Positions 1-64,000 of a stretch of DNA of 64,000 nt are shown here, one piece after another. Positions within the stretch are counted from its first letter, which is position 1. The number at the start of each line of letters is the position of its first letter. A program made the position numbers and the translations under genes. The stretch covers positions 72,973 to 136,972 of the forward strand of contig CAMYIX010000043.1 in NCBI GenBank assembly GCA_947258615.1. The letters are read 5' to 3'. Below the pieces are notes generated by a model. That model was given only the letters and a program-made list of their open reading frames with translations, was not told the DNA's origin and searched no databases. This stretch comes from an uncultured Ectothiorhodospiraceae bacterium (lineage in GTDB: Bacteria > Pseudomonadota > Gammaproteobacteria > UBA9214).

Positions 1-147
1 TCGCCTGGCTCAGGTTTTTCAGTCAGGCGTCCGGGCGTGACGAGCGCTACCAGCCGGTTGTCCTGCGTCACCGGATTGCAGTGGGCCGTTAGCAGGACAC
101 TGTCCAGTGCTGGCGGCCAGTCGATTTTTTTGAAGCAGTATGGAGAA

Positions 148-1584
148 ATGAGTATGTCCAATACCCGTATATTCCCCGGCTACACCCTGTGGGTGCTGCT
201 GTCCCTGTTCATTGCAGCGCAGCCTGTGCAGGCACAATACCTTCCCGGGTTCACCGAGCTGGTCAAGCAGGCAGCCCCCGCCGTCGTCAACATCAGCACC
301 ACCCAGAAGGTGAAAAGCGCCATGCCGGAATTGCCGGAGGGTTTTGAGATCCCGGAAATGCCCGAAGGCTCACCTTTTGGTGAACTGTTCAAGTACTTCT
401 TCGACCAGGAAGAAGGCGAGCCCAGTCTGCGTGATGCGCAATCGCTGGGGTCGGGCTTCATAATTTCAGACGATGGTTATGTGCTGACGAACTACCACGT
501 GGTCAAGGATGCCGACGAGATCATTGTGCGGCTCAACGACCGGCGTGAATTGCGCGCTGAGGTCGTTGGAACGGACAAGCGCAGTGATGTGGCGCTGCTC
601 AGGATCGATGCCAGCGACCTGCCGGTTGTCAGCATCGGCAAGTCCAGCACCCTGCAGGTGGGAGAATGGGTGCTGGCGATCGGTTCGCCGTTTGGTTTCG
701 ATTATTCGGCGACGGCCGGTATCGTCAGTGCCAAGGGACGCAGCCTGCCCCGGGAAAACTATGTGCCTTTCATCCAGACCGATGTTGCCATCAACCCGGG
801 CAACTCCGGTGGTCCGCTGTTCAACCAGGCCGGCGAGGTGGTCGGTATGAACTCGCAGATCTACAGCCGCACGGGTGGCTACATGGGCCTGTCCTTCGCC
901 ATTCCGATTGAAGTGGCAATGGACGTGGCCGAGCAGCTCAAGACCAAGGGCCATGTCAGCCGCGGCTGGCTGGGTGTGCTGATACAGGACATTACCCTGG
1001 ACCTGGCCGAGTCCTTCGGCATGAAGCAACCGCGCGGCGCACTGGTAGCCAAGGTCCTGGAAGACAGTCCGGCCGAGCAGGCCGGCTTCAAGGTGGGCGA
1101 TGTCATCGTGGCCTTCAATGGCAAGAAGATCAATGATTCGGCCAGTTTGCCGCCGATAGTCGGCACTACCAAGGTGGGCGTGTTCGTACCGGTCGATATC
1201 ATTCGCAACCGCAAGCAGAGCGTGATCAAGGTCAAGCTGGGCGAGTTGCCCGAGGACCCAGCGGTTGCCAGGGTACACAAGCCGATAGTCGAAAAGGCCA
1301 ACCGTCTCGGTGTCTCCGTCCTGGACATGACCGACAAGCAGAAGCGCGAACTCGAACTGGCGAATGGCGTGGTGGTGGAGCGACTGGTTGACGGTGCGGC
1401 ATCTGATGCCGGTGTGCGCAAGGGTGACATTATCCTCAGCATCAACAATGAGACCGTCAAAGACAGCGAGCAGTTTCAGGAGTTGGTCGAGGCCTTGCCG
1501 GAGGGCAAGTCCGTGGCGATGCTGGTGCAGCGCGGCAGCAGCCCGACCTTCCTCGCCATCAAGGTGCCGGATGCAGAAGACTGA
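148..1584 (+). CDS. degP: periplasmic serine endoprotease DegP/MucD (HtrA family: signal peptide, trypsin-like domain, two PDZ domains)
   Basis: Translation MSNTRIFPGYTLWVLLSLFIAAQPVQA signal peptide, then GDSGGPL-type serine protease motif (GNSGGPLFN) and two PDZ-like C-terminal regions. Frame is open from 37, but the in-frame ATG at 148/154 precedes the signal peptide. Sits upstream of lepA-lepB-rnc-era as mucD does in pseudomonads. Confidence 0.9.
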   Translation: MSMSNTRIFPGYTLWVLLSLFIAAQPVQAQYLPGFTELVKQAAPAVVNISTTQKVKSAMPELPEGFEIPEMPEGSPFGELFKYFFDQEEGEPSLRDAQSLGSGFIISDDGYVLTNYHVVKDADEIIVRLNDRRELRAEVVGTDKRSDVALLRIDASDLPVVSIGKSSTLQVGEWVLAIGSPFGFDYSATAGIVSAKGRSLPRENYVPFIQTDVAINPGNSGGPLFNQAGEVVGMNSQIYSRTGGYMGLSFAIPIEVAMDVAEQLKTKGHVSRGWLGVLIQDITLDLAESFGMKQPRGALVAKVLEDSPAEQAGFKVGDVIVAFNGKKINDSASLPPIVGTTKVGVFVPVDIIRNRKQSVIKVKLGELPEDPAVARVHKPIVEKANRLGVSVLDMTDKQKRELELANGVVVERLVDGAASDAGVRKGDIILSINNETVKDSEQFQELVEALPEGKSVAMLVQRGSSPTFLAIKVPDAED

Positions 1585-1615
1585 TTGAGTATCCGGCAGC
1601 CGGCGCGGGGCTGAT

Positions 1616-1858
1616 TTGACACGCCATCTGACGGTGTTCGCACGGGCGGGATGCCACCTGTGCGATGACATGGTGCTGGAACTGGAGCGCCTGAAACCCG
1701 ATCTGGGTTTCGAATACAGCGTCTGTGACGTCGATGATGACCCCGTGCTGGTCAGCCGCTACGGTGGGCGGGTGCCGGTGCTGATCGCCGGCGACACCGA
1801 ATTGTGCTGTTATTTTCTCGATGAACGCAGCCTGCGCGAGTACTTCCTCCCGTCGTGA
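1616..1858 (+). CDS. glutaredoxin-like small thiol-disulfide protein (DUF836-like, CxxC)
   Basis: 80 aa with a CHLC redox motif near the N-terminus (FARAGCHLCDDM). Typical small glutaredoxin-2-like ORF found between mucD and lepA. TTG start assumed; an in-frame GTG start is also possible. Confidence 0.55.
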   Translation: MTRHLTVFARAGCHLCDDMVLELERLKPDLGFEYSVCDVDDDPVLVSRYGGRVPVLIAGDTELCCYFLDERSLREYFLPS

Positions 1859-2044
1859 ACGTGTATAATAAAAAACCTCAATTATAATCAGCTAGTTAAC
1901 TATCCGGCCTTGTGGCCGCAATCAGCCATCACAGGAATCACGCCGACACGGGAAGCCTATTCCTTTCGCAGGGCCGCCATGATTGTCCCCCCAAGCGGCG
2001 GGCCAGCTCAACGGCCCCCTGACCTGAACGCCTGACAATCTCCC

Positions 2045-3798
2045 ATGACCGACCGTCAACACGTCCGCAACTTTTCCATTATCGCCCATATCGACCATGG
2101 AAAATCGACCCTGGCCGACCGTTTTATCCAGATCTGCGGCGGCCTGAGCGAGCGCGAAATGGAGGAGCAGGTGCTGGATTCCATGGATCTGGAGCGGGAG
2201 CGCGGGATTACCATCAAGGCGCAGAGTGTTTCTCTGGAGTACCAGGCCCGCAACGGTGAGACCTACGTGCTGAATCTGATCGATACCCCGGGCCATGTCG
2301 ATTTTTCCTACGAGGTGTCACGTTCACTGGCCGCCTGCGAAGGGGCCCTGCTGGTTGTCGATGCCGCCCAGGGCGTGGAGGCGCAAAGCTGCTGAATAAG
2401 ATCGACCTGCCGGCGGCGGACCCCGAACGTGTGATCCACGAGATCGAGGAGATCATCGGCATCGAGGCCGGGGATGCGGTGCGGGTGAGCGCCAAGACCG
2501 GCGAGGGTGTTGTCGACCTGCTGGAGTCGCTGATCGACAAGGTCCCGGCCCCGGAGGGGAATACCGGGGCGCCGCTACGGGCGCTGATCGTCGACTCCTG
2601 GTTCGACAACTACGTGGGGGTGATCTCTCTGGTGCGGGTGGTTGAAGGACGGTTGGGACGCCGCGAAAAGATTCGCATCATGTCGACCGGGCGCAATTTC
2701 CAGGTCGAGAAACTCGGTGTCTTTACCCCCAAGCCGGTGGAGCGTGAGTTTCTGCAGGCGGGTGATGTGGGCTTCCTTATCGCCGGCATCAAGGACATCG
2801 AGGGCGCGCCGGTCGGTGACACCATCACGCGAACCGACCAGCCGGCCGAGGAAGGCCTGCCGGGCTTCATGATGGTGCAGCCGCGAGTGTTTGCCGGCCT
2901 GTTCCCCGTCAGTTCGGACGACTACGAGAACCTGCGCGAGGCCCTGCAGAAATTGCGCCTCAATGATGCTGCGCTGCATTACGAGCCGGAAACCTCCACG
3001 GCCCTGGGGTTCGGATTCCGTTGCGGTTTCCTGGGCATGTTGCATATGGAAATCGTGCAGGAGCGACTGGAGCGGGAATACAACCTCGATCTCATCACTA
3101 CTGCACCGACGGTGATTTACCAGGTCCAGACCACCCGGGATGAAATCCTGGAGATCGACAACCCGGCCAGCCTGCCACCCGTCAACCAGATCGAGGAAAT
3201 CCGCGAACCGATTATCGAGGCCAATATACTTGTGCCGCAGGACTACCTGGGTGCGGTCATGACCCTGTGCGTGGAGAAACGCGGAGTCCAGAAGAACATG
3301 CTGTATCTAGGCAACCAGGTGTCGCTCAGTTACGAGCTGCCGATGAGCGAGATCGTGCTCGACTTCTTTGACCGGCTGAAATCGGTGAGTCGGGGATATG
3401 CCTCCTTCGATTACCACTTCGTGCGTTTCCAGGCGGCGCCGCTGGTCAAGCTTGATATACTGATCAACGCCGAACGCGTGGATGCCCTGTCGGTGATCGT
3501 ACACCGTGATGTGGCGCAATCGCGCGGCCGCGCCCTGGCATCCAAGATGAAAGAACTGATCCCGCGCCAGATGTACGATGTCGCCATCCAGTCCGCCATC
3601 GGTTCACAGATCATCGCGCGCACCAATGTGAAGGCCATGCGCAAGAACGTGACGGCCAAATGCTACGGTGGCGACGTAACCCGCAAGCGCAAACTGCTGG
3701 AAAAGCAGAAGGCCGGCAAGAAACGCATGAAGCAGTTCGGCAAGGTGGAGATCCCCCAGGCTGCCTTCCTCGCGGTATTGCGGGTCGACAATGACTGA
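2045..3798 (+). pseudogene. lepA: elongation factor 4 (LepA), disrupted by an out-of-frame internal deletion near 2385-2400
   Basis: N-terminal fragment (2045-2395; GTP-binding motifs [17 protein letters not shown]) ends ...[13 protein letters not shown]. The remaining LepA resumes in another frame at [15 protein letters not shown]... About 18 conserved residues (TLAN...PV, roughly 52 nt) that normally separate these motifs are missing. Confidence 0.8.
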
Positions 3799-3964
3799 TC
3801 GCCCGGCCGCGATAGCTCATAACTTGCTGAATACAAAGTAAATGGTATTATTTTCTGCGCCCCTGCCGGTGCATCATGAGCAGCGGGCGGGCAGGTGCGT
3901 ATAATCCGGGGCCGGATTTACCGGACGCTCCAGGTAAATTGATTCAACGAAGGATGAAGGCTTC

Positions 3965-4792
3965 ATGAATTTTGATTTTCCGACCCTGCTGGTTGCCGCG
4001 ACCCTGTTCACCGGTCTTGCCTGGGCAATCGATGCCCTTGCCTGGGCCCCGCGACGGCGTGCCCGGGCGGGGGAGTTGTTGCGCGCAGGCCAGGCCTCTG
4101 ACTCCGAGCAGGTGGCAACGGCACTCAAGGAACCGACCTGGATCGAGTACTGCAAGTCGTTCTTCCCGGTCATCCTGGCGGTGCTGCTGCTGCGTTCCTT
4201 CCTGGTCGAACCGTTTCGCATCCCCTCCGGCTCCATGATGCCGACGCTGCTGGTGGGTGATTTCATCCTGGTCAACAAGTATGCCTACGGGATTCGCCTG
4301 CCGGTGCTGGACACCAAGATCATCGACATCGGCGCGCCGCAACGCGGCGACGTGGTGGTATTCAGGTATCCCAAGGACCCCTCGGTGGATTACATCAAGC
4401 GCGTGGTGGGCGTTCCCGGGGACCGTATCGGTTACTATGACAAGGTGCTCTACATCAACGGCGCAGCGGCCGAGCAGGTACCCGCCGGTGTCTATGTCGG
4501 CAAGGGCTCCGGTGTCTCCATGTCGGGTGCCAGCGAGCGCAGGGAAACCCTGGGCGCCATCGAGCACAATATCCTGGTGATGACGCGCACACCCGGGATG
4601 GAGGGTGAGTACGTGGTGCGTGACGGCGAATATTTTGTGATGGGTGACAATCGTGATAATAGTAACGACAGCCGTTACTGGGGGCCGGTGCCGGAAGCGA
4701 ACCTGGTAGGCAAGGCATTTCGGGTCTGGATGAACTGGGATTCCGCCAACAGGGGCGTTGAACTGGACCGGGTCGGTATGAAAATTCAATAG
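3965..4792 (+). CDS. lepB: signal peptidase I
   Basis: N-terminal TM segment, SGSMMPTL catalytic Ser box, KRVVGVPGD Lys box and GDNRDNSNDSRYWG box. Directly downstream of lepA. Confidence 0.92.
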   Translation: MNFDFPTLLVAATLFTGLAWAIDALAWAPRRRARAGELLRAGQASDSEQVATALKEPTWIEYCKSFFPVILAVLLLRSFLVEPFRIPSGSMMPTLLVGDFILVNKYAYGIRLPVLDTKIIDIGAPQRGDVVVFRYPKDPSVDYIKRVVGVPGDRIGYYDKVLYINGAAAEQVPAGVYVGKGSGVSMSGASERRETLGAIEHNILVMTRTPGMEGEYVVRDGEYFVMGDNRDNSNDSRYWGPVPEANLVGKAFRVWMNWDSANRGVELDRVGMKIQ

Positions 4793-4814
4793 GACAGCTG
4801 CAAGGGAGAACGGT

Positions 4815-5183
4815 ATGCATTCGCTACATCGACAGAAGGGGATGACAGGGGCCGGTTGGCTGATCGTGCTGGCGTTGATCGGTTTTTTTGCCATGTTGGT
4901 GCTGAAGATGCTGCCGTCCTACATGGAGTACTACAAGATCGTCTCCACGCTTGAGTCGCTGGAGGAGGAATCGGGCCTCGAGACCCCGCATGACATCCGC
5001 CGCCTGATCGAGCGCCGCTTTGATATCAGCTATGTGAACACCATCCAGCCCCGGGATGTCAAAATCCAGAGCGCGGGCCCGAACTACCGGGTGCGGGCCA
5101 AGTATGAATCCCGCAAACACCTGTTTCACAATATCTACGTGGTCATGACCTTTGACAAGCAGGTCACGGTAAAATCTCGTTGA
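4815..5183 (+). CDS. DUF4845-family small membrane protein
   Basis: 122 aa, N-terminal TM helix (GWLIVLALIGFFAMLVLKMLPSYMEYY). Conserved position between lepB and rnc in pseudomonad-type genomes. Its stop overlaps the rnc start (TTGA). Confidence 0.6.
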   Translation: MHSLHRQKGMTGAGWLIVLALIGFFAMLVLKMLPSYMEYYKIVSTLESLEEESGLETPHDIRRLIERRFDISYVNTIQPRDVKIQSAGPNYRVRAKYESRKHLFHNIYVVMTFDKQVTVKSR

Positions 5184-5860
5184 CGAAGCCGCCGGAGATA
5201 CTGGCAAAATTATTCGGCTACCGGTTTGATGATCCCGGCTTACTGAAACAGGCCCTGGTCCATCGCAGCGCCGGCAGCCGCAACAACGAGCGGCTGGAAT
5301 TTCTTGGTGATGCCGTATTGGGCTGCGTGATCGCCGAGCAGGTGTTTGCGCGTCATCCGGGGGCCCGGGAAGGGGAACTCAGCCGGATGCGTTCGACCCT
5401 GGTGCGACGCGAGTCACTGGCCGAACTGGCCAATGGCCTCGATATCGGGGTCTACCTGAGGCTCGGTCCCGGCGAGCGCAAGAGCGGCGGTCACCACCGC
5501 CAGTCCATCCTGGCCGATGCCTTCGAGGCCGTGCTCGGCGCGATCTACCTGGACGGTGGCTTCGAACCCTGCCGACGTGCCATCGTCGCGCTGTTCGCGG
5601 AGAAGCTGGACGCAGTCGCCGACCTGGAACAGCTCAAGGACCCCAAGACACGCCTGCAGGAATACCTGCAGTCACAGCGCCAGCCACTGCCCGAGTACGA
5701 GGTTATCGACATCGCCGGTGAATCGCACGCCCAGTCGTTCAGGGTGCGCTGCAGTGTCAGTGATGTCGACATCGAACCCACCGTGGGGCAGGCAAAGAGC
5801 CGTCGGCGTGCCGAGCAGGACGCGGCCGGCAAGATGCTGGCCCGGCTGGGTGCCGGCTAG
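5180..5860 (+). CDS. rnc: ribonuclease III
   Basis: RNase III signature ERLEFLGDAVLG and a C-terminal dsRBD. TTG start assumed from the ORF track. Confidence 0.9.
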   Translation: MTKPPEILAKLFGYRFDDPGLLKQALVHRSAGSRNNERLEFLGDAVLGCVIAEQVFARHPGAREGELSRMRSTLVRRESLAELANGLDIGVYLRLGPGERKSGGHHRQSILADAFEAVLGAIYLDGGFEPCRRAIVALFAEKLDAVADLEQLKDPKTRLQEYLQSQRQPLPEYEVIDIAGESHAQSFRVRCSVSDVDIEPTVGQAKSRRRAEQDAAGKMLARLGAG

Positions 5861-5958
5861 ACCGGGAAAGGGGACATTCCGGTTTTTTGTTGGAATCAGT
5901 AATTACAGGTGGGTGAAAAGATGCAACAAGCAGAATGTGCCCTCTTTCCAGGTGAGGT

Positions 5959-6873
5959 ATGCGGGCCAGCCCTGTGAATCCGGGTTACCGCTGCGGATAT
6001 ATCGCCCTGGTGGGCCGTCCCAACGTCGGCAAGTCGACCTTGCTGAACCGGTTGCTGGGACAAAAGATCAGCATTACCTCGAAGCGCCCGCAGACCACCC
6101 GCCACCGCATACTTGGAATCAAGACCGGGGAAACGGCGCAGTTTGTCTACGTCGATACGCCGGGCCTGCACCGTTACAGTGGGCGTGCCATGAACCGCCA
6201 GATGAACCGGGCCGCAAGCCAGGCCTTGCAGGACGTGGACGTGGTGGTGTTTATTGTCGAGGGCATGCGCTGGACGGCCGACGACGACCTGGTGCTGAAG
6301 GAGCTGGAACGCGTCCGTTGTCCGGTGGTGCTGGCGGTGAACAAGGTGGACCTGATCGCCGACAAGGAAGCATTGCTGCCCGCCTTGCAGGCCCTGTCGG
6401 AAAAGCGCCCGTTTGACCAGATCATCCCGCTGTCCGCCGTCAGGGGTGACAATGTCGATCAGCTGGAGGTCTGCGTCGAGAAGCTGTTACCGGAGTCCGT
6501 CCCGATTTATCCCGAGGACCAGGTCACCGACCGCAGCGAGCGCTTCCTGGTCGCCGAGCGGGTGCGCGAGAAGCTGTTCCGCAAGCTGGGCAAGGAACTG
6601 CCCTACGGGCTGACGGTGGAAGTCGAGGACTTCCGCCGGGAGGCAAACATCATCCATATTCATGCACTGATCTGGGTGGAGCGCCAGAGCCAGAAGAATA
6701 TCGTAATCGGCAAACAGGGCCGGGTACTCAAGGAGGTCGGTCAGCAGGCACGCATTGATATCGAGCAACTGCTCGACAGCAAGGTCAACCTGAAACTCTG
6801 GGTCAAGGTAAAGGAGGGCTGGGCCGATGACGAGCGTGCCTTGCGGAGCCTGGGATATACTGATGACTACTGA
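5959..6873 (+). CDS. era: GTPase Era
   Basis: G1 motif GRPNVGKSTLLN, DTPG, NKVD, and a C-terminal KH domain. In the rnc-era-recO order. Confidence 0.92.
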   Translation: MRASPVNPGYRCGYIALVGRPNVGKSTLLNRLLGQKISITSKRPQTTRHRILGIKTGETAQFVYVDTPGLHRYSGRAMNRQMNRAASQALQDVDVVVFIVEGMRWTADDDLVLKELERVRCPVVLAVNKVDLIADKEALLPALQALSEKRPFDQIIPLSAVRGDNVDQLEVCVEKLLPESVPIYPEDQVTDRSERFLVAERVREKLFRKLGKELPYGLTVEVEDFRREANIIHIHALIWVERQSQKNIVIGKQGRVLKEVGQQARIDIEQLLDSKVNLKLWVKVKEGWADDERALRSLGYTDDY

Positions 6874-6905
6874 TCCACACCACTGCCGGGGCCCGGGATT
6901 TGCCT

Positions 6906-7661
6906 ATGAGTACCCGTAGCAAGGTCGCGCTCCAGCCGGCCTTTATCCTGCACCATTATCCCTACCGCGATTCCAGCCTGCTGCTGGAAGTGTTTGCCAG
7001 GGGTTACGGGAGGCTCGGGCTGGTCGCGCGTGGTGCGCGCTCGGCGAAGTCGCGCTGGCGCGGGCAGTTGCAGAATTTCAGGCCCCTGCTGCTGTCGTGG
7101 CACCTGCGCGGCGAACTCGGGACCCTGACCGGTCTGGAACTCCCGGCGGCTACCACCCTGCCGGCCGGGCGGCAGCTGCTGAGTGCGTACTACCTGAACG
7201 AGCTGATCCTGCGGCTGCTGGCGCGGCATGATCCCCACCCCGAGGTATTCGATGCCTACGCAGAGGCCATCCGCGACATTGATACTGCCGAGGAGCCGGT
7301 ATTACGGATTTTCGAGAAGCGCCTGTTGCAGGCGCTGGGTTATGGCCTGCTGCTGGGGAACGAGGCGGACAGCGGGCTGCCAATAGAGAATGACGCCTGG
7401 TATGAGTACCTGCCGGAGCGCGGACCCGTGCGCTGCGCACAGGTTCGCGAACAGGGTGTCTTCCTGCGCGGTTCCAGCCTGATCGCCTTGCAGCGGGAGC
7501 ATCTCGCCGATCCGGCCTGCTGCCGCGAGGTCAAGCGACTGATGCGGGCCGCCCTTTCACTCTACCTGGGAGCGCGCCCGCTCAAGACCCGGGAGGTGTT
7601 GCGGCAGCTGGCGACGCTGCCGGACAGGCGGGATTCAGGATCACGAACGGGAATGAACTGA
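6906..7661 (+). CDS. recO: DNA repair protein RecO
   Basis: About 250 aa with the N-terminal OB-fold region AFILHHYPYRDSSLLLEVF typical of RecO. Position between era and pdxJ. ATG at 6906 preferred over the upstream TTG. Confidence 0.8.
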   Translation: MSTRSKVALQPAFILHHYPYRDSSLLLEVFARGYGRLGLVARGARSAKSRWRGQLQNFRPLLLSWHLRGELGTLTGLELPAATTLPAGRQLLSAYYLNELILRLLARHDPHPEVFDAYAEAIRDIDTAEEPVLRIFEKRLLQALGYGLLLGNEADSGLPIENDAWYEYLPERGPVRCAQVREQGVFLRGSSLIALQREHLADPACCREVKRLMRAALSLYLGARPLKTREVLRQLATLPDRRDSGSRTGMN

Positions 7662-7679
7662 TGCAAGGAAGGGAATGAC

Positions 7680-8423
7680 ATGGGTAGTGAATCGGAACTT
7701 CTGCTCGGTGTGAATATCGACCATGTGGCCACCCTGCGCCAGGCGCGCGGCACCCGTTACCCTGACCCGGTGCAGGCGGCCATCATGGCCGAACAGGCCG
7801 GTGCTGACAGCGTAACGCTGCACCTGCGCGAGGACCGCAGGCATATCCAGGAGCGTGATGTGGATATGCTCAGGGACATCTTGCAGACGCGCATGAACCT
7901 GGAGATGGCCGTCACCGGGGAGATGTTGACGATTGCCGAGCGCGTCCGGCCGCAGGACTGTTGCCTGGTGCCCGAGCGGCGCGAGGAACTGACCACGGAG
8001 GGCGGCCTGGATGTGGCCGGCCAGCTGGCGCGTATCAAGGCCGCCTGTGAGCGGCTCGGGGCAGCCGGTGTGCGCGTGTCGCTGTTCATCGATGCGGATC
8101 CCGCCCAGGTGGCGGCGGCTGCCGAGGCCGGTGCCCCGTGCATCGAAATCCATACCGGGCACTACGCGGATGCCGCGGATTCACGCAGCCTGCGCGCGGA
8201 ACTGGCGCGTATCGTCGAGGCGGTCAGGGCCGGGGTGGACGCCGGCCTGCGGGTCCATGCCGGTCATGGTCTGCACTATCACAATGTCAAGGCCATTGCC
8301 GCGCTGGCCGATGTACGTGAGCTCAATATCGGGCATGCGATTGTCGCGCGCGCGCTGTTCACCGGGCTGGGCGCGGCAGTGGCCGAAATGAAACGCCTGA
8401 TGCTGGAAGCCCGGACGGCCTGA
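7680..8423 (+). CDS. pdxJ: pyridoxine 5'-phosphate synthase
   Basis: N-terminal [16 protein letters not shown] motif and TIM-barrel length (247 aa). Order recO-pdxJ-acpS. Confidence 0.9.
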
Positions 8424-8461
8424 CCGGTGATACCGGCCGGCATGCGCAGGAAACCATCCTG

Positions 8462-8848
8462 ATGATCTTCGGGATCGGTACCGATATCGTGCAGGTATCG
8501 CGTATCCAGCGCAACCTGGACCGCTATGGCGATCGGTTTGCACGACGCATACTGGCGGACTCCGAGTTCCAGGAATACCTGTGCAGCCAGCACCCGGCGC
8601 GCTTCGTGGCCAAGCGCTTCGCGGTCAAGGAGTCGGTTGCCAAGGCTTTTGGCACGGGATTTACCGATGGACTGAGCTTTCGTGAAATCGCCGTGCACCA
8701 TGGCAAGGCGGGCAATCCCCTGCTGCACCTGACGGGCCGTGCCGCCGAGCTGAGTGCGAAGCTCGGCATCGACAGGGACTTTGTCAGTATTGCCGATGAA
8801 AAGGAATATGCCGTGGCCTTCGTCACCCTGACGGCGTCACAGGGCTAG
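8462..8848 (+). CDS. acpS: holo-[acyl-carrier-protein] synthase
   Basis: MIFGIGTDIVQVSRI N-terminus and 128 aa length are diagnostic of AcpS. Confidence 0.85.
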   Translation: MIFGIGTDIVQVSRIQRNLDRYGDRFARRILADSEFQEYLCSQHPARFVAKRFAVKESVAKAFGTGFTDGLSFREIAVHHGKAGNPLLHLTGRAAELSAKLGIDRDFVSIADEKEYAVAFVTLTASQG

Positions 8849-9250
8849 TCCGCTCCTCGCCAGCAACGCCTCGATGGCCTGAACGGACGCGCTGCAGCAC
8901 GGGGTGACGGCACTGTCATCTTCCGACCTGATGGCCTGCTGCAGCTGGCGCAGTGCCCCCGCCAGTTCCGGGAGGTCGCAGTACACCACGGCGCCAAGCA
9001 GTTTATGTGTGCACCTGCCCAGCTCGTTGAGGTCGTGACTCGCATGGGCATCCAGCAGGGCCTGGCGGTGTTCGGGCAGTTCCAGCAGCAGGCCGGCAAA
9101 CAGTTCGCTGGAGAAGCGTTCAGCGTCGGTGTCTGACGGGCTGTGGTTCCCGCCAGGGGGCTTCTTCGGCACCGCTGCCGCTGTCTTGACGTCACCGTGC
9201 GCCAGCAGTCGACTGATCCCCTGCAGCAGCCTTTGAGTGGTATCGCCCAT
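8837..9250 (-). CDS. stand-alone histidine phosphotransfer (Hpt) domain protein
   Basis: 137 aa from MGDTTQRLLQ; contains the Hpt consensus around the phospho-His (CTHKLLGAVVYCDLPELA). The longer ORF to 9340 is rejected. The 3' end overlaps the acpS stop on the opposite strand. Confidence 0.5.
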   Translation of the reverse strand: MGDTTQRLLQGISRLLAHGDVKTAAAVPKKPPGGNHSPSDTDAERFSSELFAGLLLELPEHRQALLDAHASHDLNELGRCTHKLLGAVVYCDLPELAGALRQLQQAIRSEDDSAVTPCCSASVQAIEALLARSGLAL

Positions 9251-9363
9251 GTTCAGGTTCCTTTCCTTGTCCGGTGCCTGCCGGTGATGACATCGTGTGT
9301 CACGATGAGCGGCCAGCGGTTCTTCTGTATACTGCCCCAAGAAATCAATGGCCTGTTCGCCCT

Positions 9364-10254
9364 ATGAACTATCCTACACTCGAAGCCACGATCGGCAACA
9401 CCCCGCTGGTGCGCCTGCAACGCCTGCCGGGCCCGACAAGCAATACCCTGCTGGTGAAACTGGAAGGCAACAACCCGGCCGGTTCGGTCAAGGACCGGCC
9501 GGCATACAGCATGATCCGTTACGCAGAGGCGCGCGCCGAGATCACACCGGGCGATACCCTGATCGAAGCCACCAGCGGCAATACCGGGATCGCACTCGCC
9601 ATGGCGGCCGCCATCAAGGGCTATCGCATGGTGCTGATCATGCCGGAACACATGAGCGTGGAACGGCGCGCGGTGATGAAGGCATTTGGTGCCGAGATCA
9701 TCCTGGTCAGCAAGGAGGCCAGCATGGAAGGGGCCAGAGATCTGGCGAAAGAGATGGAGGCGCGGGGCGAAGGGCATGTGCTCGACCAGTTCTCCAACCC
9801 CGACAATCCGCGGGCGCATTATGAGGGCACCGGCCCCGAGATCTGGCGCGATACCGGCGGTGAGATCACGCATTTCGTCAGTTCCATGGGTACCACCGGC
9901 ACCATCATGGGGACCTCGGCCTACCTCAAGGAAATGAACCCCGACATCGAGATCGTCGGAGTGACCCCCACGGAAGGTTCATCGATACCGGGCATCCGGC
10001 GTTGGCCCGAGGCCTATCTGCCGGCCATCTTCGACGCGGCGCGCGTGGACCGCACCCTCGAGGTCAACCAGCAGGAGGCGGAACACGCGACCCGGGCACT
10101 CGCCGCGCAGGAGGGTATCTTTGCCGGTATCTCCTCCGGGGGTGCGGTCCACGCGGCCCTGTCCCTGTCTCAGCAAGTCGAGCATGCCGTCATCGTTGCC
10201 ATTATCTGTGATCGGGGTGACCGCTATCTGTCCACCGGGGTCTTTCCCGACTAG
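9364..10254 (+). CDS. cysM: cysteine synthase (O-acetylserine sulfhydrylase, CysM-like)
   Basis: PLP-lysine motif NPAGSVKDRPA and TSGNTGIALA glycine-rich loop; about 297 aa. Start taken at MNYPTLEA. Confidence 0.75.
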   Translation: MNYPTLEATIGNTPLVRLQRLPGPTSNTLLVKLEGNNPAGSVKDRPAYSMIRYAEARAEITPGDTLIEATSGNTGIALAMAAAIKGYRMVLIMPEHMSVERRAVMKAFGAEIILVSKEASMEGARDLAKEMEARGEGHVLDQFSNPDNPRAHYEGTGPEIWRDTGGEITHFVSSMGTTGTIMGTSAYLKEMNPDIEIVGVTPTEGSSIPGIRRWPEAYLPAIFDAARVDRTLEVNQQEAEHATRALAAQEGIFAGISSGGAVHAALSLSQQVEHAVIVAIICDRGDRYLSTGVFPD

Positions 10255-10380
10255 CCCGCATTTCTCACCGGGCGGCGGAACATTCACATAAAGTACTGAG
10301 GTGATGAACGGGGTGCAGCTAAGGTACAAGACAGGGCCCCAGCGGGCATTGCCTATCCCCAATGGTAATGCGGGCTTTTA

Positions 10381-12462
10381 GTGATCACGGACCGATCCGC
10401 GCGCACCGCTGGCCTGCTGACTGTCATCCTGCTGGCAGGTGCTGTGCTGACCGCGGATGCCCTGGAAAGTGTCAACCTCAAACTGGGCCGTGTCACCGGT
10501 CCCGGTTGGTCAGTGGACGAACTGGAGTCCCGACTTGTCTGGCGTGATGCGCAGCGGGCCGCGCTGCTGTTGACAGCGACGCGGGCCCGTCTGCCCGAAC
10601 CCTTCGGCAGCATTGCGGGCCTGCAACTCGACTGCCCGGATGCGCTGATTGCCGCAGACGAGGTCGCCTGCAGTCGTGCCCGGCTGGTATTCAGCTCGGA
10701 CCGGATCGGGCCGCAGCAGGTCCGGACCGGGTTCAGCTACCGCTTCAGTGACCGGCGCCTGCAGCTGGACCTGGCCAATATCCGCCTTGACGGCGGTCGC
10801 CTGTCGGTTCACGCCACCCAGGCCGCCCATGGCTGGGACCTGACCCTGCAGGCAGACGGGCTGCAACTGGACGCAGTTGCCGCGCGCCTCGCCGCCGCCG
10901 GTATCCTGCCGGTCCGGATTGACGGGACCGGCACACTGTCGATCACCGCGGAGCTGCAGGGAAAAGCGGCGCGTCCTGAGACAGGCCGGCTGTCCGCCCG
11001 GCTGGAATCGAGCGCATTCTCGGACGCGGAAGGCCGCCTGGCGGGTGAGAACCTCGAGCTCCAGCTTGATGCGGACGTGGCGGCAGCCGGGACCCGCTGG
11101 CGTGTCAGTGGCGAACTGAGTGCGCAACAGGGGCAGCTCTATATCGACCCCGTGTTTGTCGACATGGCCAAGACGCCGGTCCATGCCACGACCCGGTTCG
11201 ACTGGCACCCCGATCAGCGCCGGATCAGCCTGCATGCCTTCGACTATGATCAGCCGGGAACGGTCAGTCTGCATGCCGACGGCCGCCTCGATATCGATGC
11301 CAGCTCGATGATTGAAACGCTCTCTGTCGACGTGCGGGAAGGGGTGTTTCCGGGCCTGTACGACACCTATTTTCAACCCTGGCTCATTAACACGGTGCTG
11401 GCGGACCTGGACACCGAGGGCAAGCTCAGCGCGCAGCTGTACTGGCAGGACCGTGGCCTGGCCAGCGTCAGGCTGCGTCCAGAGGGCCTGACGATCCACG
11501 ACCGGGAGGCACGTTTCGGCTTTGGCGGCCTGGAGGCACAGATCGACTGGGCCGCCCAGGGGCCGCTGCGAGAGTCGCAACTGGCCTGGGAACAGGGTCA
11601 TGTCTACCGCGTCCCCCTGGGGCCATCGCAGCTGCAGGTGGAATCGGCAGGGTCCAGTGTCCGCCTGCGGGAGCCGGCCCGAATCGCCGTACTGGACGGT
11701 GAGTTGCAGGTGGATGAGTTTGAACTGGAGTATGCACCGGGGACTGCCTCGCGCTGGCATGTGGATGGCCTCCTAACCCCGGTGTCCATGAGCGACCTGA
11801 CCCGGGCACTGGGCTGGCCTGAATTCGGCGGCAGGCTGTCTGGCATGATCCCGGACGTGAACTACCGGGATGGCGACCTGTCCGTGGGCGGCATGCTGCT
11901 GGTGCGGGTATTCGATGGCGACATCACCCTGAGCAAGCTGCGGCTGGCCCAGCCCCTGTCCGTTGTGCCGCGGCTGTGGGTCGATGCGCGGGCCACCAAT
12001 ATTGACCTGGAGACCCTGACCCGGACATTCTCGTTTGGCCGTATCGAAGGCCGTCTCGATGGCCGGGTGGATGAGCTGTACATGGAGTCCTGGCGCCCGG
12101 TTTCCTTCGATGCCGCATTTGCCACCCCGCCGGATGACAAGTCGCGCCACCGCATCAGCCAGAAGGCGGTGGACAACATTTCCAGCATCGGCGGCGGTGG
12201 GCTCAGTGGCGCCCTGTCACGCAGCTTCATGCGTTTCTTCAAGGATTTTCCCTATGACCGCCTGGGGCTCAGTTGCCGCCTGGAAAACGGGACCTGTGAA
12301 ATGGGAGGGGTGGCGCCGGCGGCAAACGGTTATTATATCGTCAAGAGCCGGTTGTTACCGCCGCGTCTCGATGTCATTGGCTATGCCGACCGGGTCGACT
12401 GGGACAGCCTGGTGTCGCAGCTGGTCGCGGTTACCCGGCGCCAGGGTGCCGTGGTCAAGTGA
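10381..12462 (+). CDS. ydbH: YdbH-like AsmA-family large periplasm-spanning protein
   Basis: 693 aa with an N-terminal TM anchor then a long beta-rich repetitive region. Followed immediately by a YnbE/YdbL-like gene, as in the E. coli ydbH-ynbE-ydbL operon. GTG start. Confidence 0.6.
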   Translation: MITDRSARTAGLLTVILLAGAVLTADALESVNLKLGRVTGPGWSVDELESRLVWRDAQRAALLLTATRARLPEPFGSIAGLQLDCPDALIAADEVACSRARLVFSSDRIGPQQVRTGFSYRFSDRRLQLDLANIRLDGGRLSVHATQAAHGWDLTLQADGLQLDAVAARLAAAGILPVRIDGTGTLSITAELQGKAARPETGRLSARLESSAFSDAEGRLAGENLELQLDADVAAAGTRWRVSGELSAQQGQLYIDPVFVDMAKTPVHATTRFDWHPDQRRISLHAFDYDQPGTVSLHADGRLDIDASSMIETLSVDVREGVFPGLYDTYFQPWLINTVLADLDTEGKLSAQLYWQDRGLASVRLRPEGLTIHDREARFGFGGLEAQIDWAAQGPLRESQLAWEQGHVYRVPLGPSQLQVESAGSSVRLREPARIAVLDGELQVDEFELEYAPGTASRWHVDGLLTPVSMSDLTRALGWPEFGGRLSGMIPDVNYRDGDLSVGGMLLVRVFDGDITLSKLRLAQPLSVVPRLWVDARATNIDLETLTRTFSFGRIEGRLDGRVDELYMESWRPVSFDAAFATPPDDKSRHRISQKAVDNISSIGGGGLSGALSRSFMRFFKDFPYDRLGLSCRLENGTCEMGGVAPAANGYYIVKSRLLPPRLDVIGYADRVDWDSLVSQLVAVTRRQGAVVK

Positions 12463-12555
12463 TCCATGCCGGCAGGCAATGTTAACCTGGCGCCATTGGC
12501 AGCGTTAACCAGATTATTGAGACAATTATTTCTCGTAGAGCAAAGAGGACAGCTG

Positions 12556-13161
12556 ATGAAAACACTACGCATTCCCATGGCCATGCTGTTGATGCTGTTT
12601 GCCGCGGCCTGTGTCACGATCAATGTTTATTTTCCCGCCGAGGCCGCCGAGAAGGCTGCCGACCGCATCATCAAGGACGTCTACGGTGAACAGCCGGCAG
12701 CGCCCCGGGAGCCGGCGGCCGAACCGCAGTCGCGTTTTCAACCGCAGGTATTGCCGGCCCGTTATCGCTATGGCCTGCTTGACTGGCTGGTATCGCCGGC
12801 ACACGCCGAGGCCGATCTCTCGGTCAATACGCCGGCCATCAGCCAGCTCAAGGCGGACATGGAACAGCGCCACCGGCAGCTGGCCCCGCACTACACCTCC
12901 GGTGCTGTCGGGATGACCCATGACGGCGAGATCGCCATACGCGACCAGACCCTGCTTGCGTTGAAGGACAGGAATACGGTGAAGACTCTGGTGGCGAAAG
13001 AGAACCGCGACCGCGGTGCCCTGTATGCGGAGATCGCACGTGCCAACGGACACCCCGAATGGGAGGGTGAGATACGCCAGACCTTTGCCCGGCGCTGGGT
13101 GGACAATGCCCCCGGTGGCTGGTGGTACAGCAGCGCCAGCGGCAGCTGGAAACAGAAATAG
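12556..13161 (+). CDS. fused YnbE-like lipoprotein / YdbL (DUF1318) protein
   Basis: N-terminus MKTLRIPMAMLLMLFAAACVTINVYFPAEAAEKAADRIIKDV resembles the YnbE lipobox and beta-strand. C-terminus (ENRDRGALYAEIARANGHPEWEGEIRQTFARRWVDNAPGGWWY) matches the YdbL/DUF1318 signature. Confidence 0.6.
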   Translation: MKTLRIPMAMLLMLFAAACVTINVYFPAEAAEKAADRIIKDVYGEQPAAPREPAAEPQSRFQPQVLPARYRYGLLDWLVSPAHAEADLSVNTPAISQLKADMEQRHRQLAPHYTSGAVGMTHDGEIAIRDQTLLALKDRNTVKTLVAKENRDRGALYAEIARANGHPEWEGEIRQTFARRWVDNAPGGWWYSSASGSWKQK

Positions 13162-13214
13162 ACGTTCACAAAACCAACTTCCCAATATCACCGCAGAAAA
13201 TTGATTTAAAATAA

Positions 13215-13341
13215 TCTCACCGCAGAGGCGCAGAGGACGCAAAGTAAAGATTTCATCCAGGAAATAAGCTATTCGTCTATAGCTACATGATAAAAAATGT
13301 ATTGTTATGGGCTAATTGTTTTCTCTGCGTGCTCTGTGCCT
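13215..13341. repeat. imperfect palindromic intergenic repeat, copy A (GC-rich ~30-bp arms, AT-rich ~70-bp loop)
   Basis: Left arm CTCACCGCAGAGGCGCAGAGGACGCAAAG (13215-13243) is the near reverse complement of right arm TTCTCTGCGTGCTCTGTGCCTCTGCGGTGAG (13311-13341). An extra half-site ATCACCGCAGAAAA lies at 13186-13199. Confidence 0.8.
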
Positions 13342-13372
13342 CTGCGGTGAGTAATTATATAAATCAGCCCTT

Positions 13373-14149
13373 ATGAATATTTTTGTGTTTGATATCGAGA
13401 CGGTGCCCGATGTGGAGGGCGGCCGGCGCCTCTACCAGCTGGATGAGCTGGATGACAAGAATGTCGCCCGGGTGATGTTCCACAAACGCTCCCAGGAGTC
13501 CGGCGGTTCGGAGTTTCTGCGCCACCACCTGCACCGGATCGTTGCTATCTCGGTGGTGCTGCGCACGGCCGAACGCTTCAAGGTCTGGTCGCTGGGCGAG
13601 CCGGATGCCGATGAGGCGGAGCTGATCCAGCGGTTTTTTGACGGGGTTGAGCGCTTCTCGCCCAAGCTGGTCTCATGGAACGGGTCCGGTTTCGATCTCC
13701 CGGTCATCCACTATCGCAGCCTGCTGCACGGCATCAGCGCACCGCGCTACTGGGATACCGGCAAGGACGATCGTGATTTCAAGTGGAACAACTACCTGAG
13801 CCGCTTTCATGAGCGTCATACCGACCTGATGGACGTCCTCTCCGGCTACCAGCCCAGGGCGGCCGCACGACTGGACGAGATCGCAACCCTGCTGGGTTTC
13901 CCCGGCAAGATGGGGATGAGCGGTGACAAGGTCTGGGACAGTTACCAGGCCGGGGATATCGAGGGCATCCGCGACTACTGCGAGACCGACGTGCTCAACA
14001 CCTACCTGGTCTACCTGCGCTTCGAGTTGATACGCGGCCACCTGGGGCCGGATCAATACGAACAGGCCTGCCAGCAGATCCGCGACGGGTTGCAGCAAAC
14101 CGACAAGCCGCACCTGACGGAGTTCCTGCAGGCATGGCAGGCGGGCTAG
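13373..14149 (+). CDS. predicted 3'-5' exonuclease of the PolB-like / RNase H-fold family (COG3298-like)
   Basis: Starts MNIFVFDIETVPD (DEDD-type Exo I motif) with later acidic motifs (YCETDV). 258 aa, consistent with stand-alone PolB-exonuclease-like proteins. Confidence 0.6.
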   Translation: MNIFVFDIETVPDVEGGRRLYQLDELDDKNVARVMFHKRSQESGGSEFLRHHLHRIVAISVVLRTAERFKVWSLGEPDADEAELIQRFFDGVERFSPKLVSWNGSGFDLPVIHYRSLLHGISAPRYWDTGKDDRDFKWNNYLSRFHERHTDLMDVLSGYQPRAAARLDEIATLLGFPGKMGMSGDKVWDSYQAGDIEGIRDYCETDVLNTYLVYLRFELIRGHLGPDQYEQACQQIRDGLQQTDKPHLTEFLQAWQAG

Positions 14150-14172
14150 ATTCGTTCGTGCGGAATGAATAA

Positions 14173-14310
14173 CTCACCGCGGAGACGCGGAGAGCGCAGA
14201 GTGACTAAATAATAAAAAGCTGTGAAAATAACTACTCACTGAATCATAGAGACAAAGTTTTTATCTATTATTTGATTACTTTCTCGGCGTTCTCCGCGCC
14301 TCTGCGGTGA
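14173..14310. repeat. imperfect palindromic intergenic repeat, copy B
   Basis: Left arm CTCACCGCGGAGACGCGGAGAGCGCAGAG (14173-14201) pairs with right arm TTCTCGGCGTTCTCCGCGCCTCTGCGGTGA (14281-14310). The AT-rich 79-bp loop is unrelated to the copy A loop. Confidence 0.8.
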
Positions 14311-14342
14311 ATGTTCTATAACCAGAAAATGGCTCCACTCGA

Positions 14343-15671
14343 ATGAGCAAGCGTACCCGCAGACAACGCCTGCCTGCTCCCTGTGAGCGAATCACGATCG
14401 AGTCGTTGGGCCATGACGGTCGCGGTGTGGCGCACCGGGACGGCAAGGCGGTTTTCATCGACGCTGCCTTGCCGGGTGAGGAAGTCGCCTTCGAGTACCT
14501 GGCGACCCACCGCAAGTATGACGAAGGCCGCGTCACCGGTGTGCTTCGGCCATCGCGCGATCGGGTCGAGCCGAAGTGCCCGCATTTCGGTGTGTGCGGT
14601 GGTTGCAGCCTGCAGCATATGGCGGCGGCTGCGCAGATCGGCTCGAAGCAGCAGGTGCTGCTGGATAACCTGCAGCATATCGGCAAGGTGGAACCGGCGA
14701 TGCTGCTGGACCCGCTGACGGGTCCGGTGTGGGGCTATCGCACCAAGGCGCGCCTCGGTGTCAGGCATGTCATCAAGAAGGGCAGGGTGCTGGTCGGTTT
14801 CCGGGAAAAGCGCAGTGCCTTGCTCGCGGACCTCAAGGGTTGCGAGGTGATGCACCCGTCGGTGGGCCGGCGTATCGATGAACTCGCACAGTTGATCGAT
14901 GGGCTTGATGCCAGGGGGCGCATTCCCCAGATCGAGGTGGCGGTGGCGGAAGCGGTCACGGCCCTGGTATTCCGTAACCTCGATCCACTCGGGGCGGCGG
15001 ACCTGGAGAGCCTGAGGCAGTTTGGCGTCCGCATGGGTATCCACGTCTACCTGCAGCCGTCCGGGCCGGACAGCGTGCAGCTGTTGTGGCCGGATGAATC
15101 GACCCTGGTCTATCGCCTGCCGGGACAGGCCATCGAGATCGAGTTCAGACCGACCGACTTCACCCAGATCAACCCGGCCATCAACGTACAGATTGCCTCA
15201 CGGGTTCTGGAACTCCTGGACCTTGCTGATACGCACCGTGTACTGGAACTGTTTTGCGGACTGGGCAATTTCACCCTGCCGGTGGCACGCCATGCCGGTG
15301 AGGTGACGGGTGTCGAGGGGGATGCCGGCCTGGTCAGCCGGGCACGCGAGAATGCGCTGCGCAATGGCCTGCACAATGTCAGCTTTCATGCGGCCGACCT
15401 GGCCGAGCGCGTGACCGAGGCACCCTGGGCAGGGGTGGCCTACGATCGGGTGCTACTCGACCCGCCGCGCAGTGGTGCGGCGGCCGTCATGGACCTGCTG
15501 GGCAATATCAGGCCCGAACGCATGGTCTATATTTCCTGCCACCCGGGTTCACTGGCCCGCGATGCCGACCGGCTGGTCAACGAGTTCGGCTATCGGCTAC
15601 AGGCAACTGGCGTGATGGACATGTTCCCGCATACCGCCCACGTGGAGTCGATCGCCCTGTTTGAACGCTGA
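14343..15671 (+). CDS. rlmD: 23S rRNA (uracil1939-C5)-methyltransferase RlmD (RumA)
   Basis: N-terminal TRAM domain, Fe-S cluster cysteines CPHFGVCGGCSLQH, and a C-terminal SAM methyltransferase domain with the catalytic Cys; 442 aa. Confidence 0.85.
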   Translation: MSKRTRRQRLPAPCERITIESLGHDGRGVAHRDGKAVFIDAALPGEEVAFEYLATHRKYDEGRVTGVLRPSRDRVEPKCPHFGVCGGCSLQHMAAAAQIGSKQQVLLDNLQHIGKVEPAMLLDPLTGPVWGYRTKARLGVRHVIKKGRVLVGFREKRSALLADLKGCEVMHPSVGRRIDELAQLIDGLDARGRIPQIEVAVAEAVTALVFRNLDPLGAADLESLRQFGVRMGIHVYLQPSGPDSVQLLWPDESTLVYRLPGQAIEIEFRPTDFTQINPAINVQIASRVLELLDLADTHRVLELFCGLGNFTLPVARHAGEVTGVEGDAGLVSRARENALRNGLHNVSFHAADLAERVTEAPWAGVAYDRVLLDPPRSGAAAVMDLLGNIRPERMVYISCHPGSLARDADRLVNEFGYRLQATGVMDMFPHTAHVESIALFER

Positions 15672-15711
15672 CGGCGATTATTCACCATGGAGACGCGGGG
15701 AATCAAAAGAT

Positions 15712-15935
15712 ATCACCGCAAAGGCGCAAAGGGCGCAAAAAAGTTAAATAACATAAAATCACTCACCGCAGAGACGCGGAGAACGCAGAGCACATATTAT
15801 TGAAAAAACACAGCTACCAGTAATTACAAATATGGGTCACTCACCGGGTTTGGGTTTAACACTATTTTCTCCGCGTCCTCTGCGTCTCCGCGGTTAATAA
15901 TTATCTTTCTTTGCGCCCTTTGCGCCTTTGCGGTG
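15712..15935. repeat. nested pair of palindromic intergenic repeats, copy C (inner copy 15762-15895 inside outer copy 15712-15935)
   Basis: Outer arms ATCACCGCAAAGGCGCAAAGGGCGCAAA / TTTGCGCCCTTTGCGCCTTTGCGGTGA. Inner arms ACTCACCGCAGAGACGCGGAGAACGCAGAG / TTTTCTCCGCGTCCTCTGCGTCTCCGCGGTT. Extra degenerate half-sites at 15681-15701 and 15837-15848. Confidence 0.8.
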
Positions 15936-15953
15936 AAGGTTGTTGTTCAAGCC

Positions 15954-16561
15954 CTACTGCTTGTACCAGCGGGAGGTGAGGGCGCGGTAGACCCGGTTGG
16001 GGTACCAGCTTTTGCCGACGCTGCCGTTGTAGCGCGCCAGCGCCCTGAACAGATTGCCCTTTTCCCTCTTTCGGTAGTAGCTCAGGATGGTGCAGCCAAG
16101 GCGGATGTTGGTGCCGATGTGAAACAGGTTGTCTTCCGGATGGCCGATCTCATCCAGCCAGAACGGCATGATCTGCATCAGGCCCTGGGCCCCGGCGGTG
16201 GATATCGCAAAGCGATCGTAGTTGCTCTCTACCTCGATCAGCGCCAGGACCAGTTCCGGTTCGAGCCCGGCGCGGCGTGCCTCGTAGTGCACGGTTTTAA
16301 GAATCTTCAGGCGTTCTTCCGGGTCTTCGACGCGTTTCTGCAAACGGCTCGACATATCCGTCAGCCAGACCTCGGCATCAAAGCGGTCACTGAAGCTATC
16401 GCTCGACTCGATGGCCTCGACCAGGATCTGCCTCAAGGTGTCATCCGGGCGCTCCCGGGTGGCCGCCGCGGCATCGAATGCGCTGGCAAAGGACAATATC
16501 CCCAGCCAGGCAGATAGCACGATTCCGATCGAGAAGGGTGGAATGGGCGCCATATTGTCCA
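15954..16561 (-). CDS. lytic murein transglycosylase domain protein (Slt/MltE-like)
   Basis: Contains ALIEVESNYDRFAISTAGAQGLMQIMP, the catalytic Glu-Ser and AQGLMQ signature of family-1 lytic transglycosylases. Signal-peptide-like N-terminus. Start set at MDNMAPIPP to avoid overlapping proS. Confidence 0.65.
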
Positions 16562-16569
16562 TTATCGGC

Positions 16570-18282
16570 CTAGGCCGGCAACAGTTTATTCCTGAGAAAT
16601 TCTGCAACCCCGGTGTGTTTGATGTCCTCGCTGGCGTCGGCCCGGCGCGACTTGTATTCCACCAGGCCGCGGTCGAGGTTCTTCTCGCCGATCACCACGC
16701 GGTGCGGGATGCCAATCAGTTCCATGTCGGCGAACATGACCCCGGGGCGCACCTCGCGGTCATCCAGCAGGACCTCCAGTCCGGCCTCGCGCAGTTCTGC
16801 GTAGAGCGCATCGGCGGCCTCCCGGACGCGTTGCGACTTCTTCATATTCATCGGCAGCAGGGCCACCTGGAACGGGGCGATCGGGTCGGGCCAGATCATG
16901 CCCCGGGCGTCGTGATTTTGTTCAATCGCTGCCGCCACAATCCGCGACACGCCGATGCCGTAGCAGCCCATGATCATGTCGACCTCGCGGCCCTGTTGGT
17001 CCAGTACCGCGGCCTTCAAGGCCCGGCTGTACTTGTCGCCCAGCTGGAAGATGTGGCCGACCTCGATACCGCGTGCAATGGCAAGCCGGCCCTCGCCATC
17101 CGGGCTCGGGTCGCCATCGACGACATTGCGCAGGTCGGCGGTCTGCGGTTCCGGCAGGTCGCGCCCCCAGTTCACCCCGGTCAGGTGCTCGCCATCCCGG
17201 TTGGCGCCACAGACAAAATCAACGCAGTGTGCGGCCGCCAGGTCCACGATCACCGGTATTTCCAGTCCCACGGGTCCGAGCGATCCGGCCGAACACCCGG
17301 CCGCGCTGCGGATCTGATCGTCACTGGCGAATTCCAGCGGCAGGGCAACGGCGCCGTGTTTCTCTGCCTTGATGGTGTTCAACTCGTGATCACCACGCAG
17401 TACCAGGGCGACGATATCGGACTCCGTGCCCCGTACCAGCAGGGTCTTGAGACACCGGTCCGCCGGCATATCCAGAAATGCGCTGACCTCCTCTATGCTG
17501 TGCTGGCCGGGCGTGGCCAGCGTTTGCATCGCACTGTCCGGTTCCGGCCTTGCGCCAGCAGGTGCCACGGCCTCCGCGAGCTCGATGTTGGCGGCGTAGT
17601 CACTGGCATCCGAAAACGCGATGGCATCTTCTCCGGAATCGGCGAGCACGTGGAACTCGTGCGAGAGGTTGCCGCCGATCGCGCCGCTGTCGGCCTGTAC
17701 CGGGCGAAAGTCCATGCCCAGCCGGGTGAATATGCGGGTATAGGTCCGGTACATGACCTGGTAGGTCTGTTCCAGAGAGTCCTGGTCGGTATGGAAGGAG
17801 TAGGCGTCTTTCATGAGGAACTCGCGGGCGCGCATGACGCCGAAGCGCGGCCGGATTTCATCGCGGAACTTGGTCTGGATCTGGTAGTAGTTGACCGGCA
17901 ACTGCTTGTAGCTGCGGATCTCGCGCCGTGCGATGTCGGTGATGACCTCCTCGTGGGTCGGGCCGAAGCAGAACTCACGCTGGTGGCGGTCATGGAGGCG
18001 CAGCAGTTCCGGTCCGTACTGGTCCCAGCGCCCGGATTCCTGCCACAGTTCGGCCGGCTGGACTGCCGGCATCAGCAATTCCAGCGCCCCCGCCTGGTTC
18101 ATTTCCTCGCGGATAATGGCCTCGACCTTCCGCAGGACCCTGAGCCCCAGCGGCAGCCAGCTATAGACGCCGGCCGCCTGCTTGCGAATCATGCCGGCGC
18201 GCAGCATCAGTTGATGGCTGACAATCTCGGCATCGGCCGGTGTCTCCTTCAGGGTGGACAGGGGGAACTGGGACAGGCGCAT
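16570..18282 (-). CDS. proS: proline--tRNA ligase
   Basis: [35 protein letters not shown]-terminus; class II aaRS motifs and an editing domain insertion; 570 aa. Confidence 0.92.
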
Positions 18283-18356
18283 GATGTGTTTGACTCTAAA
18301 TGTTGATCAGGCGGGAGATTGTAGCGGCCAAGCGGTGGCAAGGTACAGATGATGAA

Positions 18357-18632
18357 CTATTTGGACTGCAGTTGCGGGGGTTGTGGCAGAACATTTGCGT
18401 CCTGGTGAAAATCCAGCGTCTCGTAGTCGATGTCCACTGGTGGTGGCTGGTCGGTGATCTGCCAGGTGCCTTCGGCATCGCGCCACTTGTAGAGGCGTGT
18501 GGTCTTCCCGGCGGGTGAGAGGGTGGAACCGGCATCAGAGGCCAGTTCCATCAGGCGGGTCTTGTATTCGGGATTCAGGTAAAGGAACAGGCCGGCCAGC
18601 AACAGCACGATGAGTAGCAGGAACACGCGCAT
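18357..18632 (-). CDS. DUF4124 domain secreted protein
   Basis: 91 aa with a signal peptide and YKWRDAEGTWQITDQPPP, matching the DUF4124 consensus (YKWvDe.G..h.td.PP). Confidence 0.5.
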   Translation of the reverse strand: MRVFLLLIVLLLAGLFLYLNPEYKTRLMELASDAGSTLSPAGKTTRLYKWRDAEGTWQITDQPPPVDIDYETLDFHQDANVLPQPPQLQSK

Positions 18633-18662
18633 TTTCGGAACCCGGAGTACGCTGGCCGCGCT

Positions 18663-19007
18663 TCAGAAGGTTGCGCCATTCCAGCCCCACATCCTGCGCG
18701 GGGCATCGGCAAATTCGATATAGATGCGTTCGGGGCTGATTCCGGTCTCTGCGGCCACCAGGTCGCACAGGGCATGGGAGACATCGGCGGTGATGGATTC
18801 GGGCAGACCGATACTCTTGAGTTCGAGGTAGGCCAGCGGCGCATCGTTGCCTGCGAACTGCATGGCGGTATTGGTCTCGACCGATGTCATCACATAGCGT
18901 TCGGGCTTGCCGAGTTGCTCGGCTACCAGGGCCGAGGACCTGGCCGCCAGTGACTTCGAGTCGGCCTCCGACAGTGCCTGGTTGGTCTGGATCTTGAGAA
19001 ACGGCAT
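18663..19007 (-). CDS. MIF/tautomerase-superfamily protein (Pro-1 N-terminus)
   Basis: Starts MPFLKIQTNQALSEADSKSL; MIF/PptA-like tautomerases begin Met-Pro-Phe with a catalytic Pro1. About 115 aa. The upstream in-frame extension is rejected. Confidence 0.6.
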   Translation of the reverse strand: MPFLKIQTNQALSEADSKSLAARSSALVAEQLGKPERYVMTSVETNTAMQFAGNDAPLAYLELKSIGLPESITADVSHALCDLVAAETGISPERIYIEFADAPRRMWGWNGATF

Positions 19008-19011
19008 GGCG

Positions 19012-19494
19012 TTACTGCCCCGGCTTGCCGGCGGGGGGTGAGCAATTTTCCTTGATCTGCCGGTTGGCCTCATCGATGCGTTGCTGGCGATCCTCCTCGG
19101 TGAGGCGCACCACCTCGCCATCCGGGGTCCGGTAGGCCCGGTTGCCCCCCTGCTGGAGCTTGGCCAGGTTTGCCTTTGCGGTTGCGCAGTTTTCACGGCG
19201 AATCTTCTGAATCTCGGCCCACTGCTGCGCATCGGCGGCACCCTGGCGCTTTTCCGTCTGGCGTTTTTCCATGGCATCGGTCTGTTCTTTTAGCTGGCTG
19301 CTGATCGCGTCGGGATCGTCGGCCGGACCCGGGGCCGGTTTCAGTTCCTGTGTCTCGCGGTTGGGCGGCGGTGTCTGGGTGTAGTGAACGGCGCCGCTGT
19401 CATCCACCCATTTGTAGATGCCGTGCTTGCCGGCAGCGGAAGACACGGAGGTCAATACAACAAGAACGGCTGTCAGGGCGAGGCCTCGGAACAT
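19012..19494 (-). CDS. DUF4124 domain secreted protein with coiled-coil C-terminus
   Basis: Signal peptide MFRGLALTAVLVVLTSVSSAA followed by GIYKWVDDSGAVHYTQTPPP (DUF4124 signature) and a charged coiled-coil tail. Confidence 0.55.
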   Translation of the reverse strand: MFRGLALTAVLVVLTSVSSAAGKHGIYKWVDDSGAVHYTQTPPPNRETQELKPAPGPADDPDAISSQLKEQTDAMEKRQTEKRQGAADAQQWAEIQKIRRENCATAKANLAKLQQGGNRAYRTPDGEVVRLTEEDRQQRIDEANRQIKENCSPPAGKPGQ

Positions 19495-19705
19495 GATTTT
19501 TTCCTCTTCGCAGAATCGGTTGCCATATCTATAACTGAAATCTATGCCGATATTATGGCTGTTTGGTGACGAGGACAAGCGACCCGGTTCACAGTCCGGG
19601 TCCGGGGGGCGGTCGAGGGAGCGGCACTGCCCGGGATACGCCCGTGCTTGACCTTTACTTGTAATATCAGTACTTTCTACTATTGTTTGAATGCCCGATT
19701 CGCAC

Positions 19706-19727
19706 GCCCGTTCCAACGGGCTTTTTT
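19706..19727 (+). terminator. terminator-like hairpin with T-run (GCCCG-TTCCAA-CGGGC-TTTTTT) in the ilvI leader region
   Basis: Stem-loop plus 6 T's on the + strand, 40 nt upstream of the ilvI ATG. It cannot terminate the upstream minus-strand gene. Candidate attenuator. Confidence 0.3.
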
Positions 19728-19766
19728 CATGGCGTAACTACACAGCGTGACCGATCACAGGAGATC

Positions 19767-21467
19767 ATGCGGGTGGAACTGACTGGCGCGGAAATATTTG
19801 TCCGTTCGTTGCAGGATGAGGGTGTCGAAATTATTTTCGGCTATCCCGGCGGTGCCGTTTTGCATATCTACGATGCCCTGTACAGGCAGGACAAGATACA
19901 GCATATCCTGACGCGTCATGAGCAGGGCGCCACCCATGCGGCCGACGGCTATGCCCGCGCCACCGGCAAGCCGGGTGTCGTTATTGTGACATCCGGTCCC
20001 GGTGCGACCAACGCCGTGACCGGTATTGCCACTGCCTACATGGACTCCATTCCCATGGTGGTATTCACCGGCCAGGTACCCACGCACCTGATTGGCAATG
20101 ATGCCTTCCAGGAGGCCGATAACATCGGCATCACCCGACCCTGCGTTAAACACAATTTCCTTGTCAAGGACGTCCGGGACCTGGCTGAAACCATCAAGAA
20201 GGCCTTTTATGTTGCGACCACGGGTCGTCCCGGTCCGGTGGTGGTGGATATTCCCAAGGATGTCACGGCGGAAAAGACGGAATATCACTATCCGGACAAG
20301 GTCAGCATGCGCTCCTACAACCCGGTGCATGTGGGCCATGCCGGCCAGATCAAGCGTGCGGTCAGGCTGATGCTCGATGCCAAGCGCCCGATGATCTACA
20401 CGGGTGGCGGTGTCATCCTCGGCAACGCGGCCGGGTCGCTCACCGAGCTCGCCCGGCTGCTGGGCCACCCGGTGACCAATACCCTGATGGGCCTGGGCGC
20501 CTACCCGGCAACCGACCGGCAGTTTGTCGGCATGCTCGGCATGCACGGGACTTACGAGGCCAATATGGCCATGCACCACTGCGATGTGCTGATTGCCATC
20601 GGCGCACGCTTTGATGACCGGGTGACCGGCAATATCGAGAAGTTCTGTCCCAATGCAAAAATCGTTCACGTGGATATTGATCCCTCGAGCATATCCAAGA
20701 ACGTAAAGGTTGACGTGCCGATCGTCGGTTGTGTGGATAACGTCCTCAAGGCCATGATCAAGCTCATCAAGGGCAGCAAGCAGCGGCCGGATGAGGCGGC
20801 GCTCAGGGACTGGTGGCAGCAGATCGAGGACTGGCGTTCGAAGGACTGCCTGAAATACGATCACGACAGCGAGCTGATCAAGCCGCAGCATGTGCTGGAG
20901 TCCCTCTACAAGGTCACCGGGGGCGATGCCTTCGTGACCTCGGACGTTGGCCAGCACCAGATGTGGGCCGCGCAGTTCTACAAGTTCGACAAGCCGCGGC
21001 GCTGGATCAATTCCGGCGGGCTGGGGACGATGGGCTTCGGGCTGCCGGCAGCGATGGGCGTGCAGCTGGCGTATCGCGATGAGACGGTGGTGTGCGTAAC
21101 CGGTGAGGGCAGCATCCAGATGTGTATCCAGGAGCTGTCAACCTGCAAGCAGTATGCCCTGCCGCTGAAGATCGTGAACCTCAACAACGGCTACCTGGGC
21201 ATGGTGCGCCAGTGGCAGGAGTTTTTCTACCAGGGTCGTTACGCCATGTCCTATATGGAATCACTGCCTGATTTCGTGAAGCTGGCCGAAAGTTACGGGC
21301 ATGCGGGTATGAAGATTGATAAACCGGCCGACGTCGAGTCGGCCCTGGCAGAGGCCATGGCAATGAAGGACCGGCTGGTCTTCATGGACTTTATTACCGA
21401 CCCTGCAGAGAATGTCTATCCGATGATCCCCGCCGGTGGTGGCCAGAACGAGATGATACTGATATGA
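19767..21467 (+). CDS. ilvI: acetolactate synthase large subunit
   Basis: ThDP enzyme motifs ([11 protein letters not shown]...NN). AGGAG RBS 6 nt upstream of the ATG. Stop overlaps the ilvH start. Confidence 0.9.
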
Positions 21468-21955
21468 GACATATCATCTCGATTTTAATGGAAAACGAGG
21501 CCGGCGCACTGTCGCGGGTCGCCGGGCTGTTTTCAGCGCGCGGTTACAACATCGAGTCGCTGACCGTGGCCCCGACCGAAGACCCCTCGCTGTCGCGCAT
21601 GACCCTGGTCACGCGTGGTACCGACGAGATCATCGAGCAGATCACCAAGCAGCTCAACAAGCTGGTCGACGTGGTCAAGCTCATGGACATGACCGATGGT
21701 CCGCATATCGAACGCGAGATGATGCTGACCAAGGTACGTGCCGAGGGTGACGGGCGCGAGGAACTGAAACGCGTTTCCGATATCTTCCGCGGCCGTATTA
21801 TCGACGTCACCGACAAGAGCTATACGATTGAACTGACCGGTACCGGCGACAAGCTGGACGCCTTCCTGCAGGCGCTGGACCGGGCGCTGATTATCGAGGT
21901 CGTGCGTTCCGGGGTTTCGGGGATCGCCCGGGGTGAACGGGCGCTGAAACTCTGA
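21464..21955 (+). CDS. ilvH: acetolactate synthase small (regulatory) subunit
   Basis: [38 protein letters not shown] domain; 163 aa. Confidence 0.9.
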
Positions 21956-22022
21956 TCGCAATCTTCATTCAATTTGAATAACGGGAAGCCTGGACACCAG
22001 GACAGGCTTGAACAATGAGTAA

Positions 22023-23057
<1,035 letters not shown>

Positions 23058-23118
23058 TCACCGGCTTGCCCAGCGCTTGCCCTGATCGCGCTGTTGACCG
23101 TAAACCGGTGCAGGCCCG

Positions 23119-23730
23119 ATGAGTCGTTATCCCGTCATTGCCAGGGAAGGTCTGCTGCCCCTGCTGGCCAGCGTACTGGCGGCGGTGCTGGTGCTGCAGT
23201 TTGTTGGTTTATACCAGTCTCTGGTCCTGTGGGCGATCTGCCTGTCGCTGCTATTTGTTTTCCGGGACCCCGAGCGCGAGGTGCCCTCCGTCCCGCAGGC
23301 CGTGGTCTGTCCCGCTGACGGCAGGATCACCTCTATCGGCATGGTCCATGATCCCTACCTCAACCGACCGAGCATCAAGGTGAGCATGCAGATGAACCCC
23401 TACGGGGCCTACTCCACGCGCAGCCCTGTCGAAGGCAAGGTGCTGGAGCCGCCGGGCAACCCGAATGATCCCGATGCCCCGCACGGGGTCTGGTTACAGA
23501 CCGACGAGGGTGACGACATGGTGCTGGTTATGAACCGCGGACCGCTGAACAATGCCCCCCGGTGCTATGTGCGTTTCGGCGAGCGGGTTGGACAGGGGCA
23601 GCGCTGCGGTTTCATCCACCTGGGGGCGCAGATCGATCTTTATCTTCCGGAATCGTGCCGTACCGACGTGTCTCCCGGCGATTGGGTCAGAAGCGGTTCT
23701 GATATCATCGGGAAACTCATTCATAGCTGA
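23119..23730 (+). CDS. psd: phosphatidylserine decarboxylase-related protein (short archaeal-type Psd family)
   Basis: 203 aa with N-terminal TM helices and a conserved GS/GST-type processing region; directly upstream of pssA. Confidence 0.55.
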   Translation: MSRYPVIAREGLLPLLASVLAAVLVLQFVGLYQSLVLWAICLSLLFVFRDPEREVPSVPQAVVCPADGRITSIGMVHDPYLNRPSIKVSMQMNPYGAYSTRSPVEGKVLEPPGNPNDPDAPHGVWLQTDEGDDMVLVMNRGPLNNAPRCYVRFGERVGQGQRCGFIHLGAQIDLYLPESCRTDVSPGDWVRSGSDIIGKLIHS

Positions 23731-23734
23731 TGAC

Positions 23735-24523
23735 ATGACCAGCGTGCAACCAGGCGAACAGGACAGTACAGAGCAGAAGTCGCGGCGCGGCATCTACCTG
23801 CTTCCCAATATGATCACAACGGCCGGCCTGTTCGCCGGTTTCTACGCCATTGTGGCAGCCATGGGCGGGCGTTTCGAGGCCGCCGCCGTGGCCATATTCG
23901 TGGCCATGGTCATGGACGGTATCGATGGGCGTGTCGCCCGCCTGACACACACCCAGAGCGACTTCGGCGTGGAATACGACAGTCTGTCGGATATGGTGTG
24001 TTTCGGGCTGGCGCCGGCGCTGGTGATGTATGAATGGTCACTGCAGGCCATGGTCAGCATCGGCTGGGCCAAGCTTGGCTGGTTGTCCGCGTTCATCTAT
24101 ACCGCGGGCGCGGCCCTGCGCCTGGCGCGCTTCAATGCCCAGGTTGCCAGCGCCGAGAAACGCTACTTCAAGGGTCTGCCGAGTCCGTCTTCGGCCGGCG
24201 TCATGGCGGGGATGGTCTGGGTCGGTGCAGACCTGGGGATAGCCGGCGAGCAGGTCGTCTATCTGGCTTCTGCCTTGACCATTCTCATGGGGGGGCTGAT
24301 GGTCAGTAACATCAGTTACTACAGCTTCAAGGAGTTCGATTTCAAGAACCGCGTGCCGTTTGTGACCCTGTTGCTGGTGGTGCTGGTCTATGTATTCGCC
24401 TCCATTGACCCTCCCAAGGTCCTGTTTGCGGGCTTTCTGGTCTATGCCCTGTCGGGCCCTGTGCTGACCGTGTTGCGACGCCGGCACAAACGCACCAGCC
24501 AGGGCAAGGACAGCAGTCCCTGA
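23735..24523 (+). CDS. pssA: CDP-diacylglycerol--serine O-phosphatidyltransferase (CDP-alcohol phosphatidyltransferase family)
   Basis: CDP-OH transferase motif DGIDGRVARL...SDFGVEYDSLSD and multiple TM helices. Confidence 0.8.
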   Translation: MTSVQPGEQDSTEQKSRRGIYLLPNMITTAGLFAGFYAIVAAMGGRFEAAAVAIFVAMVMDGIDGRVARLTHTQSDFGVEYDSLSDMVCFGLAPALVMYEWSLQAMVSIGWAKLGWLSAFIYTAGAALRLARFNAQVASAEKRYFKGLPSPSSAGVMAGMVWVGADLGIAGEQVVYLASALTILMGGLMVSNISYYSFKEFDFKNRVPFVTLLLVVLVYVFASIDPPKVLFAGFLVYALSGPVLTVLRRRHKRTSQGKDSSP

Positions 24524-24811
24524 CCCTTGGCATCGGCAGGTCTATGTTTTATAGTTTTGGTTATGAATCAGTCTATCAACCCAACTGACTTCCCTGTCCC
24601 GGCCTTCCCCGCGCCAGGCCCTGGCCTGCTGCCACTTTCCCCGCGACTGCTGCCTTCGGGCAACTGATATCAACGCCTGGCGGGGTCACACGCAAACAAC
24701 ATGATTTCTGAAACCGGCACCGGACCGGCCGCTTTGTTATGCTGGCAGAGGTGCTGACCGGATCAACGGCTGGATCCCGATGATTCAGCCGGATCCAGAA
24801 CGGAGCCACAC

Positions 24812-26249
24812 ATGAGTGATGACCAATTAATCATTTTCGACACCACCTTGCGCGACGGCGAGCAAAGCCCGGGTGCCTCCATGACCCGGGATGAAAAGGT
24901 GCGGATTGCCAAGGCGCTGGAGCGTATGCGGGTGGACGTGATCGAGGCCGGTTTTCCGGTGGCCAGCCCGGGTGATTTCGAGGCCGTGCAGGCCGTTGCC
25001 GCCGCCGTTACGGACAGTACCGTGTGCGGGCTGGCGCGCGCCCTGGACAAGGACATCGACCGGGCGGGGGAGGCCCTGAAGCCGGCCGCCTCATCGCGGA
25101 TACACACCTTCATTGCCACCTCGCCGATACATATGAAAATGAAGCTGCGTATGGAACCCGACCAGGTTGTCGAGCAGGCGGTGCAAGCGGTCCGGCGCGC
25201 ACGGCGCTTCACCGACAATGTCGAGTTCTCGCCCGAGGATGCCGGGCGTTCCGAGATCGATTTCCTCTGTCGGGTGATCGAGGCGGTCATCGATGCCGGC
25301 GCCACCACGGTCAACATCCCCGATACCGTCGGCTACAACCTGCCGCACCAGTTCGGGGAACTGATCCGGACCCTGATCGAGCGGGTGCCCAATTCGGACA
25401 AGGCGGTGTTTTCCGTGCATTGCCATAACGACCTGGGCCTGGCCGTGGGCAATTCGCTCTCGGCCGTCCTCAACGGTGCGCGCCAGGTGGAGTGCACTAT
25501 CAATGGCCTCGGTGAACGGGCCGGCAATGCCGCGCTCGAGGAGGTGGTCATGACGGTGCAGACCCGCCAGGATATCTTCTCCTGCCGGACCGGCCTGGAC
25601 ACCACCCAGATCGTGCCGTGCTCGCGGCTGGTTTCCGGCATCACCGGATTTGCCGTGCAGCCCAACAAGGCCATCGTCGGGGTCAATGCCTTCGCCCATG
25701 AATCAGGGATTCACCAGGACGGTGTGCTCAAGAGCCGCGAGACCTACGAGATCATGCGTGCCCAGGATGTCGGCTGGTCGGCCAACCGGATCGTGCTGGG
25801 TAAGCATTCCGGCCGCAATGCGTTTCGTACCCGGCTCAATGACCTTGGCATCGAGTTCGAAACTGAGGAGGACCTGAACAATGCCTTCTCGCGCTTCAAG
25901 GACCTCGCCGACAAGAAACACGAGATCTTCGACGAGGACCTGCAGTCGCTGGTGACGGAGTCCGGGCTGGAGGCCGGTAACGAGTGGCTCAAGGGATGCC
26001 TCCTTCAAGGCGATCGAGGCACAGGTCAGCAGCCATACCGAGTTGCAACTCTATTCCGTAAACAACATCACCAGCGGGACGGATTCCCAGGGCGAGGTGA
26101 CGGTGCGTCTGCAGCGGGAAGGCCACATCGTCAACGGCCAGGGGGCCGATACGGATATCGTGATCGCTTCCGCCAAGGCCTATGTGAACGCGCTCAACAA
26201 GATCATCAGGCGCGAGGAACGGGCGCATCCCCAGCTCGGGGACGTATAG
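24812..26249 (+). pseudogene. leuA: 2-isopropylmalate synthase (LeuA) with an out-of-frame internal deletion in the C-terminal regulatory domain (~25985-26000)
   Basis: N-terminal catalytic domain intact ([22 protein letters not shown]). After ...[20 protein letters not shown] the frame drifts into nonsense. The conserved C-terminal region ([11 protein letters not shown]...[24 protein letters not shown]...[23 protein letters not shown]) continues in a different frame (ORF 26043-26249). About 35-40 residues of the first half of the regulatory domain are missing. Confidence 0.75.
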
Positions 26250-26300
26250 GCCCCATGAGAGAGTCGCGCTAAGGTGGGGATCCCTGCACACGGCGAGTAC

Positions 26301-26993
26301 CTGCAGGCCATGGGGATCCAGCAATGGGTGTCGCGTGACCGACCCCCAGCTGACGCGTTCGAGGTGCAGGCGACTGAAGAGGGCGGTGCTACTGACGGTG
26401 CCGCCGTCCTACAGCCGACTGCAATCGATGTGTCCATGCTTGACTGGGCAGCCCTGGAGGCGCGGGTGTCCGCCTGCGAGCGCTGTGCCCTGCATGCAAC
26501 GCGTCAGCGCACGGTGTTCGGCAGCGGTGACCGGTCGGCGGACTGGCTGATAATCGGCGAGGCACCCGGCGCGGACGAGGACCTCCAGGGGGAGCCGTTC
26601 GTGGGGCGCGCAGGCATGCTGTTGACAGCCATGCTGCAGGCGGTCGGTTACCGGCGCGACCAGGTCTATATCACCAATATCCTCAAGTGCCGGCCGCCCC
26701 GGAACCGCGACCCGCTGGCCGATGAAGTTTCCTGTTGTCGTGCCTACCTGGAGCGCCAGATTGAACTGGTCAATCCAAGGCTGATCCTGGCCGTCGGGCG
26801 GATTGCCGCCCACAACCTGCTCGGGACCGAAACCGCGATCGGCAAGCTGCGCGGTACCGTACACCACTATGGAAAAGACCGGATACCGCTGGTCGTTGTC
26901 TATCACCCTGCCTACCTGCTGCGCTCTCCCCTGGAAAAACGCAAGGCCTGGGAGGACTTGAAGCTGGCGCGGCAGGCCGCCGCTGGCGGGTAG
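26301..26993 (+). CDS. uracil-DNA glycosylase, family 4 (Fe-S cluster type)
   Basis: [36 protein letters not shown]...GRAGMLL and [10 protein letters not shown] motifs of family-4 UDG. Start uncertain: GTG at 26274, ATG at 26301, or ATG at 26436. Confidence 0.7.
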
Positions 26994-27016
26994 CGGACAA
27001 GCGTGTTCCTTCCATT

Positions 27017-27481
27017 ATGAGCGCCATCCTGAATGAACCTGCAGTGAGCTTCCGGCCCATGCAGGAGGCGGACCTGACGGACGTCGTCGAAATCGAGCGG
27101 CTCAGTTATCCCTATCCCTGGACCCGCACTATTTTCGCCGATTGTCTCCGGGCCGGTTATTCCTGCTGGGTCTGCGAGCGCCAGGGCATCATCGAAGGCT
27201 ATGGCGTGATCAGTGTCGTGGCCGGCGAATCACACCTTTTGAACCTGTGCGTCCGGGCGCAGGCCCGGCAGCGCGGGTACGGCCGTAAGCTATTGGATCA
27301 CTTAATATCCATTGCCCATCGCCACGGGGCCGAGGCGGTTTTTCTGGAGGTGCGGCCATCCAACAAGGCGGCGCTCGCACTGTATGGCAACAACGGCTTC
27401 AATGAGCTCGGGGTGCGCAAGGATTACTATCCTGCGCCGGGTGGGCGTGAGGATGCCCTGATCCTGGCACGCGTACTGTAG
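27017..27481 (+). CDS. rimI: ribosomal-protein-alanine N-acetyltransferase (GNAT)
   Basis: 154 aa GNAT fold; RimI-like N-terminus and the acetyl-CoA binding motif QRGYGRKLLDHLI. Confidence 0.7.
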   Translation: MSAILNEPAVSFRPMQEADLTDVVEIERLSYPYPWTRTIFADCLRAGYSCWVCERQGIIEGYGVISVVAGESHLLNLCVRAQARQRGYGRKLLDHLISIAHRHGAEAVFLEVRPSNKAALALYGNNGFNELGVRKDYYPAPGGREDALILARVL

Positions 27482-27668
27482 CCCGCGTTGCTCACCGGAG
27501 GGCGGTAGTGTTGCATAAGCTACTGAATTGATGAATAAAGTGAAGATCAAGGCATGGCGGTGCAGATGCGCGCATTGCCGGTCCCGCTGAGTAATGCTGG
27601 CTAGCGACGTTCCAGCCGGGATGCGGTAAAATAACCCGTTTCCCGAGTTGTAACACTTCCCGTTTGAC

Positions 27669-29249
27669 ATGAGCAGCCTGAAACACGAGGCGGCACGCCG
27701 CCGCACCTTTGCCATTATTTCCCATCCCGATGCGGGGAAAACCACCCTGACCGAGAAGTTGCTGCTGTTCGGCGGCGCGATCCAACTTGCCGGTACCGTC
27801 AAGGGGCGCAAGGCGGCACGGCACGCGACCTCTGATTGGATGGAACTCGAGAAGCAGCGCGGTATCTCGGTGACCTCCTCGGTGATGCAGTTTCCCTACC
27901 AGGAGTGCATGGTCAACCTGCTCGACACACCGGGCCACGAGGATTTCTCGGAGGACACCTACAGAACCCTGACCGCGGTCGATTCGGCGCTCATGGTCAT
28001 CGATGTGGCCAAGGGCGTGGAGGCACGCACCATCAAGCTAATGGAGGTTTGCCGTCTGCGAGCAACCCCCATCTTTACCTTCATCAACAAGCTTGATCGT
28101 GAGGGACGCGAACCGATCGAGCTGCTCGACGAGGTGGAGGATGTGCTCAAGATCAGGTGTGCTCCGATCACCTGGCCCATCGGCATGGGCAAGCGCTTCA
28201 GGGGGGTCTATCACCTGGTCGACGACAGCGTGCACCTCTATACCCCGGGAAAGGGTAGCGTGCGCCAGGATGTCAGCACCATCAAGGGCTTGGATAATCC
28301 GCTGCTGGCCGAGGTGCTCGGCGACCAGGCCGGTGAACTACGCGAGGAGATCGAGCTGGTCCAGGGTGCCAGCCACGGTTTCGATCTGGATGCCTACCTG
28401 CAGGGTGAACTCTCACCCGTGTTTTTCGGGTCGGCCATTAATAATTTCGGCGTGCAGGAGTTGCTCGACTATTTCGTCCACTACGCACCGGCTCCCCGGC
28501 CGCATGAAAATACCACCCGCAGCGTCGCGCCCGATGAGGAAAAGTTCACAGGTTTCGTTTTCAAGATCCAGGCGAACATGGACCCCCAGCACCGCGACCG
28601 CATCGCCTTCCTGCGGGTGTGTTCCGGCAGCTACAAGAAAGGCATGAAGATGCGTCATGTGCGTATCGGTCGGGACGTGCAGGTGGCCAATGCCCTGACC
28701 TTCCTGGCCTCGGACCGCGGTCATGTCGAGGAGGCCTGGCCGGGTGACATCATCGGCCTGCACAACCATGGCACCATCCGCATCGGTGACACCTTTACCC
28801 AGGGCGAGGAACTGAAGTATACCGGCATTCCGAATTTCGCCCCGGAGCTGTTTCGCCGTGCCATTCTAAAGGACCCGCTGCGCATGAAGGCCCTGCAGAA
28901 GGGGTTGGACCAGTTGTCCGAGGAGGGCGCGACCCAGTTGTTCCGTCCCTTCAAGAACAATGACCTGATTCTCGGGGCGGTGGGGGTGCTGCAGTTCGAT
29001 GTGGTTGCCCACCGGCTACGGGATGAATACAAGGTGGAATGCCTGTTCGAGCCCGTAACCGTTGCCACGGCACGCTGGGTGGAATGCGGCGATGAAAAGA
29101 TGCTGGAACGATTCAGGGAAAAGGCCTATGAAAACCTTGCTCTGGACCAGGGTGGCGCACTGGTCTATATAGCGCCCACGCGGGTCAACCTGGATCTGGC
29201 AATGGAGCGCTGGCCGGACATCCGCTTCAATGCTACCCGGGAGCACTGA
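27669..29249 (+). CDS. prfC: peptide chain release factor 3
   Basis: [22 protein letters not shown] GTPase motif; 526 aa; typical RF3. Confidence 0.92.
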
Positions 29250-29251
29250 GT

Positions 29252-29710
29252 CTAGAAATCAATCCAGTGGATGACGTGGTCCTCGAGCTGCTCCCTGGGG
29301 ACATCATTCTCGCTGGTGATTTTTCCGCGCACTGAGATGCCGGCCCGGTGCACACTCTCCGGGTCGCCGGAGACCAGCGGGTGCCACCATTCCAGTGGCT
29401 GGCCGTTTGCCAGGCGTCGATAGGCGCAGCTTGCCGGCAACCACTCGAACTGGCCGGCATCCCCCGCATGCAGGCTCAGGCAATCAGGAACGATGCTCAG
29501 TCGTTCACGGTAATTCGTGCAGCTGCAGGATTTCTCGTCCAGCAGGCGGCATGCCACGTTGGTATAAAAGAACAGGCCCGTATCGACATCTTCCAGTTTG
29601 TGCAGACAGCACCGGCCGCAGCCATCGCAGAGCTGCTCCCATTCCCCGGCAGACATCTCTGAAAGCGACTTGTTGTTCCAAAATGCTTCGGCTTCTGTAA
29701 CCATAGTCAA
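29252..29710 (-). CDS. ycgN: UPF0260 family Cys-rich protein YcgN
   Basis: 152 aa with a CDGCGRCC cluster, characteristic of YcgN/UPF0260. Confidence 0.7.
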   Translation of the reverse strand: MTMVTEAEAFWNNKSLSEMSAGEWEQLCDGCGRCCLHKLEDVDTGLFFYTNVACRLLDEKSCSCTNYRERLSIVPDCLSLHAGDAGQFEWLPASCAYRRLANGQPLEWWHPLVSGDPESVHRAGISVRGKITSENDVPREQLEDHVIHWIDF

Positions 29711-29767
29711 CGCGATTCAATCACTATGCAACGGATTATTACCGAATACGAACGTTCAGTGTAAGCG

Positions 29768-31060
29768 GTGGCCACAGGCACATCCCACGATAAGCGGAAA
29801 ACCATGCACCGACAGCGCCAGAAATGGGGATGGGCCATGTATGACTGGGCCAACTCGGCCTTTGCGACGATTGTTATCGCCGGCTTTTTCCCCCTGTTTT
29901 TCAAGGAATACTGGAATGCGGGTGTTCCGGTCACCGAGAGTACCTTCAGGCTGGGCCTGGCCAATTCTCTCGCCAGCCTGCTGATCGTTCTGATGGCGCC
30001 AGTCCTGGGTGCAGTGGCAGACTATCTGGGCCGTCGCAAGGGGATGCTGCTCCTGTTTGCCGCTTTTGGAATAGTGATGACCAGCGGTCTCTACCTGATA
30101 GGTGAGGATCAATGGTTGCTGGCAGCGTTTTTGTATGCCATGGCACTGGTCGGGTTCTCAGGCAGCAATATTTTCTATGATTCGCTGTTGCCTTTCGTCA
30201 GCGAGCCTAAAGGGGTCGACAAGACCTCGGCACTGGGCTTCGCGCTGGGTTATCTGGGCGGGGGGCTGGTGCTGGCCTTGAGTATCATTATGTCACTGTA
30301 TCCCGGTTGGTTCGGTTTGGCGGATACCGCTGCGGCAATTCGGTTATCGTTTGTACTGGTCGCCATCTGGTGGCTGGTCTTCACCATTCCGTTGATCCTG
30401 TATGTCCGCGAACCCGGCAATCACCCGCATGAATTGACGGCAGCGGTGTTTGTTGTCGGGTTCAAAAGGATCTGGGGGACCTTGCATGAGATCAGGCAGT
30501 TGCGTGATGCCTGGATATTTCTGCTTGCCTACTGGCTGTATATAGACGGGGTCGACACCATCGTGCGCATGGCAGTCGACTATGGCCTGTCACTCGGATT
30601 CGACAAGCAGGGGCTGATTCTGGCTCTGCTCATTACCCAGTTTACCGGCTTCCCGGCTGCATTGTTGTTCGGACAGTTCGGTAGCCGTTATGGCCCCCGG
30701 GCCGGGATTTATCTGGCGCTGACGGTCTACGTAATGGTCACTGTGTGGGGCGCCATGATGGAAAACGTGTGGGAATTCTATGTGCTGGCTTTCTCCATCG
30801 GGCTGGCGCAGGGGGGGATACAGGCATTGAGCCGGTCCATGTATGCACGCATGATCCCTGCAGGACGTACGGCCGAGTTTTTCGGTTTCTATAACATGAT
30901 GGGAAAATTTGCCGCAATCCTGGGGCCGTTGCTGATGGGGTGGGTGGGTGCCGTGACAGGAAACCCGCGCGCGGGGATTATTTCCTTGCTGGTGCTGTTT
31001 GTAGGCGGCGGACTCATGCTGTTACAGGTGCGGACAGACCGCCCCCCCCGCAGACATTGA
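29768..31060 (+). CDS. MFS transporter (UMF1/Atg22-like family)
   Basis: 12 predicted TM segments; WAMYDWANSAF N-terminal motif of the UMF1 family. The real start may be the internal ATG near 29804. Confidence 0.7.
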   Translation: MATGTSHDKRKTMHRQRQKWGWAMYDWANSAFATIVIAGFFPLFFKEYWNAGVPVTESTFRLGLANSLASLLIVLMAPVLGAVADYLGRRKGMLLLFAAFGIVMTSGLYLIGEDQWLLAAFLYAMALVGFSGSNIFYDSLLPFVSEPKGVDKTSALGFALGYLGGGLVLALSIIMSLYPGWFGLADTAAAIRLSFVLVAIWWLVFTIPLILYVREPGNHPHELTAAVFVVGFKRIWGTLHEIRQLRDAWIFLLAYWLYIDGVDTIVRMAVDYGLSLGFDKQGLILALLITQFTGFPAALLFGQFGSRYGPRAGIYLALTVYVMVTVWGAMMENVWEFYVLAFSIGLAQGGIQALSRSMYARMIPAGRTAEFFGFYNMMGKFAAILGPLLMGWVGAVTGNPRAGIISLLVLFVGGGLMLLQVRTDRPPRRH

Positions 31061-31287
31061 CTGAATGGCGGTTGTACGCAGTTGAAATGTGGCAGGACGA
31101 ACCGTCGCTGCGAGCACAATATATACAGTTATCAATATGGTCCCCCTACAACATATAGAACTCGTTGGTGTTATTCACGCAACTACTTGTTCTAAAAAAT
31201 AATTTAAGGTATAAGCTGTATGTGCTGCAGCAATTGAAAATAACCCTGTATGCATACGGCTGTTTTACATAGCGGGGAGTCGGGGAA

Positions 31288-32193
31288 TTGAACAGTAATG
31301 TTGATCTGCTGCAATATCGGGTGCGTCACCTCCAGGTGACCCGGGATGCTCCGTTGCGGGCGGTGTGGGTGGAGTTCAAATATGATGGCCGTCCATGTTT
31401 TACGAGGGAGTTGCTGGAAGACGTGTGGGCCGTGCAGCGCACCATACGGCAGGCGGTGATATCAGATTATCAGCAGGGACAAACTGACAGGTTGTTGTTC
31501 CAGGTACTTGCCTCGACCGATAGTCGGGCATTCAGTCTGGGCGGTGATTTGACCTATTTTATCGAGCTGATCGAGGCCGGTGATCGTGAGGGTCTGCGCA
31601 ACTATGCCAAAACCTGTATCGAGATCCAGTACATAACCGCGACACATTACGATACCCCGTTCACTACAATCGCACTGGTTGAAGGCGAGGCGCTGGGTGG
31701 TGGATTCGAAGCCGCTTTGTCAGCCAATCTGCTGATTGCCGAGCCGCAGGCGAGATTCGGATTTCCAGAAATTTCATTCGGTATGTTTCCGGGTATGGGT
31801 GCCCTGTCGCTGCTCGCACGTCGGGTGACGTTGGCTACAGCGCGCAAGCTGATTATGGATCAGCGTATTTATACGGCCGAGGAGCTTCACGAATTGGGTG
31901 TTGTGGATATCCTGGCTTCGAAGGGAAAAGGCCGTGAAGCCACCGCTGAATACATGAGGCGGAATATCGGCCTGGTATCCGGCCTTCATGGCTTCCAGGC
32001 AGCAGTTGACCGTGTTTATCCTGTTAAATACGACGAACTCACCGATGTCATTGACTTATGGGTTGAGGCGGCGATGCACCTGAATGACAGAAATAAACGC
32101 CTGATGGAATATTTTGCACGCGCCCAGGTAAGCCGCATTACCACCTCTGAGGATGACTCCGCTTCAGGTTCCTACCGGCTTGAACTGAATTGA
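31288..32193 (+). CDS. rpfF: DSF synthase RpfF (crotonase-fold enoyl-ACP dehydratase/thioesterase)
   Basis: Strong motif-level match to Xanthomonas RpfF: FSLGGDLTYF, ALVEGEALGGGFEAALS (catalytic Glu) and FGFPEISFGMFPGMGA (second catalytic Glu), C-terminal WVEAAMHL. TTG start assumed. Confidence 0.8.
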   Translation: MNSNVDLLQYRVRHLQVTRDAPLRAVWVEFKYDGRPCFTRELLEDVWAVQRTIRQAVISDYQQGQTDRLLFQVLASTDSRAFSLGGDLTYFIELIEAGDREGLRNYAKTCIEIQYITATHYDTPFTTIALVEGEALGGGFEAALSANLLIAEPQARFGFPEISFGMFPGMGALSLLARRVTLATARKLIMDQRIYTAEELHELGVVDILASKGKGREATAEYMRRNIGLVSGLHGFQAAVDRVYPVKYDELTDVIDLWVEAAMHLNDRNKRLMEYFARAQVSRITTSEDDSASGSYRLELN

Positions 32194-32203
32194 CTATTTA
32201 GGT

Positions 32204-34762
32204 TCAGTAATTCTGGGCCTGTGCGCGAAATACATCGGCTTTATCGTGCAGGACCTGGATGGAATCATCCAGGGTACGACGAATAGTGCGCAGTTGAATG
32301 ATGCCATCGGCAGTAAAGTGATCTTTGCTGATGTTCTGATTATCAAGGCACAACTGTGCAAGCCTGGTCAGGCCCAGATACAGGGCGCATCCTTTCAACG
32401 CATGCGCAGCATCCTGGAAGGCTGGCCAGTCATGTTTGGCAACAGAAGTCTCGAGGTGCTGAAAGTCCCTGTTTGCATCGGTCTCGAAATTGCGCATCAT
32501 CTCCAGAATGAAGTCAGGACTTTCGCCTGACAACTGGTTCAATTCCCCGAATTGGTTCTCATCGAGGATTGGGAATTCCTCCGCATTCAATACGTCTGTA
32601 GCGGGTTTGTCCGTGCTCTCCTCGGGCAGGAGTTTGTTCGGCCTGCTGAGTGTTGCAAGAGTGTTTTGCAAGGTGGTCAGTGACACGGGCTTGGTCAGGA
32701 ATAAGTCTATGCCTGCTTTTCTGCACGTTTTCCGGCACTCCTCAGTTGCGTCGGCTGTCAGTATGGCAAAACTCACGCTATGTGTGCCCCCATGTGCGAG
32801 GCAATAGGCCTGGTAGGTCTCAATTCCCCCAAGGCCAGGCATGTTTTTGTCGAGAAATACGACATCATAACCAGACTGCTCCAGTGCCTCGAGTGCTTCT
32901 TCGCCACCTGATACTGTGGTGCAGCCATGCCCCATTTTCTCCAGCATGCGTTTAATGACGATCCGGTTTGTTGCGTTGTCATCTGCGACAAGAACATTCA
33001 AGGTTCTTGACTGACTCTGCCTACTGGACTGGCGACTGGCTATGTGCAGGACATCATCCTCTGTACTATGTCTTGAGTAGCACGCATGCAATGTGTTGAA
33101 GAATATTTGCTTGTCCGCGTTCGAGGCGACTTTGAAAAGCCACTCATGCTCCAGTTTAGTGATCGCGGGCGGGTATTTTTCCGAGTTCAACAGTACAACG
33201 GGAATGCTAGAGGCGGGTTCGTCCAGACTCATATGAGTTAACAGATCACATAGTTCGATATCATAAGGCATGCCATCGATTACAAGGGCATCATAGATTA
33301 AATCCACATCATCACTTCTCAGATCGGCTATAGCCTGCTCGACGGATTTGACAGTCTTAAATGGTATCTTCCAGGCGTGCATAAGCTTGATGGTTTCGCT
33401 GCCGTCGTCTATACCGGGATTCAGATAGAGCACGACGCATTCGCTGGCCCATGATTGATTATTTTCACCGGTAGCTTTGGCGATATCGAATGGTATGTCG
33501 AACCAGAAGGTGGTCCCGACATTGGGAGTACTTTGGATGCCGATTTCCCCTCCCATCAGTTCAATAAGGTTCTTGCAAATTGTAGTGCCGAGACCTGTCC
33601 CTCCAAAGGTTCTCGATACACTGCTGTTGGCCTGCGTGAATGGATCGAAGATGGCATCAATTTGACCAGGATCGATTCCAATACCTGTGTCAATAACCTC
33701 GAATCTCAACAGTGCACGTTGAGCATCAAGCTCTAGAGGGTGAACTTGTACCGATACAAATCCCTGATCTGTGAATTTAATCGCATTGCCTACCAGATTA
33801 ATAATGATCTGCCGTAATTTGTGCGGGTCACCCTGCAACAGGTAGGGTGTCATAGGGTCAAGACTCTCATTTAAATTTATCTGCTTGCTGTCTACCTGCG
33901 TTTTGAATATTCGCAAGGTGGTACTGATCAACGCATAGAGATCGAATTTGATGTTTTCAATCGTCAGTTGTCCGGCCTCGATCTTCGACAGGTCAAGGAT
34001 TTCATTTATCTGCCTGGCCAGTGTGCTGCCGGATGCATGGATGATATCCACACATTCCTTGTCATCAGGTTCAAGTGGCCTTAGTCTTAGCAACTCTGTC
34101 ATGCCAAGTATCCCATTAAGCGGCGTGCGGATCTCGTGCGACATTCTTGACAGAAAGTCGCTCTTGGCGCGGTTGGCATCATTCGCGCGCTGGCGTGCTT
34201 CATTGAGGCGACGGATTAGTAATGCAGAGTAGGCAGGAATAACAAGAAGTGTAATGGCCAGTCCTATTGCGAGTCCCCTATGTGTATCCCAGTATGGTGT
34301 AGAATAAACAACAGCACCAAAACCTATAAGTGATGTCGCGCCAGAGAGATATAGATATTTTTCACCATACCTGAAACCGTTTCCTAGAATTACCCAAAGA
34401 AATACTCCGTACCACGGCGCACCCATGTGACCTGTTAAATACATTCCGTAACTTAATGCGCCAGTATCACCGCATATGCCTATGATGCGTCTAACTATAG
34501 AAGGCTGAGTCCACACCAGAGTGGAAATAAAAAGTAGAATTGCAAAGGCAAGGAATGAAAGAATGAACCATGTTCCTTTTCCCCAAATTTGGATATCATT
34601 TTGTGTGGCTGGCCCGTTGATTATTAGGTAGCACAAGAACGTCAAAGGGATAAAGATACGTAACACACCCTGTTCTTGGTCAGGGGTCCCGTGCCAACCA
34701 ATTATTTCTAATAGCTTCTTTGCTATTGGGCCGATCAGGCCATTATTTATGTCGGTAGGCAT
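32204..34762 (-). CDS. rpfC: RpfC-like hybrid sensor histidine kinase (5-TM sensory input, HisKA, HATPase, pseudo-receiver, receiver, C-terminal HPt)
   Basis: N-terminal polytopic membrane region, H-box SHEIRTPLNGILGMTELL, ATPase G-boxes, REC (VLVADDNATNRIV...DVVFLDKNMPGLGG), and C-terminal Hpt (HALKGCALYLG). Convergent with rpfF. Confidence 0.75.
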   Translation of the reverse strand: MPTDINNGLIGPIAKKLLEIIGWHGTPDQEQGVLRIFIPLTFLCYLIINGPATQNDIQIWGKGTWFILSFLAFAILLFISTLVWTQPSIVRRIIGICGDTGALSYGMYLTGHMGAPWYGVFLWVILGNGFRYGEKYLYLSGATSLIGFGAVVYSTPYWDTHRGLAIGLAITLLVIPAYSALLIRRLNEARQRANDANRAKSDFLSRMSHEIRTPLNGILGMTELLRLRPLEPDDKECVDIIHASGSTLARQINEILDLSKIEAGQLTIENIKFDLYALISTTLRIFKTQVDSKQINLNESLDPMTPYLLQGDPHKLRQIIINLVGNAIKFTDQGFVSVQVHPLELDAQRALLRFEVIDTGIGIDPGQIDAIFDPFTQANSSVSRTFGGTGLGTTICKNLIELMGGEIGIQSTPNVGTTFWFDIPFDIAKATGENNQSWASECVVLYLNPGIDDGSETIKLMHAWKIPFKTVKSVEQAIADLRSDDVDLIYDALVIDGMPYDIELCDLLTHMSLDEPASSIPVVLLNSEKYPPAITKLEHEWLFKVASNADKQIFFNTLHACYSRHSTEDDVLHIASRQSSRQSQSRTLNVLVADDNATNRIVIKRMLEKMGHGCTTVSGGEEALEALEQSGYDVVFLDKNMPGLGGIETYQAYCLAHGGTHSVSFAILTADATEECRKTCRKAGIDLFLTKPVSLTTLQNTLATLSRPNKLLPEESTDKPATDVLNAEEFPILDENQFGELNQLSGESPDFILEMMRNFETDANRDFQHLETSVAKHDWPAFQDAAHALKGCALYLGLTRLAQLCLDNQNISKDHFTADGIIQLRTIRRTLDDSIQVLHDKADVFRAQAQNY

Positions 34763-34859
34763 TTATACTGTATATTCTTGATGATGCGAGCGTGCTTCGG
34801 TAGTTAACTTTATATATCGACAATATTTATCTAATTCTTTAATTTCTATTGGGTTATAG

Positions 34860-35102
34860 ATGTCCCTAATGGTTAAATCTGCTGTTTTTGAAGTAATTGC
34901 TGCCCAAACAAATCGCGAGACAGAAACGATCTCTTTGGAGTCAGAACTTAAAGATCTTGGCATTGATTCTCTAGGCGCGATTACGGTCATATATGAACTT
35001 GAGGAACGGTTCGATATTGAAATACCGAACGAAGTTATTGAATCTATTAGTAATGTTCGGGATATCGTTAATCATCTCGAACTGACGCTCGGAAATCGCT
35101 AG
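34860..35102 (+). CDS. acyl carrier protein (dedicated, island-encoded)
   Basis: 80 aa with the phosphopantetheine attachment motif LGIDSLGAITV (Ser in DSL); acidic helix II. Confidence 0.7.
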   Translation: MSLMVKSAVFEVIAAQTNRETETISLESELKDLGIDSLGAITVIYELEERFDIEIPNEVIESISNVRDIVNHLELTLGNR

Positions 35103-35107
35103 GAACA

Positions 35108-36322
35108 ATGCCAAATAAGGTGGTTATTACCGGACTTGGTTGTGTCAGCGGTCTCGGTATGAATGTCCCGGATTTTTGGGATGGTATGTGTGAAGGGCGA
35201 TCTGGTATCTCACCACTAGCGGGAATTGATGAGGGTGTGAAAATAAGGCTGGGAGCCACGGTCAATGGATACCAGCCGGAAAGCCACTTCAGCACGAGCG
35301 ATCTGCCATTGCTAGACCGATTTTCGCAATTCGCGATTTTGGCGGCACGTGAAGCGATACACGATGCCGGTCTGGAGGCCTCAGGGGATAATCTGGCTGA
35401 GGCTGCTGCGATTATCGGGACAGGCTGTGGAGGCAAGCAAACAGACGAGGAAACCTATTCGCGCTTATATAAAGAAGCACACTCGCGTGCCCACCCGATG
35501 ACTATCCCAAAAGGTATGCCAAGTGCCGCAGCCAGCATGGTCAGTATGCACCTGGGCATCAAGGGGCCGGTTTTCTCAGTTGCCAGTGCCTGTGCGTCAG
35601 CTGCCCATGCAGTATGTCAGGGTCGGATGATGGTCCTTTCCGGGCTGGTAGATATCGCGGTTGTCGGTGGTGCAGATACACCCTTCACTTATGGTCTATT
35701 GAAGGCCTGGGAGGCGTTGAGAGTGATATCAAATGATACATGTCGGCCGTTTTCCAGGGACCGTACTGGCATGGTACTCGGTGAAGGCGCCGGTATGGTT
35801 GTGATTGAGTCTCAGAAGCATGCTGTCCGACGTGGTGCGCGTATCTATGCAGAACTATCAGGGTGTGGGTTATCTTCTGATGCTGGACATATTACCCGCC
35901 CGGATGTTGGCGGTATATCCTGTGCAATAAACAGAGCAATCAAAGATGCCGGACTTTTGCCTGAATCAGTAGGCTATATAAACGCGCATGGGACAGGGAC
36001 GATGGCGAATGATATCGCAGAAACGCAGGCATTGAGGAGGGTGTTTGGGGCCCACGCTGACAAATTGGCAGTTACCTCGACCAAGTCAATGCATGGTCAT
36101 GCGCTCGGGGCATCCAGTGCGCTTGAGTTGGTTGCCACAGTGCGGGCTATTCATGGCAGAACAGTTCCACCAACAGCAAATTTCACCGAGCCTGGAGAAG
36201 GCTGCGATCTGGATTATGTGCCAAACATGGCGAGAGAGCAGGAAATTTCTGCTGCACTTTCAAATTCTTTTGCTTTTGGAGGGCTTAATGCCGTGCTCGC
36301 CTTGCAGGCATGGCATGGCTGA
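35108..36322 (+). CDS. beta-ketoacyl-ACP synthase (KAS I/II, FabF/FabB-like)
   Basis: Active-site Cys in ASACASAAHAV, His-His motifs (NAHGTGT, MHGHALGASS), GGLNAVL C-terminus; 404 aa. Confidence 0.8.
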   Translation: MPNKVVITGLGCVSGLGMNVPDFWDGMCEGRSGISPLAGIDEGVKIRLGATVNGYQPESHFSTSDLPLLDRFSQFAILAAREAIHDAGLEASGDNLAEAAAIIGTGCGGKQTDEETYSRLYKEAHSRAHPMTIPKGMPSAAASMVSMHLGIKGPVFSVASACASAAHAVCQGRMMVLSGLVDIAVVGGADTPFTYGLLKAWEALRVISNDTCRPFSRDRTGMVLGEGAGMVVIESQKHAVRRGARIYAELSGCGLSSDAGHITRPDVGGISCAINRAIKDAGLLPESVGYINAHGTGTMANDIAETQALRRVFGAHADKLAVTSTKSMHGHALGASSALELVATVRAIHGRTVPPTANFTEPGEGCDLDYVPNMAREQEISAALSNSFAFGGLNAVLALQAWHG

Positions 36323-36326
36323 ATGG

Positions 36327-37397
36327 TTAATCTCGGGCCCTGAATAGATAGTGGCTGTTGCCATAGAAATTACCATCCATCGGCGCGAATACTGTCTTGC
36401 ACAGTGAAAAGTAGTTATTCCAGTGCGCAATGGCGCTAGAGTCGAAGATATGTTCATACAGATATGGCACTCTCTCCCAGAAGCGTTGGTGCCATTCATC
36501 AAGCGTGCGCCAGTAATTAAGACCATTGACAAACCAATGGCCAATCAGATCAAGGTGCTCGGTATGACGGGCGAGTTCATCATGAGGCCATGCCCGCCCA
36601 CCGGGAAAATACAAGCCGATACGCGTCTTTTCAGGGTCCAGGAATTGTGGAATAACTCTGCGAGATGTGATGAAGTGATGAAATGTTTTTCCATGTGGTG
36701 TTAGCATGTCTGAGATTTTCAAAAGGGCGGCGCTCATGTTCCGTACCTGTTCAAATACTGCTACAGATATGACAAGGTTAAAACTATTTTGTTCTGATGA
36801 ATTCAAAGGCAACTGATCAAACTTTCCTTCAATCAGCGTAAAGCGCCCGCTACCAAGTGGATCATCTGGATCATTCATTCGCTTTCTTAGGTAGTTAACC
36901 TGGACTCTGCTGGGCGTTATACCGACAATCTCCAGCTTCGGGAATCTCTTGAGAAGGTAGCTCTCGAGCGAACCAAATCCGCAGCCTATATTGAAGATTC
37001 GTTCATGTCCTTCTATCTGTGCGCGCCTGGCAATAAGGTCGAACTTTGCATGTTGCGCTTCTTCGAGTGTGGCGTCAGATTTTCGTATGCTGACGGGGCT
37101 TTCGCCGTAGTAGGCCATTGAATAGGCGTGGTAGCGAGTATCTAAAAAGCTCTTGAAAAAATTCAGATCTTCATCGTAGTGGTGCTCCATCAGCGAATCA
37201 GTGTCTTCCATGATGGGCCCTTCACTGGTAGAGATGCCGAGTTCGGGTAATGAGACCGGATTGTCTGTGTAGCGCTGGTACTCTCTTGTGAAGAACCGCG
37301 TTAGTCGGTCTTCGTAGAGGCGAAGTTCGTTGCTTGAGGGCCCGTGTATGCCTTTCAGTGCGAGTTTTTCCCTGATCAACTCGATGTTTATATCCAT
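36327..37397 (-). CDS. cyclopropane-fatty-acyl-phospholipid synthase-like SAM-dependent methyltransferase
   Basis: SAM-binding motif IFNIGCGFGSLESYL and overall CFA-synthase/mycolic-acid methyltransferase family architecture with an N-terminal extension; 356 aa. Confidence 0.65.
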   Translation of the reverse strand: MDINIELIREKLALKGIHGPSSNELRLYEDRLTRFFTREYQRYTDNPVSLPELGISTSEGPIMEDTDSLMEHHYDEDLNFFKSFLDTRYHAYSMAYYGESPVSIRKSDATLEEAQHAKFDLIARRAQIEGHERIFNIGCGFGSLESYLLKRFPKLEIVGITPSRVQVNYLRKRMNDPDDPLGSGRFTLIEGKFDQLPLNSSEQNSFNLVISVAVFEQVRNMSAALLKISDMLTPHGKTFHHFITSRRVIPQFLDPEKTRIGLYFPGGRAWPHDELARHTEHLDLIGHWFVNGLNYWRTLDEWHQRFWERVPYLYEHIFDSSAIAHWNNYFSLCKTVFAPMDGNFYGNSHYLFRARD

Positions 37398-37514
37398 CTC
37401 GATGGTAGGCAGGTGGCGCTGTTTTGGTCTTTGAATCCCTGCGACTCAGGATTCCTGAGAATGGAACGCGAACTTAATTTAGGTTTGTAATCCTAACACA
37501 CTGATGTGTTGTCA

Positions 37515-38573
37515 TCATTGGCTATGGCTTAGTTTTATGTCCGAGAGCATGTCCTGTATCTTCATCACGGTATCGAGTTGGGACTTGAATGCATCGTAAC
37601 ACTCCGGATCAAAATGCAGGCCGCTTTGTTTTTCCATATAATCAATGGCTTCCTGCATCGACCAGGCATGTTTGTAGGGGCGTACCGAGACGAGGGCGTC
37701 ATAGACATCTGCGACTGCAACGATCCTTGCCGGCAAGGGAATTGCTTCGCCCTTCAGCCCTTGTGGATATCCTGAGCCGTTAAATTTTTCATGGTGACTG
37801 AGCGCGATCACTGCGCCCATTTGCAAAAACTTGGAAGGGCTGTCCTTGAGTATTTCGTGACCGATCAGCGTGTGTCGCTTCATTATCTCGAATTCTTCTG
37901 TGTTTAGTTTTCCCGGCTTCAGCAATATGTCGTCCCTGATCCCGATTTTCCCTATGTCGTGCATCGGTGCCGCCATCTCAATGACATCAGCTTCCTCGGA
38001 TGTGAACCCCATGTGTTCAGCTATAACCCGGGCAAACTTGGCCATCCGTACCACGTGGTTACCGGTTTCCTCGTCCCTGTATTCACCAGCCTTCGCGAGG
38101 CGGAGCAAGGTCTCCCTTTCGCGTAGACGAATCTCGCTGGTGGCTTCTGCAACCCGCCGTTCCAACCAGTGCGACCTGTCCTGGATGATCTTGTATTGCT
38201 GGTGCTGGGTCAGCAGGTTCCGGCAGCGGGCCCGGCACTCGTTATGGTCAACCGGCTTCATCAGGAAGTCGGTGGCACCTGCTTCAAGCGCCTGGTAACG
38301 GACATTTCTGTCTTCTACAGAGGTCACCATGATGATCGGGACGTGTTCGCAGGCCGGGTTTGCCCTGAACTTGAGGATGAACTCTATGCCATTCATTTCA
38401 GGCATTTTGTAATCGGTGAGTATCAGGTCCACCTGATTGCGTATTGACCAGTCCAGCGCCTCCATTGGGTTTGCAAATGACTGTACATCCGGCTCGCCTT
38501 CAATGGCGTTCACCAGGTGGACCAGTATTTGCCGACTGGTTAATTGGTCATCTACGACTACGATCGTGGCCAT
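37515..38573 (-). CDS. rpfG: RpfG-like response regulator: receiver + HD-GYP c-di-GMP phosphodiesterase
   Basis: REC domain (IVVVDDQ...DLILTDYKMPEMNG), HD motif (PMHDIGKIGI), and HHEKFNGSGYP HD-GYP signature. Start at MATIVVVDD. Confidence 0.8.
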   Translation of the reverse strand: MATIVVVDDQLTSRQILVHLVNAIEGEPDVQSFANPMEALDWSIRNQVDLILTDYKMPEMNGIEFILKFRANPACEHVPIIMVTSVEDRNVRYQALEAGATDFLMKPVDHNECRARCRNLLTQHQQYKIIQDRSHWLERRVAEATSEIRLRERETLLRLAKAGEYRDEETGNHVVRMAKFARVIAEHMGFTSEEADVIEMAAPMHDIGKIGIRDDILLKPGKLNTEEFEIMKRHTLIGHEILKDSPSKFLQMGAVIALSHHEKFNGSGYPQGLKGEAIPLPARIVAVADVYDALVSVRPYKHAWSMQEAIDYMEKQSGLHFDPECYDAFKSQLDTVMKIQDMLSDIKLSHSQ

Positions 38574-38896
38574 ATGGCTTCTCTGCGATATCTTGGATAT
38601 TTGAACTAAAACCACCGGAATCCACGCCTTCCGGACGCTATGGTCTCCGGCTTCTATGTAACTTGATTCACATAACTAACTGATATACATAGCCAAACAT
38701 GACTCTACATATGCACGAGTTTATATCGGCAGATGCTTGAACAAATTGAGACTTATTGACCCAGGCCGCCGGGCGGCGCCGGTTACGCCCGGCTTTTTCC
38801 GCAGGGGTAGGCCAGTGTCAGTGCTGGTGCCGATTACAGGCGTGATTGCCTGCCGGTGCGATGTGGTTAAAATACCGCACACTTTGCTAACAGGGA

Positions 38897-39127
38897 TTGA
38901 GAATGGGTACGGAATACAATGACCGGCCACGGTCACCTTCGTTAATCAAGGTGCTGGGCAGTGTACTGGCCAGTATGTTCGGTGTACAAAGTTCGCGCAG
39001 GCGGGAAGAGGATTTCGCGAACGGCAAGCCGTCCCATTACATTATCGTGGGCTTGTTGGTGACAGTAATTTTCATCCTGTCCATCTGGGGTGTGGTCCGG
39101 CTGGTGCTGAGTCTGGCAGGTGTCTAG
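38897..39127 (+). CDS. DUF2970-like small membrane protein
   Basis: 76 aa with a C-terminal TM helix (IIVGLLVTVIFILSIWGVVRLV). Weak call. Confidence 0.4.
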   Translation: MRMGTEYNDRPRSPSLIKVLGSVLASMFGVQSSRRREEDFANGKPSHYIIVGLLVTVIFILSIWGVVRLVLSLAGV

Positions 39128-39166
39128 GGCCGGTCTGGATCCGTCAGCTACGAGGGTGCGAGTCGG

Positions 39167-41916
39167 CTAAAGCGACTGAATCCTTTGTTGCTGCTCTTCC
39201 AGGTTACTGATGGCATTTTTCAGATCGTTCGCGCGCAGCCTTTCCTTCTCCACTACCGCGACAGGAGCCTTGTCGATAAAACTGGCATTGTTGAGCTTCT
39301 TTTCGCAGCGTTCCAGTTCGCCGGTTTTCTTGTCCAGTTCCTTGCCCAGGCGAATGATTTCGGTGTCCTTGTCGATCAGTCCTGATAGCGGGATCAGCAG
39401 CTTCATGTTGCCCACCAGTGCGGTTGCCGATTCCGGGGCAAGCTGTTTTGGGTCCAGCCATTCCACCGACTCGACCCGCCCGACGCTGACCAGGTAGTGC
39501 CGGTTCTGGGCCAGCCGTGCCTGGTCAATCGCCGAGCCGTTTTGCAGCAGTACCGGCAAGGGTTTGCGCGGGTCGATATTCATCCCGCTGCGTATTTTGC
39601 GTACGCCGATGATGAAGTCCTTGACCCATTCGGTTTCGTCAATGGCAGCCTGGTCGATGCGCGTGATATCTGCATTCGGGTACGGCTGACGCATGATGGT
39701 GTCGCCTTCAATGCCGGCCAATGGTGCCATGCGTTGCCATATCTCTTCGGTAATGAAAGGTATGATCGGATGGGCAAGTCGCAGCAGGCCCTCCATTACA
39801 CCGACCAGCGTCTTTCGGGTACCGCGCTTTGCCGCTGCCGAACTGTTCGCATCCATCAGCACGGACTTCGATAGTTCCAGGTACCAGTCGCAGTATTCAT
39901 CCCAGGTGAATGAATAAATGGCCTGCGCCACAAGGTCGAAGCGGTAGCTGTCGGTGTATTCCACGACTTCCTGCGTGGTCTTCTGGAGCAGGGAGGTGAT
40001 CCAGCGGTCCGCCGCATTCAGTTCGATCTCTCCACCGCCCTGGCAGCAATCCTCGTTCTCGGTATTCAGCAAAACATAACGTGCGGCATTCCACAGCTTG
40101 TTGCAGAAGTTGCGGTAGCCTTCGATGCGGCCCAGGTCGAAATTGATATCGCGCCCGGTGGAAGCCAGCGCTGCGTACGTGAAACGCAGGGCGTCGGTCC
40201 CGAATGCCGGGACGCCATCCGGGAAGTCCTTGCGGGTGAGTTTTTCGATTCGGTCGGCCATTTTCGGCTGCATCAGACCACCACGGCGTTTTGCGATCAG
40301 CGACTCCAGGTCGATGCCGTCGATCAGGTCGATCGGGTCCAGTACATTGCCCTTGGATTTTGACATCTTCTGGCCGTGGGCGTCGCGCACCAGTCCATGG
40401 ATATAGACCTCGCGGAAGGGCACGTCGTTCATGAAGCGCAGGCCCATCATGATCATGCGCGCAACCCAGAAAAAGATTATGTCGAAGCCGGTGACCAGTA
40501 CGCTGGTTGGATAGAATGTCCTGACTGCCTCGGTGTCTTCCGGCCAGCCCAGGGTGCTGAACGGCCACAGGGCGGATGAGAACCAGGTGTCGAGGACGTC
40601 TTCATCCTGGCTGAGCGTGATGTCGGGTGCCAGCCCGTGCTTTTCACGCGCCTCGCGCTCACTGCGTCCGACATAGATATTGCCGTCGGTGTCATACCAG
40701 GCGGGTATGCGGTGTCCCCACCAGATCTGCCGTGATATACACCAGTCCTGGATGTTGCGCATCCACTCGAAATAGGTGTTCTTCCAGTTGTCCGGGATGA
40801 AGCGGATGCTGCCGTCCTCGACGGCCCGGATTGCGGGTTCCGCCAGTGGGCCGATCTTCACGAACCAGGTTCCACCACGGCGCCGGAGCGGTCGCCGCGC
40901 GGGACCATCAGCTTGTGCTCCTCGATCTTCTCCAGCAGGCCCTGTTCATCGAGGTCGGTCACGATCTGCTTGCGTGCCGCGTAGCGGTCCAGGTTCCGGT
41001 ATTTGGCGGGTGCGTTCTCGTTGATGCAGGCATCGATCGTGAACACGTTGATCATCGGCAACGCGTGACGCCTGCCAATCTCGTAGTCGTTGAAATCATG
41101 CGCCGGGGTGATCTTCACGCAGCCGGTACCGAATTCCGGGTCGACATAATCATCCGCGATAATGGGGATCTCCCGATCGGCAAGCGGTAGCCTGACCGTC
41201 TTGCCCACCAGGTCTCTGTAACGTTCGTCCTCGGGGTGCACGGCCACGGCCGTATCGCCGAGCATGGTCTCCGGGCGTGTAGTTGCAACGACCAGGTGAC
41301 CGGAGCCGTCGGCCAACGGATAGCGCATGTGCCAGAAGTGGCCGGCTTCTTCCCCGGAGATCACCTCGAGGTCGGACACCGCGGTATGCAGTACCGGGTC
41401 CCAGTTCACCAGACGCTTGCCGCGGTAGATCAGGCCGTCTTCGTAGAGTCGCACGAAGGTTTCCCTGACGGCCTTGGACAGGCCCTTGTCCATGGTGAAG
41501 CGCTCGCGGCTCCAGTCCACCGAACTGCCCATGCGCCGCAGCTGTCGGGTGATGGTGCCACCGGACTCGTGCTTCCATTCCCAGATGCGTTCAATGAAGG
41601 CTTCGCGCCCGAGGTCATGGCGGGTCTTGTCGTCGCTGTTGAGCTGCCGTTCCACTACCATCTGGGTCGCAATGCCCGCATGGTCGGTGCCTGGCTGCCA
41701 CAGGGTGTTGTCACCGCGCATGCGGTGGTAGCGGGTGAGGGCGTCCATCAGGGTGTGCTGAAAGGCGTGCCCCATATGCAGACTGCCGGTCACGTTGGGC
41801 GGTGGGATCATGATGCAGTAGGGGGCACCCTCGCCGGAAGGCGCAAAATGGCCCTCCCGCTCCCATGTCTCGTACCAGCGTTGCTCTATCGCATGCGGGT
41901 TGTAGGTTTTTTCCAT
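39167..41916 (-). pseudogene. valS: valine--tRNA ligase (ValS) with a ~16-nt out-of-frame internal deletion near 40858-40862
   Basis: N-terminal fragment (to 40858) has [13 protein letters not shown] (HIGH) and ends ...[13 protein letters not shown]. The C-terminal fragment (39167-40861) continues [17 protein letters not shown]...[17 protein letters not shown]...KMSKS in another frame. The conserved MLTDQ segment between them is missing. Confidence 0.8.
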
Positions 41917-42005
41917 GAGCGGTTCTTGTTGCGTGAAAAACATGCCCGACCCACGGCCGGGGCAGGAATTATAACTTAGCTGGCGGGATAATTCGGGGGT
42001 GGTGG

Positions 42006-42395
42006 TCAGTTTTCGCCGCCACCTTTCGTCTGCAGGACATGGGTGAACAGGTCGGGGAGTGCATTCTCCAGCTGCTTGCTTATCGCCAGGTAGATATTGT
42101 CGCCACTGACATTCAGGGCCTGGGTGATGGCCTCCTCGATCGCAGGCCTGATCGCCGCTTCCACATCCTGGCGGTTATTGACCGTTATCCTGGCGGCGAT
42201 TTCGTCGATCTTCTGACGGACCGCCTCCGAGTCCAGCAGCGCCGCTGCCAGTTCGGGTGACGATGTGGCCTGGAAGTGGTCTGTCGTCCGCCTCGCCATG
42301 CCGCTGCCATCAGGGTTGATGATGTTGGTCAGGACCGGAATGCCGTCTTCGTCGAGCGGCAGCCCGCCATCATTCATAGTGCCAGAAGCCATCAT
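42006..42395 (-). CDS. hypothetical protein (conserved position between valS and holC)
   Basis: 129-aa ORF with a balanced composition; no recognisable motif. Confidence 0.35.
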
Positions 42396-42397
42396 GC

Positions 42398-42829
42398 CTA
42401 GGTCTTGAGGCTGTGCGTTTTGAGTGTGTAGCCACGGTCCTTGTAGAAACGATATCGCTCCCGCGCCGCAGCGCGTTGCGTCTCGTCGCCATCAACCAGT
42501 TCGGCCATACGATTGAAGCGGCTGAAAAAGGATGGTACTTCCTGGGCCAGATTGACCAGTACATCATTACACTCCTGCGGCTCGGTCGCGTGACCGAGCA
42601 GGACGGGCGGCCTCTCTGGCCCGGCCTGGTCATAGATGGCATGCGGCAGGAAGCTCCCGTCGCGGAATGACCAGAGCAGGTCATCGAGCTGGCGAAGCTG
42701 CGCTGTCGACCCTGTATTGATATAGACCTGGTGCCCGCGCGCGACGGCCTTTTCCACCAGCCGGCAGGCGAACAGGGGGCGCGCCGGCGTGCCGCCTCCC
42801 TCGATGATATAAAAATCAACGCGTGTCAT
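42398..42829 (-). CDS. holC: DNA polymerase III subunit chi
   Basis: MTRVDFYIIEGGG...ACRLVEKA N-terminus typical of HolC; pepA-holC-valS synteny. Confidence 0.7.
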   Translation of the reverse strand: MTRVDFYIIEGGGTPARPLFACRLVEKAVARGHQVYINTGSTAQLRQLDDLLWSFRDGSFLPHAIYDQAGPERPPVLLGHATEPQECNDVLVNLAQEVPSFFSRFNRMAELVDGDETQRAAARERYRFYKDRGYTLKTHSLKT

Positions 42830-42839
42830 TGGCCTTGTC

Positions 42840-44336
42840 TCAGCAGTCGTTGGCACAGCGGTCCAGCAGGAATTGTGTCAGCAGCGCAACCGGTCGGCCG
42901 GTTGCGCCTTTTTCCTTGCCCTGTTTCCAGGCCACACCGGCAATATCCAGGTGTGCCCAGCGGTAGTCCTTCGCGAAGCGTGACAGGAAGCAGGCCGCGG
43001 TAATGGTGCCGGCCTCGCGGCCGCCGATGTTGGCCATGTCGGCAAAATTACTGTCCAGCTGTTGCTGATATTCCTCCCACAGGGGCAAATGCCATGCGCG
43101 GTCGGCGGCCATTGTGCCGGCGCTCAGCAATTCTTCTGCCAGTTCATCGTCATTGCTCAGCAGGCCGGCGGCATGACTGCCCAGGGCAATAACGCAGGCG
43201 CCGGTCAGGGTGGCAATATCCACCACCACCTCGGGATCGTACTTTTCCGAGTAACTCAGTGCGTCGCACAGGATCAGGCGGCCTTCGGCGTCGGTATTCA
43301 GTACCTCTACGGTCTGTCCGGACAGGCTGGTGACGATATCGCCCGGTTTGCTGGCATTGCCGCCTGGCAGGTTCTCGGTCGCCGGAATGACCCCTACCAC
43401 GTTGAGTGGCAGTTCCATCTCCGCGCATGCCTTCAGGGTGCCCAGGACACTGGCCGCACCGCACATGTCGTACTTCATTTCGTCCATGGCGGGGGATGGC
43501 TTGATGGAGATGCCGCCGGAATCGAAGGTGACGCCCTTGCCAACCAGCACCACGGGCTTCGCGTCATTGCTGCCGCCACGATAGTTCAGGGTAATCAGCT
43601 TGGCTGGTTCCTCACTGCCGCGTGCGACCGAGAGCAGGGCGCCCATGCCCAGTTTCTTCATGGCGGCCTCGTCCAGTACGCTCACCTCGATCCGCTCGTG
43701 CCCGGCCCCGAGCGTGCCTGCCTGCTCTGCCAGGTATGTCGGGGTGCAGATATTCCCCGGCAGGTCACCGAGTGTGCGTGCCAGCTGGACGCCGGCGGCA
43801 ATGGCCTGGCCATGGTCCAGTGCCTTGTGTGCCATTTCGGTATCGCTGCTGTCGACATTGACCGCGAGCCGGCGCAGTGGCCGACTGATCTTGACCTTCT
43901 TGCTTTTCAATTCATCCGGCCTGTACAGGGCCGCGATGCTTACCTCCGCAAGTTGCCGGACCTTCCAGTAGGTATCGCGTCCCTTGGGCTCGAGTCCGGG
44001 CAGGTAACTCACGGCATCACTGGCACCGGAGCGGTTCGCGGCGTCGGCGGCACTGGCTACAGCGTCACGATAGCGGCTATCGTTGAAATCGTTTTTCTTT
44101 CCGCAGCCGACCAGCAGTACACGTTCGCACCTGGCCCCGCGCGGGTGGTGTACGAGCAGTGTCTGTCCGCACTTGCCGTCCATGTCACCGCCTTTGAGCA
44201 GGCCCGTCAACAGGCCGCGCGTGGTCTTGTCGAACTGGCTGGCCGCTTCCGACAGCTTGCGCCTTTCATAGACACCCAGGACGACACACCCGGTCTTGAC
44301 TGCAGCCGGTTTCTCGCTCTTGACGGTAAATTTCAT
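42840..44336 (-). CDS. pepA: leucyl aminopeptidase (M17)
   Basis: NTDAEGRL signature, VGKGVTFDSGG, and a metal-binding Lys/Asp/Glu pattern; 498 aa. Confidence 0.9.
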   Translation of the reverse strand: MKFTVKSEKPAAVKTGCVVLGVYERRKLSEAASQFDKTTRGLLTGLLKGGDMDGKCGQTLLVHHPRGARCERVLLVGCGKKNDFNDSRYRDAVASAADAANRSGASDAVSYLPGLEPKGRDTYWKVRQLAEVSIAALYRPDELKSKKVKISRPLRRLAVNVDSSDTEMAHKALDHGQAIAAGVQLARTLGDLPGNICTPTYLAEQAGTLGAGHERIEVSVLDEAAMKKLGMGALLSVARGSEEPAKLITLNYRGGSNDAKPVVLVGKGVTFDSGGISIKPSPAMDEMKYDMCGAASVLGTLKACAEMELPLNVVGVIPATENLPGGNASKPGDIVTSLSGQTVEVLNTDAEGRLILCDALSYSEKYDPEVVVDIATLTGACVIALGSHAAGLLSNDDELAEELLSAGTMAADRAWHLPLWEEYQQQLDSNFADMANIGGREAGTITAACFLSRFAKDYRWAHLDIAGVAWKQGKEKGATGRPVALLTQFLLDRCANDC

Positions 44337-44477
44337 GCAGTGCTCCTGTTTGCCGGTTTATGGTGATTGCAGATCGCGATCCGTGGGTATACGGTAACCG
44401 CATTCATACGGTTGTCACATCTGCGGAGAGTGTACTGGATGCCGGCATGATTTTCATGCCGCAGCCCGGGCCGGCCC

Positions 44478-45575
44478 ATGTTAAGAATCCTCGATAGATA
44501 CCTGCTTTGGGAAGTGCTGCGCGGCTGGCTGGCCATTACCCTGATCCTGTGGCTGATCCTGGCCAGCAACCGGCTGGTGCGCTACCTGGCACAGGCCGCG
44601 GCCGGGGAGCTTCCGGGTGATGTGGTTTTTGTCCTGCTCGGGGTCAAAACGGCGTGGTTCCTGGTCTATGTTATGCCATTTTCGCTGGCCCTGGGCGTGG
44701 TGATGGCACTGGGCAGGATGTACCGGGACAATGAAATGGCGGTGCTGTCCGCCTGCGCCGTCGGGCCATGGCGCATCTACAAGCCCCTGCTGGCCATGGG
44801 TGTCGTCATCGCCCTGCTGCTGCTATGGATGGCGCTGTATGTCAGCCCCGGGATCGCGGCCTACGGCGCCCGGCTGGAGAGGCTGGCACAGGAGGAAGCA
44901 GATGTGTCGGTGCTGGGGGCCGGGCGTTTCAACGAGATACGCGGTGGCGCACTGACCTTCTATGCCGAGCGCCTGTCTGACGACAAGAAAGACATGCAAA
45001 ACCTGTTCGTCTATATCAGGGAGGATCGCAAGAAAGGCAGGGCACCGCAGGTCATGGTGGCCGAGAGTGCACACCGGATGATGAATGAGACCGGAGACGA
45101 ATACATGGTGTTCGTCGACGGGCATCGCTACGAGGGCCGGCCGGGGGATGCCGACTACCGGATCATGCAGTTTGAGCGGCAGGGTGTACGCATCGAACTC
45201 CCCGGCAAGAAGGAAACGGCGCCAAAGCTGGACGCCGTGCCGACGGCAGAGCTGCTGGCCTCGAATGAACGCAGGGACAAGGTCGAGTTGCAGTGGCGCC
45301 TGTCTGTCCCGGTGTCGGTGCTGGTGCTGGTGTTGTTGTCTGTGCCCCTGAGCCGGATATCCCCGCGCAAGGGGCGGTTCGGTGGCCTGGCCATGGCCTT
45401 CCTGGTGTTTGTCGTCTACTACAACCTGCTGGGGACGGCCAAGGTGTGGGTTGAGCAGGGCGCTATCCCCCCCTCGATAGGTCTCTGGTGGGTGCACCTG
45501 CTGCCGGCCTTGCTGGCCTTTGCCCTGCTGGTGAACACCAACAAACTGGTCTGCCGGGTCCGCCGCCGGAAATGA
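44478..45575 (+). CDS. lptF: LPS export ABC permease LptF
   Basis: MLRILDRYLLWEV N-terminus, 6 TM helices, periplasmic beta-jellyroll. The stop overlaps the lptG start (ATGA). Confidence 0.85.
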   Translation: MLRILDRYLLWEVLRGWLAITLILWLILASNRLVRYLAQAAAGELPGDVVFVLLGVKTAWFLVYVMPFSLALGVVMALGRMYRDNEMAVLSACAVGPWRIYKPLLAMGVVIALLLLWMALYVSPGIAAYGARLERLAQEEADVSVLGAGRFNEIRGGALTFYAERLSDDKKDMQNLFVYIREDRKKGRAPQVMVAESAHRMMNETGDEYMVFVDGHRYEGRPGDADYRIMQFERQGVRIELPGKKETAPKLDAVPTAELLASNERRDKVELQWRLSVPVSVLVLVLLSVPLSRISPRKGRFGGLAMAFLVFVVYYNLLGTAKVWVEQGAIPPSIGLWWVHLLPALLAFALLVNTNKLVCRVRRRK

Positions 45576-46633
45576 AGATCCTCGACCGCTACATTGCCGG
45601 CGTGGTGGCCGCTGCAACCGGCCTGGCATTGCTGGTGATCGTCGGTCTCGACCTGTTTTTCTCCATCATCAACCAGATCGATGAGGTCGGCAAGGGCGAC
45701 TACGGGGTCGGCAAGATGCTGCAGTATGTCGCGCTCGGTCTGCCGCGCACCGTGTATGAGTTTTTCCCAACCGCTGCCTTGCTGGGCGGCCTGACCGGCA
45801 TGGGCATGCTCGCGGCCAACAGTGAGCTGATCGCGATGCGGGCGGGCGGAATGTCGGTCTGGCGTATCGTGCGCTCAATGCTTCAGGTGGGCCTGGTGAT
45901 GCTGGTTCTCGTCGTGGCTCTGGGGGAAGGGGTTGCGCCCGTGGCCGACCAGCTGGGGCAGCGATTGCGTGCCATCGCCCTGGAGAAGCGCATCAGTTTT
46001 ATCGGCGGGCATGGCCTCTGGGTGCGCGACGAATCACGCTACATCTTCGTCAAGAGGATCATCGACAACAACCAGCTGGCGGACCTGGCCGTTTTCGAAT
46101 TCGACGACCAGCGGGAACTGCTCGCGGCCACGCACGCCACCAATGCCGGCTACCACTCCGGGGAATGGACGCTGAGCGGCGTCCGCCAGACCCTGTTCGA
46201 GCAGGACCGTGTAGTGCCGCGCCGCCAGGCCACGATGACCTGGCCATCGCTACTGACACCCGAGTTGATCGACATCGTGGCACTGAAACCGGAGCATATG
46301 GCGGTCAGCGATATCCGCCAGTTCGTTGCCTACCTGGAGGGTAACGGGCTCGATACCGAGCAGTATCGTTATGCCTTCTGGTGGCGCTTTATCACGCCAC
46401 TCTCGGCGCTGGTGATGCTGTTCATTTCCGTGCCCTTCGTGTTCGGTTCATTGCGATCGGTGGGCAGCGGTCAGCGTATCTTCATAGGGACCCTCGCCGG
46501 GTTCGGGTTTTACCTCGCCAGCCAGGTGGCTGGACAGATGGGGCAGGTCTACGGGTTGAACCCGTTGATGGTCACGCTGGCACCCAGCCTGCTGGTGCTG
46601 ATACTGGGTTTCCGGGCAATCAGGCGCATCTAG
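45572..46633 (+). CDS. lptG: LPS export ABC permease LptG
   Basis: MKILDRYIAGVV N-terminus and YjgP/YjgQ family topology. Confidence 0.85.
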   Translation: MKILDRYIAGVVAAATGLALLVIVGLDLFFSIINQIDEVGKGDYGVGKMLQYVALGLPRTVYEFFPTAALLGGLTGMGMLAANSELIAMRAGGMSVWRIVRSMLQVGLVMLVLVVALGEGVAPVADQLGQRLRAIALEKRISFIGGHGLWVRDESRYIFVKRIIDNNQLADLAVFEFDDQRELLAATHATNAGYHSGEWTLSGVRQTLFEQDRVVPRRQATMTWPSLLTPELIDIVALKPEHMAVSDIRQFVAYLEGNGLDTEQYRYAFWWRFITPLSALVMLFISVPFVFGSLRSVGSGQRIFIGTLAGFGFYLASQVAGQMGQVYGLNPLMVTLAPSLLVLILGFRAIRRI

Positions 46634-46738
46634 CCCATGCGCAAAATAGGGACATGCCGCTTTCCCCACGGTTACAAAATTTACCTTGATACAAAAGCAG
46701 CATGTCCCCTTTTGTCGGGAATTGTGGTGTACAGCGGA

Positions 46739-47173
46739 TTACTTCGGCAGACGCACGATCACCGATTCCGAGAACCGGTCATGCAGGGCCAGCCTGTCCT
46801 TGTCCACCAGGATCCACAGGTAGCCCAATCCCAGCAAGGCCCAGGCAGGTATGGCGGCCAGGAAGCGCAGTAGTGCCTGCCACAGGTTAATGGGACTGCC
46901 GTCGAAGCGCTGCACGCGCAGGTGCCAGGCGCGCATGCCCAGCGTCTGCCCGCCGTGCGTCCAGAACCAGGCGTAGAACAGGAAGCAGACCAGGAACAGA
47001 TAGGTCCGGAAGAACGGGCTGTGGTAGTCCAGGCCACCTTTGGTGGCCAGCAATGCGGCGGCCGTGGCAAACAGCAATACCGAGAACAGCAGCAAGCTAT
47101 CGTAGAACATGGCCGCCAGGCGCCGTAGCAGGCCTGAAGTTGGGTAGGCTGGGGTGTCTTGCGTTGTACTCAC
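46739..47173 (-). CDS. RDD family membrane protein
   Basis: LLRRLAAMFYDSLLLFSVLL RDD motif region and 3 TM helices. The listed ORF extends over the tRNA gene, so the start is set at an in-frame GTG (47171-47173) downstream of the tRNA. Confidence 0.55.
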   Translation of the reverse strand: MSTTQDTPAYPTSGLLRRLAAMFYDSLLLFSVLLFATAAALLATKGGLDYHSPFFRTYLFLVCFLFYAWFWTHGGQTLGMRAWHLRVQRFDGSPINLWQALLRFLAAIPAWALLGLGYLWILVDKDRLALHDRFSESVIVRLPK

Positions 47174-47253
47174 GGTGAATTCGTGGTTTTGGCCGGGGTG
47201 CCTGCGCAGCTTTCGCCGTTTATTGTTACGGAATTTGCACGCGTACGGGAAAA

Positions 47254-47328
47254 TGGCGCTCCCTAGGGGACTCGAACCCCTGTTACCGGCGTGAGAGGCC
47301 AGTGTCCTAACCACTAGACGAAGGGAGC
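47254..47328 (-). tRNA. tRNA-Glu, anticodon read as CUC
   Basis: Minus strand GCTCCCTTCGTCTAGTGGTTAGGACACTGGCCTCTCACGCCGGTAACAGGGGTTCGAGTCCCCTAGGGAGCGCCA folds as a cloverleaf nearly identical to canonical bacterial tRNA-Glu (D-arm UCGUCUAG, T-arm GGGGUUCGAGUCCCCU, encoded CCA). The anticodon loop CU-CUC-AC gives CUC rather than the usual UUC. Confidence 0.8.
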
Positions 47329-47405
47329 GGCAACAGGCAAAGCGCCCATGTACCGGAAAGCGGTGGTATTATACGCACAACCCCGACATCCACAAGCAAG
47401 GCTCT

Positions 47406-48737
47406 GTGAGCCACACTGGAAGTACAATTAATCCCATCGAACCCGCCGTCATACCCCGTCCCCAGCACCCGATCAGCCGGGCCAATATCAGTCCCAACGC
47501 CCTCAAGGTGTTGTACCGTCTGAAGGATGCCGGCTACCAGGGGCACCTGGTAGGCGGCGGCGTGCGTGACCTTCTGCTCGGCCGTGAGCCCAAGGATTTC
47601 GACATCGCCACCGATGCCCACCCCGAGGATGTGCGCCGCCTGTTCCGCAACTGCCGTCTCATCGGCCGGCGTTTCCGCCTGGCGCATGTGCTCTTCGGAC
47701 GCGAGGTCATAGAGGTGGCCACCTTCCGTGCCCTGCAGGAGGAGGCGCAGGACAACAATCAGGCGCGACACGTCGACGAGGAAGGCCGCATTGTGCGTGA
47801 TAACGTCTACGGTACCCTTGCCGAAGACGCCTTTCGTCGTGATTTCACCGTCAACGCCCTCTACTACAATATCAAGGATTTTTCGGTCATCGACTACGTG
47901 GGTGGCATGGACGACCTCAATGCCGGTGTGCTGCGCCTGATCGGTGACCCCGACACCCGTTATCGGGAAGACCCGGTGCGGATGCTGCGCGCCGTGCGTT
48001 TCGCCACCAAGCTGGGTTTTCGCCTGCACCCGGAAACGGAGCGCCCGGTCAATGAACTGGCGCCCTTGCTGGGTGATATCCCGCCGGCCCGCCTGTTCGA
48101 CGAGATGCTCAAGCTGTTCATGGGTGGCTATGCGCTTGCCAACTTCGAGGCTCTGCGCCACTACCAGCTGTTCGCGCCGCTGTTCCCGCTGACCGAACAG
48201 GCGCTGACCCATGAAGAGGAACACTTCCCGTTGACACTGATCAGCCATGGCATGGAGAACACCGACAGGCGTGTCGAGCAGGGGAAGCCGGTCACGCCGG
48301 CCTTCCTGTTTGCGGTCTTCCTGTGGCAGCCGCTACGCGAGCGCGCCCGGCAGCTGGAGACCGAGGGCCTGCACCCGGCCCAGGCCATGCAGCACGCCAG
48401 TTCGCAGATTATCTCGGAGCAGGCGGCTGTGATGGCCGTGCCGCGGCGCTACTCGCTGCCCATGCGCGAAATCTGGATGTTACAGCTGCGCCTGGAGCGC
48501 AAGGGAGGACGCCGTAGCCTGCGGGTGCTGACCCATCCGCGTTTCCGGGCGGCCTATGATTTTCTGTTGCTGCGCGGCGAGGCCGGAGAAGTGCCCGTCG
48601 AACTGGGTCAGTGGTGGACTGATTTCCAGGAACAGCACCCGGAAGAACGCGAACAGGAGATAAGCAGGCAGCGCCCGCGCAAAGGTCGCCGCCGTGGAGG
48701 GCGCTCGCGCGCCAGAAAAAGCGGAGCAGCGATATGA
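47406..48737 (+). CDS. pcnB: poly(A) polymerase I
   Basis: GGGVRDLLLGREPKDFDIAT nucleotidyltransferase motif and RLIGRRFRLAHV. GTG start; the stop overlaps the folK start. Confidence 0.85.
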   Translation: MSHTGSTINPIEPAVIPRPQHPISRANISPNALKVLYRLKDAGYQGHLVGGGVRDLLLGREPKDFDIATDAHPEDVRRLFRNCRLIGRRFRLAHVLFGREVIEVATFRALQEEAQDNNQARHVDEEGRIVRDNVYGTLAEDAFRRDFTVNALYYNIKDFSVIDYVGGMDDLNAGVLRLIGDPDTRYREDPVRMLRAVRFATKLGFRLHPETERPVNELAPLLGDIPPARLFDEMLKLFMGGYALANFEALRHYQLFAPLFPLTEQALTHEEEHFPLTLISHGMENTDRRVEQGKPVTPAFLFAVFLWQPLRERARQLETEGLHPAQAMQHASSQIISEQAAVMAVPRRYSLPMREIWMLQLRLERKGGRRSLRVLTHPRFRAAYDFLLLRGEAGEVPVELGQWWTDFQEQHPEEREQEISRQRPRKGRRRGGRSRARKSGAAI

Positions 48738-49228
48738 GACTAATTGCCTATGTGGGTATCGGCAGTAACCTGGATGACCCGGTGGCGCAGGTCCAGGAGG
48801 CGTTCGAGGAGCTGGAGACCATTCCGGATTCCGTTCTGGTGGCCCGCTCCAGCCTCTACAGCAGCAAGCCCATGGGCCCGGTCGACCAGCCCGATTACGT
48901 CAATGCCGTGGCCGCGATCGATACGCTGCTATCGCCGGAAGAATTGCTCGCCGCATTGCGCAGCATAGAGGACCGCCAGGGGCGCGAGCGAGGCGGTGAG
49001 AAGTGGGGTCCGCGGATACTGGACCTGGATCTGCTGCTGTACGGCAAGAAAAAGATCAAGACGGCGGACCTGACTGTGCCGCATCCCGGTTTGCATGAGC
49101 GCGACTTCGTGATCATCCCGCTGGCGGAGATCGCCGGAAACCTCAACATCCCCGGGCGTGGTTCACTGCAGAGCCTGATCAAGCTGTGTGAAAACCACTC
49201 ATTGAAGAAGTTGATCACCGGTAAATGA
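48734..49228 (+). CDS. folK: 2-amino-4-hydroxy-6-hydroxymethyldihydropteridine diphosphokinase
   Basis: AYVGIGSNLDDP...RWGPRILDLDLL HPPK motifs; 164 aa. Confidence 0.9.
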   Translation: MRLIAYVGIGSNLDDPVAQVQEAFEELETIPDSVLVARSSLYSSKPMGPVDQPDYVNAVAAIDTLLSPEELLAALRSIEDRQGRERGGEKWGPRILDLDLLLYGKKKIKTADLTVPHPGLHERDFVIIPLAEIAGNLNIPGRGSLQSLIKLCENHSLKKLITGK

Positions 49229-49875
49229 GCCTCGAGCATCCCGCCTACATCGTCATCGAAGGACCGATCGGGGTCGGCAAGACCAGCCTGGCGCGTCGCC
49301 TGGCGCAGACCTTCGAGAGCGACCTGCTGCTGGAGGGCGCCGAAGAGAATCCCTTTCTGGAGCGTTTCTACCAGGACCCGCGTTCCGGCGCATTGCCGGC
49401 GCAGCTGTTCTTCCTGTTCCAGCGGGCACGCCAGTTGCAGGCCATGCGCCAGGCCGACATGTTCCAGCCCGTACGGGTGGCGGACTTTCTGATGGAAAAG
49501 GACCGCCTGTTTGCGGAACTGACCCTGGATGCAGACGAGCTCAAGCTCTATGACCAGATTCATAAGCACCTGGCAGTGGAACCGCCGGTACCCGATCTGG
49601 TGATCTACCTGCAGGCGCCCGAGGAGGTGCTGCTGAAACGCATTGCCAGGCGCGGCAAGCAGTATGAACGCAGGATCGACGCGCGTTTCCTGCGGCGCCT
49701 GACCGATGCCTACACCCGACTGTTCCATTTCTACGACCGGGCGCCGCTGCTGATCGTGAACGCGGCCAACATCGACCTGGTCGACAATGACCATGATTAC
49801 CAGGCCCTGCTGGAGCGGATCAGGGCCACCACCAGTGGCCGGCAGTACTTCAACCCCATGTCGGCGAGCATCTAG
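49225..49875 (+). CDS. deoxynucleoside kinase family protein
   Basis: P-loop IVIEGPIGVGKTSLARRLA, ERF/DR motifs and dNK-family length (216 aa). Confidence 0.75.
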   Translation: MSLEHPAYIVIEGPIGVGKTSLARRLAQTFESDLLLEGAEENPFLERFYQDPRSGALPAQLFFLFQRARQLQAMRQADMFQPVRVADFLMEKDRLFAELTLDADELKLYDQIHKHLAVEPPVPDLVIYLQAPEEVLLKRIARRGKQYERRIDARFLRRLTDAYTRLFHFYDRAPLLIVNAANIDLVDNDHDYQALLERIRATTSGRQYFNPMSASI

Positions 49876-49879
49876 CGAA

Positions 49880-50689
49880 ATGGCCGGCGCGACGACCCCG
49901 CCCGTGACCCTTGCCACCCTGCAGCAGATGAAAGCACGGGGTGAGAAGATTGCCTGCCTGACCTGCTACGACAGCAGTTTCACCCGGGTGCTCGAGGCGG
50001 CTGGCGTCGAGGTGTTCATAATCGGCGATTCGCTGGGCATGGTGCTCAAGGGGCATGAGTCGACCGTGCCGGTGACGGTCGCCGACATGATCTACCATGC
50101 CGCGAATGTGGCGCGTGTCGGGCAATCCGCGCTGCGGGTGGTCGATATGCCGTTCATGAGTTATGCCAGCCCCGACCAGGCGCTGGGGAATGCCGCGCGC
50201 CTGATGGGCGAGGGCGGGGCCCACATGGTCAAGCTGGAGGGCGGGGCCGACAAGGCGGCCATCGTGGAACGCCTGGTCGCGCATGCCATCCCGGTGTGCG
50301 GGCACATCGGCCTGCTGCCCCAGTCGGTACACCAGCTGGGGGGCTACAAGGTGCAGGGCCGGGACGAGGCCGGTGCCCGGGCTCTGCTGGACGATGCCCG
50401 GGCCCTGGAACAGGCCGGCGCCGGCCTGCTGGTGATGGAGTGTGTGCCGGCCGGACTGGCCACGCGGATAAGTGCTGCCGTCGGTATCCCCACCATCGGT
50501 ATCGGCGCCGGGCCGGGTTGCGACGGGCAGGTGCTGGTGCTCTACGACTTGCTGGGTATTACCCACGGCCGGCGCCCGCGCTTCGTCCGGGACTTTCTGC
50601 ATGACACCGGCACTGTTGCGGCGGCAATCGAGGCCTATGTTGCCGCCGTCAAGGACGGTTCCTTCCCCGCCGCCGAACACTGTTTCTGA
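49880..50689 (+). CDS. panB: 3-methyl-2-oxobutanoate hydroxymethyltransferase
   Basis: LTCYDSSF, VKLEGG and GHIGLLPQS motifs; start at MAGATTPPVTLATLQQMK. Confidence 0.9.
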   Translation: MAGATTPPVTLATLQQMKARGEKIACLTCYDSSFTRVLEAAGVEVFIIGDSLGMVLKGHESTVPVTVADMIYHAANVARVGQSALRVVDMPFMSYASPDQALGNAARLMGEGGAHMVKLEGGADKAAIVERLVAHAIPVCGHIGLLPQSVHQLGGYKVQGRDEAGARALLDDARALEQAGAGLLVMECVPAGLATRISAAVGIPTIGIGAGPGCDGQVLVLYDLLGITHGRRPRFVRDFLHDTGTVAAAIEAYVAAVKDGSFPAAEHCF

Positions 50690-50698
50690 CTGGCCCTT

Positions 50699-51550
50699 AT
50701 GATTAGCGCCCGCACGGCTGACGACCTGCGTGCCCGCATACGCGAATGGCGCGTCCGGGAGAACCGCATTGCCTTTGTCCCGACCATGGGCAACCTGCAT
50801 GCCGGCCACCTGCGGCTGGTGCGGCATGCGCGCGCCATTGCCGACCGGGTGGTGGTCAGTATCTTTGTCAACCCGATGCAGTTCGGCCCCACTGAGGATT
50901 TCACCCGCTATCCGCGTACCCTCGAGGCGGATCGTGCCGCGCTGATGGAAGCAGATGCGGACCTGCTGTTTGTGCCGGATGTCGAGGTCGTGTATCCACG
51001 CGGCCCGGAACAGACGACCCGCGTCGAGGTGCCCGGGCTGGGTGACATCCTCTGCGGCGCATCCCGCCCCGGGCATTTCGCCGGGGTGACCACTGTGGTG
51101 GCCAAGCTGTTCAACCTGGTGCAGCCGGACACCGTGGTGTTCGGCGAGAAGGACTACCAGCAGCTGGTCATCATCAGGCGCATGGTGGAGGACCTGAATA
51201 TGCCCATCGGTATCGAGGGTATCGCCACCGTACGCGAGCCGGACGGCCTCGCAATGAGTTCGCGCAACCGCTATCTTCAGGCCGGGGAACGGGCCACTGC
51301 GCCACACCTTTACCAGTTGCTCTGCGAGGTGCGCAACCAGCTCGTTGCCGGGGAGCGGAACTATGCCGCTGTCGAGCGGGCGGCCCTGGAGGCGCTTGCC
51401 CGGCTCGGGTTCGAACCCGACTATGTCAGCATCCGCCGGGCCGCCGACCTGGCGTCTCCCGGGGCTGCGGATCAGGTCCTCAGGGTGCTGGGCGCAGCCC
51501 GTCTGGGCGCAACGCGTTTGATCGACAATATCGGAATATCAATTGCTTAG
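50699..51550 (+). CDS. panC: pantoate--beta-alanine ligase
   Basis: VPTMGNLHAGHL HIGH-like motif, RPGHFAGV, and KDYQQ; 283 aa. Confidence 0.9.
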   Translation: MISARTADDLRARIREWRVRENRIAFVPTMGNLHAGHLRLVRHARAIADRVVVSIFVNPMQFGPTEDFTRYPRTLEADRAALMEADADLLFVPDVEVVYPRGPEQTTRVEVPGLGDILCGASRPGHFAGVTTVVAKLFNLVQPDTVVFGEKDYQQLVIIRRMVEDLNMPIGIEGIATVREPDGLAMSSRNRYLQAGERATAPHLYQLLCEVRNQLVAGERNYAAVERAALEALARLGFEPDYVSIRRAADLASPGAADQVLRVLGAARLGATRLIDNIGISIA

Positions 51551-51651
51551 ACGATAAACCTTATGAAGAATATCTGCTGTTTTCTTGAACTCTGGTGCCC
51601 AAATCGGGATAATCACGCCTTGCTAATGTACGCAAAGGGACTGACCCAGGA

Positions 51652-52032
51652 ATGCAAATTACCCTGTTGAAATCCAAGCTCCACCACGCCCGTGTCACAC
51701 ACTCGGAACTCGAGTACGAGGGCTCCTGTGCGATCGACGGCCGCCTGCTGGAGGCCGCGAATATCCACGAGTACGAACAGATCCAGATCTACAACCTGGA
51801 CAATGGCGAGCGTTTCACCACCTACGCCATCCGCGCGCAGGATGGCAGCGGTACCATCTCCGTGAACGGCGCGGCCGCTCACAAGGCGCGACCGGGTGAC
51901 CGCGTCATTATTTGTACCTATGCCGTGCTGTCGCAGCAGGAAGCCGCGACCTTCAAGCCGACCCTGATCTATCTCGATGCAGATAACCGCATCAAGGACT
52001 CCCGCCACGCCATCCCGGTGCAGGTCGCATAG
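51652..52032 (+). CDS. panD: aspartate 1-decarboxylase
   Basis: [16 protein letters not shown]...YEGSCAIDG with a Gly-Ser self-cleavage site; 126 aa. Confidence 0.9.
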
Positions 52033-52039
52033 CTCACGG

Positions 52040-52110
52040 GAAAAAGGTGTCAGGAACCTTTTTTACAGGAACCTTTTTCATTGTTATAAAAATGGTTCCT
52101 GACACGCTGG
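52040..52110. terminator. convergent-gene terminator region with nested hairpins between panD and the DMT transporter gene
   Basis: GGTGTCAGGAACC (52046-52058) pairs with GGTTCCTGACAC (52093-52104). The motif CAGGAACCTTTTT is present twice. A/T runs lie on both strands. Confidence 0.35.
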
Positions 52111-52124
52111 TGTCGTGTCACGTT

Positions 52125-52997
52125 TCAAGCGACGATCAAATACACGCCCGCGATCATCATCATCCCGGCCGCAAGGTTGCGTGACAGCCCGGTCTCGCTA
52201 AACAGCCAGGCCCCGTAGAGCATGCCGAACAACAGGCTGGTGCGTTTCACCGCGATCATATAAGCCACCTCGACGTGCTCGATGGCGTAGAAATGGGTCA
52301 CGACCATGGCGCCCATGAACAGCCCCACCAGCAGGTAGGCCCAGGGGTGGTGTCCGAGGGCGCGCCAGCTGCGCACATCGCGTGAGGCAAATATCAGCGA
52401 GGCCACCACACCCAGCAACACGAAATAAAACGGGCCAAAGAATCCCGGCGACACATACTGCAGTGCGCCTTTCCCCAGAACCGAGGTCAGGCTGTAGAGT
52501 GCGGCCACCACCAGCATGAGCCGTGAACCGCGCTCGCGGACAATCGCCCGGAACGGCGCCAGTACATCGAGCCGCGGCCCGCTGTTGGCCGCTCCCAGGT
52601 TCAGTAGCCAGGCCCCCCACACCACCAGCATGATCCCGGTGAAGCCCAACCAGCTGATCGTTTCACCGAGCAGCACATAGCCGGTGACGATATTGAACAC
52701 GGGCGTGAAGGCGAGGTAGGGCAAGGTCAGGGACAGGGGGCATTCCCGGATTGCCGCCATGTAGAGCCACATGGCGAGGATCTCCAGCGGCAGCAGGGTG
52801 GCCACCCAGCCCCAGAACGGCAACGGGAGTGCCGGCCAGGGTTGCAGCCACAGCAAAGGCAGCAGCAGTACCCCGGTCACCCCGAAACGCACCAGCACCA
52901 ATTCGCCCGGGCGTAGATGAGACAGCTGGCGTTTCGTCAGGGTGTCCGCCGTGGCGAGACAGAACGCCGAAATCAGGGTCAGGCCAAGCCAGGACAT
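52125..52997 (-). CDS. DMT-superfamily (EamA-like) transporter
   Basis: 10 predicted TM helices with two EamA-like halves; 290 aa. Confidence 0.7.
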   Translation of the reverse strand: MSWLGLTLISAFCLATADTLTKRQLSHLRPGELVLVRFGVTGVLLLPLLWLQPWPALPLPFWGWVATLLPLEILAMWLYMAAIRECPLSLTLPYLAFTPVFNIVTGYVLLGETISWLGFTGIMLVVWGAWLLNLGAANSGPRLDVLAPFRAIVRERGSRLMLVVAALYSLTSVLGKGALQYVSPGFFGPFYFVLLGVVASLIFASRDVRSWRALGHHPWAYLLVGLFMGAMVVTHFYAIEHVEVAYMIAVKRTSLLFGMLYGAWLFSETGLSRNLAAGMMMIAGVYLIVA

Positions 52998-53464
52998 GGA
53001 GCAGTGTCACTCAGGGGTGCCGTTGATGCAGTCGGAGCCACGGGCCGCGGGACTGCCCTGCAGGGAAAGCATTGCTCATCATGGATCATTCGCTGGCCGT
53101 TGATCGTCAATTATCAGTCGTTCCGGGACCTGCAGGTCGCCGTCAAGGTATGCAATTCCCTCATTAACGGGTACTGTCCGGGCGCCTGCGCGACGTCCGG
53201 CCACCCACTGAGAGATGGGCACAGCATTCATTATAAGTGACTGATAAATATATTAAAGCAGAATCAGTCCCAGAGACCTGCCGGGGTGCGCCCACGAACT
53301 ACCGACTGGCTTGCCGCATAAACCCTGCCCAAGGGGGCTGTTTCCTGGCATTTTCCTTCAGTCTGGCACGCAATTTGCCGTAACTAACTCAATAGACAAA
53401 AACCCCGGCCTGTACGTCATATATTTGACGGCCTCGCCGGTCCTGTTATGTTTCGAGGTAATGC

Positions 53465-53995
53465 ATGGATACGCCCTCAGAAGTCGCATCGCGCCAGTTC
53501 GAGGCCGCCGTCAAGGCGGGCGGTCTCGAGATCCTGAAGTTCATGATTCCGGGGATGCGCATGTGCGCACCGCTGGGGAACATGATCAAGGTGCTGCCGT
53601 TGATGGAGTTGCAGCCGGTTCCCGGTGGTCCCCGATACCTGCGTGGCCTGATGAATCTGCATGGCCGGAGCATCCCGGTCATCGACCTGGCCGCCCGCCT
53701 CGGTTACGGCGGTTATACCCGTTGCACCCTGGAGACACCGATTCTGCTGTGCGAACACGGGGGGCTGCAGACCGGCTTGATTGTTGACAAGGTCATCGGC
53801 GTTGAAACCCTGGAACAGGACGCCTGGCAACAGACGCCCGCCTTCGACAATGCCGGCCTGCTGCTGAACGGGACCGTGCAGACCCGGTTCGGGCCATCCC
53901 AGGTACTGTGCATGGAGCGGGTGATCGCAATCGACCTGGGTGGCTCGCATCATCCCGTGGCGCCCGGTGATGGTGATATCGAGGAATCCGCATGA
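53465..53995 (+). CDS. cheW: CheW-like coupling protein
   Basis: CheW domain (LRGLMNLHGRSIPVIDLAARLG...LIVDKVIGVETL); the stop overlaps the cheR start. Confidence 0.75.
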   Translation: MDTPSEVASRQFEAAVKAGGLEILKFMIPGMRMCAPLGNMIKVLPLMELQPVPGGPRYLRGLMNLHGRSIPVIDLAARLGYGGYTRCTLETPILLCEHGGLQTGLIVDKVIGVETLEQDAWQQTPAFDNAGLLLNGTVQTRFGPSQVLCMERVIAIDLGGSHHPVAPGDGDIEESA

Positions 53996-55515
53996 CGGGC
54001 ACAAGCTGCCTGTCTGATGAGTGCAGCGGCTGCCGGACGGTAACCTGGCAGCAGGAGACGGAGCTGTGCGATTACCTGCGTGTGCGTACCGGCATCGTCA
54101 TTCATGAGCACCAGCGTGATGACCTGCGTGCCACGCTGCAGAGCGCAGTAACCCGTTTCGGCTACGCGCAAGCCGACGACTATATCCAGCATCTCCACGA
54201 ATGCAGTCCCGACAACCAGGAGCTTGAATACCTGATTGCCAATGTCACCGTCGGCGAGAGTTATTTCTTTCGGGACAAGGGCCAGATGGAGTTCCTGCGC
54301 ACGGGGTGGTTGCCGCAGCTTGTGGCGCGAGGAAAGGGGCTTCCCGGTTCGGTTCGTGTCTGGAGCGCCGGCTGCTCGCACGGCCAGGAGATCTATTCCC
54401 TGGCAATCATGCTTCACGAAGGGGTTCCTGCACGCGCGCAGTGGAACCTGCAACTGCATGCGACCGATATCAATGCCGAGGCCCTGACCGTCGCTGTCGC
54501 GGCCCGCTACAGCTCATGGTCATTCAGATCCACGCCCGAGGCGATATGCAAGCGCTACTTCAGTCCTGTAAATAATGAATTCCAGTTGCGGGAAGAAATT
54601 AGCTCCATGGTGAATTTCTCCTACCTGAACCTGGTCGAGGATGAATTCCCGACTATCACCGGTGGTCTGCATTCAATGGACCTTATCCTGTGCCGTAATG
54701 TCTTTATCTACTTCGATGCCGCCACGGTCGAGGCCGTGATGAGAAAATTCGCCCGCTGCCTGGCACCCGGCGGCGTACTGATGCTGGGCGGGGCCGACAT
54801 GGTCAATGTCGATATCGAAGGCCTGGAAATGCAGCGGGCCGGGGGTGTTTTCTACTACCGCCGCACGGGCCTGGATCGGGTCGTCGATTTGTGGGCACCG
54901 GAGCCCGTGTACCTTGACAATAGCGGCGACGCGGATGATGTGCCGGCAGCGGTGTCCCGCGAAGAGGCATTAGCGGCCGATGCAACCCCGGAAAAGACCG
55001 AATCTATCGAAACGCTTGATCAGCTGGTTTCACAGCAACGCTGGAACGAGGTCCTGGTGGCGGCAGATGCCTGCCTTGACGGAGAAGGCGAAAGCGCCAC
55101 GGTGCTGTTGCACAAGGCCTGTGCCCTTGCCGGCCTGGGTCGGCTCGGGGAGGCAGCGCAATTGTCACAGCAGGCCGCGCTACTGGATCCGATGGACAAG
55201 CACGCACACTTTCTCCATGCGCTGGTGCTGATCGAGCAGGGTGATCCAGATTCCGCCGAGAGTGGTATGCGCAAGGCACTGTATATCGATCCCCGTTTTC
55301 TGGAGGCGCATCACCAGCTCGGCCTGCTGCAATTGCGGCAGGGCCAGCGTGACAAGGGTGTGAAAAGCCTGGTGAATGCGCTGGAAATCGCCGAGGCCGG
55401 TGATCCGGAATGCACCATTCACGGCGCCGCCGATATGACCTACCAGCGCATGGCTGAAGTCCTGCGCAAGGAAATCGATATCTATAGCAGTACCACTTCG
55501 GAGTCGTCAGCATGA
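53992..55515 (+). CDS. cheR: chemotaxis protein methyltransferase CheR with C-terminal TPR repeats (WspC-like)
   Basis: CheR SAM-binding region VRVWSAGCSHGQEIYSLAIML...ILCRNVFIYFD plus about 3 TPR repeats at the C-terminus; 507 aa. Confidence 0.8.
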   Translation: MTGTSCLSDECSGCRTVTWQQETELCDYLRVRTGIVIHEHQRDDLRATLQSAVTRFGYAQADDYIQHLHECSPDNQELEYLIANVTVGESYFFRDKGQMEFLRTGWLPQLVARGKGLPGSVRVWSAGCSHGQEIYSLAIMLHEGVPARAQWNLQLHATDINAEALTVAVAARYSSWSFRSTPEAICKRYFSPVNNEFQLREEISSMVNFSYLNLVEDEFPTITGGLHSMDLILCRNVFIYFDAATVEAVMRKFARCLAPGGVLMLGGADMVNVDIEGLEMQRAGGVFYYRRTGLDRVVDLWAPEPVYLDNSGDADDVPAAVSREEALAADATPEKTESIETLDQLVSQQRWNEVLVAADACLDGEGESATVLLHKACALAGLGRLGEAAQLSQQAALLDPMDKHAHFLHALVLIEQGDPDSAESGMRKALYIDPRFLEAHHQLGLLQLRQGQRDKGVKSLVNALEIAEAGDPECTIHGAADMTYQRMAEVLRKEIDIYSSTTSESSA

Positions 55516-56123
55516 GCGGCAAGCCATCAACAAAACCGGAAATTACGGAATCTTCCGAGCTGACAGGGCGCCAGCCTTCCTGGGTGCCGGCGTCCAGGCA
55601 GGCACGCAGGGTGATGCGTGAGCGGGCCGGGTTGTTGGCTCAGCCAGAGGTTGCGGATGAGACGGCGCTGGTACAGGAACCCTATATCCGCTTCCGCCTG
55701 GGTGTACAGGAGCACTACGGGATTCCCTATACGCATGTCGAAGAGATCATGGATGCCGGCAGCATTTGTCCTGTGCCCGGCGCCCCGGGATTCGTGCTGG
55801 GGGTGAGGAACCGCCGCGGCGAGATGCTGACGGTGCTGGACCTTAAGGAATTCTTCCGTCCGGCGCGTGACGAGGAATACGCAGAAGACGCACTCATCAT
55901 CGTGGTTAAGGCGCAGGGGATGCAGGCGGGGATACTGGTGAACGAGGTAATCGGCAATGACGAGTACGCGCTCAGCGAGCTCGACACGCCGTTGCCAGCC
56001 GGGGGGATCCGTGACCTGCGGCACATACGTGGTATCTACAGGGGTCGGGTCGCCCTGATGGACATGGAGTCATTGTTCAGCGACCCGATGCTGAATGTAA
56101 GTCAATCGGTCGGCGCGGGCTGA
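55512..56123 (+). CDS. CheW-like coupling protein (second copy, WspD-like)
   Basis: CheW domain (GVLAPGFVLGVRNRRGEMLTVLDL...ILVNEVIGNDE) with an N-terminal ~50-aa extension. Confidence 0.7.
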   Translation: MSGKPSTKPEITESSELTGRQPSWVPASRQARRVMRERAGLLAQPEVADETALVQEPYIRFRLGVQEHYGIPYTHVEEIMDAGSICPVPGAPGFVLGVRNRRGEMLTVLDLKEFFRPARDEEYAEDALIIVVKAQGMQAGILVNEVIGNDEYALSELDTPLPAGGIRDLRHIRGIYRGRVALMDMESLFSDPMLNVSQSVGAG

Positions 56124-56144
56124 CCCGGTATCAGGAGAGAAACG

Positions 56145-57695
56145 ATGTCAGCAAACATGTTGGAACAGGGTAGTGAACTGGTGCGGCACATGGGGATTGA
56201 CCATGCAGAGCAGCAGTCGCGCAAGGCATTCATCGATTTTGGCATGGAGGATGTCCAGCTGCTGCGCGAGTTGAAGCCGCTGATCCAGGAAAATGCCGAT
56301 TCCATCGTTGACGGCTTCTACAGCAATATCGAACGTTACGATGAACTGATTTCGATCATCCGCGATGCCGGTTCGTCGATCGAACGGCTAAAGGCGGCGC
56401 AGAAGCAATACCTGCTGGAATTGTTCGACGGTGATTACGGCACTGCCTACGTGGAACGCCGGCTGAAGATCGGGATCGTGCATAACAAGATCGGGCTGAC
56501 GCCGCGCTGGTACCTGGGGAGCTACAGCGTTTATTCGCAGCTGATCTACCCGCTGATCAACAAGAAATTCCGCTTCAACAGCGGCAAGGCGCTGAAGGCG
56601 GTCACGGCCGTGAACAAGATCCTCACCTTTGATGCGCAACTGGCCATCGACACCTATATCAATGCCGTCATGATGGACCTGAAAAGCGTTTCCCTGTCCA
56701 AGGATGATATCGAAAATACGGTAGTGAGATACCGCAATTTCATTGAAAAGGTCGCGACTGGTGACCTGTCCCAGAGCATAGAGGTCAACGGCGACGACGA
56801 CCTGGGTCAGCTGGGGGTACAGCTCAACACGATGACCCAAAGCCTTGCTGCCATGGCACGCCAGACCAGCGAGGCCAGCAACAGTATGTCTGTCACCCTG
56901 AACCAGATGCTGGGAACCGTCAGTACCCAGTCCTCCGGGGCCTCGGAACAGGCCGCGGCCGTCAACGAGGCGACCACCACGCTGGAGGAAATCCGGGCCA
57001 TATCCATGCAGACGAGGGAAAAGGCAGAGGCACTGGGTGCAACGGCAGAACGCACGCGCAAGGAGGGCGAAAAAGGCATGGAGTCCGTCGACCAGACAGT
57101 TTCCGGTATGCAATCTATTCGGGAAAAGGTGGAAGGTATCGCCGAGAACATCCTGGCACTGAGCGAGCAGACCCAGCAGATCGGTGAGATCACCGCTACC
57201 GTGAGTAATCTGGCGCACCAGCTGAAGATGCTGGCACTGAATGCCTCGATCGAAGCCGCCAAGGCAGGGGATGCCGGCAAGGGTTTCGCGGTGGTGGCGG
57301 CCGAGGTGAAGAACCTGGCAGAGCAGTCACAGCAGGCGACCGAACAGGTAAACTCCATTTTGCATGAGATCCAGCACGCCACCGACAAGGCAGTCATGGT
57401 GACGGAGGAGGGCAGCAAGGGTGTGGACGAAGGCATGAGCCTGGTCAACAAGGCAGGTACGACGGTACGCAAGCTGACCGAGGTGATCAAGGAAAGTGCC
57501 CTGGCGAGCCAGCAGATCGCCGCCTCGGTCCGTCAGGAAGCGACCGGGATCGACCAGATCACCACCGCAATGGGTGACATCAACGGGGCCACATCGCAGT
57601 TCGTCAGTGCGACCAAGCAGACGCGGGAAGCGGCCGAGGACCTGGGGCAGTTGGCTACGCAGCTGCGCGACAGTGCCAATGCCTACAAGCTCTAG
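56145..57695 (+). CDS. globin-coupled sensor methyl-accepting chemotaxis protein (HemAT-like; soluble, no TM segments)
   Basis: N-terminal sensor-globin (protoglobin) domain with proximal-His region YVERRLKIGIVHNKIGLTPRWYLGSYSVY. C-terminal MCP signalling domain with the conserved hairpin tip (ALNASIEAAKAGDAGKGFAVVAAEVKNLAEQS). Confidence 0.75.
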   Translation: MSANMLEQGSELVRHMGIDHAEQQSRKAFIDFGMEDVQLLRELKPLIQENADSIVDGFYSNIERYDELISIIRDAGSSIERLKAAQKQYLLELFDGDYGTAYVERRLKIGIVHNKIGLTPRWYLGSYSVYSQLIYPLINKKFRFNSGKALKAVTAVNKILTFDAQLAIDTYINAVMMDLKSVSLSKDDIENTVVRYRNFIEKVATGDLSQSIEVNGDDDLGQLGVQLNTMTQSLAAMARQTSEASNSMSVTLNQMLGTVSTQSSGASEQAAAVNEATTTLEEIRAISMQTREKAEALGATAERTRKEGEKGMESVDQTVSGMQSIREKVEGIAENILALSEQTQQIGEITATVSNLAHQLKMLALNASIEAAKAGDAGKGFAVVAAEVKNLAEQSQQATEQVNSILHEIQHATDKAVMVTEEGSKGVDEGMSLVNKAGTTVRKLTEVIKESALASQQIAASVRQEATGIDQITTAMGDINGATSQFVSATKQTREAAEDLGQLATQLRDSANAYKL

Positions 57696-57734
57696 CATGT
57701 CGCTGATACGAACAGGAAGGCGGCGGTACTGAGT

Positions 57735-60056
57735 ATGGATATCGATCCGAAACTGATGGAGCAGCTGCTTGAGACCTTCCGGGTGGAACTCGATGAACAG
57801 CTGCAGGCGATTACCGAGGGCCTGCTGCGGCTGGAGAAGCATCAGCAGGCGGCTGCGCGCCAGGAGATACTCAAGCGGATATTCCGTTCGGCACACAACA
57901 TCAAGGGTGCTGCGCGTGGTGTCGGCATCACCGGCGTGGCAGACATTGCCCATCAGCTGGAGTCGCTGCTCAGCACCCTGAAGGAAAGCAACAGCCCCCC
58001 GTCTGCCGGCGTGATCGACCTCTGTCTCGAGGCCATCGACAAGACCTGGCAGGCCATGAAGGCGTATGACACGGGTGCCGAGGCCGGTTTCGATATGCAG
58101 TCCCTGCTGGGTCGCCTGGAACAGGCGTCCTGCCAGCCATCCGCGCCCGAGACTGTGCCGGAACCGGGGTCGATGCAGGCCGCGGCCCCGGATATGCCCG
58201 AGTGGCCCGCCGAGACCGATTCCCGGATTGAGGCAGCTGAGGCCCGGTCTGACGCGCAGGCCACAGCGCAGGAAAAATCAGAATCAACGGCGCCTGCCAG
58301 TGGCCGGGAGCGCTCCCCGGGCGGGGTAGAGGTGGTCCGGGTGACGACCGACAAGCTGGATCGGGTGTCGGCCCTGGCCGAGGAGTTGCAGGTTGCAAAG
58401 ATCGGACTGCATGACCAGTTCAGCGGTGTCCAGATGATCATCGACAGCATCAATGCCCTGGCCCGGAGCTGGTCAAACACGAAATGTCCGAGCCCCCATA
58501 ACCAGGCGGCACCTGCGGATGAAACCAGGCAGCTGATCGTGAACAGCGGGGAAGCCCTGGCCGCAATCGGCAGGGCAGCGTCGCAGTTGCAGAAGAAGAT
58601 GCGTGCCACTCATAACCGCGTCGGTCTGGTGTCGCAATCCCTGCAGTCGGATGTACGCATGCTGCGCCTGGTACCCGTTGCCACCGTACTCAGACCACTG
58701 CTGCGACCGATGCGCGATCTGGCGCGCGAACTGGGGAAATCGGTCACTCTGCATATCTCGGGGGACGACGTAGAGATGGATCGGGTGGTTCTGGAAGGGG
58801 TGCGTGATCCGCTGGTACACCTGCTGCGCAATGCCATCGACCACGGCATCGAGGCACCGGAGAAGCGCTGCGTGTCGGGCAAGCAGGAGGAGGGCAATAT
58901 CTTCATCGCTGTGCATTGCGAAGGCGGGGAAATCATCATCAGCGTGCGCGATGACGGTATTGGTATCGATCCCCGGCACATTGGCGAGGTGGCGCTCAGG
59001 AAAAAACTCATCAAGCCGGCCGAACTGGAAGGCCTGAATGACAGGGAACTGCTTGACCTGGTCTTCCGTCCCGGGTTCTCCAGCAGGGAGTCGGTGAGTA
59101 CGGTATCCGGCCGCGGGGTCGGGCTGGACGTCGTGTATGAGAACCTCGCTGATCTGAAAGGCAGCGTGCAACTCGAATCCGAGCCTGGCCAGGGTGCCTG
59201 TTTTATCTTGCGCATGCCGCTCACCCTGACCACGGAACGCGGACTCCAGGTCCGCGTAGGCAGCCAGAAGTTGGTGATACCCAGTGTTTCGGTAGAACAT
59301 ATTCTCGACCTGCTCCCCGAGCAGATTGCCGAGGTGGCGGCCGGGCAGGTGATCCTGGTCAACAAGCGTCCGGTGCCATTGCGTGAACTGGGTGCCACCC
59401 TCGGTCTGGAGGGCGACCAGCTTGCCGATGACACGCGTCTGCCCGTCGTGGTGATTTCGAAGGGATGGCGTATGGTGGCCTTCGTGGTCAACGAGGTGGT
59501 CGGAGAGAGGGAAATCGTTATCAAGCCGTTGACGCGGCCGCTGGTTGCGGTCAGCAATATTACCGGCGCGACTCTGACTGGTGGCGGCGACATCATGATG
59601 GTGCTCAATGCCGGTGACCTGATCGAAACGGCGTTGAGCTCAACGGCCGGCACTTCGATTCTAGGTCCACACGGGGACGAGGAGCAGGTGGTCACGCCGC
59701 ACGTACTTATCGTGGATGACTCGCTGACAACCCGTACCCTGGAACGCAACATACTTGAATACCAGGGGTACGATGTCACCGTGGCCAACGACGGACAGCA
59801 GGCCTGGGAAACCCTGCAGGACAGGCGCTTTGACCTGGTGGTTTCGGACATCGAGATGCCGCGGATGAACGGCTTCGAGCTGACGGAACGCATTAAGCAA
59901 AGTGAGCACCTGGCCGATATACCGGTAATTATCGTTTCTTCACTTGCCGCTGACGCCGAGAAACAGCACGGCATCGAGGTAGGAGCGGACGCCTATATCG
60001 TCAAGGGCCAGTTCGAAACACACGCGCTGCTAGAGGTGGTGCGGCGCTTTATTTGA
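57735..60056 (+). CDS. cheA: CheA histidine kinase fused to a C-terminal receiver (WspE-like)
   Basis: Hpt (SAHNIKGAARGVG), HATPase (NAIDHGIE...GRGVGLD), CheW-like regulatory domain, then REC (VLIVDDSLTTR...DLVVSDIEMPRMNG). Confidence 0.85.
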   Translation: MDIDPKLMEQLLETFRVELDEQLQAITEGLLRLEKHQQAAARQEILKRIFRSAHNIKGAARGVGITGVADIAHQLESLLSTLKESNSPPSAGVIDLCLEAIDKTWQAMKAYDTGAEAGFDMQSLLGRLEQASCQPSAPETVPEPGSMQAAAPDMPEWPAETDSRIEAAEARSDAQATAQEKSESTAPASGRERSPGGVEVVRVTTDKLDRVSALAEELQVAKIGLHDQFSGVQMIIDSINALARSWSNTKCPSPHNQAAPADETRQLIVNSGEALAAIGRAASQLQKKMRATHNRVGLVSQSLQSDVRMLRLVPVATVLRPLLRPMRDLARELGKSVTLHISGDDVEMDRVVLEGVRDPLVHLLRNAIDHGIEAPEKRCVSGKQEEGNIFIAVHCEGGEIIISVRDDGIGIDPRHIGEVALRKKLIKPAELEGLNDRELLDLVFRPGFSSRESVSTVSGRGVGLDVVYENLADLKGSVQLESEPGQGACFILRMPLTLTTERGLQVRVGSQKLVIPSVSVEHILDLLPEQIAEVAAGQVILVNKRPVPLRELGATLGLEGDQLADDTRLPVVVISKGWRMVAFVVNEVVGEREIVIKPLTRPLVAVSNITGATLTGGGDIMMVLNAGDLIETALSSTAGTSILGPHGDEEQVVTPHVLIVDDSLTTRTLERNILEYQGYDVTVANDGQQAWETLQDRRFDLVVSDIEMPRMNGFELTERIKQSEHLADIPVIIVSSLAADAEKQHGIEVGADAYIVKGQFETHALLEVVRRFI

Positions 60057-60097
60057 TTGCCGTTGCGGCGACAGAAACACACCGGACCAGGTAGCCA

Positions 60098-61186
60098 ATG
60101 ATACGTGTGCTGATTGCAGATGATTCCGATACTGTCGCCCTGATACTCCGGTCGATACTGGAGTGCGAGCCCGATATCGAGGTCATCGGGCATGCCGGCA
60201 ATGGTGAAGAGGCGGTGCGGCTCACCCGGAAGCTCAAACCCGATCTGGTTACGATGGACATCCGTATGCCGGTCATGGACGGCCTCGAGGCAACCCGCCG
60301 CATCATGGAGATGCAGCCGACCCCGATCGTCGTGGTGTCCGGCAATGTCAATGACGAGGAGGCGAAGATCAGCTTTCGCGCGCTGGAGGAAGGGGCGCTG
60401 GCGGTACTTGAGAAACCCACAGGCCTGGGCATGCAGGATCCCCCGGGCACCTGCTGGGAGCTGGTCGATACGGTGCGCGCCATGGCCAGCCTGCGGGTGC
60501 TGCGCCGGGTCAATCGCCAGATTCACCGGGTAGCGCGGCCGGTCCCGCCAACGCAGATCAATGCAGCCCCTAAATCCCTGGAGTTGGTTGCCATCGGCTG
60601 TTCCACTGGTGGCCCGCAGGCACTTGAGACGATCCTGCCGGGGCTGCCGGCCGACTTCCCGGTTCCGGTGGTGATTGTCCAGCATATCTCGACCGGTTAC
60701 ATGAAAGGCCTGATCGAGTGGCTCCAGCAGCCGGCGCAGCTCGAACTCAGGCTGGCCTCTGACGGTGAGGCACTGCATCCCGGTGCGGTCTATTTTGCAC
60801 CGGACGAGCGGCATTTGAGAGTTGAACGACGCGGCTCGCAGCTGGTCTCTGCCCTCGTCGAGGGTGCGCCGGTCAACCGCTTCCGGCCTTCCAGTACCCC
60901 CTTGCTGGAGTCGATCGCGGCCAGCTGTCCGGGCAGCGCCCTGGGCGTGTTGCTGACCGGCATGGGTGTTGACGGGGCCGAAGGCCTGCTGTGTATGCGC
61001 AAGGCAGGCTGCCACACCATCGTTCAGGACAGGGAAAGTTCCGTGGTTTATGGCATGCCGGAAACGGCACTGGGCCTGGACGCCGTTGACCGCATCGTGC
61101 GTCTTGAAAACATGGCGGCCTACCTGACTGAAGTGGCAGCACGGCAAGCCGGTGCCATAGATGACCTCGGCAACCAATCGGCCTGA
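60098..61186 (+). CDS. cheB: protein-glutamate methylesterase CheB (REC + methylesterase)
   Basis: REC (VLIADDSD...DLVTMDIRMPVMDG) and the methylesterase catalytic region (AIGCSTGGPQAL...GMGVDGAEGL). Confidence 0.85.
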   Translation: MIRVLIADDSDTVALILRSILECEPDIEVIGHAGNGEEAVRLTRKLKPDLVTMDIRMPVMDGLEATRRIMEMQPTPIVVVSGNVNDEEAKISFRALEEGALAVLEKPTGLGMQDPPGTCWELVDTVRAMASLRVLRRVNRQIHRVARPVPPTQINAAPKSLELVAIGCSTGGPQALETILPGLPADFPVPVVIVQHISTGYMKGLIEWLQQPAQLELRLASDGEALHPGAVYFAPDERHLRVERRGSQLVSALVEGAPVNRFRPSSTPLLESIAASCPGSALGVLLTGMGVDGAEGLLCMRKAGCHTIVQDRESSVVYGMPETALGLDAVDRIVRLENMAAYLTEVAARQAGAIDDLGNQSA

Positions 61187-61247
61187 CACTGGATATTTTT
61201 AAAGCAAGCAGCGCCGGGAACAATGGCCCGGCAGCAGGAGAAATCAG

Positions 61248-62549
61248 ATGAAAGCACTGGTAATCGAAGACGGCAAGATCCATCGGCAGATGATCGGTCT
61301 GGTGCTGGAGGCCCTCGATGTCGAGGTGCATCTGGCACAGACGGCCGAGGAGGGTCTGGCGGCCCTGGCCAACGAGACATTCGACCTGATCTCTCTCGAT
61401 CTGCACCTGCCGGATATGGACGGACTGGAATTCTGCCGTCGCCTGCGTGCTGACGAGGCGACACATCTGTTGCCGATCGTGCTGCTGACCTCGGAGGATG
61501 CCGATGCGACCCTGAAGATGGCCTACGGGGCCGGTGTCACCGAGGTGATGCGCAAGACCAGTATCGAAGAATTACAGCAGTCTTTCAGCTTCCTGGTGAA
61601 TCGGCTGCGCAGGGTCTATAGCGGCCGGGTGCTGTACGTGGAGGACAGTCCGACCACGGCGCAGTTGACTATCAGCATCCTCAAGGATATGGGCCTGGTA
61701 GTGGACCATTACCTGAGTGGTGAGGATGCCCTGGAGTCGTTCTGGCGGTGTGATTATGACGTGGTGATTACCGATGTCGTGCTGGAAGGCGAGATGAGCG
61801 GATTGAATGTGGTGCGCGGCATACGTTCTGCCGGTAGCGACAGGCGGGAAATCCCGGTGCTGGCCGTCTCGGGTAACGAGGACATGTCGCGCCGTGTCGA
61901 GATCCTGCGTTCGGGTGCCAACGACTATATCGAGAAGCCCATTGTCGAGGACGAGTTCAAGGCCCGACTGGGTAACCTCATCATCAACAAGCAACTGTTT
62001 GATCAAGTCAGGTCCCAGCAGGACGAGTTGCGTACCCTGGCCGTCACCGACCAGTTGACCGGTCTCTATAACAGGACCTACCTGGCGGAGACTGCCCAGA
62101 AATATGTCAGCAGCGCCATCCGTCACCATGAATCACTGAGCCTGCTGATGCTGGACCTGGACGAGTTCAAGGACATCAATGATACCCAGGGCCACGCGGC
62201 AGGTGACAAGGTACTTGCGGCAATCGGCGACATGCTGAAATCGCGTTGCCGGGATGAGGACGTAGTGGCCCGCTTCGGCGGCGAGGAGTTCATTGTATTG
62301 TTGCCGCGCTGTGACCTGGAGAATGCGATTTACAAGGCCGAGCATCTCTGCCGGTTTATCCGTGAATTGCAGCCTGCGGGACTGACGATCAGTGCCAGCC
62401 TGGGAGTGTCCAGTATCCACGAGGGTGGGCGCCATATCGACTTCGAAAAACTGCTCAAGGAGGCCGACACGGCCCTCTACGCGGCCAAGCGCAATGGCCG
62501 TGACCGCGTGGAAGTCTTCAGCGAGGATCGCCTGGAGGCCAGCGCCTGA
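61248..62549 (+). CDS. PleD-like response regulator diguanylate cyclase (REC-REC-GGDEF)
   Basis: Two receiver domains (each with an acidic pocket and phospho-Asp position) followed by GGDEF with active-site GGEEF and an RxxD-like I-site region. Confidence 0.8.
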   Translation: MKALVIEDGKIHRQMIGLVLEALDVEVHLAQTAEEGLAALANETFDLISLDLHLPDMDGLEFCRRLRADEATHLLPIVLLTSEDADATLKMAYGAGVTEVMRKTSIEELQQSFSFLVNRLRRVYSGRVLYVEDSPTTAQLTISILKDMGLVVDHYLSGEDALESFWRCDYDVVITDVVLEGEMSGLNVVRGIRSAGSDRREIPVLAVSGNEDMSRRVEILRSGANDYIEKPIVEDEFKARLGNLIINKQLFDQVRSQQDELRTLAVTDQLTGLYNRTYLAETAQKYVSSAIRHHESLSLLMLDLDEFKDINDTQGHAAGDKVLAAIGDMLKSRCRDEDVVARFGGEEFIVLLPRCDLENAIYKAEHLCRFIRELQPAGLTISASLGVSSIHEGGRHIDFEKLLKEADTALYAAKRNGRDRVEVFSEDRLEASA

Positions 62550-62638
62550 CAGGGGGCTACCGGCAGCCGGCAGCAAGGGGCGCGGACACGGAAATCGGTT
62601 ATTATCGATTGCCGGACACCAGTCGTAGCAGCTAGTCC

Positions 62639-62977
62639 ATGCCACATGACCCCTCACCGCCGCGTTGCCCCTTGCCGTCGCAACCCGACGACACAACCCT
62701 GACCGTCATCAATCTCAACCCGCCACAAAGCATCGGCGATTACCGCGAGGCCATGACCCTGGCCGACGGCGTCGCGCAAAGGCACCTGGGTGATGCCATG
62801 CTGCTGGCCTGGTACGACCGGGACCGGGATTTCGAATCACCACAGCATGCCAGTGAATGTCACCTGGACAGTGCCGTGCCGGGGTATGTGGATTACGGTC
62901 TGAGTCACGGCGCCACCCTCAAGGTGATCTTCGAGCAGGGACGTTTCGTGTTCTTCTACAGGCCGGTTGAGCTGTAG
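62639..62977 (+). CDS. hypothetical protein
   Basis: 112-aa ORF in an otherwise empty interval; no recognisable motif. Confidence 0.3.
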   Translation: MPHDPSPPRCPLPSQPDDTTLTVINLNPPQSIGDYREAMTLADGVAQRHLGDAMLLAWYDRDRDFESPQHASECHLDSAVPGYVDYGLSHGATLKVIFEQGRFVFFYRPVEL

Positions 62978-63014
62978 CGGATGTACCGGCATCCCATGCC
63001 GGCCCTGCAGGCCG

Positions 63015-63722
63015 TCAGGCGATGTTGAGGTGTTTCTCGCTATCGAGGGGATCAGCGTCCGACTGCAGCGGTTCCGCTTCCAGCCAGTCGATCAGGTCCT
63101 GCCAGTGCTCCCGGTCCACGCGCGTAAGGTTGGCCTTCATGTCATGGATGCCCATGCCCTCGGCTGCCGCCTGCACGTAGTTCTGCGTATCACGCAGGCA
63201 GGCCACCGGCGACATGTCCCTGTCTGAGAGGAACGTCATCAAGGTCTGAAACGCACGCGTCTTTCGCCGTACCCGGTTGGCCACGACGGCAATTGAGGCC
63301 CCGGGGGCATGCACGCGCACCTCCTTGCCGAGATCCTGGAGGAAGTCCGAAGTCACGCAGGAATCGATGCTTGACGGCAGGATGGGTACGATGATGGCCC
63401 AGGTGTCGCGCAGGATCTCGATCAGCTCCATGCGTTTCAGGGAAGCCGGCGTGTCCAGGATGAGGCGCTGCGTTCCGGGCGGCACGCGCAGCTGGAACGA
63501 GCGCGTGATATTTTCATCCGGCGGGTGTGCGGCCGCGACGCCGTAGATCCCTGCGAGGTTCTCGGGTCGCTGCGCAAGCCAGCGGGTGGAGGAATCCTGC
63601 GGATCGTAATCGAACAGGGCGGTCGGATAACCGTGTGAGGCGTAGTAGCTGGCCAGGTTGGTGGACAGGGTCGTCTTGCCGCAGCCCCCCTTGCTGTTGA
63701 TGACAACGATCTTTCGGATCAT
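63015..63722 (-). CDS. ParA/MinD-family P-loop ATPase (orphan)
   Basis: Deviant Walker A VINSKGGCGKTTLSTNLA at the N-terminus when started at MIRKIVVINSKGG; the longer upstream extension is rejected. Confidence 0.7.
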   Translation of the reverse strand: MIRKIVVINSKGGCGKTTLSTNLASYYASHGYPTALFDYDPQDSSTRWLAQRPENLAGIYGVAAAHPPDENITRSFQLRVPPGTQRLILDTPASLKRMELIEILRDTWAIIVPILPSSIDSCVTSDFLQDLGKEVRVHAPGASIAVVANRVRRKTRAFQTLMTFLSDRDMSPVACLRDTQNYVQAAAEGMGIHDMKANLTRVDREHWQDLIDWLEAEPLQSDADPLDSEKHLNIA

Positions 63723-64000
63723 CTGGATTCCTGATGTACTTAAACCCGTTTCTAGGGCGTGAGAATGGGGGGAGTTTACTACGGGTGGCGATATTTTTCT
63801 GCTGCCTTTATCCCGTTCCATGAAATAACTCGGCAGCGGTCGGTTCCATTGGCCGATTGTCGGCATGTAGCACAGCTGGCGTATGATAGCTTATCGACTC
63901 GCGTCAGTCGGCCGGCCAGCCGGTGTAACCCTCAGGTATGCCTGGCGTGCTCGTATCATGTTGTTAATCAAGATTATTGGCCTGGAGCAGGAAATGACAA

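What the first reader, a model, noticed from the sequence alone, without database searches (positions are those of the whole stretch)
13186..15935. Family of ~130-bp imperfect palindromic intergenic repeats with conserved GC-rich arms and unrelated AT-rich loops
Three intergenic sites (13215-13341, 14173-14310, 15712-15935) share arms built on the core TCACCGC-RGAG-RCGC-RGAG and its reverse complement. The 70-110 bp loops are AT-rich (unusual in this ~62% GC genome) and mutually unrelated. Additional isolated half-sites occur next to each copy. The structure resembles ERIC/Correia/MITE-like elements. It does not match integron attC cores (no GTTRRRY) or REP consensus sequences known to me.
Basis: seen in the sequence. 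Interest (0 to 1): 0.6.

Follow-up and report, generated by a model that had tools for sequence, protein, structure and literature searches.

The report
Hairpin relics of nuclease gene cassettes
The three AT-rich intergenic palindromes are gene-less members of a very widespread, apparently undescribed family of inserted DNA elements whose complete copies carry a small nuclease gene of unknown function (GxxExxY) between the same conserved inverted repeats.

Summary
The window holds four complete inverted-repeat elements, one nested inside another, plus two arm remnants, in three consecutive intergenic spacers (10 arm matches against 0.29 expected).

Each 29-nt arm reads (T)TCACC followed by three CRC-NRAG units. 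The loops are 78-81 nt, 23-35% GC and mutually unrelated.

The same arm occurs in at least 120 loci of species-representative genomes from roughly 15 bacterial phyla. It also occurs in viral contigs and in cultured isolates.

When the spacer is about 400 nt it encodes a roughly 125-aa GxxExxY protein (TIGR04256, PF13366 PD-(D/E)XK nuclease). Conversely, about 60 of 76 GxxExxY genes chosen without reference to the arms are bracketed by such arms. One short element is visibly a deletion derivative of a neighbouring full cassette.

More distant syntenic relatives have empty spacers of 12-58 nt, so these are insertions. There are no target-site duplications. Arms co-vary (G-C to A-T). One loop is inverted and two are replaced between relatives.

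Best reading: ORF-less, MITE/REPIN-like derivatives of nuclease cassettes, with recombinationally active arms. How they move is not shown. I found no prior description.

The parts
13186..13200 (+). Remnant (TATCACCGCAGAAAA) of an outer left arm in spacer 1
   Evidence: Orthologous to a full outer left arm in L122/L123 spacer 1. The matching outer right arm is present in L122 and lost in the window.
13216..13244 (+). Element 1, left arm: CTCACCGCAGAGGCGCAGAGGACGCAAAG
13245..13322 (.). Element 1, loop: 78 nt, GC 0.28, no ORF. No homologue in the relatives although the arms and flanks are orthologous.
13323..13351 (-). Element 1, right arm, 26 of 29 complementary to the left arm
14173..14201 (+). 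Element 2, left arm: CTCACCGCGGAGACGCGGAGAGCGCAGAG
14202..14282 (.). Element 2, loop: 81 nt, GC 0.23. Same orientation in L121 (80% identity); inverted in L122/L123 (59/79 identical, z 9).
14283..14311 (-). Element 2, right arm, 24 of 29 complementary
15681..15709 (+). Degenerate outermost left arm (TTCACCATGGAGACGCGGGGAATCAAAAG) with no right partner in the window
   Evidence: Corresponds to the outermost left arm of L123 spacer 3.
15712..15740 (+). Element 3 outer, left arm (CGCAAAG variant)
15762..15790 (+). Element 3 inner, left arm; nested in the loop of the outer element
15791..15868 (.). Element 3 inner, loop: 78 nt, GC 0.35
15869..15897 (-). Element 3 inner, right arm, 23 of 29 complementary
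15909..15937 (-). Element 3 outer, right arm, 27 of 29 complementary, same CGCAAAG variant as its partner

Best explanation
The elements are ORF-less (non-autonomous) members of a family of inverted-repeat-bounded cassettes found in many bacterial phyla. A full-length member is: a 29-nt arm ((T)TCACC plus three CRC-NRAG units), a roughly 125-aa GxxExxY PD-(D/E)XK nuclease gene, then the inverted arm.

Shown:
- The arms are conserved across phyla with a sharp outer boundary.
- GxxExxY is the only recurrent cargo between the arms.
- Most GxxExxY genes are bracketed by such arms.
- At least one short form is demonstrably an internal deletion of a full cassette.
- The window's copies are insertions into very short operon spacers. 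They arose in the ancestor of this clade and were later nested, eroded, inverted and loop-swapped.
- The two arms of one element co-vary so that they can still pair.

Inferred:
- The nuclease, acting in trans, cuts at or near the arm hairpin or cruciform. Copies spread, or exchange their loops and cargo, by break repair that uses the shared arms as homology. This would explain why there is no target-site duplication, why elements nest, and why loops are replaced or inverted.
- In the window the copies are old residents. Their present effect is most likely as long RNA hairpins inside the DUF1318-exonuclease-rlmD transcripts and at the converging rlmD and SLT gene ends, acting as RNase III or processing sites or as 3'-end stabilisers, as Correia and REP elements do.
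For: - Arm enrichment in the window.
- At least 120 loci in species-representative genomes of many phyla, mostly as convergent pairs.
- Logo of 150 arms with a sharp boundary.
- Cargo identified as TIGR04256 (E 7e-43) and PF13366. It is the only recurrent cargo.
- Reverse test that ignored the arms: about 60 of 76 GxxExxY loci from metagenomes carry the arms.
- Full cassette next to its deletion derivative in L100.
- The same design in cultured Bacteroides, Sphingomonas and Gemmatirosa.
- Filled versus empty fabD-fabG spacer in two Sphingomonas species.
- Empty orthologous spacers of 12-58 nt in L330 and L332.
- Layered variants in close relatives.
- Covariation over 101 elements: 90.6% of cells paired against 86.3% in shuffles; 244 against 111 double-sided changes; 0 of 500 shuffles as high. 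The CRC pair is G-C in 72, A-U in 27 and other in 1-2. Left and right arms agree on CGC versus CAC in 45 of 46.
- Loop inversion and loop replacement between relatives.
- Same-strand arms stacked 25-80 nt apart: 11 cases among 260 arms.
- The catalytic-type residues D64 and E74-x-K76 are invariant, and the predicted fold is PD-(D/E)XK-like.
- GxxExxY is on the same strand as its upstream neighbour in 28 of 35 and its downstream neighbour in 23 of 29.
Against: - There is no GxxExxY gene in the 64-kb window, and the rest of this genome could not be read. A resident trans-acting nuclease is therefore unproven.
- No step of the mobility mechanism has been observed.
- There are no target-site duplications, so standard transposition is unlikely, but nothing positive replaces it.
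- Protein similarity does not track arm class (0.606 against 0.604, p 0.23). This gives no support for co-evolution of nuclease and arm.
- There is no excess of G.U over A.C mismatches on the sense strand (66 against 70). An RNA-level stem is therefore not specifically supported.
- Covariation could partly reflect subfamily ancestry or template-switch homogenisation of quasi-palindromes rather than selection.
- The window copies are shared with relatives whose RlmD is 87% identical. They may be immobile relics.
Confidence: 0.7

Rival explanations
1. They are host-retained RNA structural elements. The 29-bp stems are kept by selection because they act in the operon mRNAs as RNase III processing sites, 3'-end protection or insulation between cistrons. 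The link to the nuclease cassette is only their historical origin.
For: - Very stable hairpins on both strands.
- They sit inside an operon-like gene run and between the converging rlmD and SLT genes.
- The arms are 89-93% identical between relatives, against 75-80% for the loops and 59-78% for the outside flanks.
- Compensatory G-C to A-U changes.
- GxxExxY cassettes are on the same strand as their neighbours.
- All five relatives of the clade keep arms in all three spacers.
Against: - No sense-strand wobble bias.
- Inter-unit spacer columns are unpaired in 32-47% of elements.
- Arms erode to half-sites in some lineages.
- More distant relatives do without them.
- No Rfam family matches.
- This reading is compatible with the best explanation rather than an alternative to it.
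Confidence: 0.3
2. They are classical MITEs, mobilised in trans by a DDE-type insertion sequence elsewhere in the genome that has the same terminal inverted repeats.
For: Terminal inverted repeats, small size, no ORF, multiple copies, intergenic position.
Against: - No target-site duplication at any boundary or length in 140 elements.
- Among roughly 240 loci selected by the arm, and 80 selected by the gene, the only recurrent ORF between arms is GxxExxY. No transposase was seen.
- The arms are conserved across phyla, which is unusual for the ends of one IS family.
Confidence: 0.06
3. They are REP/BIME or REPIN elements serviced by a RAYT (IS200/IS605-like) transposase.
For: The layout of inverted doublets that form hairpins, with a cognate gene flanked by the same repeats, is strikingly like REPIN and RAYT.
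Against: - No GTAG anywhere in 13151-15970.
- The single arms are tandem heptads, not palindromes.
- No RAYT-like gene in the window. The only tblastn hit (E 0.05) falls on the non-coding strand of other genes (the query sequence was recalled from memory).
- The flanked gene is a PD-(D/E)XK nuclease.
Confidence: 0.03
4. They are operator-like binding sites for a DNA-binding protein (a regulator or nucleoid protein), or intrinsic terminators.
For: Palindromic layout and repeated heptads in each arm. Site 3 lies between the converging rlmD and SLT genes.
Against: - Covariation changes the sequence while keeping the complementarity.
- The same arms occur in roughly 15 phyla and in viral contigs.
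- No T-run follows the stems, and the terminator scan found none at these sites.
- Loops of 78-81 nt are far too long for intrinsic terminators.
Confidence: 0.04

Closest known systems
REPINs and their RAYT transposases (REP doublets forming hairpins; Bertels & Rainey 2011, from my own knowledge)
   Same: Two short conserved repeats in inverted orientation around a variable spacer. They are intergenic and multi-copy, show no target-site duplication, and the cognate enzyme gene is itself flanked by the same repeats. Gene-less copies far outnumber gene-carrying ones.
   Different: - Each arm is a tandem triple heptad, not a palindromic REP with GTAG.
- The flanked gene is a 125-aa PD-(D/E)XK nuclease, not an HUH Y1 transposase.
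- The arm sequence is conserved across phyla, whereas REPs are lineage-specific.
Correia (NEMIS) elements of Neisseria and ERIC elements of enterobacteria (MITE-like; from my own knowledge)
   Same: Imperfect palindromes of roughly 100-160 bp, inserted between genes and co-transcribed into long hairpins. Correia hairpins are cut by RNase III and alter mRNA stability, which is the likely local effect here.
   Different: - No sequence similarity.
- No TA or other target-site duplication.
- Loops are not conserved between copies.
- A gene-carrying parent form exists.
23S rRNA intervening sequences (IVS), some of which carry a small ORF (Leptospira, Coxiella S23p; PMC4990558)
   Same: A small selfish ORF, or none, enclosed in a long stem whose arms are the conserved part. 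The interior is AT-rich and the distribution is sporadic. The stem is an RNase III substrate.
   Different: - These sit in mRNA spacers, not in rRNA helices.
- The cargo is GxxExxY, not the four-helix-bundle S23p family.
- I found no four-helix-bundle cargo between these arms.
- No RNA processing has been shown.
Free-standing or intron-borne PD-(D/E)XK homing endonucleases such as I-Ssp6803I (from my own knowledge)
   Same: A very small PD-(D/E)XK nuclease as the only gene of a selfish insert. Spread without target-site duplication by break repair is the mechanism I infer.
   Different: - Homing endonuclease genes are not bounded by conserved inverted repeats.
- They home to one allelic site, whereas these occupy many unrelated intergenic sites.
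- Nuclease activity has not been tested.
Integron gene cassettes with attC sites
   Same: A small promoter-less ORF framed by imperfect palindromes in which structure is conserved more than sequence, with same-strand orientation and exchangeable cargo.
   Different: - No R''/R' cores (RYYYAAC / GTTRRRY) at the arm ends.
- The arms bracket each ORF on both sides.
- No integrase or array context.
- Scattered in housekeeping operons.

Membership tests
Classical MITE | Terminal inverted repeats | tested here: met
   29-nt arms, 23-27 of 29 complementary in the window. Convergent pairs are the rule in the other loci.
Classical MITE | Target-site duplication flanking the element | tested here: not met
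   140 elements, boundary shifts of -1 to +3, k = 2-8: matches equal the permutation expectation.
Classical MITE | Parent insertion sequence that encodes a transposase and has the same ends | tested here: not met
   The only recurrent ORF between arms is GxxExxY (PF13366 nuclease). No transposase was seen.
Classical MITE | Short, non-coding, multi-copy; presence/absence between related genomes | tested here: met
   Four elements in the window. Several copies per MAG. Empty orthologous sites in L330 and L332. Families of short elements with homologous loops.
REP / BIME / REPIN-RAYT | REP unit is itself an imperfect palindrome with a conserved GTAG-type 5' end | tested here: not met
   No GTAG in 13151-15970. 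The arm is a tandem repeat of three heptads.
REP / BIME / REPIN-RAYT | Associated RAYT (Y1 HUH transposase) gene flanked by the repeats | tested here: not met
   No credible RAYT in the window (query recalled from memory). The repeats flank GxxExxY instead. The rest of the genome could not be examined.
ERIC / Correia / BOX | Sequence match to the family consensus | tested here: not met
   No match with up to 5 mismatches to ERIC primers, the Correia inverted repeat or the E. coli REP core. The only BOXA matches, at 5 mismatches, lie elsewhere in the window (consensus sequences from memory).
Integron attC | R'' (RYYYAAC) and R' (GTTRRRY) core sites at the ends of the palindrome; adjacent integrase or cassette array | tested here: not met
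   The few core-like heptamers in the region do not coincide with arm ends. No array structure.
Known RNA families (Rfam 15) | Covariance-model match above the gathering score | tested here: not met
   Only sub-threshold miRNA-hairpin look-alikes, at most 25 bits against gathering scores of 64-184.
GxxExxY (TIGR04256 / PF13366) inverted-repeat cassette family, defined here | Arm = (T)TCACC plus three CRC-NRAG units spaced 8-9 nt, as a convergent inverted pair | tested here: met
   All eight window arms fit. The design is shared with the arms that bracket GxxExxY genes.
GxxExxY (TIGR04256 / PF13366) inverted-repeat cassette family, defined here | GxxExxY ORF between the arms (autonomous form) | tested here: not met
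   The window loops are 78-81 nt with no ORF, and tblastn finds no remnant. They are therefore filed as ORF-less derivatives, like L100 4459-4586.
GxxExxY (TIGR04256 / PF13366) inverted-repeat cassette family, defined here | A GxxExxY gene elsewhere in the same genome | not testable with these tools

The most novel reading that the evidence does not exclude
Together with their TTCACC(CRCNRAG)3 inverted repeats they may form a previously unrecognised class of selfish element that spans many phyla. This class would spread and shuffle its cargo by nuclease-triggered, hairpin- or cruciform-directed break repair, not by any known transposase chemistry. The thousands of gene-less hairpins in operon spacers would be its non-autonomous progeny and landing pads. 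A more radical sub-reading: the nuclease cuts the RNA stem, so that the element is excised from host transcripts like an intervening sequence.
Probability: 0.3. Interest if true: 0.85.

Novelty: new variant of a known kind. Interest (0 to 1): 0.66.

Why it matters
- It ties a very large orphan protein family (TIGR04256 / PF13366, listed as 'function unknown' in the 2012 PD-(D/E)XK survey) to a concrete genetic context. These proteins are the cargo of inverted-repeat cassettes that insert into housekeeping operon spacers in many phyla. That gives a testable hypothesis for what the nuclease recognises.
- It defines a simple sequence signature for annotating a common class of intergenic hairpins. 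These hairpins also generate spurious ORF calls in MAGs.
- It offers a natural system for studying palindrome dynamics (nesting, loop inversion, loop exchange, erosion).
- It may reveal a mobility mechanism that does not use the known transposase families.
- For this particular genome the practical consequence is modest. Three operon spacers carry old inserted hairpins that probably shape mRNA processing.

Tried and rejected
- **Rfam scan of the region:** nothing above threshold.
- **Promoter and terminator scan:** no promoter-like site in the loops and no terminator at the stems.
- **Exact look-up of the window's RlmD:** not on record. I used homologues instead.
- **23S rRNA IVS with four-helix-bundle protein (my own first idea):** no such cargo found between arms. 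Kept only as an analogy.
- **Target-site duplications:** none.
- **Sense-strand G.U bias as evidence for an RNA stem:** none.
- **Co-variation of nuclease sequence with arm class:** none.
- **PDB sequence search:** no relative.
- **Foldseek against the PDB:** only weak PD-(D/E)XK-fold hits (Cas4 SSO0001, lambda exonuclease, splicing endonuclease), all with E > 0.3.
- **PHROGs:** no hit. **PADLOC:** only a weak Cas4 match.
- **RAYT search in the window:** spurious hit only.
- **ERIC, Correia, REP, BOX and attC consensus checks:** negative.
- **Literature:** no paper holds the arm strings. 'GxxExxY', PF13366 and TIGR04256 return only incidental mentions. The multicopy repeats of Geobacter metallireducens are different sequences.
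- **My interim conclusion that the element 2 loop had been replaced in L122/L123:** wrong. It is inverted (versus 83).
- **Assembly artefact:** rejected, because the same design occurs in complete genomes of cultured isolates.
Full report
**1.

The arm motif is strongly over-represented in the window: 10 matches with up to 3 mismatches, against 0.29 expected. Nine of them lie in 13217-15936. Reading the sequence, the repeat finder and exact extraction give four complete elements:
- Element 1: 13216-13351.
- Element 2: 14173-14311.
- At the third site, an inner element (15762-15897) sits inside the loop of an outer one (15712-15937). Both arms of the outer element carry the CGCAAAG variant.

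Two arm remnants lie at 13186-13200 and 15681-15709.

The arms are 29 nt and 23-27 of 29 complementary. The loops are 78, 81 and 78 nt at GC 0.28, 0.23 and 0.35, in a window of GC 0.594. The loops are mutually unrelated in both orientations (z <= 1.1). All elements fold as long hairpins on either strand (z -5.8 to -10.4).

They occupy three consecutive spacers of the gene run DUF1318 > 3'-5' exonuclease > rlmD, and the spacer between rlmD and the converging SLT gene. No other spacer in the 64 kb carries the motif.

**2. The arm is not specific to this genome.**

An exact scan of one genome per species with TCACCGCRRAGRCGCRRAGRRCGC should give about 0.5 chance hits by my own estimate. These come from Chloroflexota, Acidobacteriota, Planctomycetota, Beta- and Gammaproteobacteria, Desulfobacterota-type lineages, Nitrospinota, Bacteroidota, Armatimonadota, Verrucomicrobiota, Bacillota and several candidate phyla.

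In these loci the arms come overwhelmingly as convergent pairs 20-560 nt apart.

A logo of 150 arms shows a sharp outer edge. Nothing is conserved outside. Inward it reads T/C, then TCACC, then three units CRC-NRAG separated by 1 and 2 free bases, then an A-rich stretch.

**3. What the long versions carry.**

Every pair with a spacer of about 400-500 nt in the arm-selected genome loci encloses the same ORF, intact or frameshifted (L039, L100, L012, L063). The ORF is a roughly 125-aa GxxExxY protein: TIGR04256, E 7e-43, and PF13366 PDDEXK_3, E 2e-41. No other cargo recurs.

The reverse test ignored the arms. I took 80 metagenome loci chosen only by two GxxExxY peptide patterns. Of the 76 with enough flank, about 60 have the ORF bracketed, usually within 5-100 nt on either side, by inverted repeats of the same design. 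The unit variants are CGCAGAG, CACAGAG, CACGGAG, CGCCGAG, CACGAAG and CGCAAAG.

The same holds in cultured isolates:
- Bacteroides finegoldii: radA | cassette | FAD protein gene.
- Sphingomonas parapaucimobilis: fabD | cassette | fabG.
- Gemmatirosa kalamazoonensis.

So this is not a MAG artefact.

L100 shows how the short forms arise. A full cassette (4675-5118) lies next to a short element (4459-4586). The 70-nt loop of the short element is the first part of the same ORF region. Short elements also form families with homologous loops at different loci. This suggests that ORF-less copies can themselves multiply, although several of those matches may be duplicate or overlapping contigs.

**4. 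They are insertions.**

Relatives with 87% identical RlmD (L121-L125) carry arms in the same three spacers. The number of concentric layers differs from one to four. Those comparisons show that the window's half-site at 13186 is the stump of an outer layer.

More distant syntenic relatives have empty sites:
- L330 (RlmD 73% identical): spacers of 15, 58 and 35 nt.
- L332 (69%): 12 nt in spacer 1; a classical GTAG-type REP doublet in spacer 2; no arms in spacer 3.

Likewise the 436-nt cassette in the fabD-fabG spacer of S. parapaucimobilis is absent from S. paeninsulae.

There is no target-site duplication at any plausible boundary in 140 elements.

**5. Behaviour of the arms.**

Across 101 non-identical elements the two arms co-vary:
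- 90.6% of cells are paired, against 86.3% in shuffles.
- There are 244 double-sided changes, against 111 in shuffles.
- 0 of 500 shuffles reach the observed values, and the slid-partner controls score far lower.
- The CRC position is G-C in 72, A-U in 27 and other in 1-2.
- The free bases between units are unpaired in 32-47% of elements.

Left and right arms agree on CGC versus CAC in 45 of 46 cassettes, although the two classes are equally common.

Between relatives the arms are 89-93% identical, the loops 75-80% and the outside flanks 59-78%.

The loop of element 2 has the same orientation in L121 (z 32). In L122 and L123 it is inverted: 59/79 identical, z 9, against z 0.8 in the direct orientation.

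The loops of element 1 and of the inner element 3 have no counterpart in the relatives, although their arms and flanks are orthologous.

Same-strand arms stacked 25-80 nt apart are common: 11 cases among 260 arms. By my rough estimate that is about nine times the number expected by chance.

The arms therefore behave as recombinationally active, pairing-constrained ends. The DNA between them is exchangeable and invertible.

Caveat: the shuffle control ignores relatedness. Template-switch repair of quasi-palindromes can homogenise arms without any selection.

**6. The protein.**

D64 and E74-x-K76, which fit the PD-(D/E)XK catalytic pattern, are invariant.

The AlphaFold model (pLDDT 78) has a fold best matched, though weakly, by PD-(D/E)XK proteins: Cas4, lambda exonuclease and splicing endonuclease, all with E > 0.3.

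The 2012 survey of the superfamily lists PDDEXK_3 as 'Unknown' with 'multiple transfers' (PMC3424549).

The gene is rare on plasmids: 5 of 72,556 records.

It is preferentially on the same strand as its neighbours: upstream 28 of 35, p 5e-4; downstream 23 of 29, p 2e-3. This suggests expression by read-through from the host operon.

**7. How it most likely works.**

Shown: family membership, insertional origin, derivation of a short form from a full form, arm pairing, and loop inversion and replacement.

Inferred, for spread: the nuclease acts in trans on the arm hairpin or cruciform, or the host's own hairpin processing makes the break. Repair then uses the shared arms of another copy as homology. 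This spreads or swaps the interior without creating duplications, and it favours insertion into existing elements.

Inferred, for the window: the copies are old residents whose transcripts contain 29-bp stems. These are likely RNase III or processing sites or 3'-end stabilisers.

Evidence that weakens these inferences:
- No GxxExxY gene in the window.
- No correlation between nuclease sequence and arm class.
- No sense-strand wobble bias.

**8. Comparison with what is known.**

The closest analogue in logic is REPIN/RAYT. In local effect the closest are Correia and ERIC. In architecture the closest are the ORF-bearing 23S rRNA intervening sequences. In enzyme type the closest are the small PD-(D/E)XK homing endonucleases.

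Defining features of MITEs (target-site duplication, a transposase-encoding parent), of REPs (GTAG, RAYT), of attC (core sites) and of ERIC/Correia (consensus sequence) were tested and not met.

I found no paper that describes the arms or the association. The library does not hold most subscription-journal papers, so prior description cannot be excluded.

**9. Verdict.**

This is a real and well-defined feature. The instance in this window is a set of old, partly eroded copies. The family it belongs to appears to be an undescribed, very widespread nuclease-cassette system. Confidence in the family assignment is high. Confidence in the mobility mechanism is low.

Noticed in passing
L121 4982; L122 4711, 5935, 7347, 7735, 7815 (not in the window): A 48-nt sequence (ACGACTSCAGGGA...GGAGGTAGAG...TTRCCG) is inserted into arm units, apparently always between CGC and RRAG. 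In some elements it sits in both arms. In L121 spacer 3 only its first 15 nt remain, as a small perfect palindrome. It looks like a tiny element that parasitises the arms.
   Followed up: partly
L332 3380-3500; L122/L123 spacer 3 centre: In the more distant relative L332 the same exonuclease-rlmD spacer holds a classical GTAG-type REP doublet (GTAGGTTGGGCTGA...) instead of the arm element. A similar REP (GTAGGTCGGATTAGCGCAGCGTAATCCGAC) sits in the centre of the nested stack in L122/L123. Different palindromic families colonise the same spacers.
   Followed up: no
window 31200-38600: A lower-GC block (about 0.47-0.51 against 0.59) encodes an enoyl-CoA hydratase-like protein, a large hybrid sensor kinase, a beta-ketoacyl-ACP synthase, a cyclopropane-fatty-acid-synthase-like methyltransferase and a response regulator with an HD-GYP-type domain. 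It resembles an rpf/DSF-type signalling cluster, possibly acquired horizontally. Functions were judged by eye from the translations only.
   Followed up: no
window 13245-13322, 14202-14282, 15791-15868: The three mutually unrelated loops have almost the same length (78, 81, 78 nt), and the inverted orthologue in L123 is 82 nt. Across phyla, though, loop lengths range from 20 to 140 nt. Whether length is constrained in this lineage is unexplained.
   Followed up: partly
L001-L080 (listing): All 80 genome hits listed are MAGs from environmental samples. This may reflect scan order or the ecology of the carriers. Cultured carriers do exist (Bacteroides, Sphingomonas, Gemmatirosa).
   Followed up: partly
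L209-L328 (IMG/VR contigs): The arm pattern is frequent in contigs classed as viral, with several copies per contig in some (for example L236 and L227). I did not check whether these are true phage genomes, prophages or host fragments.
   Followed up: no
L052 3549-3920: One long loop contains a different repeat-like sequence (translated ...GGPMCPPARSRADTQVCPYK...). It looks like another multi-copy palindromic element nested between the arms.
   Followed up: no

What the first reader, a model, noticed from the sequence alone, without database searches (positions are those of the whole stretch)
15712..15935. Nested repeat: one palindromic element inserted inside the loop of another
At copy C an inner element with GCAGAG-type arms (15762-15895) lies entirely within the loop of an outer element with GCAAAG-type arms (15712-15935). 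Self-nesting is a hallmark of mobile miniature elements (insertion into a pre-existing copy) and argues for mobility over a purely structural or regulatory origin.
Basis: seen in the sequence. Interest (0 to 1): 0.55.

Follow-up and report, generated by a model that had tools for sequence, protein, structure and literature searches.

The report
Nested hairpin repeats of GxxExxY-linked family
Downstream of rlmD, one small hairpin-forming repeat sits inside the loop of another; both belong to a very widespread, apparently undescribed repeat family whose longer members carry a small nuclease gene, and this copy is an old, inherited nest rather than a recent jump.

Summary
Window 15713-15936 is a two-layer palindrome. 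Outer 30-nt arms (97% complementary, GCAAAG units) enclose a complete 134-nt inner hairpin (GCAGAG/GCGGAG units).

Both layers belong to one repeat family. Each arm is TTCACC followed by 3-5 tandem 8-9-nt units, GCRRAG plus spacer. Sister copies lie in the two preceding intergenic gaps (13216-13351, 14173-14311), with two arm remnants. The arm motif occurs 8 times in the window against 0.01 expected. It also occurs in at least 120 metagenome contigs of 40-70% GC.

Family-wide, the second purine of the unit defines two subtypes, and each element is uniform for one. The nest is A-type outside and G-type inside, so it holds two distinct elements.

Syntenic relatives (RlmD 86-89% identical) carry one to three matched layers at this site. 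One of them (L208) has the same nest. An outgroup (73%) has short gaps and no arms.

Longer family members carry a GxxExxY (PF13366) nuclease gene between the same arms. All 10 independently sampled GxxExxY genes had tandem-unit inverted repeats nearby; in most these bracket the gene.

Best reading: an old, vertically inherited nest of non-autonomous, MITE-like foldback elements. No target-site duplication was found, and the mobility mechanism is inferred, not shown.

The parts
15713..15743 (.). Outer element, left arm (A-type: TCACC GCAAAG G CGCAAAG GG CGCAAAAAAG)
   Evidence: Inverted repeat I2: 30 nt, 97% complementary. Exact match to the arm motif.
15907..15937 (.). Outer element, right arm (CTTTGCGCCCTTTGCGCCTTTGCGGTGAA)
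   Evidence: Orthologous to the outermost right arm in L208, L203 and L202.
15744..15762 (.). Left remnant of the outer element's AT-rich loop (spacer between the outer and inner left arms)
   Evidence: Read from the sequence. Together with 15898-15906 it gives a loop of about 30 nt, which is typical of short family members.
15763..15790 (.). Inner element, left arm (G-type: TCACC GCAGAG A CGCGGAG AA CGCAGAG)
   Evidence: It differs at 1 position from its L208 orthologue.
15791..15866 (.). Inner element loop (AT-rich, no ORF)
   Evidence: Homologous to the L208 loop with about 18-20% differences. It contains a 10-nt copy (15837-15846) of the start of the inner left arm (D5).
15867..15897 (.). 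Inner element, right arm (TTCTCCGCGTCCTCTGCGTCTCCGCGGTTAA)
   Evidence: Arm motif on the minus strand with 1 mismatch at 15873-15895. Orthologous to R2/Rb in L208, L203 and L202.
15898..15906 (.). Right remnant of the outer loop (spacer TAATTATCT)
   Evidence: Read from the sequence. The spacer is conserved in L203 and L202.
15681..15702 (.). Solo degenerate left arm L0 (TTCACCATGGAGACGCGGGGAA), lying 10 nt after the rlmD stop codon
   Evidence: Direct repeat D2. Orthologous to an intact first arm in L201, L203 and L207, and absent in L208.
13216..13351 (.). Sister copy A (arms 13216-13244 / 13321-13351), between the DUF1318 gene and the PolB-exo-like gene
   Evidence: Inverted repeat of 38 nt, 84% complementary. 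Sequence.
13186..13201 (.). Truncated left arm (TATCACCGCAGAAAAT) upstream of copy A. It is the remnant of an outer layer that is intact in relatives.
   Evidence: L201, L202 and L203 have a full arm at this position, and gap A in L202 is itself a nested pair.
14173..14311 (.). Sister copy B (arms 14173-14201 / 14280-14311), between the PolB-exo-like gene and rlmD
   Evidence: It is orthologous, with a homologous loop, to the copies in L201 and L208.
14343..15671 (+). rlmD (23S rRNA m5U1939 methyltransferase), the upstream flanking gene
   Evidence: Pfam PF05958 and TRAM. Homologues are named RlmD by their sources.
15954..16607 (-). SLT-domain lytic transglycosylase, the convergent downstream flanking gene
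   Evidence: Pfam PF01464.

Best explanation
Copy C is a nest of two non-coding members of one family of foldback-type, MITE-like repeat elements.

Each element has two inverted arms. An arm is a terminal TTCACC followed by 3-5 tandem 8-9-nt units (GCRRAG plus a 2-3-nt spacer). The arms surround a variable AT-rich loop.

A short A-type element (GCAAAG units, original loop about 30 nt) sat downstream of rlmD. A 134-nt G-type element (GCAGAG/GCGGAG units) then became inserted into its loop. A third, now degenerate, solo arm lies just upstream.

This happened before the window's lineage split from several related species. Since then the composite has been inherited vertically. It has been remodelled by unit slippage, deletions between arms, and gain or loss of layers.

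The family's gene-carrying members hold a ~125-aa GxxExxY protein gene between the same arms. This protein is a PD-(D/E)XK nuclease (PF13366 / TIGR04256) with weak Cas4/RecB-like similarity. The ORF-less hairpins are most likely its non-autonomous derivatives. The conserved repeated units in each arm probably serve as iterated protein-recognition sites, not as a stem selected for pairing.

Shown: the anatomy, family membership, subtype structure, orthology and polymorphism, the short arm-free gaps in the outgroup, and the GxxExxY association.
Inferred: insertion as the event that made the nest, mobility in trans, and the nuclease as the mobilising enzyme.

Any present role of the hairpin at the convergent rlmD/SLT transcript ends (for example RNA-end protection or weak termination) is possible but untested.
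For: Anatomy and significance:
- Nested inverted repeats and their fold.
- Arm motif found 8 times against 0.01 expected.

Family:
- At least 79 copies on two Gemmatirosa megaplasmids.

Two distinct elements in the nest:
- The second purine of the unit is uniform within an arm (GGG in 52 and AAA in 35 of 114 arms).
- It also agrees between the two arms of an element: 7, 8 and 12 mismatches of 57 at the three unit positions, against about 28 expected, P<0.0005.
- The nest is A-type outside and G-type inside.

Gain and turnover at this site:
- In the same gene order, the rlmD-SLT gap is 122 nt (L201), 242 (L208), 282 (window), 398 (L203-206), 413 (L209) and 544 (L202), with 1-3 matched layers in the relatives whose arms could be scored (86-89% RlmD; L209 was not).
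- L208 has the same nest with a homologous loop.
- The outgroup L238 (73% RlmD) has gaps of 15 nt and about 120 nt at sites A and B, and no arm motif in 9.4 kb.

Motif rather than pairing is conserved:
- Arms show a mean of about 4.5 mismatches per 27 nt.
- Spacer positions are no more complementary than chance.
- There is no strand-consistent G-U bias: 103 against 88, with 174 concordant and 168 discordant pairs.

Gene-carrying relatives:
- PDDEXK_3 is the only recurrent family among 130 small ORFs next to arms (5 hits).
- In L102, L192, L216 and L228 the arms bracket that gene alone.
- In L094, L217 and L218 the cassette sits between moxR|DUF58, fabD|fabG and hemE|hemH.
- In the reverse test, all 10 independently sampled GxxExxY genes (4 viral contigs, 4 plasmids from 3 phyla, 2 metagenome proteins) had inverted repeats built of short tandem units nearby. 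Eight are bracketed by them. In L217 the arms overlap the ends of the annotated gene, and in L214 complete hairpins flank the gene on each side. Seven have the TTCACC-(RCRRAG)n type.

Literature and RNA databases:
- No Rfam family matches.
- No paper was found describing the repeat or the association.
Against: - No target-site duplication was found at the inner element or across 63 family members.
- No recent insertion was caught. The nest is old, and four near-identical strains (L203-L206) show only a one-unit slippage difference.
- The window (64 kb) has no GxxExxY gene. Whether the source genome has one is unknown.
- In a Kouleothrix population, arms multiply as tandem arrays, independently on each side of the gene (4/4, 3/4, 2/4, 2/2). 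Layers can therefore arise without insertion.
- Full ++-- nesting is rare in the wider sample, occurring once among about 170 arm clusters.
- The outer arms (97% complementary) are more perfect than the inner ones, the opposite of a naive 'inner is younger' expectation.
- GxxExxY resembles Cas4 and lambda exonuclease only weakly (Foldseek E 0.01, TM 0.55). It has no known transposase activity.
- Arm subtype and protein similarity did not visibly co-segregate among 13 cases.
Confidence: 0.7

Rival explanations
1. The layers arose locally, by tandem duplication of arms on each side of a single original hairpin followed by divergence. On this view no element inserted into another.
For: - In Kouleothrix contigs with identical GxxExxY protein, left and right arms occur as near-identical tandem arrays whose numbers vary independently.
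- Unit number differs by one 9-nt unit between L203 and L204.
- The window site has an unpaired extra left arm.
- Solo arms are common family-wide.
Against: - The outer and inner layers belong to different family-wide subtypes, and in each layer the left and right arms match. Divergence after duplication would need parallel changes in three units on both sides.
- The spacers between layers are not repeats of each other, unlike in the Kouleothrix arrays.
Confidence: 0.15
2. The hairpins are primarily host structural or regulatory signals, and nesting is incidental. Candidate roles are a bidirectional transcription terminator, an mRNA 3'-end stabiliser or an RNase III site between the convergent rlmD and SLT genes.
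For: - The predicted fold is very stable.
- The site lies between convergent genes.
- The composite has been retained at the same site across species.
- Family-wide, flanks are A-rich upstream and T-rich downstream of the stem.
- 23S rRNA intervening sequences of similar build (28-bp stem plus a small ORF) are RNase III substrates (PMC4990558).
Against: - No terminator-like site is called in or at the elements.
- Spacer positions in the stem are no more complementary than chance, and mismatches show no strand-consistent G-U bias. Pairing is therefore not what is conserved.
- The same arms bracket genes 400-1400 nt long.
- The outgroup with the same gene order has no hairpins.
- Copies A and B sit between co-directional genes that are only 15 nt and about 120 nt apart in the outgroup.
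Confidence: 0.1
3. The elements are mobile, but GxxExxY is only a frequent passenger (for example a defence or addiction gene). On this view the arms are recombination or transposition sites used by some other enzyme acting in trans, possibly in a cassette-exchange system.
For: - In one operon slot, strains carry either a GxxExxY gene with hairpin arrays or a ParE toxin-antitoxin pair.
- One cassette also carries a DUF5677 gene.
- In Gemmatirosa the gene lies between two complete hairpins and is a pseudogene, while at least 79 hairpins persist.
- GxxExxY is a minimal nuclease domain with no separate DNA-binding domain.
- 'Inside-out' arm pairs 19-22 nt apart recur, apart from one at 4 nt.
Against: - No other protein family recurs next to the arms. 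There was a single phage-integrase hit and no Y1 or DDE transposase among the recurrent or best-scoring families (top 25 of 74) in 130 neighbouring ORFs.
- The toxin-antitoxin alternative in that slot has no arms.
- The association holds in the reverse direction for all 10 GxxExxY genes sampled without reference to the arms, including AT-rich variants whose repeats differ in sequence but not in architecture.
Confidence: 0.35

Closest known systems
Bacterial MITEs (e.g. Correia/NEMIS of Neisseria, Nezha of cyanobacteria, RUP, ERIC); comparison from my own knowledge
   Same: - They are small, non-coding, intergenic and multi-copy, with terminal inverted repeats that can fold into a hairpin.
- Copies can nest in or abut one another.
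- Presence or absence differs between related genomes.
- A few longer relatives share the same ends and carry a gene.
   Different: - No target-site duplication was detected.
- The ends are built of 3-5 tandem short units.
- The gene-carrying relatives encode a ~125-aa PD-(D/E)XK nuclease rather than a DDE or other recognised transposase.
- The loop sequence is not conserved between family members, whereas a classical MITE is conserved along its whole length.
- The arm motif is shared across phyla.
REP / REPIN elements mobilised by RAYT (Y1 HUH transposases), and BIME clusters; comparison from my own knowledge
   Same: - Two short inverted repeat units form a larger hairpin.
- The elements are very abundant and intergenic, and they cluster in mosaics.
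- A single-copy protein gene is flanked by the same repeats and is proposed to mobilise them in trans.
   Different: - The arms here are direct tandem repeats and are not themselves palindromes.
- There is no GTAG head.
- No Y1 transposase appeared among the recurrent or top-listed families of neighbouring ORFs.
- The associated gene is GxxExxY.
- A genuine REP-like palindrome does occur in the innermost loop of relatives L202 and L203, but it is a different sequence.
23S rRNA intervening sequences (IVS) with an S23p / four-helix-bundle ORF (Coxiella, Leptospira); PMC4990558
   Same: - The element is about 430-450 nt, bounded by a ~28-bp terminal inverted-repeat stem that encloses one small ORF of unknown function.
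- Its distribution is sporadic and suggests horizontal transfer.
- It has long been suspected to be a mobile element whose ORF might serve mobility.
   Different: - IVSs sit in helix 25 or 45 of 23S rRNA and are excised from the RNA by RNase III.
- The elements here lie between protein-coding genes.
- Their ORF, when present, is GxxExxY and not S23p.
- No four-helix-bundle family was seen among the recurrent or top-listed families of ORFs next to arms.
- RNA processing was not tested.
Foldback (FB) transposons of Drosophila and other eukaryotes; comparison from my own knowledge
   Same: - The inverted arms are composed of short tandem repeats whose number varies.
- The central loop is variable, and only occasionally protein-coding.
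- Palindrome-driven deletions and rearrangements occur.
   Different: - FB elements are eukaryotic and much longer.
- There is no sequence or protein relationship. The resemblance is architectural only.
Free-standing homing-endonuclease genes (e.g. the seg and mob genes of T4-like phages); comparison from my own knowledge
   Same: A small nuclease gene is wedged between conserved, normally adjacent genes, and is present or absent between close relatives.
   Different: - Homing-endonuclease genes are not bounded by long inverted repeats.
- They do not spawn abundant ORF-less derivatives.
- GxxExxY cassettes occupy many unrelated sites.

Membership tests
MITE (miniature inverted-repeat transposable element) | Small (under about 500 bp), non-coding, with terminal inverted repeats | tested here: met
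   The inner element is 134 nt and the outer 224 nt, with no ORF. The arms are 28-30 nt.
MITE (miniature inverted-repeat transposable element) | Multiple dispersed copies | tested here: met
   - There are 4 complete copies and 2 remnants in the window, but all lie within 2.8 kb.
- At least 120 metagenome loci carry the motif.
- At least 79 places were found on two Gemmatirosa replicons.
- The genome-wide count in the source genome is not available.
MITE (miniature inverted-repeat transposable element) | Target-site duplication flanking the element | tested here: not met
   - No direct repeat was seen at the inner or outer boundaries.
- No offset or length combination (k = 2-7) rose clearly above a permutation null across 63 elements.
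MITE (miniature inverted-repeat transposable element) | Insertion polymorphism (filled versus empty sites) | tested here: met
   - The outgroup L238 has gaps of 15 nt and about 120 nt without arms at sites A and B.
- The number of layers differs among relatives.
- No precise empty site for the inner element was found.
MITE (miniature inverted-repeat transposable element) | An autonomous partner with the same ends that encodes a transposase | tested here: inconclusive
   Longer elements with the same arms encode GxxExxY / PDDEXK_3. No transposase activity is known for this protein, and its best fold matches are Cas4 and lambda exonuclease, both weak.
REP/REPIN-RAYT | Each repeat unit is itself an imperfect palindrome with a conserved GTAG head | tested here: not met
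   The arm is a direct tandem repeat of GCRRAG units headed by TTCACC.
REP/REPIN-RAYT | Associated RAYT (Y1_Tnp, PF01797) gene flanked by the repeats | tested here: not met
   Y1_Tnp did not appear among the recurrent or 25 best-listed of 74 Pfam families hit by 130 ORFs adjoining arms. Only PDDEXK_3 recurs.
23S rRNA intervening sequence (IVS) elements | Located in helix 25 or 45 of the 23S rRNA gene | tested here: not met
   The elements lie between protein-coding genes. No rRNA match was found in 12000-18000.
23S rRNA intervening sequence (IVS) elements | A terminal stem of about 28 bp enclosing a small ORF, excised by RNase III | not testable with these tools
   The stem length matches. Gene-carrying relatives enclose a 125-aa ORF. 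RNase III cleavage needs an experiment.
Rho-independent (intrinsic) terminator | A GC-rich stem-loop followed immediately by a U tract | tested here: inconclusive
   The scan calls no terminator at the elements, because their loops exceed its limit. The tails are GGTGAAGGTTGTTGTT on the plus strand and GGTGATATCTTTTGA on the minus strand. Family flanks are T-rich from position +5.
Integron attC / gene cassette | Core sites R''/R' (GTTRRRY), with an IntI integrase and cassette arrays | tested here: not met
   The termini are TTCACC/GGTGAA. Among 130 neighbouring ORFs there was only one phage-integrase hit. No array context occurs in the window.
Known structured RNA (Rfam 15) | A match to a curated covariance model | tested here: not met
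   Only sub-threshold microRNA-precursor matches were found, typical of any long hairpin. There were no gathering-score matches in 10 related loci.

The most novel reading that the evidence does not exclude
The TTCACC-(GCRRAG)n arms may be the ends of a previously unrecognised class of selfish element. Its only protein would be the ~125-aa GxxExxY nuclease, a minimal Cas4/RecB-like PD-(D/E)XK enzyme.

On this reading the nuclease recognises the iterated units and moves or copies the cassette. The far more numerous ORF-less hairpins, including the nested pair in this window, would be its non-autonomous derivatives.

The system would span many bacterial phyla, some archaea and some viruses. It would also give a function to the large TIGR04256 / PF13366 family.
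Probability: 0.3. Interest if true: 0.8.

Novelty: new variant of a known kind. Interest (0 to 1): 0.55.

Why it matters
For this window, the result explains why three consecutive intergenic gaps are about 70-200 nt longer than in the outgroup (A and B; gap C adjoins a different gene there). It identifies the odd palindromes as inherited remains of mobile repeats, not as a dedicated regulatory RNA.

More broadly, the same arm motif turned up in at least 120 unrelated metagenome contigs. It also flanks GxxExxY genes in Bacteroidota, Gemmatimonadota, Alphaproteobacteria, Chloroflexi and viral contigs. I found no Rfam model and no paper describing it.

If the association reflects mechanism, three things follow:
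- A very large family of proteins of unknown function (GxxExxY) gains a testable role.
- Many short spurious ORFs and contig breaks in metagenome assemblies gain an explanation.
- A possible nuclease-only mobile element is added to the list of bacterial repeat families.

Practically, these hairpins are likely sites of assembly breaks (L207 ends inside one) and of palindrome-driven deletions (L201).

Tried and rejected
- **Rfam.** An E-value search of 12-18 kb and a gathering-score search of 10 related loci gave only chance microRNA-like hairpin hits.
- **Literature.** Searches for arm strings and for GxxExxY / PF13366 / TIGR04256 found nothing relevant. The only hits were primers, one Cas4 mis-call note and a superfamily catalogue.
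- **Source genome.** An exact look-up of the source RlmD failed. The genome-contig collection holds nothing closer than 62% identity, and those 80 loci lack the motif apart from one stray match in L044.
- **RNA-level selection.** I tested for strand-consistent G-U wobble and found no signal (103 against 88; 174 concordant against 168 discordant).
- **Target-site duplication.** A search over 36 offset combinations and k = 2-7 gave no convincing signal.
- **Symmetric layering.** I tested whether one left and one right arm are added together. It is rejected in Kouleothrix, where the two sides vary independently.
- **Co-segregation of arm subtype with GxxExxY similarity.** The result from 13 proteins was inconclusive.
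- **Other cargo.** I looked for other recurrent cargo or a recognised transposase next to the arms. None was found.
- **Plasmid search.** A blastn search of the plasmid collection with the window's own element gave no match.
- **Elements seen in relatives.** The 48-nt arm-inserted module and the REP-like palindrome found in relatives are absent from the window.
- **Layer-by-layer history.** Reconstructing the left half of gap C across species could not be resolved. AT-rich spacers align ambiguously, and L203/L202 have a different left-arm order.
Full report
**1. The observation**

The 282-nt gap lies between the stop codon of rlmD (14343-15671, +) and that of a convergent SLT-domain transglycosylase gene (15954-16607, -). 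It contains the following parts, in order:

| Part | Coordinates | Sequence or size |
|---|---|---|
| Degenerate solo left arm L0 | 15681-15702 | TTCACCATGGAGACGCGGGGAA |
| Outer left arm | 15713-15743 | TCACCGCAAAGGCGCAAAGGGCGCAAAAAAG |
| AT-rich spacer | 15744-15762 | 19 nt |
| Inner left arm | 15763-15790 | TCACCGCAGAGACGCGGAGAACGCAGAG |
| Inner loop | 15791-15866 | 76 nt |
| Inner right arm | 15867-15897 | |
| Spacer | 15898-15906 | 9 nt |
| Outer right arm | 15907-15937 | |

The outer arms are 30 nt and 97% complementary. The inner element lies wholly in the outer loop.

The gap folds as a hairpin within a hairpin. As RNA the energy is -110.8 kcal/mol (z = -10.1). As DNA it is -64.4 kcal/mol (z = -9.5).

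The 23-nt arm motif CACCGCRRAGRCGCRRAGRRCGC, allowing up to 3 mismatches, occurs 8 times in the 64-kb window against 0.01 expected.

**2. Sister copies and the build of an arm**

Two further complete elements fill the two preceding intergenic gaps:
- Copy A, 13216-13351, lies between a DUF1318 gene and a PolB-exonuclease-like gene.
- Copy B, 14173-14311, lies between that gene and rlmD.

A truncated arm sits at 13186-13201. Nothing similar occurs elsewhere in the window.

Each arm is TTCACC followed by three or more tandem units of 8-9 nt (GCRRAG plus a 2-3-nt spacer). The loops are AT-rich, unrelated to one another and have no ORFs. Rfam has no matching family.

**3. A very widespread family**

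- Most loci show a +/- arm pair with 21-180 nt between the arm cores. A tail reaches 245-1433 nt.
- Solo arms are common.
- In 10-11 loci the arms face outward; in all but one (4 nt) the gap is 19-22 nt.

In the complete Gemmatirosa kalamazoonensis megaplasmids one such hairpin has at least 40 and 39 places, and the per-record limit was reached.

In 57-60 non-redundant hairpins the two arms differ at about 4.5 of 27 positions, and these differences are patterned.
- The second purine of the unit is uniform within an arm: GGG in 52 and AAA in 35 of 114 arms.
- It also agrees between the two arms of an element. Mismatches number 7, 8 and 12 of 57 at the three unit positions, against about 28 expected (P<0.0005).
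- The spacer positions are no more complementary than chance.
- Transition mismatches show no strand-consistent G-U bias: 103 against 88, with 174 concordant and 168 discordant pairs.

What is conserved is therefore an iterated sequence motif in each arm, with two main subtypes. A stem optimised for pairing is not what is conserved. This argues for protein recognition rather than a selected RNA helix.

It also bears directly on the finding. The nest is A-type (GCAAAG) outside and G-type (GC[AG]GAG) inside, and left and right arms match within each layer. It is therefore two distinct elements.

**4. The same site in relatives**

The source contig is in the protein index (P0001, 100% identity) but could not be fetched. 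Syntenic contigs of relatives were obtained, all with the order DUF1318 | exo | rlmD | SLT(-) | proS(-).

| Locus | RlmD identity | rlmD-SLT gap |
|---|---|---|
| L201 | 87% | 122 nt |
| L208 | 86% | 242 nt |
| window | 100% | 282 nt |
| L203-L206 (four samples) | 87% | 398 nt |
| L209 | 82% | 413 nt |
| L202 | 87% | 544 nt |
| L207 | 89% | contig ends inside the gap |

- L208 has the same A-outside / G-inside nest with a homologous inner loop, about 18-20% different. Third-codon positions of rlmD differ by 29.6%. L208 lacks L0, and its outer right arm has lost one unit.
- The right-hand pair of arms and their spacer are orthologous in the window, L208, L203 and L202.
- L203 and L202 have three matched layers plus a solo first arm.
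- L201 has collapsed to one solo arm plus a tiny perfect palindrome.
- L203 and L204 differ by one 9-nt unit in gap A.
- Gap A is itself a nested pair in L202. The window keeps only a stump of that outer layer.

An outgroup with the same gene order (L238, 73% RlmD) has 15 nt and about 120 nt at gaps A and B. It has no arm motif anywhere in 9.4 kb.

It is not met. The elements were gained in this lineage and have been turning over since. This particular nest is nonetheless old and vertically inherited. No precise pre-insertion state of the outer element was found, and there is no target-site duplication at the inner boundaries or family-wide.

**5. Gene-carrying relatives**

Among the metagenome loci, the longer elements repeatedly contain a ~125-aa ORF that matches PF13366 (PDDEXK_3) and TIGR04256 ('GxxExxY protein').
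- In L102 and L192 the arms bracket that gene alone.
- In L094 the arms bracket it together with a DUF5677 gene. The cassette sits between a DUF58 gene and a MoxR ATPase gene, which from my own knowledge are normally adjacent.
- Among 130 small ORFs adjoining arms, PDDEXK_3 is the only recurrent family (5 hits); apart from two TPR-repeat ORFs, the rest are singletons.

I then sampled GxxExxY genes without reference to the arms: four viral contigs, four plasmid records and two metagenome proteins. The plasmid records came from Gemmatirosa, Bernardetia, Bacteroides finegoldii and Sphingomonas.
- All ten have inverted repeats built of short tandem units nearby.
- Eight are bracketed by them. In Sphingomonas (L217) the arms overlap the ends of the annotated gene. 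In Gemmatirosa (L214) a complete hairpin flanks the gene on each side.
- Seven have the recognisable TTCACC-(RCRRAG)n type, including CACAGAG and CACGAAG variants.
- Three AT-rich viral cases have different unit sequences but the same architecture.

The cassettes sit between fabD|fabG, hemE|hemH and radA|next gene, and inside an hdr-like operon. In one slot of that operon, strains carry either GxxExxY plus a variable array of small hairpins, or a ParE toxin-antitoxin pair without arms.

The protein family is huge and unusually uniform, at 65-84% identity across sequences attributed to Chloroflexi, an archaeon and others. A confident AlphaFold model (pLDDT 92.7) matches Cas4 (4ic1) and lambda-exonuclease-type nucleases only weakly (E 0.01, TM 0.55). 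No paper linking GxxExxY to these repeats was found.

**6. Most likely mechanism**

I read the family as foldback-type mobile elements.
- Its gene-carrying members encode GxxExxY.
- Its much more numerous ORF-less members are non-autonomous derivatives.
- The repeated GCRRAG units and the TTCACC terminus would be the recognition sites.

In this lineage a short A-type hairpin downstream of rlmD received a G-type element in its loop. Later events were unit slippage, deletions between direct or inverted arms, and gain or loss of layers.

What is shown: the anatomy, the family, the subtypes, the orthology and polymorphism, the short arm-free gaps in the outgroup, and the gene association.

What is inferred: that the nest arose by insertion, that ORF-less copies move in trans, and that GxxExxY is the enzyme.

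Three main cautions apply.
- No target-site duplication was found.
- In a Kouleothrix population, arms multiply as tandem arrays independently on each side of the gene (4/4, 3/4, 2/4, 2/2). Short-read assembly of such arrays is unreliable, however.
- The window has no GxxExxY gene.

**7. Rivals**

- *Local duplication of arms.* This is disfavoured by the matched but different subtypes of the two layers.
- *A purely regulatory hairpin* (terminator, RNA stabiliser or RNase III site). This is disfavoured by the lack of pairing-specific conservation, by the hairpin-free outgroup, and by the same arms bracketing whole genes. Secondary use at the convergent transcript ends cannot be excluded, because family flanks are A-rich upstream and T-rich downstream.
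- *GxxExxY as a passenger, with another enzyme doing the work.* This remains a serious alternative, which I put at about 0.35.

**8. Comparison with known systems and novelty**

The elements work like MITEs or REPINs. They fail the MITE criterion of a target-site duplication. They fail the REP/RAYT criteria, because the arm is not a palindromic unit, there is no GTAG head and no Y1 transposase is present.

Architecturally they resemble eukaryotic foldback elements and 23S rRNA intervening sequences. The latter have a 28-bp stem and one small ORF (PMC4990558), but the location and the ORF differ here.

The nested copy itself is an ordinary outcome for such repeats. The family and its link to GxxExxY appear to be undescribed in the sources I could search. 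I rate it a new variant of a known kind, with interest 0.55.

Noticed in passing
window 13186-13201: A truncated left arm (TATCACCGCAGAAAAT) lies upstream of copy A. Relatives L201, L202 and L203 have a full arm at this position, and gap A in L202 is a complete nested pair. Gap A in the window is therefore a decayed nest as well.
   Followed up: partly
window 13162-15953: All family copies in the 64-kb window lie in three consecutive intergenic gaps (2.8 kb), and the same three gaps are occupied in the relatives. The clustering suggests local hopping or a regional hotspot. It is unexplained.
   Followed up: partly
window 15759-15768 and 15837-15846: A 10-nt exact direct repeat, TCACTCACCG, occurs twice: at the start of the inner left arm and again inside the inner loop. 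It may be the stump of yet another layer.
   Followed up: no
L202 (about 2694-2781, 3912-3959, 5346-5400, 5712-5759, 5784-5831): A module of about 48 nt (CGGCAATTGCTCCCTGCATTGCTCTACCTCCTCCTTCCCTGGAGTCGC and variants) is inserted inside arms, between the last unit and GCGGTGAA. It is absent from the orthologous arms of L203, which makes it a precise indel polymorphism. It looks like a second small element that targets the arms. It is not present in the window.
   Followed up: partly
L202 5549-5590; L203 5533-5575: A REP-like palindrome (GTCGGATTACGCTGCGCTAATCCGACCTAC) lies in the innermost loop of gap C in two relatives. It is absent from the window.
   Followed up: partly
L201 5339-5460: Gap C has collapsed to 122 nt: one solo arm plus a mini-hairpin around a perfect palindrome (GCACGACTGCA TCCC TGCAGTCGTGC). 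This looks like a palindrome-mediated deletion of the whole interior.
   Followed up: partly
L203 2795-3030 vs L204 2786-3030: Strains with identical RlmD protein differ by one 9-nt arm unit (5 units against 6). This points to replication slippage within arms.
   Followed up: yes
L113, L126, L137, L154, L168, L176, L181, L184, L190, L196: 'Inside-out' arm pairs occur, in the form (CTCTGCG..)n GCGGTG - spacer - CACCGC (..GCAGAG)n. The spacing is a constant 19-22 nt (4 nt in one L176 pair) but the spacer sequence varies. They could be abutting element ends, a preferred insertion distance or a junction. They are unexplained.
   Followed up: partly
L218-L227 (Kouleothrix hemE | GxxExxY | hemH): Left arms form a tandem array upstream of the gene (period about 65 nt) and right arms form one downstream (period about 103 nt). 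Copy numbers of 2-4 vary independently between samples. Short-read collapse of the arrays may contribute.
   Followed up: yes
L241/L248 vs L242/L243/L244, slot after the 439/446-aa FAD-binding gene: The same operon slot holds different inserts in different strains: a ParE toxin-antitoxin module without arms, or a GxxExxY gene with 2-3 side-by-side small hairpins of CACGAAG type. The left arm supplies the last codons of the upstream gene.
   Followed up: partly
L214 501-889 (Gemmatirosa plasmid 1): This GxxExxY copy has in-frame stop codons and so is a pseudogene. It lies between two complete hairpins rather than in one loop, while at least 79 hairpin copies persist on the two megaplasmids.
   Followed up: partly
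L171 36-351: A tandem array of at least five left-arm-like blocks (period 43-50 nt) is followed by one right arm.
   Followed up: no
L207 2593-2599: The contig of the closest relative (89% RlmD) ends inside a right arm of gap C. The repeats probably break short-read assemblies.
   Followed up: no
window 16411-18306 (+): A 631-aa ORF with no Pfam match lies antisense to proS (16570-18282, -). It is most likely a spurious shadow ORF in GC-rich DNA.
   Followed up: no

What the first reader, a model, noticed from the sequence alone, without database searches (positions are those of the whole stretch)
31061..38720. Horizontally acquired DSF-family (rpfF/rpfC/rpfG) quorum-sensing island in a non-xanthomonad backbone
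An AT-rich ~7.7 kb insert between an MFS transporter gene and valS encodes an RpfF-like synthase with both catalytic Glu motifs conserved, an RpfC-like hybrid kinase with 5-TM input and Hpt, and an RpfG-like REC/HD-GYP regulator. Nothing else in the window suggests a xanthomonad-like background. The flanks are ordinary gammaproteobacterial housekeeping synteny, so the module looks laterally acquired. Together these genes predict production and perception of a cis-2-unsaturated fatty acid signal that regulates c-di-GMP turnover.
Basis: partly seen in the sequence, partly recalled or inferred. Interest (0 to 1): 0.8.

Follow-up and report, generated by a model that had tools for sequence, protein, structure and literature searches.

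The report
DSF-type signalling module with lipid-tailoring genes
A low-GC block in an uncultured sediment/marine gammaproteobacterium encodes a fatty-acid (DSF-family) cell-to-cell signalling system that, unlike the textbook version, carries its own acyl carrier protein, chain-extending enzyme and cyclopropane-synthase-like methyltransferase, so it probably makes and senses a chemically modified, not yet described signal.

Summary
Window 31.0-38.9 kb is a GC trough (0.43-0.53 against ~0.61) between an MFS gene and DUF2970/valS. It holds an RpfF-clade crotonase (E141 and E161 intact), an RpfC-type hybrid kinase and a REC-HD-GYP regulator.

These three genes are not bystanders. The methyltransferase subfamily is always found with KAS, ACP and an RpfF-family crotonase wherever contigs extend far enough (33 loci). 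This holds in four architectures and in many unrelated chromosomal contexts. The partner is either a kinase plus HD-GYP or a GGDEF-EAL protein.

"Horizontally acquired" is only partly supported. Distant relatives have an empty MFS-DUF2970-valS site. But the module sits at this site, with the same GC dip, in every relative down to 62% crotonase identity. It has no mobility genes or convincing flanking repeats. Any insertion was therefore ancient and has since been inherited vertically.

Best reading: a new variant of the DSF family that makes a SAM-modified cis-2-enoic acid on a dedicated ACP and controls c-di-GMP. The chemistry is inferred, not shown.

The parts
29768..31060 (+). Left flank: MFS/ATG22-like transporter. 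Host gene, not part of the module.
   Evidence: Pfam ATG22 and MFS_1. It lies next to DUF2970-valS in the empty-site relatives L055 and L061.
31061..31287 (.). AT-rich intergenic region upstream of the crotonase gene. This is the left junction of the block.
   Evidence: GC 0.46-0.49. Promoter-like matches do not exceed the shuffle expectation.
31288..32193 (+). RpfF-clade crotonase (putative DSF-family synthase), 301 aa.
   Evidence: NF006452 scores 298 bits against a cutoff of 177. The best PDB matches are RpfF and BDSF-synthase structures at 1e-42 to 1e-45. E141, E161, G85, L136, G137 and M170 are conserved.
32204..34762 (-). RpfC-type hybrid sensor kinase, 852 aa. It has a multi-TM input domain (residues ~30-185), HisKA, HATPase, a degenerate receiver-like spacer, REC and HPt.
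   Evidence: Pfam domains. Motifs H at SHEIRTP (208), D at DKNMPG (638) and H at HALKG (787); hydropathy profile. The RpfC REC domain 3m6m_D scores 1.2e-23. The input domain belongs to a family of 2,039 clusters.
34763..34859 (.). Divergent intergenic region between the kinase gene and the acp-KAS pair. It has the lowest GC of the block.
   Evidence: GC 0.36-0.41.
34860..35102 (+). Dedicated acyl carrier protein, 80 aa, with the DSL phosphopantetheine-attachment motif.
   Evidence: PF00550, E = 1.8e-14. Sequence LGIDSLGAI. Orthologues occupy the same position in L001, L002, L008, L015 and L092.
35108..36322 (+). FabF-like beta-ketoacyl-ACP synthase II paralogue, 404 aa. It starts 5 bp after acp.
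   Evidence: Pfam ketoacyl-synt N and C domains. PRK07314 subfamily is met; the fabF equivalog scores 425 bits against a cutoff of 494. The Cys-His-His triad is visible in the alignment to 1j3n.
36327..37397 (-). CMAS-family (cyclopropane-synthase-like) SAM methyltransferase, 356 aa. It lies downstream of, and co-directional with, the HD-GYP gene.
   Evidence: Pfam CMAS 100.8 bits. Equivalents of E239, H266, I268 and Y317 are invariant and C139 is replaced by Met. The subfamily is discrete and always linked to an RpfF-family gene. The fold is CMAS-like.
37515..38615 (-). RpfG-type response regulator: REC + HD-GYP, a c-di-GMP phosphodiesterase type.
   Evidence: Pfam Response_reg plus HD_5/HD. 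PmGH (4mcw) scores 4e-60, and the HD and HHEKFNGSGYP motifs are intact.
38897..39127 (+). Right flank: DUF2970 small membrane protein. Host gene.
   Evidence: It is orthologous to the DUF2970 genes of relatives and lies between MFS and valS in the empty sites.
39167..41943 (-). Right flank: valS, interrupted by a 16-bp deletion near position 40868.
   Evidence: NCBIfam valS matches on two adjacent ORFs. The deletion shows in the alignment to L001.

Best explanation
The block is a six-gene DSF-family signalling module, ancestral to a lineage of uncultured sediment/marine Gammaproteobacteria.

Proposed mechanism, with the status of each step:
1. The dedicated ACP and the FabF-like KAS II build or extend an acyl chain on a private carrier (inferred).
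2. The CMAS-family methyltransferase keeps a cyclopropane-synthase-type bicarbonate pocket. It adds a SAM-derived carbon to a cis double bond of that chain, giving a cyclopropane, methylene or methyl branch (inferred from active-site residues and strict gene linkage).
3. The RpfF-clade crotonase dehydrates the 3-hydroxyacyl-ACP to a cis-2-enoyl thioester and hydrolyses it, releasing a free modified cis-2-enoic acid (by homology to characterised RpfF and the BDSF synthase).
4. The signal is sensed by the multi-TM input domain of the RpfC-type hybrid kinase. Phosphate then passes His-Asp-His (HPt) to the REC domain of the HD-GYP protein, which hydrolyses c-di-GMP (by homology).

Origin: the module entered the MFS|DUF2970-valS junction once, in an ancestor, and has been inherited vertically since. 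Its low GC is shared by the whole lineage.
For: Core signalling genes:
- The crotonase sits in the DSF-synthase clade with the catalytic Glu pair and pocket residues.
- The kinase has a complete HisKA-HATPase-REC-HPt relay with all phospho-acceptor motifs. Its REC domain matches the RpfC REC structure.
- The HD-GYP domain is intact.

The cassette belongs to the system:
- The methyltransferase subfamily is discrete: about 400 proteins, with members of at least 41% identity clearly separated from generic CMAS at 32% or less.
- In 33 loci it lies within a few kb of an RpfF-family gene, normally with KAS and ACP.
- By my reading of the table, the loci lacking the crotonase are cut at the relevant side; L142 is ambiguous.
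- The linkage holds in four gene orders and in contexts lacking prfC, MFS and valS (L092, L099, L113, L120, L122-L127, L130, L138, L147, L167).
- Crotonases from six-gene modules are monophyletic, including L092 from a different context.
- In variant C the same crotonase-ACP-KAS-methyltransferase set is paired with a GGDEF-EAL protein instead of the kinase and HD-GYP. This again links it to c-di-GMP.
- In the window the methyltransferase is co-directional with, and 117 bp downstream of, the HD-GYP gene.

Chemistry:
- Equivalents of E239, H266, I268 and Y317 of E. coli CFA synthase are invariant in 11 diverse members. This is the bicarbonate site of cyclopropane synthases (PMC3132707).
- The KAS has its Cys-His-His triad and the ACP has its DSL motif.

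Origin:
- Identical synteny and GC dip in L001, L002, L006-L008, L094, L109, L115 and L154.
- Empty sites in L055 and L061.
Against: - No chemistry or expression data exist; all hosts are uncultured MAGs or metagenome contigs.
- The methyltransferase is far from any characterised enzyme. It is 26% identical to E. coli CFA synthase and scores 98 bits against a cutoff of 400 on the CFA synthase equivalog.
- Its best full-length structural matches are plant N-methyltransferases, and the C139 position is Met. C-methylation or cyclopropanation is therefore an inference.
- A conjugated cis-2 double bond is a poor nucleophile for this chemistry, so the actual olefin substrate is unknown.
- The Xcc RpfC ligand-contact residues R15, D17 and S18 are not conserved, and E19 is Asp (against the sequence).
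- The RpfF equivalog NF053515 is not met: 183 bits against a cutoff of 550.
- Variant D loci show the methyltransferase and crotonase without KAS or ACP nearby (L137), so KAS and ACP are not obligatory.
- The module decays in some relatives: L004 keeps only a remnant, L006/L007 keep half a methyltransferase gene, and L015 has an IS insertion.
Confidence: 0.55

Rival explanations
1. Plain, recently acquired rpfF/rpfC/rpfG island. A canonical xanthomonad-type DSF system making an ordinary cis-2-unsaturated fatty acid was laterally inserted into this genome. ACP, KAS and the methyltransferase are unrelated passengers.
For: GC and GC3 trough. Empty MFS-DUF2970-valS sites in L055 and L061. RpfF-, RpfC- and RpfG-type proteins are present. 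L013 carries a three-gene version without the cassette at the same site.
Against: - The same six genes, site and GC dip occur in all relatives down to 62-65% crotonase identity.
- There are no mobility genes, tRNA or convincing repeats.
- The cassette is linked to RpfF-family genes in 33 loci across four architectures and many contexts.
- The crotonase is only ~35% identical to Xcc RpfF.
Confidence: 0.08
2. Specialised lipid biosynthesis cassette under two-component control, not a diffusible signal. The crotonase would act as a FabM-like isomerase or dehydratase that introduces a cis double bond on the dedicated ACP. KAS would extend the chain and the methyltransferase would cyclopropanate it, for membrane or cell-surface lipids. 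The kinase and HD-GYP would merely regulate this.
For: Crotonase + KAS + ACP is the logic of FabM/FabF unsaturated fatty acid synthesis (general knowledge). A PlsC-type acyltransferase and a class-3 lipase flank variant C. Cyclopropane-synthase-type active-site residues are present.
Against: - The crotonase is specifically in the clade of the two characterised signal synthases, with the Glu pair used for dehydration and thioester cleavage.
- It resembles other crotonases no more than generically, at 1e-18.
- The cassette is almost always paired with a sensor and a c-di-GMP enzyme (kinase + HD-GYP, or GGDEF-EAL), the hallmark of DSF systems.
- The six-gene module itself has no acyltransferase.
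Confidence: 0.15
3. DSF-family system in which the methyltransferase makes a methyl ester, or other heteroatom-methylated derivative, of the fatty acid. This would be analogous to 3-hydroxy fatty acid methyl ester signals of Ralstonia made by PhcB, rather than a C-methyl or cyclopropane product.
For: The best full-length structural neighbours are heteroatom (N-) methyltransferases of the CMAS fold, at TM ~0.7, and they are the best PDB sequence hits at 7e-16. There is a weak NCBIfam hit to the fatty-acid O-methyltransferase Mtf2, E = 7e-6. The motif is EQ rather than EH.
Against: The four bicarbonate-site residues typical of olefin-methylating enzymes are invariant. The plant N-methyltransferases lack the H266 and Y317 equivalents in the alignment. 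Sequence identity is higher to CFA synthases (22-26%) than to N-methyltransferases (16-19%).
Confidence: 0.12
4. The low GC does not reflect foreign origin. The module is an old resident whose fast-evolving, weakly selected genes drifted to lower GC3 in a GC-rich genome.
For: Module proteins diverge faster than flanks: window against L008 gives crotonase 65%, kinase 56% and methyltransferase 65%, while prfC is 86% and valS 81%. In other lineages the module's GC tracks the host within 0-0.05. No mobility signatures are present.
Against: Empty sites exist in outgroup genomes. The same module occurs in unrelated chromosomal contexts, so it has moved at some time. L013 has a different crotonase and kinase (40-41% identity) beside an orthologous HD-GYP (73%) at the same site, which indicates replacement events.
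Confidence: 0.3

Closest known systems
Xanthomonas campestris rpf system: RpfF (DSF synthase), RpfC (hybrid kinase), RpfG (REC-HD-GYP)
   Same: - A crotonase with E141 and E161 and a conserved pocket.
- A hybrid kinase with a membrane input domain, HisKA-HATPase-REC-HPt, and an acidic residue plus Gln before TM1.
- A REC-HD-GYP output protein.
- All three encoded together.

   Different: - Only ~35% crotonase identity, and the RpfF equivalog cutoff is not met.
- No rpfB (FadD).
- Extra ACP, KAS II and CMAS-type methyltransferase.
- The kinase is 852 aa with a receiver-like spacer.
- Sensor residues R15, D17 and S18 are not conserved.
- In Xanthomonas the methyl branch of DSF comes from branched-chain primers (general knowledge), not from a SAM enzyme.
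Burkholderia cenocepacia / Cronobacter BDSF system: RpfF_Bc (Bcam0581; PDB 5fus, 6dgn) with the receptor RpfR (PAS-GGDEF-EAL)
   Same: The NCBIfam profile is essentially the same as for our crotonase: NF006452 is met and the RpfF model scores 183 bits. Variant C loci pair the cassette with a GGDEF-EAL protein next to the synthase, as in Burkholderia.
   Different: - ~35% identity.
- The window uses a kinase and HD-GYP, not RpfR.
- The N-terminal ~235 aa of the variant C GGDEF-EAL protein match nothing in Pfam or PDB, so RpfR membership is not shown.
- No ACP, KAS or methyltransferase has been reported for BDSF synthesis.
Cyclopropane fatty acid synthase and mycolic acid cyclopropane synthases/methyltransferases (Pfam CMAS, PF02353)
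   Same: Rossmann SAM-methyltransferase core. Bicarbonate-site residues E239, H266, I268 and Y317 are conserved. Like the mycobacterial enzymes it lacks the CFA synthase N-domain and is encoded with an ACP and a KAS. Mycolic acid enzymes are thought to act on ACP-bound chains (general knowledge).
   Different: 22-26% identity. The curated CFA synthase cutoffs are not met. C139 is replaced by Met. The distinct ~65-aa N-terminal helical extension resembles that of plant N-methyltransferases. It is strictly linked to RpfF-family genes rather than to membrane lipid genes.
Pseudomonas aeruginosa PA1396 (RpfC-related DSF sensor) and DspI (cis-2-decenoic acid synthase, PDB 5wyb)
   Same: PA1396 shows that RpfC-type multi-TM input domains sense DSF-family acids in non-xanthomonads, through TM helices IV and V (PMC6536496).
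   Different: DspI is a remote match, at 1.6e-11 against 1e-45 for RpfF. A direct alignment to PA1396 could not be made with the tools available.

Membership tests
DSF-family synthase clade (RpfF / BDSF synthase; NCBIfam NF006452) | Scores above the curated cutoff of the model that captures the characterised synthases. | tested here: met
   Window protein 298 bits against a cutoff of 177. The same model gives 385 bits for the Bcam0581 sequence and 396 bits for the Xcc RpfF sequence.
DSF-family synthase clade (RpfF / BDSF synthase; NCBIfam NF006452) | Catalytic Glu141 and Glu161, and substrate-pocket residues. | tested here: met
   E141, E161, G85, L136, G137 and M170 are conserved in the window protein and in all aligned clade members; position 138 is Gly in the window protein but Ala in L013.
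DSF-family synthase clade (RpfF / BDSF synthase; NCBIfam NF006452) | Closer to characterised synthases than to beta-oxidation enoyl-CoA hydratases. | tested here: met
   PDB: 7zq7, 3m6m, 5fus and 6dgn at 2e-45 to 6e-42; the next crotonases are at 4e-18.
Xanthomonad RpfF proper (NCBIfam NF053515 equivalog) | Score of at least 550 bits. | tested here: not met
   183 bits, the same as the Burkholderia BDSF synthase sequence. ~35% identity to Xcc RpfF.
DSF-family synthase clade (RpfF / BDSF synthase; NCBIfam NF006452) | Dehydratase plus thioesterase activity on 3-hydroxyacyl-ACP, releasing a cis-2-enoic acid. | not testable with these tools
   Requires an enzyme assay or metabolite analysis.
RpfC-type DSF sensor kinase | Hybrid architecture HisKA-HATPase-REC-HPt with phospho-acceptor residues. 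| tested here: met
   All four Pfam domains. Motifs SHEIRTP, DKNMPG and HALKG are present.
RpfC-type DSF sensor kinase | N-terminal membrane input domain with five TM helices. | tested here: inconclusive
   Kyte-Doolittle analysis gives 3 strong segments and 2-3 weaker Gly-rich segments between residues 33 and 183. Five or six helices are both possible. No dedicated topology predictor was available.
RpfC-type DSF sensor kinase | Sensor residues R15, D17, S18, E19 and Q22 adjoining TM1 (PMC5391125). | tested here: not met
   The window has H-G-T-P-D-Q-E-Q before TM1. Only Q22 is identical, E19 becomes Asp, and R15, D17 and S18 differ (against the sequence). Positions were matched by motif only, because no Xcc RpfC sequence was available.
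RpfC-type DSF sensor kinase | REC domain related to the RpfC REC domain that binds RpfF (PDB 3m6m chain D). | tested here: met
   3m6m_D at 1.2e-23 over residues 582-708. It is the only REC-only chain in the list, which was cut at E <= 1e-15.
RpfC-type DSF sensor kinase | Input domain homologous to that of bona fide RpfC or PA1396. | tested here: inconclusive
   The domain family is large: 2,039 clusters at 50% identity. One representative is labelled RpfC by IMG's automatic annotation. The true Xcc or PA1396 sequences were not retrievable.
RpfG-type regulator (REC + HD-GYP c-di-GMP phosphodiesterase) | REC domain followed by an HD-GYP domain with HD and HHExxxGxGYP motifs. | tested here: met
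   Pfam Response_reg + HD_5. MHDIGK and HHEKFNGSGYP are present. PmGH 4mcw scores 4e-60.
Cyclopropane fatty acid synthase / mycolic acid methyltransferases (Pfam CMAS) | Pfam CMAS gathering score. | tested here: met
   100.8 bits against a cutoff of 27.
Cyclopropane fatty acid synthase / mycolic acid methyltransferases (Pfam CMAS) | Bicarbonate-site residues C139, E239, H266, I268 and Y317 (PMC3132707). | tested here: inconclusive
   Four of five are invariant (E216, H241, I243, Y295). The C139 position is always Met.
Cyclopropane fatty acid synthase / mycolic acid methyltransferases (Pfam CMAS) | Curated equivalog score for CFA synthase (NF008686), and the N-terminal lipid-binding domain. | tested here: not met
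   97.8 bits against a cutoff of 400. The E. coli N-terminal ~100 aa have no counterpart.
FabF (KAS II) | Cys-His-His triad and the fabF equivalog score. | tested here: inconclusive
   The triad is present. TIGR03150 scores 425 bits against a cutoff of 494 (not met), while subfamily PRK07314 scores 417 bits against 387 (met). It is therefore a FabF-like paralogue.
Recently acquired genomic island | Compositional deviation from the host. | tested here: met
   GC 0.43-0.53 against ~0.61; GC3 0.35-0.63 against 0.69-0.80.
Recently acquired genomic island | Mobility genes, tRNA target or flanking direct repeats. | tested here: not met
   No integrase or transposase ORF. The only tRNA is at 47257-47328. 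There is only one imperfect 21-nt pair, 17/21 matching.
Recently acquired genomic island | Absent from close relatives that share the flanks. | tested here: not met
   Present at the same site in L001, L002, L006-L008, L015, L094, L109, L115 and L154. Empty sites occur only in distant L055 and L061, where MFS is 50-52% identical.

The most novel reading that the evidence does not exclude
The crotonase-ACP-KAS-methyltransferase cassette defines a new chemical subclass of DSF-family signals: cis-2-enoic acids carrying a SAM-derived cyclopropane, methylene or methyl group, assembled on a dedicated carrier protein. It is widespread in uncultured sediment and marine Gammaproteobacteria. It is wired alternately to RpfC/RpfG-type or GGDEF-EAL-type c-di-GMP outputs. 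Swapping of the synthase and sensor at a fixed locus, as in L013 against the window, would create signal 'dialects'.
Probability: 0.4. Interest if true: 0.75.

Novelty: new variant of a known kind. Interest (0 to 1): 0.55.

Why it matters
All characterised DSF-family signals are plain or primer-branched cis-2-unsaturated fatty acids drawn from housekeeping fatty acid synthesis. A conserved synthase cassette with its own ACP, ketosynthase and cyclopropane-synthase-like methyltransferase predicts a signal structure that has not been described. It also predicts a way for bacteria without branched-chain fatty acids to diversify DSF signals.

The host lineages are abundant, uncultured sediment and marine Gammaproteobacteria, and surveys already report rpfF as one of the commonest quorum-sensing genes in such habitats (PMC12781772). 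The prediction can be tested directly by heterologous expression of four small genes. It would also give new ligands for work on RpfC/PA1396-type receptors.

Tried and rejected
- **Organism name.** I looked for one through exact cluster look-ups and the species-genome scan. These gave only 'Gammaproteobacteria bacterium' labels.
- **Insertion scars.** The repeat search found only chance-level pairs. Promoter- and terminator-like matches were at or below shuffle expectation. Neither was used as evidence.
- **Constant module GC.** I first thought the module had a constant GC of ~0.48 in every host. This was rejected: in other lineages it tracks the host GC.
- **Homology to true RpfC.** I tried to show it through the exhaustive input-domain search and name look-ups. 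Only an automatic IMG 'RpfC' label turned up, so the test is inconclusive.
- **RpfR in variant C.** I tested whether the variant C GGDEF-EAL protein is RpfR. Only its GGDEF-EAL part matches PDB entries and nothing matches the N-terminus, so I do not claim RpfR.
- **DspI-type synthase.** Rejected: 1.6e-11 against 1e-45 for RpfF.
- **Literature.** Searches for RpfF combined with ACP, ketoacyl synthase, methyltransferase or cyclopropane synthase found no description of this cassette.
- **Failed call.** One search failed on a bad frame and gave nothing.

Full report
**1. The observation**

The window averages 59% GC. Between about 31.0 and 38.9 kb the GC falls to 0.43-0.53, with a minimum of 0.36 at 34.7-35.0 kb. 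GC3 of the genes inside is 0.35-0.63. The flanking prfC, MFS, valS and pepA genes have GC3 of 0.69-0.80. The compositional anomaly is therefore real and its coordinates are about right.

- A 301-aa crotonase at 31288-32193(+).
- An 852-aa HisKA-HATPase-REC-HPt hybrid kinase with a hydrophobic N-terminus at 32204-34762(-).
- A 366-aa REC + HD-GYP protein at 37515-38615(-).

- An 80-aa acyl carrier protein at 34860-35102(+). It hits PF00550 at E = 1.8e-14 and has the DSL motif.
- A FabF-like KAS II at 35108-36322(+), with an intact Cys-His-His triad.
- A 356-aa CMAS-family SAM methyltransferase at 36327-37397(-).

The immediate right neighbour is a small DUF2970 gene at 38897-39127, followed by valS.

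**2.

*Crotonase.* Its best solved-structure matches are the DSF-family synthases, at E = 2e-45 to 6e-42: Xcc RpfF (3m6m), a close homologue (7zq7), B. cenocepacia Bcam0581 (5fus) and Cronobacter RpfF (6dgn). Ordinary enoyl-CoA hydratases start at 4e-18, and P. aeruginosa DspI scores 1.6e-11. The alignment places the Xcc catalytic Glu141 and Glu161 on E141 and E161 of the window protein. Pocket residues G85, L136, G137, G138 and M170 are also kept.

The protein fails the xanthomonad-specific NCBIfam RpfF equivalog (183 bits against a cutoff of 550). It passes NF006452 (298 bits against 177). I scanned the sequences of the two characterised enzymes, taken from the alignments. The Burkholderia BDSF synthase shows essentially the same pattern (385 and 183 bits), and Xcc RpfF also passes NF006452 at 396 bits. 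NF006452 thus corresponds to the DSF-synthase clade, and the window protein is a member.

It is about 35% identical to both reference enzymes, which are 38% identical to each other. It is therefore a third deep branch.

*Kinase.* It has all phospho-acceptor motifs. Its REC domain matches the RpfC REC domain crystallised with RpfF (3m6m_D, 1.2e-23). Its N-terminal 200 residues belong to a large family of membrane input domains: 2,039 clusters at 50% identity, mostly at the N-terminus of hybrid kinases of about 700-860 aa. IMG's automatic annotation labels one sampled representative RpfC.

The literature defines the Xcc sensor as R15-A16-D17-S18-E19-H20-A21-Q22 adjoining TM1, followed by five TM helices (PMC5391125). 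E19 is described as conserved in all RpfC-related input domains (PMC6536496). The window kinase has H-G-T-P-D-Q-E-Q before its first helix. So Q22 is kept, E19 becomes Asp, and R15, D17 and S18 differ. The relatives L049 (EHEQ) and L091 (EQEQ) keep E19 and Q22. I matched these positions by motif only, because no authentic RpfC sequence was retrievable. Hydropathy cannot decide between five and six helices. My conclusion is: RpfC-type architecture, probably RpfC-type input, different ligand-contact residues.

*HD-GYP protein.* It is a clean REC-HD-GYP. Its best structural relative is the active c-di-GMP phosphodiesterase PmGH (4mcw, 4e-60), and the HD and HHEKFNGSGYP motifs are intact.

**3. 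The extra genes belong to the system**

The methyltransferase defines a small, discrete subfamily of about 400 proteins. All are about 356 aa and at least 53% identical among the best 120 hits.

I scanned metagenome contigs with an alignment of 11 diverse members. The results split sharply. Members with at least 41% identity have module partners. Generic CMAS proteins with 32% identity or less have none.

Among subfamily members, 33 loci contain an RpfF-family crotonase within a few kb, normally with KAS and ACP. By my reading of the table, the loci lacking the crotonase are contigs cut on the relevant side. L142 is ambiguous.

Four gene orders occur:
- **A**, the window type: HD-GYP > methyltransferase > < KAS < ACP, kinase > < crotonase. 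It occurs at the MFS/valS site (L094, L109, L115, L154) and in unrelated contexts (L092, L099, L113, L120, L167).
- **B**: HD-GYP - kinase - crotonase - methyltransferase - KAS - ACP (L100, L105, L111).
- **C**: crotonase < then ACP > KAS > methyltransferase >, with no kinase or HD-GYP (L138, L140, L147, L148, L159).
- **D**: methyltransferase directly followed by the crotonase (L133, L136, L137, L143, L151).

L092 carries the full six-gene set between beta-oxidation genes and an HrpB helicase gene. In a neighbour-joining tree the crotonases of six-gene modules are monophyletic and include L092. The crotonases of cassette-less loci (L013, L057) and the reference enzymes fall outside this clade.

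In variant C the gene after the methyltransferase encodes a 685-689-aa GGDEF-EAL protein. This was seen in L138 and L147. It recalls the synthase/RpfR pairing of Burkholderia. However, the N-terminal ~235 residues match nothing in Pfam or PDB, so I do not claim RpfR membership.

The conserved core is therefore crotonase + methyltransferase, usually with KAS and ACP. It is repeatedly wired to a c-di-GMP enzyme. In the window, the methyltransferase gene lies 117 bp downstream of the HD-GYP gene on the same strand. ACP and KAS are 5 bp apart.

**4. What chemistry?**

Against E. coli CFA synthase (26% identity), the methyltransferase keeps E239, H266, I268 and Y317 as E216, H241, I243 and Y295. 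All four are invariant in 11 diverse members. C139 is always Met. These five residues hold the active-site bicarbonate and are reported as strictly conserved in non-plant cyclopropane synthases. The C139S mutant keeps 31% catalytic efficiency (PMC3132707).

The protein lacks the CFA synthase N-terminal domain. An AlphaFold2 model (pLDDT 77.7) is closest over its full length to plant benzylisoquinoline N-methyltransferases (TM ~0.7, 16-19% identity). These share the N-terminal helices. CFA synthases follow (TM ~0.6, 22-23% identity). In the alignment the plant enzymes lack the H266 and Y317 equivalents, while our protein has them.

I therefore favour olefin-directed C-methyl transfer (cyclopropane, methylene or methyl branch) over N- or O-methylation. 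This is inference. The order of steps and the double bond attacked are unknown. One route would be elongation of a cis-enoyl intermediate by the dedicated KAS. That would move the double bond out of conjugation before methyl transfer, after which the crotonase would form the cis-2 bond and release the acid.

**5. Is it horizontally acquired?**

For acquisition:
- The GC and GC3 trough.
- Empty sites in the Thioalkalispiraceae-labelled MAGs L055 and L061, where MFS, DUF2970 and valS are contiguous (gaps of 27-51 bp and 20-62 bp). This places the module exactly between MFS and DUF2970.
- The occurrence of the same module in unrelated contexts.

Against a recent event:
- Every relative sharing the ilv-leuA-UDG-GNAT-prfC-CxxCxxCC-MFS ... 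DUF2970-valS-holC-pepA synteny carries the module or its remnant at this site. This holds from 89% down to 62% crotonase identity.
- Where measured, these relatives show a dip of 0.04-0.11.
- There are no integrase or transposase genes, no adjacent tRNA and no convincing repeats.
- Gene-by-gene identities co-vary with the flanks, though the module genes evolve faster.
- In other lineages the module's GC tracks the host, so the dip is specific to this lineage.

The dip reflects either an old acquisition from a lower-GC donor or drift of weakly constrained genes. I judge an ancient insertion followed by vertical descent to be the most likely history.

The site is also a hotspot:
- L013 has a different crotonase (40%) and kinase (41%) beside an orthologous HD-GYP (73%), with no cassette.
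- L049 has DUF3999, a kinase and HD-GYP.
- L057 has a solo crotonase plus glycosyltransferases.
- L062 has unrelated small genes.

**6. Comparison with what is known, and novelty**

DSF-family systems outside Xanthomonadales are well known, for example in Burkholderia, Cronobacter and Pseudomonas sensors. Metagenome surveys report rpfF as abundant in sediments (PMC12781772).

Full-text searches found no description of an RpfF-family synthase linked to its own ACP, ketosynthase and CMAS-type methyltransferase. No cultured organism appeared among the homologues. I classify the feature as a new variant of a known kind. The signalling logic is the same as rpfF/C/G. It is a member of the broad DSF-synthase clade, but not of xanthomonad RpfF proper, and it has an added tailoring cassette that predicts new signal chemistry.

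**7. Confidence**
- The block is a DSF-family signalling module acting on c-di-GMP: about 0.85.
- ACP, KAS and the methyltransferase act in signal biosynthesis: about 0.6.
- The modification is a C-methyl or cyclopropane group rather than an ester: about 0.4-0.45.
- Ancient insertion rather than recent HGT: about 0.6-0.7.

Noticed in passing
window 39167-41943 (-), lesion near 40868: valS is split into two ORFs by a 16-bp deletion relative to the L001 orthologue. The missing bases are CTACCTGACCGACCAG, which encode the conserved (Y)LTDQ motif. Because valS is an essential single-copy gene, this is probably an assembly or sequencing error rather than a true pseudogene.
   Followed up: partly
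L013 11561-16027, compared with window 31288-38615: At the same chromosomal site, L013 has an orthologous HD-GYP regulator (73% identity) but a very different crotonase (40%) and kinase (41%), and no ACP, KAS or methyltransferase. This looks like replacement of the synthase-sensor pair beside a conserved output protein, that is, possible signal 'dialect' switching. The record is labelled 'Halobacteria archaeon', which appears to be a mislabel given its gammaproteobacterial synteny.
   Followed up: partly
L138 7143-13140; L147 5296-11258: This variant pairs crotonase-ACP-KAS-methyltransferase with a GGDEF-EAL protein of 685-689 aa. That protein's N-terminal ~235 aa match nothing in Pfam or PDB. 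A PlsC-type acyltransferase and a class-3 lipase flank the set. The N-terminal region could be a new ligand-binding domain for this signal class.
   Followed up: partly
L004 (closed 2.6-Mb MAG CP070821) 10001-11641; L006/L007; L015 15381-16292; L091: The module is decaying in several lineages. L004 keeps only the crotonase and a REC-HPt remnant. L006/L007, an abundant marine population (the index lists it in 96 blocks), keep only half of the methyltransferase gene. L015 has an IS transposase between KAS and the methyltransferase. L091 has methyltransferase-KAS-kinase next to transposase fragments.
   Followed up: no
window 30987-31007 and 38822-38842: An imperfect 21-nt direct repeat (17/21 identical) brackets the block, with one copy inside the 3' end of the MFS gene. 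It is probably a chance match but was not tested further.
   Followed up: no
window 33485-33995 (kinase residues ~427-589): The kinase has a ~160-aa spacer between HATPase and REC whose sequence (VVLYLNP...DALVIDGMPYD...IPVVLL) looks like a degenerate, non-phosphorylatable receiver domain. Xcc RpfC, at 726 aa by my recollection, has no room for it.
   Followed up: no
L137 973-1986: In variant D, an FHA-PilZ protein (a c-di-GMP-binding domain) lies two genes upstream of the methyltransferase-crotonase pair.
   Followed up: no
window 47257-47328 (-): This is the only Rfam hit in the window: a tRNA about 8 kb from the block. It is not adjacent, so it is not an integration target.
   Followed up: no
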